From the NCBI RefSeq assembly GCF_001735745.1, contig NZ_CP017260.1:1320001-1352000 (forward strand): a stretch of 32,000 nucleotides of DNA, read 5' to 3'. Shown here one piece after another: positions 1-32,000 of this stretch (its first letter is position 1; each line of letters opens with the position of its first letter). This DNA is from Formosa sp. Hel1_33_131. GTDB lineage: Bacteria > Bacteroidota > Bacteroidia > Flavobacteriales > Flavobacteriaceae. The position numbers and the translations under genes were made by a program. The notes beneath the pieces are model-generated. The model was not told the origin of the DNA. It saw only the letters and a list, made by a program, of their open reading frames with translations, and did not search any database.

Positions 1-125
1 TCAAAAGCAACTGCAGCGCGAAATCCTTTGGTAACGCTCGTTTCTATCAACACAAAAAAGACGGGGCCAATCATAAAAGCTAAGAAAAAACCAAGTGGTA
101 TGGCAGCCTGGATATCATCTATCAT
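1..125 (-). CDS. LysE/RhtB-family exporter, N-terminal part (gene continues off the left edge)
   Basis: A minus-strand ATG lies at 125..123. My translation, MIDDIQAAIPLGFFLAFMIGPVFFVLIETSVTKGFRAAVAF..., stays open to position 1. It is a hydrophobic N-terminus with the GPxFF...T..GF pattern typical of LysE-family translocators. It is absent from the ORF track because it is truncated. Confidence 0.5.
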   Translation of the reverse strand, partial: MIDDIQAAIPLGFFLAFMIGPVFFVLIETSVTKGFRAAVAF

Positions 126-152
126 AGTACTTTAATTTTAAGGAGATGGATG

Positions 153-824
153 TTAATCTTTATAAATAACTCTTCCACCAATCATATTAATTTGTTTTAC
201 GGTTTTGGGGTTCCCGTGAATTATCAAATCTCCGCCAGCAACTATTCTAACTTCAATAACCTCAGAACTTTTTACTTCCGCTTCGCCTCCGGCCTTTATT
301 TTTATTTCGGAATTTATTGCTTGTAATGAAGCACCTTCATAAATACCGCCTGTTCTTATCTTTATATTCTGGGATTCAGTGGTACCGCTTACTTTGATAA
401 TACCACCTGTCACACTTTTAATTGATAATAGTTTTGTGTCGGTAATGACAGAAATTTCGCCACCCTCTTGGGCTTTTAATTCCAGCTCGTATTGTTTAAA
501 TGTTGATTGTGAAGCTACTTTGGCACCTTCATTAACATCGATAATATCGATTTTGGTATAAAAGAGTTTTACAAACGTTTTATTGCCATTAAAGGACTTA
601 TTAAGATCCATTTTAATTTTAAGAAGATCATTCTTTTGAACGATAAAAACGTTGGAAGTGTCCTCCCCTGTAATTTCAATTTTATTTTCAGTAGACTGAA
701 CAAGCTCAATATTTATGAGGTCGTAAACTTTGAGTTCTGAAAATTCGCCTAAAGTTTTACTAATTGGAGTTTGAGAGCTTACTAAAAAACTAGAAAAGAG
801 GAAAAATAAAATGTACGGTTTCAT
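153..824 (-). CDS. DUF2807 / head GIN domain protein (putative secreted beta-helical protein)
   Basis: 223 aa with an N-terminal signal peptide (MKPYILFFLFSSFLVSSQ). It has repeated ...GG.I.V.G... strands (TGGIIKVSG, RTGGIYEG, KAGGEAEV, VAGGDLIIHGNP) typical of the DUF2807 fold. Confidence 0.6.
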   Translation of the reverse strand: MKPYILFFLFSSFLVSSQTPISKTLGEFSELKVYDLINIELVQSTENKIEITGEDTSNVFIVQKNDLLKIKMDLNKSFNGNKTFVKLFYTKIDIIDVNEGAKVASQSTFKQYELELKAQEGGEISVITDTKLLSIKSVTGGIIKVSGTTESQNIKIRTGGIYEGASLQAINSEIKIKAGGEAEVKSSEVIEVRIVAGGDLIIHGNPKTVKQINMIGGRVIYKD

Positions 825-936
825 TTGTTGATATTTATTGATTTTTATAGGTCACATGCGATATCCATTTAATCATTTACTTGAGTATCAAGTTAGAGTT
901 ATGGTTGTGTCATGTGTTGGTATTTAAAAATATAAT

Positions 937-3105
937 TTAAGTTAATATAAAGTCTAAATGTTTTTTGACTAAATCCGCTTTTTTGACACGAACCTCAACT
1001 TCATCACCTAACTGGTATTTGGTTTTAGTTCTTTCGCCAATTAAAGCAAACTCTTCAGCATCAAATCTATAAAAATCTCCTTTGATATCTCTGATTCTGA
1101 TCATACCTTCGCATTTATTTTCTATGATTTCGACATACATGCCCCATTCAGTCACACCAGAAATAACGCCTAAAAAAGTGTCTTCTTTGTGGTCTTGCAT
1201 GTATTTAACTTGCATGTATTTTATAGAATCGCGCTCTGCTTTTGTTGCAAGATATTCCATATTAGAAGAATGTTTACATTTTTCTTCATAAACACCTTCA
1301 CTTGTTGATTTGTTGCCGTCCAAATAATATTGTAGCAAACGGTGTGCCATAACATCTGGGTAGCGACGAATAGGTGATGTAAAGTGGCTATAATGGTTAA
1401 AGGCAAGTCCGTAATGTCCTATATTTTTGGTGGTATAAACTGCTTTACTCATACAACGAATGGTGAGTGTATCTACAAGATTTTGTTCTTTGGTCCCTTT
1501 TACATTTTTTAGTAGGGTATTTAAAGAATGTGTGGTGGTTTCTCTACTTTTAAAATTTAATTGATGCCCAAATTGAGAAACAATTCTTTGAAGCCCAGCT
1601 AATTTTTGATCGTCTGGTTCATCATGAACTCTGTAGATAAATGTTTTTTGTGGTGATTGTTTTCCAATAAACTCAGAAACTTTTCTGTTCGCTAATAACA
1701 TAAACTCTTCAATAAGTTTATTTGCATCTTTAGATGTTTTAAAAAATACGCCTACAGGGTTATTAGATTCATCAAGGTTAAATTTAACTTCAGCTTTATC
1801 AAAAGAGATGGCACCATCTTTCATGCGTTTTGAACGCATTATTTTTGCCAATTCATCTAATTTTAAAATAGCGTCTTTGATGGCTTTATCAGCAGTGTAG
1901 GCTTCGTCGGTAATGGATATTTCTGCAGGAATGGCACAGTCTTTAGTTTCTATCATATGCTGTGCTTCTTCATAAGCAAAACGTGCATCGCTATAAGTTA
2001 CTGTTCTTCCAAACCACTGATTTTCGATACCTGATTTGTTGTTAATTTCAAAAACAGCAGAAAAGGTAAATTTTTCTTCTAAAGGTCTTAGAGAACAAGC
2101 ATTATTTGATAGGACTTCTGGCAGCATCGGAACCACTCTATCTACTAAATAAACAGAAGTAGCACGTTCGTAAGCTTCATCATCTAAAATAGTTCCTTCC
2201 TGTAAATAATGAGATACATCGGCTATATGAATTCCAATTTCATAGTTTCCATTTTTAAGTTGTTTAAAAGATAATGCATCATCAAAATCCTTTGCATCTT
2301 TTGGATCTATTGTAAACGTAAGTGTCGATCGCATATCGCGACGTTTTACAATTTCACCTTCTGTAATCGAGGTATCTATGTTATTTGCAAAAGCTTCAAC
2401 TTCGGCAGGAAATTCATAAGGCAGTCCGTATTCCGCTAGTATGGAATGAATTTCTGTATTGTGATCACCTGGTTTCCCAAGAATCTTAATAATTGCTCCA
2501 TTTGGACATTCTGCTTTGTCGGGCCATTCTTCTAAACTTACAAGAACTTTATCACCATCTTCAGCTTTCATCGTTTTTGATAAAGGCACAAAAACATCCA
2601 CAGGCATTTTATTACTATCAGGAACAACGAATGCAAATTTTTCATTTAACTGTACCACACCTACATATTCTGTGCGTGCTCGTTCTATAATTTGAGTTAT
2701 TTCTCCTTCTTGTTTTCCGTTTTTCTTACGGTTATAAATATATAATTCTACCGTATCACCATGCAAGGCTTTATGCATATTATTAGAGGCTATAAACACA
2801 TCGTCTTCAAAGGCATCACTAATGATGTAAGCATTGCCTCTTGCAGCCATATCTACTTTTCCTACAAAATATTCTGAGGACGTAATGATTTGAAATTTAC
2901 CACGTTCTACTTCTTCAATTTCTTTTTGACCTGCAAGTTTGTGAAGATTTTTTATAATTTGGTTGCGACTGCTAGCGTCGTTAACCTCTAGTTTTGCAGC
3001 AATCTGCTTGTGATTGTATGACTTTTTTCTATCGGCTTTCAGAATTGTTAAGATACTCTGACTGTAATTTTGTACCGATTGTTTGTTATTCTTTTTTCTT
3101 TTCAT
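937..3105 (-). CDS. rnr: Ribonuclease R (3'-5' exoribonuclease, RNB family)
   Basis: 722 aa. It has cold-shock-like N-terminal domains, an RNB catalytic core (IDPKDAKDFDDALS, HFTSPIRRYPD) and a C-terminal S1 domain (GVISGVTEWGMYVEI). Confidence 0.92.
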   Translation of the reverse strand: MKRKKNNKQSVQNYSQSILTILKADRKKSYNHKQIAAKLEVNDASSRNQIIKNLHKLAGQKEIEEVERGKFQIITSSEYFVGKVDMAARGNAYIISDAFEDDVFIASNNMHKALHGDTVELYIYNRKKNGKQEGEITQIIERARTEYVGVVQLNEKFAFVVPDSNKMPVDVFVPLSKTMKAEDGDKVLVSLEEWPDKAECPNGAIIKILGKPGDHNTEIHSILAEYGLPYEFPAEVEAFANNIDTSITEGEIVKRRDMRSTLTFTIDPKDAKDFDDALSFKQLKNGNYEIGIHIADVSHYLQEGTILDDEAYERATSVYLVDRVVPMLPEVLSNNACSLRPLEEKFTFSAVFEINNKSGIENQWFGRTVTYSDARFAYEEAQHMIETKDCAIPAEISITDEAYTADKAIKDAILKLDELAKIMRSKRMKDGAISFDKAEVKFNLDESNNPVGVFFKTSKDANKLIEEFMLLANRKVSEFIGKQSPQKTFIYRVHDEPDDQKLAGLQRIVSQFGHQLNFKSRETTTHSLNTLLKNVKGTKEQNLVDTLTIRCMSKAVYTTKNIGHYGLAFNHYSHFTSPIRRYPDVMAHRLLQYYLDGNKSTSEGVYEEKCKHSSNMEYLATKAERDSIKYMQVKYMQDHKEDTFLGVISGVTEWGMYVEIIENKCEGMIRIRDIKGDFYRFDAEEFALIGERTKTKYQLGDEVEVRVKKADLVKKHLDFILT

Positions 3106-3123
3106 TTAAGGTATGTAATTAAG

Positions 3124-3131
3124 CAAAGCTA
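3124..3131 (-). promoter_or_regulatory. Candidate Bacteroidota -7 promoter box (TAGCTTTG) for rnr
   Basis: The reverse complement of caaagcta is TAGCTTTG, which matches TAnnTTTG. It lies about 19 nt upstream of the rnr ATG at 3105. Confidence 0.3.
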
Positions 3132-3169
3132 CCACTTTAATTCAACCAAGGCTCATCTCTTTTTCAACT

Positions 3170-3178
3170 TTATCCACA
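3170..3178 (+). promoter_or_regulatory. Perfect DnaA-box consensus TTATCCACA
   Basis: An exact 9-mer TTATCCACA lies in the 544-bp AT-rich rnr/rpiB divergent spacer. It is followed directly by about 45 bp of almost pure A/T. Related (C)TATTCACA boxes occur at 3242-3250 (minus strand) and 3387-3395 (plus strand). Confidence 0.4.
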
Positions 3179-3649
3179 TTTAATATAATCATATTAATTT
3201 TTTATTAAATTATTTAAAAACTAATGGTGTTTATTATAGTGTGTGAATAGGTTATATAAGTTTATTTAGAATACGTAGTTTTCTTCTTTATATACATTTT
3301 ATAAACATATAATTAACAACTATATTATAATTAATTATCTGATTTATAATAATTTAATTGTATATGTTATGTGTTGTTAATAACCTCTATTCACATAGAA
3401 TGACTCATAAGTAATTTAGTGTTTTTTGTTTATAAACATACTTTTGATATTGATAAGTAAGTAACCAAAAAAGATAACTTAATTAGTTTTATAACTTTAA
3501 GTTGGCGGTTGATAAAATTAATCGATATATAAAAATTTAGTTTTCATAATCGTTCATTAATTATTAACAACTAATTAAAAAGGCTATAAACAATTTAATT
3601 TAAGTACCACTCTTTTTTGTAAATTTACTAATAATAAAAGTTATACCAA

Positions 3650-4081
3650 ATGAATATATCAATAGGAAATGATCACGCAGGAACGGATTATAAATTTAGA
3701 ATTATAGAATTTCTTAAATCTAAACATATAGAAGTTATAAATTACGGAACAGACTCTGATTCTAGTGTAGATTACCCAGATTTTGTACATCCTGTTGCAA
3801 AAGATGTGGAATCCAAAAAATCCACTTATGGGATTTTAATTTGTGGGAGCGCCAACGGAGTTGCGATGACAGCTAATAAATACGCTAATATAAGAGCTGG
3901 GATATGTTGGACCAATGAAATTGTTTCTCTTATACGTCAACATAATAATGCAAATATTCTTTGTATTCCCGCACGTTTCACTGAAATAGAGGGTGTTTTA
4001 GAAATGGTTGACACCTTTTTAAATACAGACTTTGAAGGCGGTCGTCATCAAAATAGGATTAATAAAATACAACCTTGTTAA
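3650..4081 (+). CDS. rpiB: Ribose-5-phosphate isomerase B
   Basis: 143 aa. The motifs IGNDHAG, GILICGSANGVAMTANK and IRAGICW fit the RpiB/LacAB family. Confidence 0.9.
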   Translation: MNISIGNDHAGTDYKFRIIEFLKSKHIEVINYGTDSDSSVDYPDFVHPVAKDVESKKSTYGILICGSANGVAMTANKYANIRAGICWTNEIVSLIRQHNNANILCIPARFTEIEGVLEMVDTFLNTDFEGGRHQNRINKIQPC

Positions 4082-4087
4082 CTAGTA

Positions 4088-4990
4088 ATGGGACATTCTC
4101 ATAAACACGCCCCCGACCGTACAGGTCGGAATCTTCTTCTTTCTATTTTATTAAATAGTGTCATTACCCTTGCCCAAATTATTGGTGGGTTTTTATCTGG
4201 AAGTCTTGCACTTTTAAGTGATGCGCTACATAATTTAACAGATGTAATTTCACTTGTTATTTCTTATGTTGCTTCTAGTTTATCTAAAAGAAAAGCCACT
4301 ATTTCTAGAACGTTTGGATATAAACGTGCCGAGATTATTGCTGCGTTTATAAATGCATCCTCTCTAATTATTATTGCTATTTATTTAATGTTTGAAGCGG
4401 TTAAGCGCTTTTTTAATCCGCAAACTATTGAACCCGATTTAGTAATATGGCTTTCTATTTTAGGGATTGTTTTTAATGGACTCAGTGTTTTATTATTAAA
4501 AAAAGACAGTGCTCATAGCATTAATATACGCTCAGCATATCTACATTTATTAACGGACATGCTTGCCAGTATTGCAGTGTTAATTGGAGGACTTCTAATG
4601 AAGTTTTATCAAATTTTTTGGGTAGATGCTGCGCTCACAATCGCCATTGCGTTGTACCTCATCATTGTGGGGTATAGTTTACTTAAAGAGTCGTTTTACA
4701 TTCTTATGTTGTTCACTCCAAAAGACATCAAAATTGAGGAGATTGTTGAAGAAGTTATTAAGGTCGATCAGATAAATAACATTCATCATATTCATGTGTG
4801 GCAGTTGAATGAAACCGAAATTCATTTAGAAGCACATATAGATTTTAATGTAGATTTAAAATTTTCGGAATTTAATATAATTCTTAAAAGACTAGAAGCC
4901 ACTCTTTTTACAAAGTTTAAAATAAACCACTTTAACATTCAACCAGAATTTGGGAATTCAGACCCTAAATCTATAATTATTCAAGATTAA
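4088..4990 (+). CDS. Cation diffusion facilitator (CDF) family metal efflux transporter
   Basis: 300 aa with a His-rich N-terminus (MGHSHKH) and six predicted TM segments. CDF motifs are present (LLSDALHNLTDV, HLLTDMLASI), followed by a C-terminal cytoplasmic domain. Confidence 0.85.
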   Translation: MGHSHKHAPDRTGRNLLLSILLNSVITLAQIIGGFLSGSLALLSDALHNLTDVISLVISYVASSLSKRKATISRTFGYKRAEIIAAFINASSLIIIAIYLMFEAVKRFFNPQTIEPDLVIWLSILGIVFNGLSVLLLKKDSAHSINIRSAYLHLLTDMLASIAVLIGGLLMKFYQIFWVDAALTIAIALYLIIVGYSLLKESFYILMLFTPKDIKIEEIVEEVIKVDQINNIHHIHVWQLNETEIHLEAHIDFNVDLKFSEFNIILKRLEATLFTKFKINHFNIQPEFGNSDPKSIIIQD

Positions 4991-4993
4991 TTT

Positions 4994-5437
4994 ATGCTAG
5001 ATATTTCTATTAAAACGTTTAACCAACTTTCTTTAGAGGAGCTTTATTATTTATTACAGTTAAGAAGTGAGGTCTTTGTAGTGGAGCAAGATTGCGTCTA
5101 TCAAGACGTGGATGGAAAGGATCAAAACGCCTTGCACGTTATTGGAAAAAAAGACAATAGGATTATAGCTTATACACGTATTTTTAAAGCAGGCGACTAT
5201 TTTAAAGAAGCGAGTATAGGACGTGTGGTTGTTTCAGAAAAAGAGCGTCATTTAAAGTACGGTCATCAATTAATGCTTGCTTCTATAAAGGCTATTGAAA
5301 CGTCTTTTTATACAAAGAAAATCAAACTCTCTGCACAAAAATATCTAGAAAAGTTCTATACCAATTTAGGATTTAAAACAATTGGCGAACCTTATTTAGA
5401 AGATGGAATTCCACACATTGCCATGGTGAAAAATTAA
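4994..5437 (+). CDS. GNAT family N-acetyltransferase (ElaA-like)
   Basis: 147 aa. The sequence LRSEVFVVEQDCVYQDVDGKD...IGRVVV...R....G..L...A resembles ElaA-type GNATs. Confidence 0.75.
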   Translation: MLDISIKTFNQLSLEELYYLLQLRSEVFVVEQDCVYQDVDGKDQNALHVIGKKDNRIIAYTRIFKAGDYFKEASIGRVVVSEKERHLKYGHQLMLASIKAIETSFYTKKIKLSAQKYLEKFYTNLGFKTIGEPYLEDGIPHIAMVKN

Positions 5438-6282
5438 TTTCTTTTAGAAATAGAGGTGATTTTAATTTCTACACGTTTATCGTACTTTGTTGCTTTTCCT
5501 AACGGGTATTTATTCTTTAAACCCACATAGCGCATTCGGGTTCTCTTAACGCCATTTTTAACTAAATAATCATAGATATACTTAGCTCTGGCTAACGATA
5601 AATTTCGTTTACCGGTCTTTCGGTCTACAGCATCTCTTGCATTTTTTGTGCAACAGACATGTCCTTCTATCGTAAAATAGATATCGTCTCTTTCTCGCAA
5701 TGCATCCGCCATCATTTCTAGAACGGGAATGGATTCTTTTACGATGTAACTATAGCCCGTTTTAAAGAGAATATTGTCAAGCGTTATTTTATCCCCAACC
5801 GCTAATTTTTTCTTTAAAAAACGATATTCTTCTTTTTCTTTAACAACCACTTCTGGCTCCGTAATTTTATACACCACATTGATCTCAACTTTTCGGTTCA
5901 ATCCTCTTATAATATTTAGGTTATCAGAGGAAATCACACGTAGCAACACTTCTCCTTTTCCATCTACGTTGCTTATAAGGTTATCATCGACACCGAAACC
6001 AGAAAATATTTTTTTAATCGCATCCGCTCTGTTTTGAGAGAGCTCCAAATTATACAAATCACTTCCACGATCGTCACAAAACCCATAAATAGCGATGCGC
6101 TCTATTTCAACATCTTTTAAACTTTGAATAAATAACACAAGGCGGTTTGTTTCTATTTGAGGCACATCAAATTGCCCCGTTTCAAAATAGACCACATGCG
6201 TGTTACCCGTCTGTGCTTGAGACAAATTCATTAGTAAAAACAGTAAAAAAACAATCTTCCTCATCTTTTCTTCAAATCTCAA
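5434..6282 (-). CDS. OmpA-family protein with two OmpA-like peptidoglycan-binding repeats
   Basis: 282 aa with a signal peptide. It has two OmpA_C-like modules (LELSQNRADAIKKIF...NRKVEINV and LSLARAKYIYDYLVKNGV...DKRVEIKI). Confidence 0.75.
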   Translation of the reverse strand: MRFEEKMRKIVFLLFLLMNLSQAQTGNTHVVYFETGQFDVPQIETNRLVLFIQSLKDVEIERIAIYGFCDDRGSDLYNLELSQNRADAIKKIFSGFGVDDNLISNVDGKGEVLLRVISSDNLNIIRGLNRKVEINVVYKITEPEVVVKEKEEYRFLKKKLAVGDKITLDNILFKTGYSYIVKESIPVLEMMADALRERDDIYFTIEGHVCCTKNARDAVDRKTGKRNLSLARAKYIYDYLVKNGVKRTRMRYVGLKNKYPLGKATKYDKRVEIKITSISKRN

Positions 6283-6300
6283 ATGTAACTAAACATTTGT

Positions 6301-7932
6301 TTATTTCAATATATTTTGATAAACCGGTATGTCATTTATAATTTCTTGGGCCTTAAATACTTCGGCGTTTTCCGAAAGAAAATACGCATACATTCCTTCT
6401 CTGTAAAAATAGCGTTTTATTATTTCCCCCTCCAAAGCAGTTATAATTTCTATTTTAAAGGTCTCCACTAATTTTAATTTTTCTTCAAGAAGCGAGCGTT
6501 CTAACCCCTCAAAACTAGTCTCCATCGTTCCGAATCCCTCTTCAATTAGCAGCGTTTTTAAATGATTAATATCTTCTTGTGTTTGACCAATTGTATTGTA
6601 TTTTTTTTCGGTACTCATCTTTTTAAAACGCTCAAAATCTTTTTTATCTAAACGAAAACCCTCTAAACCTTCAACGGTATTGTTGTGAAAATATTGGTTG
6701 GAATAATCAAATACTAACGCACTTTTTAAGAGTTTCTCTATAAACTTATTTGGATTTTCATTCCCAACAAGAATATCCGGATTAATTCCACCACCGTCAT
6801 ATACTGTTCGCCCATTTTTTGTTTTAAAGGCTGTGTATTGGTTTTCTTCATACCGAACAGCGGATCCATCTTTTTTTCTATTTCTATAGTCCAATGCCTG
6901 AATACAGCGCCCCGACGGCGTGTAGTAACGAGAGATTGTGACCTTTATTTGCGATCCGTAAGGCAAGGGTTTAGGCCGCTGAACCAATCCTTTTCCAAAA
7001 CTCCTTTTTCCAACAACAACAGCACGGTCCAAGTCTTGCAAAGCACCTGCAACAATTTCACTTGCAGAAGCACTGTTTTGATTTATTAACACCACCAACG
7101 GAATTTCTAAACTTAGCGGTTGTTTTTGGGTTTCAAAAGTTTGGTTGTAATTATCTACGTTCGATTTTGTTGATACCACCAACTGCCCTTTTGGGACAAA
7201 TAAGTTTACAATTTTAACCGCTTCATGAAGCAATCCGCCCGGGTTGTTTCTTAAATCTAAAATAATTCCTTTTGCCTCATCTATAAGCATCAATTTAAGT
7301 GCGCTCTCTACTTCTTTGGAAGCTGTTTTTGTAAAACGATCTAGCGCAATATAGCCAATACCATCTGGTAACAGTTTAGACACTGGAACTGCTTTTGGTT
7401 TTACATCTCCTCGCGACACAATCACTTCTACGGTTTTTCCATTTCGAAGGTAAGTTAAGGCAACCGTTGTGTTTTTTTTACCATTCAAAAACTGGGTTGC
7501 ACTTTCTTGCAAATCACTTACATCCAGCCCATCAATTTTAATAATTTCATCTCCAGGTTTCAAGCCAGCCTTGTCAGCGGGTAAACCCTTATAAACTTCC
7601 ACAACGACTAATTTATTTTTAGAAGTGTTGATGGTTGCCCCAATTCCAACATAGGCACCCGATTGATAGATTCGAGCTTTCTCTACATCTTGTTCGTTCA
7701 AGTAAGTGGTGTAGGGATCTAATTCTTTCAGCATCTGTTTGACGCTTGCTTGCATCAAATCAGCAGGATTCGTCTCATCCACATAATTCATGTTGACTTC
7801 TTTAAAGAGCGTGGTGAAAATATCCAACTGCTTCGCAATTTCAAAATAATCATTTTTATAGGCCGTTGTCGAAATAAAAATCAACACCAGAACTCCCAGT
7901 AACACTCCTCTTTTTTTACGATACAACTTCAT
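6301..7932 (-). CDS. S41 family C-terminal processing peptidase
   Basis: 543 aa with an N-terminal signal/anchor and a PDZ segment (GLPADKAGLKPGDEIIKIDG). The S41 catalytic region is present (NQNSASASEIVAGALQDLDRAVVVGKRSFGKG). Confidence 0.88.
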   Translation of the reverse strand: MKLYRKKRGVLLGVLVLIFISTTAYKNDYFEIAKQLDIFTTLFKEVNMNYVDETNPADLMQASVKQMLKELDPYTTYLNEQDVEKARIYQSGAYVGIGATINTSKNKLVVVEVYKGLPADKAGLKPGDEIIKIDGLDVSDLQESATQFLNGKKNTTVALTYLRNGKTVEVIVSRGDVKPKAVPVSKLLPDGIGYIALDRFTKTASKEVESALKLMLIDEAKGIILDLRNNPGGLLHEAVKIVNLFVPKGQLVVSTKSNVDNYNQTFETQKQPLSLEIPLVVLINQNSASASEIVAGALQDLDRAVVVGKRSFGKGLVQRPKPLPYGSQIKVTISRYYTPSGRCIQALDYRNRKKDGSAVRYEENQYTAFKTKNGRTVYDGGGINPDILVGNENPNKFIEKLLKSALVFDYSNQYFHNNTVEGLEGFRLDKKDFERFKKMSTEKKYNTIGQTQEDINHLKTLLIEEGFGTMETSFEGLERSLLEEKLKLVETFKIEIITALEGEIIKRYFYREGMYAYFLSENAEVFKAQEIINDIPVYQNILK

Positions 7933-8269
7933 TCAATTCTCTTTTATTAAAACGCTTTATTAAAAATTCAAACTGTTCTTTTAGTTGCCCCGATTCGGGC
8001 ATTTCCTTTCCAACATACAAGACCATCAAGCAGTATTTTGAATCCAATGTATCGAGCGCTACTGAAAGTTGTTTTTCTACAGCCACCCTCAAAAGGCGTT
8101 TGATCCGATTCCGATCTACAGCACTTTTAAAATATTTTTTACTGACAGAAACCCCGACCAAATGTTTGTCAGTGGTTTCTAAATAGACCATTCTCAAAGG
8201 AAATGCACCAACTGAATTACCAGTTACGAACAACTGCTCTATTTGCTTTTTTCCTTTTAAACGCTCCAT
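7916..8269 (-). CDS. rnpA: Ribonuclease P protein component
   Basis: 117 aa and basic. The motif SVSKKYFKSAVDRNRIKRLLRVA matches the RnpA RNR-motif region. Its 3' end overlaps the S41 peptidase start by 17 nt. Confidence 0.85.
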   Translation of the reverse strand: MERLKGKKQIEQLFVTGNSVGAFPLRMVYLETTDKHLVGVSVSKKYFKSAVDRNRIKRLLRVAVEKQLSVALDTLDSKYCLMVLYVGKEMPESGQLKEQFEFLIKRFNKRELNEVVS

Positions 8270-8272
8270 AGT

Positions 8273-10099
8273 TTATAATACTTTAAGCTTATTATTTTCT
8301 TTGTTTATGTCTGCTGTTGCTTTGTTTACATCTACGGTAATGGTATCAATTTCTGAAGGATTCATATCTACAGAAAAACTATATTCTGGATATGCCCAAG
8401 CCCAATCTTTTAACAACACCTCTCCAACCAGAAGTGGTTTTTCACCTCGCATCATCTGCAAAGGGATGTAATAATTTTTTACACTTCCATCCTTCATAAG
8501 AACCTGAACCTCTACTGGCATTGGCATTAACCCAATGCGTTCAAGCGTAATATTGGTTTTACCTTCTAAAGCAACGGCACTTTTCACTCCGTAATCAATC
8601 GTATTTGTCGTCTGTGTCCAATCCGTCAAAAACCATTCCAATTCTAAACCAGACGTCTTTTCGGCACAACGGATAAAATCATTTGGCGTTGGGTGTTTAA
8701 ACGCCCAGTCGTTAAAATATTCTTTTAAGGTCTTTTCAAAATTTTCCTCTCCAATAATATATCGCAATTGCGCCAATACCAAGGCACCTTTACTATAAGT
8801 TGAGACGCTATAAGAAGCGTTATACGCAAACCGATCTGAATGTGTGCTCATGGGTTGTTCTTTGCCACTTTGCACGAGCCTGTAATAGCGATCGTAATTA
8901 CGTTTCATTGGTTCAGCAGTCTCTACGCCAAATATGGTATTTTCAATAAATGTACAAGTGTACTCCGCAAACCCTTCATCTAACCAGGGGTGTTTACTTT
9001 CGTTAGAAGCCATCAAAAACTGAAACCATGTATGTCCAATTTCGTGTGCAGTCACGCCCACCAAACTCTCAAAACTGCGCTCTCCTGTAATCAGGGTACA
9101 CATGCCGTATTCCATACCACCATCGCCCCCCTGAATCACAGAGTATTGCTCATAGGGATATTTTCCAACCGCACTGCTATAGTATTGCATGATTTCACTT
9201 GTTGGGACTTGTAAGTCTCTCCAGCGTTTTTTGTATTTACGCTTTAAGGACTTTTTATATAAAAAATGCAACAGCGGTCCATCGGGAACTTGTAAGGTAT
9301 CGTGAATAAAATTTGGATCAGCGGCCCATGTAAAATCATGAACGTTGGGTGCTACAAAATGCCATGTTAGCACATCTGAATCTTCTTTTGTCTCTTTGGT
9401 TCCATATCCATGTCCAATTTCATTTGGGTTTTGTAAGTAACCTGTTCCGCCAACCGTATAGTCTTTATCAAGGGTTAGCTTTACATCAAAATCACCCCAC
9501 ACGCCATGAAACTCTCTTCCAATATAAGGGTCCGCATGCCAGCCTTCAAAATCATATTCTGCCATTTTTGGATACCATTGTGCCATAGAAAGCGCTACTC
9601 CTTCTTTACTGTTTTTTCCAGAGCGACGAATCACAGGCGGTACCTGTCCTTCAAAAGTCATTTCAAATAGGGCCGACTCTCCCGATTTGATAGGTGTGTT
9701 TAATTGAACTTCCAACACCGTTCCAACCACAGTATACTCTAAAGGGACACTGTTTTGGGTCAAACTAACAACGTTTAGAAATCCAAAATCTTCTTTTTGA
9801 AGCTTACTAATTCGATCTCCGACTCGTGAATCTGCATCTGCAATTGTAATGGAACGGACATCCATTTCACTTCCGGGTTGAAAGGCATTGAAAAATAAAT
9901 GATAAAACACGCGCCCTAAATTATCTGGAGAATTGTTGGTGTAAACTAGTTTTTGAGTCCCTCCGTAATTGAAGGTATTCACATCCATTTTCACGTCCAT
10001 AGTGTAGTCCACTCGTTGTTGCCAGTATTCAAAATTGTTTTGACTGTCCACAGAAGTGATTCCGATTAAAAAAGCAAGCACATAAGAAGTATGTTTCAT
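8273..10099 (-). CDS. M1 family zinc metallopeptidase (aminopeptidase N-like)
   Basis: 608 aa with a signal peptide. It has the HEXXH zinc motif (HEIGHTWF) plus a downstream WLDEGFAEY glutamate ligand. Confidence 0.88.
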   Translation of the reverse strand: MKHTSYVLAFLIGITSVDSQNNFEYWQQRVDYTMDVKMDVNTFNYGGTQKLVYTNNSPDNLGRVFYHLFFNAFQPGSEMDVRSITIADADSRVGDRISKLQKEDFGFLNVVSLTQNSVPLEYTVVGTVLEVQLNTPIKSGESALFEMTFEGQVPPVIRRSGKNSKEGVALSMAQWYPKMAEYDFEGWHADPYIGREFHGVWGDFDVKLTLDKDYTVGGTGYLQNPNEIGHGYGTKETKEDSDVLTWHFVAPNVHDFTWAADPNFIHDTLQVPDGPLLHFLYKKSLKRKYKKRWRDLQVPTSEIMQYYSSAVGKYPYEQYSVIQGGDGGMEYGMCTLITGERSFESLVGVTAHEIGHTWFQFLMASNESKHPWLDEGFAEYTCTFIENTIFGVETAEPMKRNYDRYYRLVQSGKEQPMSTHSDRFAYNASYSVSTYSKGALVLAQLRYIIGEENFEKTLKEYFNDWAFKHPTPNDFIRCAEKTSGLELEWFLTDWTQTTNTIDYGVKSAVALEGKTNITLERIGLMPMPVEVQVLMKDGSVKNYYIPLQMMRGEKPLLVGEVLLKDWAWAYPEYSFSVDMNPSEIDTITVDVNKATADINKENNKLKVL

Positions 10100-10124
10100 T
10101 TGTTTGTGTTTATTGGTTTTTGTT

Positions 10125-10132
10125 CAAATATA
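10125..10132 (-). promoter_or_regulatory. Candidate -7 promoter box (TATATTTG) for the M1 peptidase/rnpA/S41 unit
   Basis: The reverse complement of caaatata is TATATTTG (TAnnTTTG). It lies 25 nt upstream of the ATG at 10099, in the only sizeable spacer (96 bp) of this gene run. Confidence 0.35.
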
Positions 10133-10195
10133 ACATCTATTAACTAGTTTTGCTGGTTGCCTAGTTTTAGTTATCAATGGTTCATGGTTTTAGAA

Positions 10196-11809
10196 TCATT
10201 TAGACAGCTTTGACGCCATTAGTAATGCGTTATAAACGTTGACGATTCTTCCTGATTTTGACAGATCAGAAAAGGGCACCACAGTACCATTTTCTAAAGA
10301 TACTTTTTTATTAATAGCAATCCCAGAGGTCATTAGTATTTGTTTTACTTGTGCCGCACTTAAGTTTGGATATTGCGAAAATATCAAAGCTGCCACACCT
10401 GCCACCATTGGGGAAGCCATGGAAGTTCCGCTTGCAAATTCGTAGCTATTTTTAGGATAGGTTGAATAAATTTGAGAACCTGGCGCAAACACATCTACCG
10501 TGTTTTCCCCATAATTGGAATAGCTAGCAGCCAATGTTGAGCCGTATTTTGGACCGTTTGATCCGACCTTAACAAAATTGTTAGCCACCTCAGCTCCATT
10601 GTCGATTTGATCGTTCGGGAAATAATTATTTTCATCGGTGTTTTTGCCATCATTTCCAGATCCAGCCACAATCAACACATCTTTTTTAGCTGCATAAGCA
10701 ATGGCGTCTCTCACCCAATCACTATGAGGCGAAAACTTTTTACCAAAACTCATATTAATAACTTTAGCACCATTATCAACGGCGTAATACACCCCTAAAG
10801 CCACATCCTTGTCGTATTCATCGCCATTAGGTGTGTTGCGGATCGCCATAATTTTTACATTATTAGCCACCCCATTCATTCCAATTCCATTGTTGCGTTC
10901 GGCGGCTATAATACCAGAAACATGAGTTCCATGACTGCGGCCATTTTTTGGTCTTACATCATTATCACCATAAGAGCGATCGTTCAAATCGTTAGGGTTA
11001 TCTCCAACAATACTTCTTCCATCAAAGTCCACATTTAAACTATAATCTAAACGATCGTTGAAAGATTTAAGCCCTCGCTTCATATCTTTCATCATCGCAT
11101 CCATACTCTCAAATCCAAACCCATAGGATTGTTTGATAATATTCAGATGTTTTAATAACGCCTTATCTGTTGTAGAGATGCCTTCCACATCTTCTTTTGT
11201 ATAATTAGGGTTTTTTAAATAGTCTGCTACCGCAGCATCCGCAGTGCTTAATTTCCCTATAATTCCATCGTATTGTCTTTTTAGACGGCTTGTGCTCTCC
11301 CGCTCTTTTGTAAGCAATTCTTTTGCCTCTGCATAGCGAGGGTGGGTTGTATCGCCACTTGCTATTAGTCGCACATATTCTAACTGTTCGTTGTTGGATT
11401 CCCCAAGGAAATTCCAACCATTCACATCGTCTATGTACCCGTTGTTGTCATCGTCTTTTCCATTGTTAGGAATTTCATCAGCATTGACCCAAATAGTATC
11501 TTTTAAATCTTCGTGATGAATGTCGATTCCAGAGTCAATAACCGCTACAATCACTGTTTTACTCTTTGGTTTCACCAATTTTTTATAGGCTTTATGTAAG
11601 CTTATCCCAGGGACTGTATCTGTTTTGAGGTCTAAATGACTCCATTCTTTTTCTTCGGCGTCTGTAAGATCTACTGCTTTAAGTGGAATTAAATCAATAT
11701 TTTCAATGGGGGTTGATACGATGGGGGCAGTTGATCCGCAGCTTAAAATAAAGAAGACACCCAAAAGATAGGTGATTCTTTGAAGTAGTTTGTGTAGGTT
11801 TGAGTTCAT
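10196..11809 (-). CDS. S8 family (subtilisin-like) serine peptidase, probable lipoprotein
   Basis: 537 aa with a lipobox-like FFILSCGS. The catalytic triad motifs are AVIDSGID (Asp), HGTHVSGIIAA (His) and GTSMASPMVAGVAAL (Ser). Confidence 0.9.
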   Translation of the reverse strand: MNSNLHKLLQRITYLLGVFFILSCGSTAPIVSTPIENIDLIPLKAVDLTDAEEKEWSHLDLKTDTVPGISLHKAYKKLVKPKSKTVIVAVIDSGIDIHHEDLKDTIWVNADEIPNNGKDDDNNGYIDDVNGWNFLGESNNEQLEYVRLIASGDTTHPRYAEAKELLTKERESTSRLKRQYDGIIGKLSTADAAVADYLKNPNYTKEDVEGISTTDKALLKHLNIIKQSYGFGFESMDAMMKDMKRGLKSFNDRLDYSLNVDFDGRSIVGDNPNDLNDRSYGDNDVRPKNGRSHGTHVSGIIAAERNNGIGMNGVANNVKIMAIRNTPNGDEYDKDVALGVYYAVDNGAKVINMSFGKKFSPHSDWVRDAIAYAAKKDVLIVAGSGNDGKNTDENNYFPNDQIDNGAEVANNFVKVGSNGPKYGSTLAASYSNYGENTVDVFAPGSQIYSTYPKNSYEFASGTSMASPMVAGVAALIFSQYPNLSAAQVKQILMTSGIAINKKVSLENGTVVPFSDLSKSGRIVNVYNALLMASKLSK

Positions 11810-11820
11810 TTTTTTGAGTT

Positions 11821-12678
11821 TTAAAATAGATTATTAAAGGCGTAAGTATCGTTCAGGCGCACCCCTTTTTCGGTATGCTTGACGGTAATTAATTCGTTAT
11901 GAGCGTCATGTTCCAAAAGTAAAAAATAATTTTGATCCGCAGCCAGTTTTAAAAAACGATCTTTTTCGTCTAAAGTTAGCAGCGGTCTTGTGTCGTATCC
12001 CATGACAAAAGGCAGAGAGATATGTCCTACGGTTGGCAACAAATCAGCCATAAAACAAATGGTTTTTCCTTTATAGGAAATCATCGGTATCATCTGTTTA
12101 TCTGTATGTCCGTTTGCAAAAAACACATCAAACCCCAAACTCGTATTTCGCAGTATATCTCCGTCCGGAACGGGGATATGTTTTAAGTGTCCACTTGCTT
12201 CGATTGGCATAATATTCTCTGTCAAAAAAGAAGCACGCTCCCGTTTATTGGGATTTAGAGCCCATTGCCAATGGTCCTCGTTACTCCAAAAAGTAGCATT
12301 TTTAAAGGCAATTTCATAGCCCGTTCTATCAGAATTCCATTGCACGCAACCCCCACAATGATCAAAATGTAAGTGGGTCAAAAACACATCTGTGACGTCG
12401 TCTCTACAAAACCCGTGTGAAGCAAGCGCGCCGTCCAACGAATGCGTTCCCCAACGGTAATAGTAATTAAAAAATTTATCACTTTGTTTGGTTCCCATCC
12501 CCGTATCAATTAAAATTAAACGGTTTCCGTCTTCGATCAACAAACAGCGAGACGCAATATCAATCATGTTGTTTTCGTCCGCAGGGTTTGTTTTGTTCCA
12601 GATCGCTTTTGGTACAACACCAAACATTGCCCCCCCGTCTAATTTAAAATTACCAACATTGATAGGGTATAGCCTCAT
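11821..12678 (-). CDS. MBL-fold metallo-hydrolase
   Basis: 285 aa with the HxHxDH motif (THLHFDHCGG) and downstream His/Asp ligands. Confidence 0.8.
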   Translation of the reverse strand: MRLYPINVGNFKLDGGAMFGVVPKAIWNKTNPADENNMIDIASRCLLIEDGNRLILIDTGMGTKQSDKFFNYYYRWGTHSLDGALASHGFCRDDVTDVFLTHLHFDHCGGCVQWNSDRTGYEIAFKNATFWSNEDHWQWALNPNKRERASFLTENIMPIEASGHLKHIPVPDGDILRNTSLGFDVFFANGHTDKQMIPMISYKGKTICFMADLLPTVGHISLPFVMGYDTRPLLTLDEKDRFLKLAADQNYFLLLEHDAHNELITVKHTEKGVRLNDTYAFNNLF

Positions 12679-12679
12679 C

Positions 12680-14875
12680 TTAAACCTTGTTTATGATTGC
12701 ATTTAACCGAACCCCAAAGTCCAACAAGGCTTTGATTTCCTTTATGCTTGCGATGCGTTCTTTATTAAAAATCAATAACCCGTCTTTACTAGATTCGATA
12801 TGATAATAGGCGTTGCTTTCAAAAAACCGCACGAGTTCGTCTGTAAAAAGGGATCTAATTTCCTGAGCATTTTCGCCTCTTAAATAAAATCGTTTTGAGA
12901 AATCAGCGTGGTTTTTAATCTCAATATCTCTATAGCCAGCTAAGGTGTAAAACCGTTCTAACAAGCCCTCTCGGTCCAATGTAAACACAGGAACATTTGG
13001 GGAGGTTTTGATATAAAGCATGGTGGATCGGACAACTTCCTTGGCGATAAATTCCCCTTCCGAAAAGGTGATATCAAACAAACGATAAGGGTCGTTTTTC
13101 CTTGATAGTTGATTAAAAACATGCTCCACCTTTTTTGTTTTAAAATAGATGAAGTTTTCTAAAAACACAGTGTTTCTACGCTTTAGAGGATCATAAGTCA
13201 ATTTAAAATCCGCTGCGACGAGTTCAAGATTATTTTGACGTTTTGTTTTGTTGTCAGGGATGATATTTTGAAGCGGTAACAAGCGTCTCAATGCAAACGG
13301 GTGTTCTGACTTTGTACCTAAGATGTCCAATCCAATGACACCAATATTCCCCCCTTTTTTATGAAATAATTCTTGATAATCATGGATGTTTTCCATGACG
13401 GAATGGTCCACAAAACCACACAATGAAAAATCAACAATCACATCACTTTGTTCGGGAATGGCCTCTAGTTTGTTTTTGAGGATGTTAAAATTTAAAAAAC
13501 TACAGAAATGCTTTATACTCAAAAAATAACTTCCATCTTCTTCCTTAAACATGAGCACATTTGGTTTTAGAATATTTTTTATAAATAAACTTAAACTTTT
13601 TGTGACTACAATATGAATGATAAAAGTGGCAATTAATCCCGCAACAATTCCAGAAATCAATCCCACTTTAAGGGTGACAAACAGGGTTGCAAAGAAGATG
13701 ATGAGTTGTTCTTTTCCAATGGTAAAAATACGACGCACCACGTCAGGGGATGCGAGCTTATAGCCTGTATATACAAGAATTGCCATCAAGGCGGTGAGTG
13801 GAATTCGGGTCAACTCCTTACTAAACAGAACAATAAACACGACCAGAAACAAGGCATGAAATAAATTTGAAGAGCGATTGCTTCCGCCGTTGTTCACGTT
13901 TACCGAACTTCTTGCAATGACGGTTACGACATTTAACCCTCCTAAAAACCCACTTACAACCGTTGCCAGTCCGAGGGCCTTAATGTCTTTATTGACGTTG
14001 GATCGTCTTTTACGGACGTCTAATTTATCAACGGCTTTGATGCTTAATAAGGATTCAATACTGGCAATTAAGGTCAGTGCAATGACGCTTGACCAAAAGG
14101 AAAGTGTCCCTACCATTTCAAAGTTTGGCGTTGGGATGTCCGTTATTATTTCCTGAATATTTGGAATCCCCGGAATCATATAAGCACTTGAAATGGGGTT
14201 TGGTGTTTTCAGGATTAACTCATAATAATAACTAAATCCAACAGATAGAATGACAATCCACATGGGCGCAGGAATCAACTGAAGGTATTTGTTTCGAATC
14301 TTTGAATAAAAGACCATAATTGCCAAGCTTAGAATCCCTGCCACAGCGGCATAAATTAAGCTTTTATCCTCAAACTGAAAGACGGTAATAATGGTGTTTG
14401 GAATTTCTAACAGGTAGTCAATTCCACTGTCTCTGACAATTTTATTGCCAAGCATGATGTGGAACTGTTTGCCTAAAATAATAAGTCCAATAGCTGCTAA
14501 CATTCCCTGAATTGCTGAGGACGGAAAATAGTCTGCCAATTTTCCGAGTCTTAAAAACCCAAGAATGACTAAGATGATTCCCGAGCAAATAATGGCTGCA
14601 TAGGTAGCCGTTAACCCCAGTGTTGTAATGGCGACTAAAACAACGCCTACCAAGCCGTTTCCAGGCCCAGAAATGGTAACAAAGCTTCCGCCCAAAATTG
14701 AGACGATTACACCGCCAACGATTGCGGTAATGACTCCTGCAATTGGAGGTGCCTCACTCGCCATTGCCAATCCCAACCCAAGGGGCAGTGCAATAAGACT
14801 GACCACTAAGCCAGAAAACATATTTTTAGGTAAGGCTTTTATAAACCCAACAAATGAATTTTCTTTGGTTCTCAT
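12680..14875 (-). CDS. SulP family inorganic anion transporter with STAS domain and a ~200-aa uncharacterised C-terminal extension
   Basis: 731 aa. The N-terminal membrane core has SulP motifs (LPLGLGLAMASEAPPIAGVITAIVGG, ARSSVNVNNGG). A STAS-like segment follows, then about 204 extra residues (12683-13294) that I cannot assign. Confidence 0.85.
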   Translation of the reverse strand: MRTKENSFVGFIKALPKNMFSGLVVSLIALPLGLGLAMASEAPPIAGVITAIVGGVIVSILGGSFVTISGPGNGLVGVVLVAITTLGLTATYAAIICSGIILVILGFLRLGKLADYFPSSAIQGMLAAIGLIILGKQFHIMLGNKIVRDSGIDYLLEIPNTIITVFQFEDKSLIYAAVAGILSLAIMVFYSKIRNKYLQLIPAPMWIVILSVGFSYYYELILKTPNPISSAYMIPGIPNIQEIITDIPTPNFEMVGTLSFWSSVIALTLIASIESLLSIKAVDKLDVRKRRSNVNKDIKALGLATVVSGFLGGLNVVTVIARSSVNVNNGGSNRSSNLFHALFLVVFIVLFSKELTRIPLTALMAILVYTGYKLASPDVVRRIFTIGKEQLIIFFATLFVTLKVGLISGIVAGLIATFIIHIVVTKSLSLFIKNILKPNVLMFKEEDGSYFLSIKHFCSFLNFNILKNKLEAIPEQSDVIVDFSLCGFVDHSVMENIHDYQELFHKKGGNIGVIGLDILGTKSEHPFALRRLLPLQNIIPDNKTKRQNNLELVAADFKLTYDPLKRRNTVFLENFIYFKTKKVEHVFNQLSRKNDPYRLFDITFSEGEFIAKEVVRSTMLYIKTSPNVPVFTLDREGLLERFYTLAGYRDIEIKNHADFSKRFYLRGENAQEIRSLFTDELVRFFESNAYYHIESSKDGLLIFNKERIASIKEIKALLDFGVRLNAIINKV

Positions 14876-15720
14876 TGGACAATTAATACATCGGTTGGTA
14901 ATTCAGTTAAAATATGTTCGATATCGTGTGGAAATAAACGGTCCCAAAAGGTCATTTTCGCTGGAGCATTCATCACTAATAAATCGGCTCTGGCGACTTG
15001 TGCATAATGCCCTATTGAATACCCGCGTTTTCCAAAAATAGGCTGAGATTTTATCGCCAAATCTTTTGTGTAATCCGCAGGAATTGTGTCTAATATTTTT
15101 TTAACGCGCGCCTCTTCTCTTAAACGCAAACGTTCTTTAATGATGGTTGATTTTCTAAGGGATTTGTCATCATCAACTTTTACACTTACTTCTTCTTGGT
15201 CAATTTCTTCAACGACCGTAATTTTATCAGCCCCTAAATGGTGACCAACAAAAAAGGCCGTATTGACAGTTTCTTTTGTTTTTGGATCTTTCAAGCCATT
15301 AACCACAATGTGTTTACAGGGTACCCGCTCTTTGGAAGGATTGATTAAAAGCAACACGGAACAACTTGCTTGTCGTGTGATTTTTCGTGCAATAGACCCT
15401 AGGTAGTATTTTAAAAAGTTTTCTTTTTTGAGGGCTCCAATGATAAGGAGGTCCACGTTTTTTTCTACGGTTGAGGACAGAATGACATCTACAGGATCAC
15501 CAGACTTGAATAAAATCTCAAATTCTAAACCGTCATTTTCAAAGGGTTTTAAGAATTTTAAAAATGTTTTTGATTTTTTATCAGAAGATTCCCCGACATG
15601 AATCAATACTAATTTGCTACCAAAACACAAAGCCAGTCGTGCGGCTTCATTAATATTGGCCTCTAGATTTGGGGAAAAAGTAACTCCAATTCCAATCGTT
15701 TTAAAAGCAATAGTATTCAA
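14872..15720 (-). CDS. Universal stress protein (tandem Usp domains)
   Basis: 282 aa with two UspA-like halves (LVLIHVGE..., DLLIIGA; then ADLLVMNA). Its stop overlaps the sulP start by 4 nt. Confidence 0.75.
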   Translation of the reverse strand: MNTIAFKTIGIGVTFSPNLEANINEAARLALCFGSKLVLIHVGESSDKKSKTFLKFLKPFENDGLEFEILFKSGDPVDVILSSTVEKNVDLLIIGALKKENFLKYYLGSIARKITRQASCSVLLLINPSKERVPCKHIVVNGLKDPKTKETVNTAFFVGHHLGADKITVVEEIDQEEVSVKVDDDKSLRKSTIIKERLRLREEARVKKILDTIPADYTKDLAIKSQPIFGKRGYSIGHYAQVARADLLVMNAPAKMTFWDRLFPHDIEHILTELPTDVLIVQ

Positions 15721-15790
15721 TCGGTTTTATGTTTAAAGTTTATCCTGAAATATAAGACTTTCTTTAAAAATATAAAAACTGAAAATGAGA

Positions 15791-17587
15791 TTAATCGTTG
15801 AGCTTCAAAACAGCCATAAATGCCTCTTGCGGAATTTCTACATTTCCAACTTGTCGCATTCGTTTTTTACCCTTTTTCTGATTTTCTAAAAGTTTTCGTT
15901 TTCTCGAAATATCTCCTCCATAACACTTGGCGGTCACATCTTTTCGTACCGCTTTAACGGTTTCTCTCGAAATGATTTTTGCACCAATTGCGGCCTGAAT
16001 AGGAATGTCAAATTGTTGCCTTGGAATGAGTTCCTTTAGTTTGGCACACATTTTTTTACCAATGTTTACCGAGTTATCGATGTGAATTAATGCAGAAAGT
16101 GCATCTACCGTTTGACCGTTAAGCAACACATCGACTCTTACTAATTTTGAAACTCGCATCCCAATTGGTGAATAATCGAACGAGGCATAGCCTTTAGAAA
16201 CGGTTTTCAATCGGTCATAAAAGTCAAATACAATTTCAGCCAAAGGCATATCAAATGTTAATTCTACACGCTCGGGCGTCAAATAGGTTTGACTTGTAAT
16301 TTGCCCCCGTTTTTCGATACACAAGGACATGACGTTTCCAACAAAATCAGATTTTGTAATGATGGACGCTTTAATGTAAGGCTCTTCCACACGGTCCAAT
16401 CCAGAAGGATCAGGCAAATCGGTTGGGTTGTTAAGTATCACAACGGTATCGGGGTCTTTACGCGTAAAAGCGTGGTAAGACACATTGGGAACGGTTGTAA
16501 TGACCGTCATATTAAATTCGCGCTCTAAACGTTCTTGTATGATTTCTAAGTGCAGCATTCCTAAAAACCCACATCGAAATCCAAAGCCTAAAGCCGCAGA
16601 ACTTTCTGCTTGAAAGACTAAAGAGGCATCATTCAATTGGAGTTTTTCCATGGAAGCGCGCAGCTCTTCATATTCTTCAGTATCTACAGGATAGAGTCCT
16701 GCAAAAACCATTGGTTTTACATCTTCAAACCCTTCAACGGCTTCGGTTGTTGGGAAGTTGGCATCTGTAATGGTGTCTCCTACTTTGACATCGCGAGCAT
16801 CTTTTATCCCCGTAATTAAGTAGCCAACATCGCCTGTTTTTATTTCTTTTTTAGGGGTTTGCGTCAGGTTGAGCGTACCAACCTCATCTGCACCATATAC
16901 TTTTCCAGTCGCAATAAACTTTACCTGTTGGTTTTTTTTAATGCTTCCGTTTTTGATTTTAAAATAGGTTTCAACGCCTCTAAAAGAGTTGTAAACAGAA
17001 TCAAAAACAAGCGCTTGTAGCGGTGCTTCTGGATCTCCTTTTGGAGGAGGTATATTTTCTATAATTGCGGTTAGAATCGCCTCAATACCAATACCTGTTT
17101 TTGCACTTGCAGGAATTACATCGGCTGCATCACAACCGAGTAAATCAACGATATCATCGGTGACTTCTTCTGGATTTGCGCTTGGTAAATCGACTTTATT
17201 TAAAACGGGAATAATTTCTAAATCATTCTCGAGTGCTAAATATAAATTTGAAATGGTTTGTGCTTGAATGCTTTGTGCAGCATCTACAATCAATAGTGCG
17301 CCTTCACAGGCGGCGATGGACCGAGAGACCTCGTAACTAAAATCGACATGACCGGGGGTGTCAATTAAGTTTAAAACATACTCTTGCCCTTTATAGGTGT
17401 AATCCATTTGAATCGCATGCGATTTGATGGTAATACCACGCTCGCGCTCCAAATCCATACTGTCGAGTAATTGGCTTTGTTTTTCACGCTCTGTTACGGC
17501 GCCCGTAAAATCCAATAAGCGATCTGCCAAAGTACTTTTACCGTGGTCAATGTGTGCGATGATACAAAAGTTTCTTATATACTTCAT
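15791..17587 (-). CDS. lepA: Translation elongation factor 4 (LepA)
   Basis: 598 aa. It has GTPase motifs ([21 protein letters not shown]) and the LepA-specific C-terminal domain. Confidence 0.95.
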
Positions 17588-17620
17588 TTACTCTATTTCA
17601 GGATGCGTTGTATGCGAAGG

Positions 17621-17628
17621 CAAAAGTA
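17621..17628 (-). promoter_or_regulatory. Candidate -7 promoter box (TACTTTTG) for lepA
   Basis: The reverse complement of caaaagta is TACTTTTG. It lies 33 nt upstream of the lepA ATG (17587), in the 71-bp gltX-lepA spacer. Confidence 0.35.
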
Positions 17629-17658
17629 ATCAAATTTCTTACACAACATTTAGATTAA

Positions 17659-19176
17659 TTAGTGACGGTCGATCAGTGTTTGAATCCGTTTGATTGTTTC
17701 GGTTTTCCCAATGAGATATACGATGTCAAATACGTCTGCTCCTTCCAATGCACCAACAAGTGCGACTCTTAGCGGCATCATGATTTTTCCAAAGCCTATT
17801 TCGTTTTGAGTAATCCATCCTTTTACAGTGGTTTGAAGCGTTTCAACAGTACTGTCGTCGGCGGTTTCAAGTACTACAATTAATTGTTGCATCAGGTCTT
17901 TGGAATGTTCTTTCCACGCTTTTTTAAGGGCTGCTTCTGCGTAATTTTCGGGTGCTTTAAAAAAGTAATGACTTAGTCCCCAAAATTCTGAAGGAAAGGT
18001 TGCCCGTTCTTTGATGTGCGCTACCACAAGCTCTACATAGCCAAGGTCCATCGCTGCAATTTCTGACGTGGTGTTTACAAAGGCTGTTGCCAAGTCTTCA
18101 TTTTCTGCCTTTTGCATGTATTGGTGGTTGAACCATTTTGTTTTGTCTGGGTCAAATCGTGCGCCTGCTTTATGAACGTTTTTCAAATCAAACGCTTTTA
18201 CAAGTTCTTCTAAGCTAAAAATCTCTTGTTCCGTGCCGGGGTTCCAGCCTAAGAATGCCAAGAAATTGATGACGGCTTCCGAAAAGTAACCACTTTCTTT
18301 ATAGCCTTTTGAGACGCTATTGGTTGAGGGGTCTTCCCAGTTCAATGGAAATACCGGAAAACCGAGTTTATCACCGTCGCGTTTGCTCAGTTTTCCTTTT
18401 CCTGTTGGTTTTAAGATTAGGGGTAAGTGTGCAAATTCAGGGGCTTTCCATCCAAATGCGTTGTAAAGCAATTGGTGCAATGCCAAGGAGGGTAACCACT
18501 CTTCTCCACGAATGACGTGTGTTATTTTCATTAAATAATCGTCCACCACATTGGCAAGGTGGTAGGTAGGCATGCCGTCCGATTTGAACAATACCTTATC
18601 ATCCAGTGTGTTGGTGTCAATTTTTATGTCGCCTCTGATGAGGTCTGTAAGCGCAAGCGTTTCATCTTGTGGGGCTAAAAAACGTACCACATAGGCATCG
18701 CCATTTGCTATTTTAACATCTACCTCTTCTTTGGATAAGACCAAAGAATTAACCAGTCGACCTCGGGTTCTGTTGTGCCAATTGTAAATGAAAGTTTTGC
18801 CTTTTGCCTCGTGATTTTTACGCTCTCCGTCTAGGGCTTCCGCCGTGTCAAAGGCATAATAAGCCTTGTTGGTTTCGATCAGTAAATCCACATATTGTTT
18901 GTACAGATGCTTGCGTTCACTTTGTCGGTACGGGCCAAAACCGCCGTCTTTTCCGGGGCCTTCATCAAACGGAATGTTGCACCAGTCCAGTGCGTTTACC
19001 ATATAGTCTTCGGCGCCATCCACATAACGTTTTTGGTCGGTATCTTCGACACGCAGCACAAAAGTACCTCCGTGTTTTTTGGCGAATAAATAATTAAATA
19101 GAGCGGTTCGCACACCTCCAATATGGAGTGGCCCTGTGGGGCTTGGTGCAAATCGTACGCGAATGGAAGTGTTCAT
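17659..19176 (-). CDS. gltX: Glutamate--tRNA ligase
   Basis: 505 aa. It has a class I signature (PSPTGPLHIGGVRTAL) and KMSKS-type KLSKRDG. Confidence 0.95.
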   Translation of the reverse strand: MNTSIRVRFAPSPTGPLHIGGVRTALFNYLFAKKHGGTFVLRVEDTDQKRYVDGAEDYMVNALDWCNIPFDEGPGKDGGFGPYRQSERKHLYKQYVDLLIETNKAYYAFDTAEALDGERKNHEAKGKTFIYNWHNRTRGRLVNSLVLSKEEVDVKIANGDAYVVRFLAPQDETLALTDLIRGDIKIDTNTLDDKVLFKSDGMPTYHLANVVDDYLMKITHVIRGEEWLPSLALHQLLYNAFGWKAPEFAHLPLILKPTGKGKLSKRDGDKLGFPVFPLNWEDPSTNSVSKGYKESGYFSEAVINFLAFLGWNPGTEQEIFSLEELVKAFDLKNVHKAGARFDPDKTKWFNHQYMQKAENEDLATAFVNTTSEIAAMDLGYVELVVAHIKERATFPSEFWGLSHYFFKAPENYAEAALKKAWKEHSKDLMQQLIVVLETADDSTVETLQTTVKGWITQNEIGFGKIMMPLRVALVGALEGADVFDIVYLIGKTETIKRIQTLIDRH

Positions 19177-19194
19177 GGTCTTGTATTAGTGCCA

Positions 19195-19202
19195 CAAAGA
19201 TA
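19195..19202 (-). promoter_or_regulatory. Candidate -7 promoter box (TATCTTTG) for gltX
   Basis: The reverse complement of caaagata is TATCTTTG. It lies 18 nt upstream of the gltX ATG (19176). Confidence 0.3.
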
Positions 19203-19269
19203 GAATTGCTGAAGGCATTCCCCAAAGAAATAGGTGGTGTTTTTGATTCGGTTGTTTTAGGGATAATTA

Positions 19270-19707
19270 ATCATAGTCAACCATTTTAATATCGAGTCAT
19301 CTGAGATGAGTCGAAATAGTTGTAGAACTAACTTGATTAAATTCCATTATTTTCCCCCAAGTTCCATGATTATTTCTGTAAAGAGATGTAAAACCATTTC
19401 CATAGCAACGTTTCATTTTAAAGATAGAAACTAAAGCATATTTTTTGTTTTTCCACAATTTTTTTTTGTTCTAAAGCCATTTAATTTTTACAATTATCCT
19501 CACTCAACTTGCCGATTTCCCCATAGCCAGCAACCGGGTTAGTCAACATAGTATTCATGTTTGAGCTATCGCCAACACGAATACTTAGTTATTACCTGTC
19601 TGGCTTTTCTTTCCACAAACAGGCTAGCGTTGGCGAAGACATACTCTTTTACAGTTTTGGCGTTGAGCTGGCTGTAGCGACTGTAAATGTGTATGGCTTT
19701 GCGTTGG
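19270..19707 (-). pseudogene. Degenerate ORF debris, possibly a transposase/mobile-element gene remnant
   Basis: There is no ORF of 60 aa or more. Minus-strand frames give short pieces interrupted by stops and frame changes: QRKAIHIYSRYSQLNAKTVKEYVFANASLFVERKARQVITKY.., ..NPVAGYGEIGKLSEDNCKN*, MKRCYGNGFTSLYRNNHGTWGKIMEFNQV... The last piece loosely resembles the K-R-x-x-G-x-x-R-x-R-G C-terminal motif of DDE transposases. The 19560-19705 stretch is noticeably more GC-rich than its surroundings. Confidence 0.3.
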
Positions 19708-20691
19708 CTATTCTTCCGTTTCTATATTCCACTTAATTTTTTTTAATCTTTCAGCTACTACTTTTAACGTTTTCATTATTTTATTCTCCGACGGAAATTC
19801 GCCAAAAACTAATTCCTTAAAACTGGTTTCATAAGTGTCTTTGACTTGATTCCAAGTATTTTCAGTTTCTGAAAACAGTATTGTGTTTATTGGATGGTTT
19901 GATAACCAACTATTATTGTTTTTAAAACTTATCACATCATCTTTTGCGACCTTTAAAAGCATTACATCAAATTCTTTTGAATTGAAAAAGGATTTAAGTT
20001 CATCGTCTTTTAACATCATATGAATATCGTATGTGTGTCTAATCTTATTGCTCAAATCAGTTATTGGTTGTTCTGTTTGAGAAAAACGAACCAAACTCAT
20101 CAGCTTTTCACATAGCGTTCTTTCAGTTCTTAATACTAAAACATCAAAAGGATTCATTTCGTATTGATTAATTATATCTTGTTGGTTAGCCTTCAACATC
20201 ATTTCATAAATGTAAGACGATATTGTTCCTGTAGTGTATGGCTCAAAATGCCCAAGCCAAGTAGATTCTACAATAATATTGTCTCTTACTTGTCCAAAAT
20301 CTCCATTAAAACTCTTTTCATAACTGTGAGCAGTTTTACGTATCATTCCCATTTTGTGAGTTATTCCTTCAACTTCTATCTCAGGAATTACTTTCGTAAC
20401 GCATTTTGAAATTTTTTTAATTTTAGATTTAAGTTGATTGTTTGTCTCTCCATCTTTTCTTAAAACTACTAAATCAATATCTTCTGAAAATCGGTCAATT
20501 AGCTGATTACATTTAGATAGGGCAGTACCTCCTTTAAAAACAGTTTCTTTTCCAATCTCACTGTTGAAAATAGCGTGTAAAGCAATTGTTACCCAATAAT
20601 CTTTTTCAATATAGATTTCTGGAATTCCCTTTTGTTGAGAAGTCGCAGTTATCGCATCTTGGAATAGTTCTTTATTTTCGTGTAGCTTCAT
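19708..20691 (-). CDS. abiEii: AbiEii/AbiGii-family nucleotidyltransferase toxin (type IV TA / abortive infection)
   Basis: The FKGGTALSKC...RFSEDIDLVV motif fits the DUF1814/AbiEii NTase fold. The ORF track starts at a TTG (20703). The ATG at 20691 (MKLHENKELF) forms an ATGA overlap with the upstream stop and is the more likely start. Confidence 0.8.
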   Translation of the reverse strand: MKLHENKELFQDAITATSQQKGIPEIYIEKDYWVTIALHAIFNSEIGKETVFKGGTALSKCNQLIDRFSEDIDLVVLRKDGETNNQLKSKIKKISKCVTKVIPEIEVEGITHKMGMIRKTAHSYEKSFNGDFGQVRDNIIVESTWLGHFEPYTTGTISSYIYEMMLKANQQDIINQYEMNPFDVLVLRTERTLCEKLMSLVRFSQTEQPITDLSNKIRHTYDIHMMLKDDELKSFFNSKEFDVMLLKVAKDDVISFKNNNSWLSNHPINTILFSETENTWNQVKDTYETSFKELVFGEFPSENKIMKTLKVVAERLKKIKWNIETEE

Positions 20692-21419
20692 ATAATATTC
20701 CAATTGGTTATAGTTGGTAGTATTTTTTTATCAATTCCGTAATTATATTCGGAAAGTGGATTAAGACTCTTTATTAATGTTTTTAATTCAGAGTCAATAA
20801 AAAAGTTTATTTGTTCTAATAAAGCACCTAAAAAAGCCCTCACTCTGGGTGGATAAGATAAAGCATAGTCAATGAGTTGTTTTATCTCTTTTGTGTTCAG
20901 TTTTTTTAGTTGATTCGAAATAATTTTGATTCCTGAATTCTTGTCTAAATCTGGTATTTTTTTAAAATCTTTGAGAGCATCTAAAGTTTCTAGCAGAGAG
21001 AAATTTTTATCTGTAACATCTACATAACTTTTTACTGGATTTCCTTTAATATTTCCAACTGATACTGTTATTCGTTTGTCTCTACTTGCAATTTTTATAT
21101 TTCTTGGTACTTGAGTTGTTAAACCCATTCGGTTGTATAAAGAAACACCTGTTATGTAAGCAATTCTTTTGTTGTTTTGGAATAAATAGGGTTTCAATAA
21201 CTCTTCTTCATTGGGTTTTAACTCTCCAAAAATGGTTTGTTTAGGTTTATAAAAAACTCCTGTAGAAACTCTTTTGATAATTCCTTTTTCAATTAAACGT
21301 TCAATTGCTTTCGCAGCTGCACTATATTCGTTTGATTCAATAGAAAGTTGTTGGTACTTGAAAGTAGTACCTTCTTTTAACGTTTTAATTTTATTTTCTA
21401 TTTTTTGAGCTACTTTCAT
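20688..21419 (-). CDS. abiEi: AbiEi-family antitoxin / transcriptional regulator (DUF6088-like wHTH)
   Basis: The N-terminal winged-helix-like region (YSAAAKAIERLIEKGIIKRVSTGVFYKP) and the gene size fit AbiEi partners of AbiEii. The gene sits directly upstream of the NTase and is translationally coupled to it. The probable start is the ATG at 21419 (MKVAQK); the track's TTG at 21437 lies inside the putative promoter. Confidence 0.7.
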   Translation of the reverse strand: MKVAQKIENKIKTLKEGTTFKYQQLSIESNEYSAAAKAIERLIEKGIIKRVSTGVFYKPKQTIFGELKPNEEELLKPYLFQNNKRIAYITGVSLYNRMGLTTQVPRNIKIASRDKRITVSVGNIKGNPVKSYVDVTDKNFSLLETLDALKDFKKIPDLDKNSGIKIISNQLKKLNTKEIKQLIDYALSYPPRVRAFLGALLEQINFFIDSELKTLIKSLNPLSEYNYGIDKKILPTITNWNII

Positions 21420-21426
21420 TGTGAAA

Positions 21427-21477
21427 CAAAAGTACAATATTTTAGTTATTTATCAAGTAAACGAAGCATAATACTTG
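21427..21477 (-). promoter_or_regulatory. Candidate abiE promoter (-33 TTG / -7 TACTTTTG) with overlapping inverted repeat
   Basis: On the minus strand, TTG (21456-21454) is followed by a 19-nt spacer and then TACTTTTG (21434-21427), ending 7 nt before the ATG at 21419. An inverted repeat, caagta (21454-21459) / tacttg (21472-21477), overlaps the -33 element. Confidence 0.4.
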
Positions 21478-21481
21478 ACAT

Positions 21482-22006
21482 TTAGTTCGATTGCTCTTGG
21501 TTCGGTTCAGATTTTATTAATTCTCGTGCAAAGTCGATGAATAATTTATATGCTTTGGTAAAAGAATATTTATCGTCTGGATGTTTAATCGCAATGTTCC
21601 TTTTCACCATAGTAGAACCAACTAACCTTTTAATACTATCAGCATCATTTAATTGTTTATTTGATTTTACAATATCAGACCAAGTACTGTTTTTTATGTA
21701 TTCTATTATTTCTTCAATATGAAAGTCCGAAAATCCCAATTCATCCATAAAATTCTTTCCGTCTTTGTCTAGTTCGTAGCAAAATATTGAGAAAAAGATA
21801 CTTATGTCACGAGAAGTGTTTTCGTTTGTTTCTTCGGAAATTAGGTAATAAAATTCTTGTGTGTTTTTTAATTCGAAACCAAAAGACTTCTCGAAAAACT
21901 CAATATAAAAATCTTGATATTCCTTTATAATATCGAAGTAAGAATCATCAATTGTTATAAATCTTCCATCCATTAAAGATGTAACTTTATGTTTATTTGG
22001 ATACAT
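21482..22006 (-). CDS. MksE/JetB-like small winged-helix protein (middle subunit of SMC-like/ABC defence complexes); orphan
   Basis: 174 aa. The pattern L.DGRFI..DD..F..I.EYQDFY..FF...GFEL.....FYYL, followed by ..Y.F......FIDF, recalls MksE/DUF4194 (JetB) and ABC-3C 'middle component' proteins. This assignment is from memory of family patterns, not a search. Confidence 0.45.
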   Translation of the reverse strand: MYPNKHKVTSLMDGRFITIDDSYFDIIKEYQDFYIEFFEKSFGFELKNTQEFYYLISEETNENTSRDISIFFSIFCYELDKDGKNFMDELGFSDFHIEEIIEYIKNSTWSDIVKSNKQLNDADSIKRLVGSTMVKRNIAIKHPDDKYSFTKAYKLFIDFARELIKSEPNQEQSN

Positions 22007-22313
22007 TTTCTTTTTTAGTGATTTTTAGTTTTGGCATTATCAACTCTCCTTGTTCTGTTTTAAAAGAAATATTTCGGTTCTCTTTGTCTTGCAGAACTTC
22101 ATAATCTACTTCAAAGATTAAACTTGTAACCATAAAATAGTTGTCAAAATCGAATTTCTTGTTTTCGTTTTCTAATGATGTTTTGCACCAAGTAAAAAAG
22201 TCATCAACAGGAAGTTTTAAGTTTAGTTGAGATTTGTATTCACTTTTATTGAAAATCCATTGCTCTACAATATCAGTTTCTTCTTCAATAAATACATCTT
22301 CTTCATTATTTCT
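21993..22313 (-). pseudogene. 5'-truncated ORF remnant overlapping the MksE-like start (possible kleisin/MksF-JetA-like or ABC-3C component C-terminus)
   Basis: I translated it by hand. There are 106 open codons (RNNEEDVFIEEETDIVEQWIFNKSEYKSQLNLKLPVDDFFTWCKTSLENENKKFDFDNYFMVTSLIFEVDYEVLQDKENRNISFKTEQGELIMPKLKITKKENVSK*). They begin directly after an in-frame TAA and only 8 nt below the stop of the T9SS gene. No ATG, GTG or TTG gives more than about 46 aa. The 3' end overlaps the downstream ATG by 14 nt, in the style of operon coupling. Confidence 0.4.
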
Positions 22314-22320
22314 TTACTTT

Positions 22321-23052
22321 TCACTTCTTTATAAATTTTTTCATTTCAATCCGTCCTAGCTTATCTTCAAACAAAATAAAATACAGCCCCTTTGACAGTT
22401 TTTCTACATTAAAAGATTCCGTTTTTAAATTTGAACGGTTTAATGATAAAACCCGTTTCCCATTTATATTAAAAATAGCGATACTAAAGTTGCTTAATCC
22501 TGCTATTTCGGAAATAAACAATTCATCTAATACAGGGTTCGGAGACACAGAAAACCTGTTTACTGAATACTCATGTGTGGATAATACCACACTCCCATAA
22601 ACCGTTTTATCTCCAGAGGAATTGCTAACGGTTAAAGTCTTGCTACCATCACTATTACTTAAAATAGAATACTCAAAAGGGTTGTTTACATTGTTGAAGT
22701 AGTAGTTGAAATACAGGGATTCATAATTAGCATTTGATGTTTGATAACACCCCCCTCCTAGGGTTTGAGCTAAACTAGTAAACATAAAATTTTGATTCAC
22801 ATCATCGTAATCAACTTCACCACCTAAGCTTTCGCATACCCAACTTGAAAAATAGTTATAGTTGTTCGTGTTTAAATTGTTCGTGTTTAAAGTTAAAGAA
22901 ATAGACATTACTTCACTATTAATTGGAGGTACATTATTTTGGGTATTAATGTTTAGGTTGTGTAAATACCAAGTGTTTTGAAACAATTGTGAATCTTGCG
23001 CTAAGCAACTTAGCGACATTCCGAGGAAAAGAATTAGGATGGTATTTTTCAT
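22321..23052 (-). CDS. Secreted protein with T9SS (Por) C-terminal sorting domain
   Basis: 243 aa with a signal peptide (MKNTILILFLGMSLSCLAQ) and an Asn-rich N-terminal domain with two Cys. The C-terminal ~75 aa (SPNPVLDELFI...IAIFNINGKRVLS...LSKGLYFILFED) match the T9SS type A sorting domain pattern. Confidence 0.75.
   Translation of the reverse strand: MKNTILILFLGMSLSCLAQDSQLFQNTWYLHNLNINTQNNVPPINSEVMSISLTLNTNNLNTNNYNYFSSWVCESLGGEVDYDDVNQNFMFTSLAQTLGGGCYQTSNANYESLYFNYYFNNVNNPFEYSILSNSDGSKTLTVSNSSGDKTVYGSVVLSTHEYSVNRFSVSPNPVLDELFISEIAGLSNFSIAIFNINGKRVLSLNRSNLKTESFNVEKLSKGLYFILFEDKLGRIEMKKFIKK
22862..22891. repeat. Perfect 15-bp tandem duplication (2 copies) inside the T9SS cargo gene
   Basis: ttgttcgtgtttaaa occurs at 22862-22876 and again at 22877-22891. 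The duplication is in frame and encodes LNTNN-LNTNN. Confidence 0.9.
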
Positions 23053-23168
23053 TTTAAATATATTTAAAGTGATACGGATATATCATCTTAATGATGTGTT
23101 TATTTCTTCTCTGCTATTAACCACATTGCTCGCGCTCCCACTTTTATATCAATGGGCTCCTCTCAGTA

Positions 23169-23286
23169 AATAATATCTAAAACTTCGGTTAAGTTGCTTC
23201 TTGAAGATTTAGACTTGGGGTCGAAATCAAGGATAAACTTACTAAAAAAATTGAAAGCTTCCAAAAAATTAAAAATTTTAACAGTT
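23169..23286. repeat. Copy A of a ~118-bp direct repeat
   Basis: aataatatctaaaacttcggttaagttgcttcttgaagatttagacttggggtcgaaatcaaggataaactta...ttttaacagtt aligns by eye to 24625-24741. The first ~80 bp match well (roughly 85-90%, with a few indels). The last ~35 bp are looser. Confidence 0.8.
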
Positions 23287-23461
23287 GGAGTGAGATTGCT
23301 TAAAAATAGAATGTAGCAACAGGCGATATTGTCTATTTCAATAGACATCTAAAAAATAAAGAACAAAATAAGCTTAATTGTGAAATTATGCCTAGAAAAT
23401 TATTGCACAAAATTTATCAAGAAAAGAGTTGTTTTTAGCTCAGTTCTTTGCTGGTATTATT

Positions 23462-24469
23462 TTATAGACCAATTCTTTTATTTATCTTTTTAAAAATTTT
23501 TTCAACTTTTTTTGGAGCATTAAATCTATACCCAAAATAAATTTTAATAAAAAACAGATCATTCGTAATATTGGTCATGCTATCTTCATTGTACCAAGTG
23601 GTTTCAAATTTAAGATTGGCTCCATAAATATACTTTCTAGAGCTATAGCCAATTTGTAACCCTCCGTCAAAAGATAAAGGCCAGTACACATTATTGTCGA
23701 TAAAATCTGTTTCGTTTTCTCCACTCTTTGAAAACCGAATACCAAAAGAAGGTGATGCATATAATGAAACAAACCAATTTTTGTGAATTACTGCAGTATA
23801 ATAGTATTCAGGAGCAATACCAATATCAAAACTATTTTCAAAGAATTTAGTACCCCCTGTAGTCCCAGATAAATGAGTATACCCATAACGCAAAGTCGGA
23901 ATAAAACTCCCAGCACTTTTTCGTTGCCACTCTGTGTTGTACGCTACATTCCTTAATGAAAAGTTTGGATTTAAAACGTAAGAGGTAGAGCCGCCCCAAA
24001 AAATAGTTTTAAGATCGGGAAATTGAATATACAAATCTTGTCCATCAATCCAGTTTGAAATAAAATCATTTGTGTTTTCAACATAAAAGCTTTGTACTTT
24101 TTTATATTTAATTCCTTGAGTCCAGTTTCCAAGAAAAAAACGAAAACTATAGTCTTTATAAGTTGATTTACCTTTTAAATTATTGTCATTGTTTCCTGGG
24201 AGAAATTCTGGAGAAAACCCAATGCTCGCACCAATAAATTCATAATCTAGTGATAATACCAGTCTAAATTGATTATTTGCAGAAAGGCGAAAGTTTGAAT
24301 CATTTTCTGATTGAATAGAATATGAGTCGGTTTGCGTATCGATATTTGCTTTTATAATAATTTTATCTGTGAAGGACAGTATAGACGTAGAATCTGTATT
24401 CCCTTTATTTTGACTTACAGCATTTGAAATGTTCAAAAGAAGGATTATTAAAAAGCTTATTTTATTCAT
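23462..24469 (-). CDS. Putative outer-membrane beta-barrel protein (DUF4421-like)
   Basis: 335 aa with a signal peptide. It has alternating amphipathic strands rich in Y/G/S/N and a C-proximal barrel-end motif (IKIYFGYRF). The size and N-terminal pattern recall the Bacteroidota DUF4421 family. Confidence 0.5.
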   Translation of the reverse strand: MNKISFLIILLLNISNAVSQNKGNTDSTSILSFTDKIIIKANIDTQTDSYSIQSENDSNFRLSANNQFRLVLSLDYEFIGASIGFSPEFLPGNNDNNLKGKSTYKDYSFRFFLGNWTQGIKYKKVQSFYVENTNDFISNWIDGQDLYIQFPDLKTIFWGGSTSYVLNPNFSLRNVAYNTEWQRKSAGSFIPTLRYGYTHLSGTTGGTKFFENSFDIGIAPEYYYTAVIHKNWFVSLYASPSFGIRFSKSGENETDFIDNNVYWPLSFDGGLQIGYSSRKYIYGANLKFETTWYNEDSMTNITNDLFFIKIYFGYRFNAPKKVEKIFKKINKRIGL

Positions 24470-24624
24470 TTGATATTCAGTTTAAAATTAATGTCAACGT
24501 GTTATATGGAGATTAAACCTCCTGTTTATAAGTTCTTATTTCTGGATAATATGTTATTATTATCCAAAACATCAGTTAGCACACCTGAATCTTTACACCT
24601 GTGCACACTGATAATTCACACTAA

Positions 24625-24741
24625 AATAATATCTTAAACTTCGGTTAAGCTGCTTATGAAGATTTAGATTTGGGTCAAAATCATGGTTAAACTTATAAAA
24701 AAACTCAGTTGTATCCAAAAATAAATGTGGTTTTAACAGTT
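24625..24741. repeat. Copy B of the ~118-bp direct repeat
   Basis: aataatatcttaaacttcggttaagctgcttatgaagatttagatttgggtcaaaatcatggttaaactta...ttttaacagtt. It is in the same orientation as copy A, 1456 bp away. The two copies bracket the beta-barrel gene. Confidence 0.8.
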
Positions 24742-24864
24742 TTTCATTCCTCGTTATTGGCTTAGTTTCGCTTCTCGCCCATCGCTATTTACACACATAT
24801 TCAAAAAAGTGCCTCCCTATATGGATTATTATTGTAATTTTATTCTCTCAAAACTTATCATCAA

Positions 24865-27800
24865 TTGGACGGTTTTCACAACATAGAACAAAAACTAGAG
24901 CATTTCATAAGACGTTATTATTTAAGCGCCTTATTGAAAGGTCTTCTGTTGTTTTTCGCTATTGGATTGCTCTATGTACTGCTACTGTTGAGTATTGAGC
25001 ATTTTTTCTGGCTGGGTTCTTCCGGTCGCTTGTTTTTATTTTACTGCGTTTTAGGTTTTGAAGCCCTTCTTTTTTATGGGTTTATTTTCATCCCCTTAGC
25101 AAAATATTTTAAGATCCAAAAAGGCATTGATCTTGAAACCGCCTCCAAGATTGTCGGCGATCATTTCCCAGAAGTGAAAGACAAGCTTTTAAATGTCCTT
25201 CAACTCAACCAACAATCCGAACACACCGAGTTTCTATTAGCAAGCATCGAACAAAAATCGAACAACCTAAGCTTAGTCCCTTTTAAAAGTGCGGTCAGTT
25301 TTAAGGAAAACCTTAAATATATTAGGTACGCTTTACTCCCCATTCTTATTGTATTTCTGTTTATTCTTTTTGGGAAACAAGCCGTGTTCACAGACAGCCT
25401 CAAACGCGTTGTCAATTATAATACCGCCTATGCACCTCCCGCTCCTTTTGAGTTTTTTATAATGAATACCAATCTGGAGGCTATCGAAAACACCTCTTTT
25501 ACGTTGGTTGCTAAAACCGTTGGAAAGTTCGTTCCAGAATCCGTTCAGATTGTTTATAACGATGAGGTTTATATATTAAATCAAACCGAATTGGGCGTTT
25601 TTGAATATGAGTTTTCACATCCCAATTCCCCTATTGATTTTAAATTAGTCACTACTGAGGTGGTTTCCAAGCCCTACCGTTTAGAGGTGTTGCCCATTCC
25701 TGTTTTGCTCAGTTTTGACATGTATTTAGACTATCCAACATATACAGGAAAATCAGATGAAAAAATTGCCAACAACGGAAATGCCACCATCCCAGAAGGC
25801 ACAAAGTTGAAATGGGAGTTGCGTACCAAGTCCACTGATACCGTTTCCTTTTCTTATAAAAATACAATCGCTTTTTTTGACCATAACGATCAAAAATTTC
25901 AATTCAGTAAACAAGTTTTTGAATCTTTGAATTATACAATTCAAACAAGCAACTCCAAGCTTAAAAACTACGAAAATCTTGCCTTTTCATTACAAACCAT
26001 CACAGACCAGTCGCCAGCTATTAAGGTGGAAATGAAACAAGATTCTACCTACCAAGCTTCTCTTTATTTTTATGGTCAAATCTCCGACGATTATGGAATT
26101 AAAGATTTGAAACTCTATTATTATCCAGTGGCAGATGCGTCTAACATCAACGAACTAAGCTTGCCGTCCAACACCACTACCTTTCAGGAGTTCACACATG
26201 CGTTTCCTTCTGGCTTAGAATTGATGGATGACACTCCCTACGCGCTTTACTTTGAGGTTTCCGACAACGACCCCTTCCACAAAACCAAAACCACTAGAAG
26301 CCGTGTTTTTAATTACAATTCTAAAAGTGAAAACACCATTCAAGAAATTCAACTTGAGGAACAAAGCGAATTGACCACTGCTTTTCAAAAGGCATTGAAC
26401 ACCCTGTCCGAACAAGACAAAAATTTGAATGAAATATCTCAAAATCAAAAAGAAAAGGAACAGCTTAATTTTAGCGATCAACAAAAATTAAAATCTTTTT
26501 TAGAGCGACAACAGGCCCAAGACAAGATGTTGAAGGAGTTCAATAAAAAAATGCAGGACAATCTAAATCAGTTTGAAAAATCAAAAGAGGAAGATCCGTT
26601 TAAAGAACAACTTGAAAAACGATTGGAAGCACAGCAAGAAGCGCTCGAAAAGGATGAGAAATTATTAGAAGAGCTAAAGAAAATCACCGATAAAATTAAC
26701 AAAGAAGAACTCGCCGATAAACTGGAAAAAATGGCGAAGAAGAACAAAAACAAACAACTCAGTTTAGAGCAGTTGTTAGAGCTTACAAAACGCTATTATG
26801 TAACCAAAAAATCCGAACAGCTTTTAGATAATTTGAATGAATTATCTAAAGAGCAGATGCAGTTGGCGGAGGAATCCGAAGAACAAAACACCAAAGAAGC
26901 CCAAGAAAAATTAAATGAAGAATTCAAGGAGCTTACAAAAGAACTAGACGATTTAAGAAAAGATAACGACGCTCTTGCAAAACCTCTTGAATTGCCAGAC
27001 GACCCAAATCTTGAAGAATCGATTGAAAAAGATCAGGAAAACGCAAGTGATGAGTTAGGCGAAAAAGAACAATCTCCCGACCCTCAGGAGCAAAAAGAGA
27101 AACTAAACAAGGCTCAAAAAAGTCAAAAGAAGGCTGCTCAGAAAATGCAGCAAATGAGTCAAAAAATGGCACAGCAAATGAGCAGCGGTGGCGGTCAGCA
27201 AATGAGTGAAGACATTGACTTGCTGCGTCAAATTCTGGATAATTTGCTTCTCTTTTCTTTTGATCAAGAATTGCTCATGAAGCGTTTTCAGGAATCCACC
27301 ACAAACACCACCGGGCACGCCAAGCGTCTTGTGAGGCAAAGTAATTTGCGCGAACACTTTGAGCATGTCGATGACAGTTTGTTTTCGCTATCCTTACGCC
27401 AGCCCATGATTTCGGAATCTATCAACAAAGAAATAACAGAAGTCTTTTTTAATATTGATAAAAGTCTCGAACTCCTCTCCGAAAACAGTTTTAGAGAAGC
27501 CATTGGTGCGCAACAATTTGCCATTACAGCCACCAACAAATTAGCGGATATGCTCAGCAACACACTGGACAATATGGAAATGCAGATGCAGATGTCTCCT
27601 GGACAAGGCGAGGGCGAAATGCAACTGCCAGACATTATCATGAGTCAAGAGGCACTCAGTAAGAAAATGGAAAAAGAGCTTGGTAAAAAGGGTGAAAAAT
27701 CTGAGGGCGAACAAGAAGGTTCTGAAAAAGGAGATGGGGAGCCAAAGAAGGAAGGTGAGGGTTCCAAAAAAGGAGAGCAAGGCCAAGAGGGCCAAGAAGG

Positions 27801-28299
27801 TGGAGAAGGAAAAGAAGGCCAAAACGGCAAACAAGGTCAGCAAGGACAACAGGGAAATCAAGGTGGTGAAGGCGAAGGCTCAGAAGGGGACAATGGCGAA
27901 TTGTTCGAGATCTTTAAAAAACAACAAGAGTTGCGGAATGCTTTACAAGATTTATTAGACAAAAATGGCATTGGAGACAACGGTCAAAAGCTGCTTGATT
28001 CTATGGAAAAAATCGAACAAAACCTTATTAATCAAGGTCTTACAGAAAAATCTTTACAAGCAATGCAAAACCTTAAGCATCAGCTCTTAAAACTAGAAAA
28101 GGCCGTACAACAGCAGGGCGAAGACACCAAGCGCGTTTCCAACACCAGCAAAGCGGAGCGGTCACAACCGCCAATTCCTAGCGCGGAAACGATCAAACAA
28201 TATTTTAATACGACTGAGATATTGAACCGACAAAGCCTACCTTTACGTCAAGAATTTAAGCAAAAAGTTCAAGAATATTTTAAGATAAAAAATGATTAG
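24865..28299 (+). CDS. Large membrane-anchored coiled-coil protein (DUF4175-like)
   Basis: 1144 aa with a TTG start. It has two N-terminal TM helices and a beta-rich middle region. About 300 aa of E/K/Q-rich predicted coiled coil follow, then a G/E/Q/K low-complexity tract. The architecture and the position upstream of ybeY fit the conserved Bacteroidota DUF4175-type proteins. The family name is from memory. Confidence 0.6.
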   Translation: MDGFHNIEQKLEHFIRRYYLSALLKGLLLFFAIGLLYVLLLLSIEHFFWLGSSGRLFLFYCVLGFEALLFYGFIFIPLAKYFKIQKGIDLETASKIVGDHFPEVKDKLLNVLQLNQQSEHTEFLLASIEQKSNNLSLVPFKSAVSFKENLKYIRYALLPILIVFLFILFGKQAVFTDSLKRVVNYNTAYAPPAPFEFFIMNTNLEAIENTSFTLVAKTVGKFVPESVQIVYNDEVYILNQTELGVFEYEFSHPNSPIDFKLVTTEVVSKPYRLEVLPIPVLLSFDMYLDYPTYTGKSDEKIANNGNATIPEGTKLKWELRTKSTDTVSFSYKNTIAFFDHNDQKFQFSKQVFESLNYTIQTSNSKLKNYENLAFSLQTITDQSPAIKVEMKQDSTYQASLYFYGQISDDYGIKDLKLYYYPVADASNINELSLPSNTTTFQEFTHAFPSGLELMDDTPYALYFEVSDNDPFHKTKTTRSRVFNYNSKSENTIQEIQLEEQSELTTAFQKALNTLSEQDKNLNEISQNQKEKEQLNFSDQQKLKSFLERQQAQDKMLKEFNKKMQDNLNQFEKSKEEDPFKEQLEKRLEAQQEALEKDEKLLEELKKITDKINKEELADKLEKMAKKNKNKQLSLEQLLELTKRYYVTKKSEQLLDNLNELSKEQMQLAEESEEQNTKEAQEKLNEEFKELTKELDDLRKDNDALAKPLELPDDPNLEESIEKDQENASDELGEKEQSPDPQEQKEKLNKAQKSQKKAAQKMQQMSQKMAQQMSSGGGQQMSEDIDLLRQILDNLLLFSFDQELLMKRFQESTTNTTGHAKRLVRQSNLREHFEHVDDSLFSLSLRQPMISESINKEITEVFFNIDKSLELLSENSFREAIGAQQFAITATNKLADMLSNTLDNMEMQMQMSPGQGEGEMQLPDIIMSQEALSKKMEKELGKKGEKSEGEQEGSEKGDGEPKKEGEGSKKGEQGQEGQEGGEGKEGQNGKQGQQGQQGNQGGEGEGSEGDNGELFEIFKKQQELRNALQDLLDKNGIGDNGQKLLDSMEKIEQNLINQGLTEKSLQAMQNLKHQLLKLEKAVQQQGEDTKRVSNTSKAERSQPPIPSAETIKQYFNTTEILNRQSLPLRQEFKQKVQEYFKIKND
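27681..27900 (+). repeat. Low-complexity G/E/Q/K-coding tract inside the DUF4175-like gene
   Basis: It encodes GKKGEKSEGEQEGSEKGDGEPKKEGEGSKKGEQGQEGQEGGEGKEGQNGKQGQQGQQGNQGGEGEGSEGDNG. At the DNA level it is made of imperfect gaagg/caagg repeats. Confidence 0.8.
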
Positions 28300-28705
28300 T
28301 TTTAGCTCAGAAGTCCCCTTCGAAATTTCCAATGCTGACACTACAGCCTCATGGCTCGGTGCCATTATTTCCCAAGAAGATTATAACGAGGGCGAGGTTT
28401 CCATTGTGTTTTGTGATGATGAATTTCTACACAAACTTAATGTTGAATTCTTAGATCATGACACCCTAACCGATGTGATTAGTTTCGATTACTCTATGGG
28501 GAAAGAAATTCATGGAGAAATATTTATTTCTATTGAACGCGTAAAAGAAAACGCCAACGAATTCAATCAAAGTTTCGATACGGAACTAGCGAGAGTCATG
28601 GCGCATGGCATTCTGCACTACTGTGGTTATAAAGACAAATCTGAATCAGAAGCCGCCGCTATGCGATCTAAAGAAGAGTTCTATCTTCAACAACGTGCCG
28701 ATTAA
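28292..28705 (+). CDS. ybeY: rRNA maturation endoribonuclease YbeY
   Basis: 137 aa with the metal-binding motif HGILHYCGYKD, the Bacteroidota variant of HGxLHLxGYDH. The start overlaps the upstream stop by 8 nt. Confidence 0.88.
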   Translation: MISFSSEVPFEISNADTTASWLGAIISQEDYNEGEVSIVFCDDEFLHKLNVEFLDHDTLTDVISFDYSMGKEIHGEIFISIERVKENANEFNQSFDTELARVMAHGILHYCGYKDKSESEAAAMRSKEEFYLQQRAD

Positions 28706-28718
28706 TTTTCTAAAGCCT

Positions 28719-28726
28719 TATATTTG
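28719..28726 (+). promoter_or_regulatory. Candidate -7 promoter box (TATATTTG) for mnmG
   Basis: It is an exact TAnnTTTG match, 46 nt upstream of the mnmG ATG. It overlaps the 16-bp palindrome ATTTGCAGCTGCAAAT (28722-28737). Confidence 0.4.
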
Positions 28727-28741
28727 CAGCTGCAAATGATT

Positions 28742-28757
28742 TGTTCCACGTGGAACA
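28742..28757. promoter_or_regulatory. parS: parS site 1 (ParB/Spo0J-binding centromere-like site)
   Basis: TGTTCCACGTGGAACA is a perfect 16-bp palindrome. It fits the conserved parS consensus tGTTNCACGTGNAACa (the GTTCCACGTGGAAC variant). It lies in the ybeY-mnmG spacer. Confidence 0.75.
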
Positions 28758-28772
28758 TTAAAAATGTAACCA

Positions 28773-30644
28773 ATGTTTGATAAAATTTACGATGTAATTG
28801 TAGTTGGTGGAGGACACGCCGGAAGTGAGGCAGCAGCAGCAGCTGCCAACATGGGGAGCAGTACTTTGCTAGTTACAATGAACCTTCAAAACATAGCGCA
28901 AATGTCATGCAACCCAGCAATGGGCGGTATTGCCAAAGGGCAAATCGTTCGTGAGATTGACGCCCTTGGAGGCTACAGTGGAATCGTAAGTGACACCTCT
29001 GCGATCCAATTCAAAATGCTCAACAAGTCTAAAGGCCCTGCCATGTGGAGTCCACGTGTGCAGAGTGACCGAATGCGGTTTGCAGAAGATTGGAGACTGC
29101 TATTGGAGCAAACCAAAAACCTAGATTTTTATCAAGAAATGGTCACAGGACTTGTGATTAAAGGTGATGAAGTCACAGGCGTAAAAACGTCCTTAGGATT
29201 AGAGATTCGAGCCAAGACGGTTGTGCTTACCAACGGTACGTTTTTAAATGGATTAATACACATTGGCAATAAGAATTTTGGTGGTGGTCGTGCTGGAGAG
29301 AAAGCAGCCACAGGCATCACAGAGCAACTCGTTGATTTAGGGTTTGAATCCGGTCGAATGAAAACAGGAACTCCGCCTAGAGTGGATGGGCGTTCTTTAG
29401 ATTTTTCTAAAATGATCGAACAACCGGGCGATGCAGTACCAGAAAAATTCTCCTATTCAGATATCACCAAGCCGCTCACAACACAGCGTCCTTGCCACAT
29501 GTCTTATACAAGTTTAGAAGTTCATAATTTATTAAGAGAAGGCTTTGACCGATCGCCCATGTTTAATGGTCGCATCCAAAGTTTAGGGCCGCGTTATTGT
29601 CCCTCTATTGAAGATAAAATAAATCGTTTTGCGGACAAGGACCGTCACCAGATTTTTGTAGAACCTGAGGGTTGGAATACCGTTGAGTATTATATCAATG
29701 GCTTTTCAACCTCTTTGCCCGAAGACGTTCAGTTTAAGGCGTTGAGTGCCGTGAAAGGATTTGAAAACGTTAAGTTTTTCAGACCGGGATATGCGATTGA
29801 ATACGACTACTTCCCTCCTACGCAACTGACACACTCTTTAGAAACCAAGCTCGTTAAAGGCTTGTATTTTGCAGGACAAATTAATGGAACTACAGGCTAT
29901 GAAGAAGCAGCCTCTCAAGGGTTAATGGCAGGAATTAATGCCAGTTTAAAAGTACAAGAAAAAGAGCCATTTATACTCAAACGGAACGAAGCTTATATAG
30001 GAGTTTTGATTGATGATTTAATCACCAAAGGTACTGACGAGCCTTATCGAATGTTTACGTCACGTGCGGAATACCGCACGCTTTTAAGGCAAGATAACGC
30101 CGACATTCGTTTGACACCCAAAGGGTACGAATTGGGGATTGCGAGCGAAAAGCGCCTCAAGCGGATGGAAGAAAAGCTGTCCAAAGCCGAAGCTTTTGTT
30201 GGGTTCTTTAGAACACAAAGTGTGAAGCCTGAGGAAGCAAATCCAGTTTTAGAAAGTAAAGATTCCCAACCGATTCGCCAGTCTGATAAAATGTTTAAGA
30301 TATTTTCCAGGCCTAATATAGGCATTGAAGATGTTCGTAAATTTGAGGCAGTCGAAGCCTATATACAATCCAATGATTTGGATAATGAAGTCATTGAACA
30401 AGCCGAAATACAGGTGAAGTATTCTGGGTATATAGCCAAAGAAAAACTGAATGCTGACAAACTCACACGTTTAGAATATGTCAAAATCCCTAGTGGTTAT
30501 GACTACTCTCAAATCAAATCCATGAGTTATGAAGCACGTGAAAAACTAAAGAAAATACAACCCACAACGGTTGCTCAAGCGTCACGCATCAGCGGGGTGT
30601 CCCCTAATGATATTTCTGTGCTACTGGTGTATATGGGGCGTTAA
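28773..30644 (+). CDS. mnmG: tRNA uridine 5-carboxymethylaminomethyl modification enzyme MnmG (GidA)
   Basis: 623 aa with the FAD-binding motif DVIVVGGGHAGSEAA. GidA-family conservation runs through the whole length (CNPAMGGIAKG, GPRYCPSIEDK, GQINGTTGYEEAA). Confidence 0.95.
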   Translation: MFDKIYDVIVVGGGHAGSEAAAAAANMGSSTLLVTMNLQNIAQMSCNPAMGGIAKGQIVREIDALGGYSGIVSDTSAIQFKMLNKSKGPAMWSPRVQSDRMRFAEDWRLLLEQTKNLDFYQEMVTGLVIKGDEVTGVKTSLGLEIRAKTVVLTNGTFLNGLIHIGNKNFGGGRAGEKAATGITEQLVDLGFESGRMKTGTPPRVDGRSLDFSKMIEQPGDAVPEKFSYSDITKPLTTQRPCHMSYTSLEVHNLLREGFDRSPMFNGRIQSLGPRYCPSIEDKINRFADKDRHQIFVEPEGWNTVEYYINGFSTSLPEDVQFKALSAVKGFENVKFFRPGYAIEYDYFPPTQLTHSLETKLVKGLYFAGQINGTTGYEEAASQGLMAGINASLKVQEKEPFILKRNEAYIGVLIDDLITKGTDEPYRMFTSRAEYRTLLRQDNADIRLTPKGYELGIASEKRLKRMEEKLSKAEAFVGFFRTQSVKPEEANPVLESKDSQPIRQSDKMFKIFSRPNIGIEDVRKFEAVEAYIQSNDLDNEVIEQAEIQVKYSGYIAKEKLNADKLTRLEYVKIPSGYDYSQIKSMSYEAREKLKKIQPTTVAQASRISGVSPNDISVLLVYMGR

Positions 30645-30654
30645 TTAATCTAAT

Positions 30655-30670
30655 TGTTCCACGTGGAACG
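30655..30670. promoter_or_regulatory. parS: parS site 2
   Basis: TGTTCCACGTGGAACG is palindromic at 15 of 16 positions. It lies 11 nt after the mnmG stop and 5 nt before the methyltransferase ATG. Confidence 0.7.
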
Positions 30671-30674
30671 TGAT

Positions 30675-31529
30675 ATGGAAACACACAAGAGCCATCTAAA
30701 ACTTAAAGACCATTCCTTAAGCGGAGACTCCTTTGAACTCCTTTATGACCCGTCTAGAGAGTTGCTTTATACGCACCCCAAACCATCAGAAGAGAAATTG
30801 TCAAGCTACTACCCTGACACGAATTATATCTCCCATACCAACCAGCGGAAATCTTTATTCGATCTTTTATACCATCTAGTTCGATCTGTTTCTGTTATAA
30901 GAAAATTCAGACTTTTAAAATCCTTTCAGCCAAAACAAGGCGCACTATTGGATGTAGGTGCCGGCACTGGGTTTTTCTTAAGAGCTGCTAAAAAAAGAGG
31001 TTGGACTGTTACCGGAATTGAACCCAACCCCTCGGCGCGAAACCTTGCAAATTCAAAAGCGCCCAATACTGTTTTTGACACCGAAACCTTGGGCACGCTC
31101 CCCGAAAGGTCGTTTGATGTGATTACCCTTTGGCATGTATTAGAACACCTTCCAAATTTAGAGGACGACCTAAAAACATTCCAGAAACTTCTAAAACCAA
31201 ACGGTCGCATTGTGGTGGCAGTGCCAAATTTTAAAAGCTTTGACGCAGCTTACTTTAAAGACTTTTGGGCGGCTTATGATGTTCCAAGGCACCTATGGCA
31301 TTTTTCCCAACAGTCGATCTCAAAAGTGTTTTCTAAGGTTCAAATGAAATTAGAATCGACTCACCCTTTAATGATGGACGCGTATTACGTTAGTTTGCTT
31401 TCCAATAAACTTAAAACAGGGTCTCATCGAATTTTAAATAGTTTGTGGGTTGGATTTCTTTCAAATTTAAAGGCAGCAAAGTCCGGAGAGTACTCCTCGC
31501 TTATTTATATCCTCAAAAACAAGAATTAG
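30675..31529 (+). CDS. Class I SAM-dependent methyltransferase
   Basis: It has the SAM-binding motif LLDVGAGTGFF and a downstream DVITLWHVLEHL. I place the start at the ATG at 30675 (METHKSHL). The track's TTG start at 30654 reads through parS site 2. Confidence 0.8.
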   Translation: METHKSHLKLKDHSLSGDSFELLYDPSRELLYTHPKPSEEKLSSYYPDTNYISHTNQRKSLFDLLYHLVRSVSVIRKFRLLKSFQPKQGALLDVGAGTGFFLRAAKKRGWTVTGIEPNPSARNLANSKAPNTVFDTETLGTLPERSFDVITLWHVLEHLPNLEDDLKTFQKLLKPNGRIVVAVPNFKSFDAAYFKDFWAAYDVPRHLWHFSQQSISKVFSKVQMKLESTHPLMMDAYYVSLLSNKLKTGSHRILNSLWVGFLSNLKAAKSGEYSSLIYILKNKN

Positions 31530-31551
31530 CGTTTTAAGACCTTTTAGAGGT

Positions 31552-31567
31552 TGTTTCACGTGAAACA
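31552..31567. promoter_or_regulatory. parS: parS site 3 (exact consensus)
   Basis: TGTTTCACGTGAAACA is a perfect palindrome identical to the canonical parS consensus. It lies 23 nt after the methyltransferase stop. Confidence 0.8.
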
Positions 31568-31723
31568 TCTAATGTGCCATTCGGCATTTATATTTCTTAA
31601 TTTAAGAGGTGTTTAAAGAGGCTTAATAAAATAGTTTTTTACAATTACACTTAGTTAGATTGATAGTTTTTACTTATAATGCAACTCCGACACTTATTTT
31701 TACAATATTGCAATTACTTTTTT

Positions 31724-31731
31724 TACTTTTG
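31724..31731 (+). promoter_or_regulatory. Candidate -7 promoter box (TACTTTTG) for the skp-like gene
   Basis: It is an exact TAnnTTTG match, 24 nt upstream of the ATG at 31756. Confidence 0.4.
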
Positions 31732-31755
31732 CATCCACAAACAAATTAAACTGTC

Positions 31756-32000
31756 ATGAAAAAAATAGCAATTGTATTTTTAACAATTATTACCCTTACA
31801 GCCTGCCAACAACAAAAAATTGGTTTTGTTGACAATGGAATTCTTATTAACGAGTACCAAGAGCGTGTAGATATTGAAGCAAAACTTCAAACTAAAATTG
31901 ACGCTTTCAAAATGCGGACAGACAGTTTACGATCTGCTTTTGAATTGGAAATAAAAGAAGCAGAATTAAAAGCAAGAAAAATGTCACAATCTGACATTCA
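31756..32000 (+). CDS. OmpH/Skp-family periplasmic chaperone, N-terminal part (runs off the right edge)
   Basis: My translation is MKKIAIVFLTIITLTACQQQKIGFVDNGILINEYQERVDIEAKLQTKIDAFKMRTDSLRSAFELEIKEAELKARKMSQSDI... A signal/lipobox is followed by the KIGFVD...L...Y coiled-coil pattern typical of OmpH proteins. Confidence 0.6.
   Translation, partial: MKKIAIVFLTIITLTACQQQKIGFVDNGILINEYQERVDIEAKLQTKIDAFKMRTDSLRSAFELEIKEAELKARKMSQSDI

Follow-up and report, generated by a model that had tools for sequence, protein, structure and literature searches.

Firmicutes, Proteobacteria, Actinobacteria and Deinococcus-Thermus are the groups that have yielded the established biology of ParABS systems. Their centromere sites have the published parS consensus TGTTNCACGTGAAACA (PMC7022226), and within the Bacteroidota clusters of consensus parS sites in Bacteroides caecimuris coincide with the origin domain defined by Hi-C (PMC10197239). 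Bacteroidetes are unmentioned in the text of a ParB review and our literature searches found no parS experiments in Flavobacteriia, in keeping with the initial annotation of the DNA described here, which had called parS usage little studied in this group. That annotation drew attention to three closely similar 16-mers around the mnmG gene in a 32-kb stretch of the chromosome of Formosa sp. Hel1_33_131 (the whole stretch, at its full 32,000 nucleotides, is referred to here as the window). Our analysis suggests that these 16-mers are very probably chromosomal parS centromere sites of this Flavobacteriaceae bacterium.

Re-reading of the window placed all three 16-mers at the coordinates originally reported, each of them in an intergenic spacer (67, 30 and 226 nt in length respectively). 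Site 1 (TGTTCCACGTGGAACA, 28742..28757) lies in the spacer between ybeY and mnmG with the mnmG ATG 15 nt downstream, site 2 (TGTTCCACGTGGAACG, 30655..30670) has the mnmG stop codon 10 nt upstream and site 3 (TGTTTCACGTGAAACA, 31552..31567) has the stop codon of a methyltransferase gene 22 nt upstream. All match the 16-bp parS motif tGTTNCACGTGAAACa, and the fit to the parS consensus that had been claimed for them was borne out with 0, 1 and 0 mismatches to TGTTNCACGTGNAACA for sites 1, 2 and 3. The motif is an inverted repeat of two 8-bp half-sites, which is exact in sites 1 and 3, both of them perfect palindromes as first described, and from which site 2 deviates at base 16 only. TGTTCCACGTGGAACA is the form of parS found in Pseudomonas aeruginosa and TGTTTCACGTGAAACA the Caulobacter form. 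A scan of the window allowing up to two mismatches to TGTTNCACGTGNAACA returned only these three sites, so that the earlier statement that no further full match occurs in the 32 kb also stands; chance alone would be expected to give 0.11 such matches in the window (sd 0.35), and three were not reached in any of 100 shuffles. In addition we assembled a 51.4-kb composite from the window and approximately 10 kb per side taken from same-species contigs, in which the three sites were again the sole matches with two mismatches or fewer, the next-best having three. The sites are therefore clustered within 2.8 kb with no others in 51 kb.

The sites fall within a conserved DUF4175-ybeY-mnmG-methyltransferase block, recognised by synteny across loci and encoded in the window entirely on the forward strand. 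It opens with the gene for a DUF4175-like large membrane protein (24865..28299, PF13779), followed by ybeY encoding an rRNA maturation RNase (28292..28705; TIGR00043, 110 bits), which is syntenic in nearly all loci, then mnmG (gidA; 28773..30644; TIGR00136, 840 bits vs a cut-off of 525), which is bracketed by sites 1 and 2, and finally a class I SAM-dependent methyltransferase gene (30675..31529). The product of the last is matched by Pfam Methyltransf_23/11/12/25; in the profile search of the window it gave only sub-threshold matches, to UbiG-like and other class I methyltransferases. Profile searches thus agreed with the original gene calls for ybeY, mnmG and the methyltransferase. A protein search with MnmG from the window returned near-identical metagenome variants only, showing that the organism belongs to an abundant marine clade. 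The mechanically called ORF of the methyltransferase begins at a TTG at 30654, inside site 2, giving an N-terminus of MFHVERD... that had been flagged as a spurious extension, correctly so; an exact-sequence look-up found the 284-aa product starting at ATG 30675 to be the recorded form on three public contigs, and this ATG is the true start. Just past site 3 a consensus scan and RNA folding identified a weak hairpin that resembles a terminator and has a T-rich tail behind it (31574..31587, forward strand); neither Rfam nor a tRNA scan gave any match in the window. Reading of the sequence upstream of site 1 revealed TATATTTG (28719..28726, forward strand), which fits TAnnTTTG, the -7 element of Bacteroidetes promoters, and is a putative promoter; were it used as such, parS site 1 would lie within the mnmG 5' leader. 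With this putative -7 box just upstream of site 1 a regulatory role is possible, a point against the centromere reading.

The arrangement was compared across 80 GTDB species genomes (1.56 Mb) of Flavobacteriales and related groups, with a site defined by at most one mismatch; at orthologous positions the sites are strongly conserved throughout Flavobacteriales and in some Cytophagales. In 70/77 loci a parS site lay no more than 400 bp ahead of mnmG, and in 61/79 one lay no more than 400 bp past its end (median gap 12 nt), with mnmG flanked on both sides in 57 loci, and the same parS-mnmG pattern was observed in six further genomes. Away from the mnmG flanks only 18 sites were found in the entire 1.56 Mb from the 80 genomes, which rules out a REP-like dispersed repeat, an outcome that the initial annotation had named as one that would defeat its call. 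Upstream copies numbered from one to four per locus, including extra and tandem ones, and some taxa have the upstream site partly inside the 3' end of ybeY. Alignments of the upstream region (site 1) and the downstream region (site 2) show near-invariant 16-mers amid otherwise unalignable spacers. In the relatives GTTCCAC and GTTTCAC half-sites are freely combined, the mixed form TGTTCCACGTGAAACA being the commonest variant (45 sites), and this free combination fits with each half-site being read by a dimeric protein and not with RNA pairing.

Site 3 has a different distribution. Sites 1 and 2 are kept in sister strains (L089-L094) and site 3 is found in the same-species contigs (L081-L083), but sister strains whose MnmG is 97% identical lack site 3; their 16 nt at the orthologous position carry six differences and sit within a locally diverged patch of approximately 80 nt. 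A Kordia locus carries a third site that is placed similarly to site 3. Site 3 is a lineage-specific extra copy, and sites 1 and 2 form an ancient conserved bracket around mnmG to which site 3 is a recent addition.

The call presupposes a ParB homologue in the genome and, at the level of the family, Flavobacteriaceae do possess a canonical one with parS-type specificity residues. More than 100 Flavobacteriaceae ParBs were found, with the domains PF02195 and PF17762 and the annotation ParB/RepB/Spo0J. The ParB of Flavivirga eckloniae (P0064) matched solved ParB structures with E = 2e-53 and contains both the GERRxRA and ENxQRxDL motifs, and residues Q162, G170, K171, R173, N178, G201 and R204 were kept in all eight ParBs examined. 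According to Jalal et al. R173 and G201 dictate specificity for parS over Noc binding sites (NBS) and are invariant in ParBs (PMC7383237). On the opposing side, relative to Caulobacter ParB the flavobacterial proteins show three changes at the interface, S172 to K or N, T179 to Y and A184 to K, and lysine at position 184 has been described as a Noc-like 'permissive' residue (PMC7383237). In three lineages parAB belongs to an operon of the order parA-parB-DUF5683-dapB-lepB, around which no parS was present for 10 kb. When genuine flavobacterial ParA and ParB sequences were used as tblastn queries, no parA or parB was found within 10 kb of mnmG in approximately 90 genomes and no match in the window or the 51-kb composite, and approximate queries for B. 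subtilis Spo0J, Soj and DnaA gave no match near the sites or in the mnmG loci. The parAB genes are unlinked from the parS sites, the distance exceeding 10 kb in all genomes that were inspected.

This bears on a further claim of the initial annotation, that several parS sites next to gidA/mnmG form the classic arrangement of a ParB nucleation and SMC-loading region beside oriC. The classic arrangement is not what we observed. Besides the lack of parA and parB nearby, a profile search of the window gave no RsmG/GidB match to the gene downstream of mnmG, and tblastn with the approximate DnaA query placed no dnaA within 10 kb of mnmG in any locus. There was no convincing cluster of DnaA boxes, matches numbering 18 vs 9.3 expected, a weak enrichment. 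In 38/57 loci the GC skew was positive on either flank of mnmG, indicating no switch within 10 kb, and in the window and composite it tracked gene orientation with one local maximum and one local minimum. In five closed genomes mnmG lay at 9.6%, 11.8%, 29.9%, 35% and 37% of record length, in mixed orientation and counted from record starts that are unconfirmed as the origin; as the positions are scattered and both orientations occur these starts cannot all be the origin, and the values are uninformative on origin distance. It is usual for parS sites to be origin-proximal, within roughly 20% of the chromosome, and the sites described here may lie close to oriC. Recruitment or loading of SMC at the sites is conceivable, a claim made weaker for Bacteroidota by the lack of a recognisable condensin homologue in the genomes of Bacteroides caecimuris and Muribaculum intestinale (PMC10197239).

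The palindromes could have other explanations. If the matches were due to chance, or were a by-product of local composition or coding constraints, some support might be seen in the fact that all six CACGTG hexamers of the window lie within 28.7-31.6 kb, three of them inside mnmG and outside the sites. Such a reading has a negligible probability given that 0/100 shuffles reached three matches and that all three sites are intergenic, and the conservation of position in approximately 90% of related genomes rules it out. It is also highly improbable that the 16-mers are RNA or DNA hairpins acting as terminators, attenuators or mRNA-stabilising stem-loops, or REP-like palindromes. Each site can indeed pair as a stem of 5-6 bp with a 4-nt loop, the spacers give somewhat more stable folds than shuffled sequences do (z = -1.75 to -2.9) and the sites sit at gene boundaries; however the stems are weak and without a U-tract, the sole terminator-like element is the separate hairpin after site 3, and the motif is neither dispersed (in the 51 kb or the 80 genomes) nor matched in Rfam. 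The commonest variant TGTTCCACGTGAAACA would place a C-A mismatch in the stem, so that variation tracks half-site identity and not base-pairing, and conservation across orders extends to the sequence itself, beyond the ability to pair.

An operator function for the same palindromes was also considered, in which they would chiefly control the ybeY-mnmG-methyltransferase operon through ParB, as a repressor or roadblock, or through an unrelated protein that binds CACGTG palindromes. Site 1 has a TAnnTTTG box 15 nt upstream and the mnmG ATG 15 nt downstream, such a box precedes the first parS by 15-38 nt in 18/74 loci vs 2.8% of random 60-nt control windows, and one specific gene is bracketed across the whole order. 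In other bacteria, moreover, ParB is known to influence the expression of genes close to parS. The topic is discussed in PMC7022226. We nevertheless regard operators as an unlikely main function, since the promoter-like box is missing in three quarters of loci, the overlap of the upstream site with the end of ybeY in several taxa fits poorly, and an unrelated regulator would not need a site that agrees with the pan-bacterial ParB target over all 16 bp. The extra and tandem upstream copies (one to four) suit a loading zone better, and an effect on expression would also be compatible with centromere sites as a secondary consequence.

If the three 16-mers are parS, their mode of action may be sketched by analogy with the model systems, and we infer in this way that ParB binds at the sites, spreads from them and serves segregation. 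ParB dimers, encoded elsewhere together with parA, would read each palindrome through their helix-turn-helix domains, and CTP-bound ParB would close into clamps and slide outward from the sites. The sliding clamps would be expected to form a single partition complex, several kb in extent and with ybeY-mnmG-methyltransferase at its centre, which ParA could then use for the segregation of sister chromosomes. Because the same arrangement recurs across relatives, the locus appears to be a real but ordinary chromosomal centromere.

A more far-reaching interpretation, doubtful as a whole, is that selection maintains the bracket as a centromere module in Flavobacteriales and neighbouring Bacteroidota, and that this module has become separated from parAB and perhaps also from dnaA/oriC. 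ParB would then load within a housekeeping operon that is being transcribed, site 1 being part of the mnmG 5' leader, and assembly of the partition complex and expression of the tRNA-modification operon would each affect the other; alternatively the centromere and dnaA might be separated by tens of percent of the chromosome. The part of this interpretation that rests on the evidence here is the conservation of the bracket and its uncoupling from parAB.

The current understanding of ParABS function is unchanged by these sites. What they illustrate is that in most of the sampled genomes (80 in all) canonical parS occupies a fixed and readily recognisable landmark, the two ends of mnmG. The mnmG-flanking sites could serve as a marker of the chromosomal centromere in metagenome-assembled and draft genomes and as defined targets for ParB ChIP-seq, EMSA and fluorescent tagging in tractable flavobacteria, and they provide a natural example of parS unlinked from parAB.

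Among described systems, NBS (ATTTCCCGGGAAAT) are likewise 16-bp palindromes bound by a ParB-family CTPase but differ in sequence from parS at positions 1 and 6, which determine specificity; in Noc, Q and R take the place of the R173 and G201 of the flavobacterial ParBs, and Noc is found in Firmicutes only (PMC7383237). An NBS identity for the 16-mers was rejected. The parS sites of the gut Bacteroidota Bacteroides caecimuris and Muribaculum intestinale (PMC10197239) come from the same phylum and resemble those described here in being clustered and detected through the consensus, but belong to Bacteroidales and not Flavobacteriia, and their flanking genes are not reported there. The closest likeness is to the parS of the model ParABS systems (Bacillus subtilis Spo0J, Caulobacter crescentus and Pseudomonas aeruginosa parS1-4), with which the locus shares an identical 16-bp palindrome, several clustered intergenic copies beside mnmG/gidA and, in its lineage, a ParB with the CTP-binding GERRxRA box and R173/G201. 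In contrast to those systems parAB is here unlinked (>10 kb) in an operon of its own that lacks nearby parS, mnmG has no gidB beside it and no dnaA within 10 kb, and a single gene is bracketed by two sites in an arrangement kept over a very wide taxonomic range.

The three 16-mers around mnmG are canonical parS sites as judged from sequence, and so a known kind of element. All are intergenic, with TGTTCCACGTGGAACA at 28742-28757 (site 1, in a 67-nt spacer), TGTTCCACGTGGAACG at 30655-30670 (site 2, in a 30-nt spacer) and TGTTTCACGTGAAACA at 31552-31567 (site 3, in a 226-nt spacer), exactly where the initial annotation had placed them. Its claim that they are unique in the window also held, as a scan of both strands with TGTTNCACGTGNAACA allowing up to 2 mismatches returned sites 1-3 only, against 0.11 matches expected on average by chance, and 0 of 100 dinucleotide-preserving shuffles gave three. 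In a 51.4 kb composite of the window and same-species contigs of 99.5-99.8% identity, the best remaining matches carry 3 mismatches. The surrounding gene calls agreed with those made earlier, namely ybeY (28292-28705; TIGR00043), mnmG (28773-30644; TIGR00136, 840 bits) and a class I SAM methyltransferase. The mechanical ORF of the latter starts at a TTG at 30654, within site 2, while the 284-aa product recorded on three public contigs starts at the ATG at 30675, which bears out the remark that site 2 creates a spurious extension. CACGTG hexamers occur six times in the 32-kb window, all between 28747 and 31562 (28.7-31.6 kb), three being parS cores and three lying within mnmG; the first 28.7 kb contains none vs ~3 expected from base composition by our estimate.

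The window is chromosomal DNA carrying the housekeeping genes rnr, rnpA, lepA, gltX, ybeY and mnmG. Its MnmG has at most 87% identity to any GTDB species representative (closest Hwangdonia, Algibacter and Winogradskyella) and 96-100% identity to many metagenome proteins (ENA, JGI, Tara), the source being a marine bacterium of the family Flavobacteriaceae. A low-GC (29-31%) stretch at 19200-24500, some 4 kb upstream of the parS cluster, varies among strains and resembles a small defence or accessory island. It encodes, all on the minus strand, an AbiEii toxin (19708-20703), a DUF6088 ORF possibly of AbiEi-antitoxin type (20688-21437), an MksE-like ORF (21482-22006; PF21980, 1.4e-19), a protein with a T9SS sorting tail (22321-23052) and a DUF4421 protein (23462-24469); in sister strains the interval from gltX to the DUF4175 gene holds short hypothetical ORFs only.

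Conservation was assessed over 80 mnmG loci from 80 species genomes, mostly Flavobacteriaceae with some Weeksellaceae, Crocinitomicaceae, Parvicellaceae, Cytophagales and a few others. Of the 77 loci with sufficient flank, 70 had a parS with at most 1 mismatch in the 400 bp upstream of mnmG (median 28.5 nt to the start codon; 1 to 4 copies in relatives), and 61/79 had one in the 400 bp downstream (median 12 nt past the stop codon). Sites were present on both sides in 57 loci, and the pattern was repeated in six further genomes. DUF4175-ybeY-mnmG-methyltransferase is a syntenic four-gene block over the sampled taxa, and in alignments of the spacers upstream and downstream of mnmG the 16-mer is near-invariant, with the adjoining sequence barely alignable. 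By phylogenetic footprinting, these alignments mark the conserved 16-mers as a functional DNA element. Beyond the mnmG flanks we found only 18 additional sites (at most 1 mismatch) in 1.56 Mb, around half of them within ~1 kb of mnmG; this scarcity and the conservation at the flanks exclude the REP-like repeat that the initial annotation had raised. Five genomes (fetched loci L007 16998, L008 17422, L009 17306, L016 17363 and L050 16334) share a conserved one-mismatch site, TCTTCCACGTGAAACA, ~4.5-5.5 kb 3' of mnmG, which could be an extra weak parS or a coding-sequence coincidence.

Site 3 is found in same-species contigs and is missing from sister strains (MnmG 97% identity), in which 6 of the 16 orthologous nucleotides are different. 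Around 80 nt surrounding it are strongly diverged between near-identical flanks (window 31500-31630 vs 12730-12860 of sister-strain locus L089), suggesting that a patch was replaced and that the site was not gained or lost by point mutation. As site 3 is strain-variable, copy number therefore turns over and the two-site bracket persists.

Whether such palindromes might act as RNA hairpins can be judged from their variants, the commonest across the 80 loci being TGTTCCACGTGAAACA (45 sites), followed by TGTTCCACGTGGAACA (42) and TGTTTCACGTGAAACA (25). TGTTCCACGTGAAACA is a hetero-palindrome, so that GTTCCAC and GTTTCAC half-sites change independently of one another, a pattern expected if each half of a protein dimer reads one half-site, but not from a hairpin. 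As RNA it carries a C-A mismatch in the stem, and since the possible stems are in any case weak (5-6 bp) and lack U-tracts the hairpin reading was rejected; Rfam and tRNA scans of the window gave no match. In some lineages (a Kordia MAG, Tenacibaculum and two Flavobacteriaceae MAGs) the central CACGTG of mnmG-adjacent sites is altered to CATGTG/CACATG, in two to four copies and at times beside the AGTTCCACGTGGAACT form (L010 9934, 9971; L011 4301, 4356; L036 9936, 9973; L047 12038-12884; L043 11902). That the same change recurs hints at a variant core that is tolerated or has co-evolved, or at gene conversion.

A secondary regulatory effect is possible. The Bacteroidetes -7 promoter element has the consensus TAnnTTTG, which TATATTTG at 28719-28726 fits and which would put site 1 in the mnmG leader. 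Such a box occurs 15-38 nt before the first parS in 18/74 loci vs 2.8% of control windows, although most loci lack it, and the upstream site of some taxa overlaps the end of ybeY. This apparent overlap occurs in L008, L009, L031, L033, L038, L060 and L061 (~9960-9995) and reads ...ATG TTC CAC GTG GAA CAA TAG (...MFHVEQ*), the MFHVE frame being the one behind the spurious N-terminal extension created by site 2. Directly 5' of site 1 and overlapping the -7-like box, a 14-bp perfect palindrome, TTTGCAGCTGCAAA (28723-28736), would form a second small hairpin as RNA.

The parS reading had been tied to the existence of a ParB homologue; no parB was found in the window or its 10-kb extensions, and therefore we tested the lineage instead, where it is present. 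An approximate flavobacterial ParB consensus, used solely to retrieve real proteins, matched more than 100 database proteins (E ~1e-126 to 1e-130) with PF02195 and PF17762, many of them named ParB/RepB/Spo0J family partition protein, from Gelidibacter, Psychroserpens, Winogradskyella, Dokdonia, Algibacter, Flavivirga, Kordia and others. One from Flavivirga eckloniae (P0064) matched solved ParB structures (7BNK, E = 2e-53; also 1VZ0, 4UMK, 6SDK and 6T1F) and retains an intact GERRxRA CTP-binding box and ENxQRxDL motif. The parS-contact residues of Caulobacter ParB common to Noc are Q162, G170, K171, S172, N178 and R204, while R173 and G201 are reported to set specificity for parS over the Noc site NBS (Jalal et al., PMC7383237). 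When eight flavobacterial ParBs were aligned to a Caulobacter ParB sequence (numbering offset 10, nine named residues matching in spacing and identity), Q162, G170, K171, R173, N178, G201 and R204 were invariant, with substitutions of S172 to K or N, T179 to Y and A184 to K. By this residue conservation the Flavobacteriaceae have a ParB predicted to be of the parS-recognising type. The gene order around parB in three lineages is parA-parB-DUF5683-dapB-lepB. In F. eckloniae (L087 8035-9994) a second ParA-like gene, 58% identical, lies directly upstream of parA-parB, and in another lineage (L095-L104 3249-4889) the parAB operon lies within ~5 kb of pyrG (CTP synthase) and yidC.

At the sequence level it is established what the sites are and that the family possesses a suitable ParB. 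The most likely account, by analogy with model organisms, is that ParB dimers would nucleate at sites 1-3, bind CTP, close as clamps and then slide, giving a single partition complex over the ybeY-mnmG-methyltransferase genes on which ParA would act; binding, spreading and segregation at the mnmG sites are thus what we infer.

An origin-proximal, SMC-loading location had also been proposed. The case for origin proximity is a general one: most chromosomal parS sites fall in the origin-proximal 20% (PMC7022226), and in Bacteroides caecimuris parS clusters mark the origin domain by Hi-C (PMC10197239). No dnaA turned up in the window, in the composite or in any fetched mnmG locus, dnaA not always being an origin marker (PMC10197239), and matches to the DnaA box TTATCCACA (at most 1 mismatch) were mildly enriched (18 vs 9.3 expected) with no cluster. 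Cumulative GC skew in the window has its minimum at ~25-26 kb, where gene orientation switches too, and there is a local maximum near position 0 in the composite as well. Skew is positive either side of mnmG in 38/57 full-length loci, so that the gene mostly runs with the leading strand and its skew mostly does not switch over the surrounding 10 kb. Across five closed genomes, mnmG was located at 9.6%, 11.8% and 29.9% of record length on the forward strand and at 35% and 37% on the reverse, the mixed orientations implying that records do not uniformly start at the origin, so these positions say nothing firm. SMC loading is especially uncertain because the Hi-C study found no recognisable condensin in its two Bacteroidota genomes (PMC10197239).

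Overall, the observation of three sites stands and their parS identity is supported, and the arrangement described as classic is not what we find. The methyltransferase 3' of mnmG has no match to RsmG/GidB, tblastn with real flavobacterial ParA and ParB found neither gene within 10 kb of mnmG in loci of ~90 genomes, and no parS lay within 10 kb of parAB in three lineages (at most 1 mismatch; at most 2 for L087 and L088). Centromere sites and partition genes are therefore unlinked here, which is mechanistically harmless because ParB acts in trans. The arrangement is not that of gidA-gidB-parA-parB. In the literature searched on parS with mnmG, Flavobacteria or Bacteroidota we found no description of the bracket, though earlier tabulation in comparative work is possible; what may be new is how widely and how precisely parS-mnmG-parS is kept, and that it lies apart from parAB.
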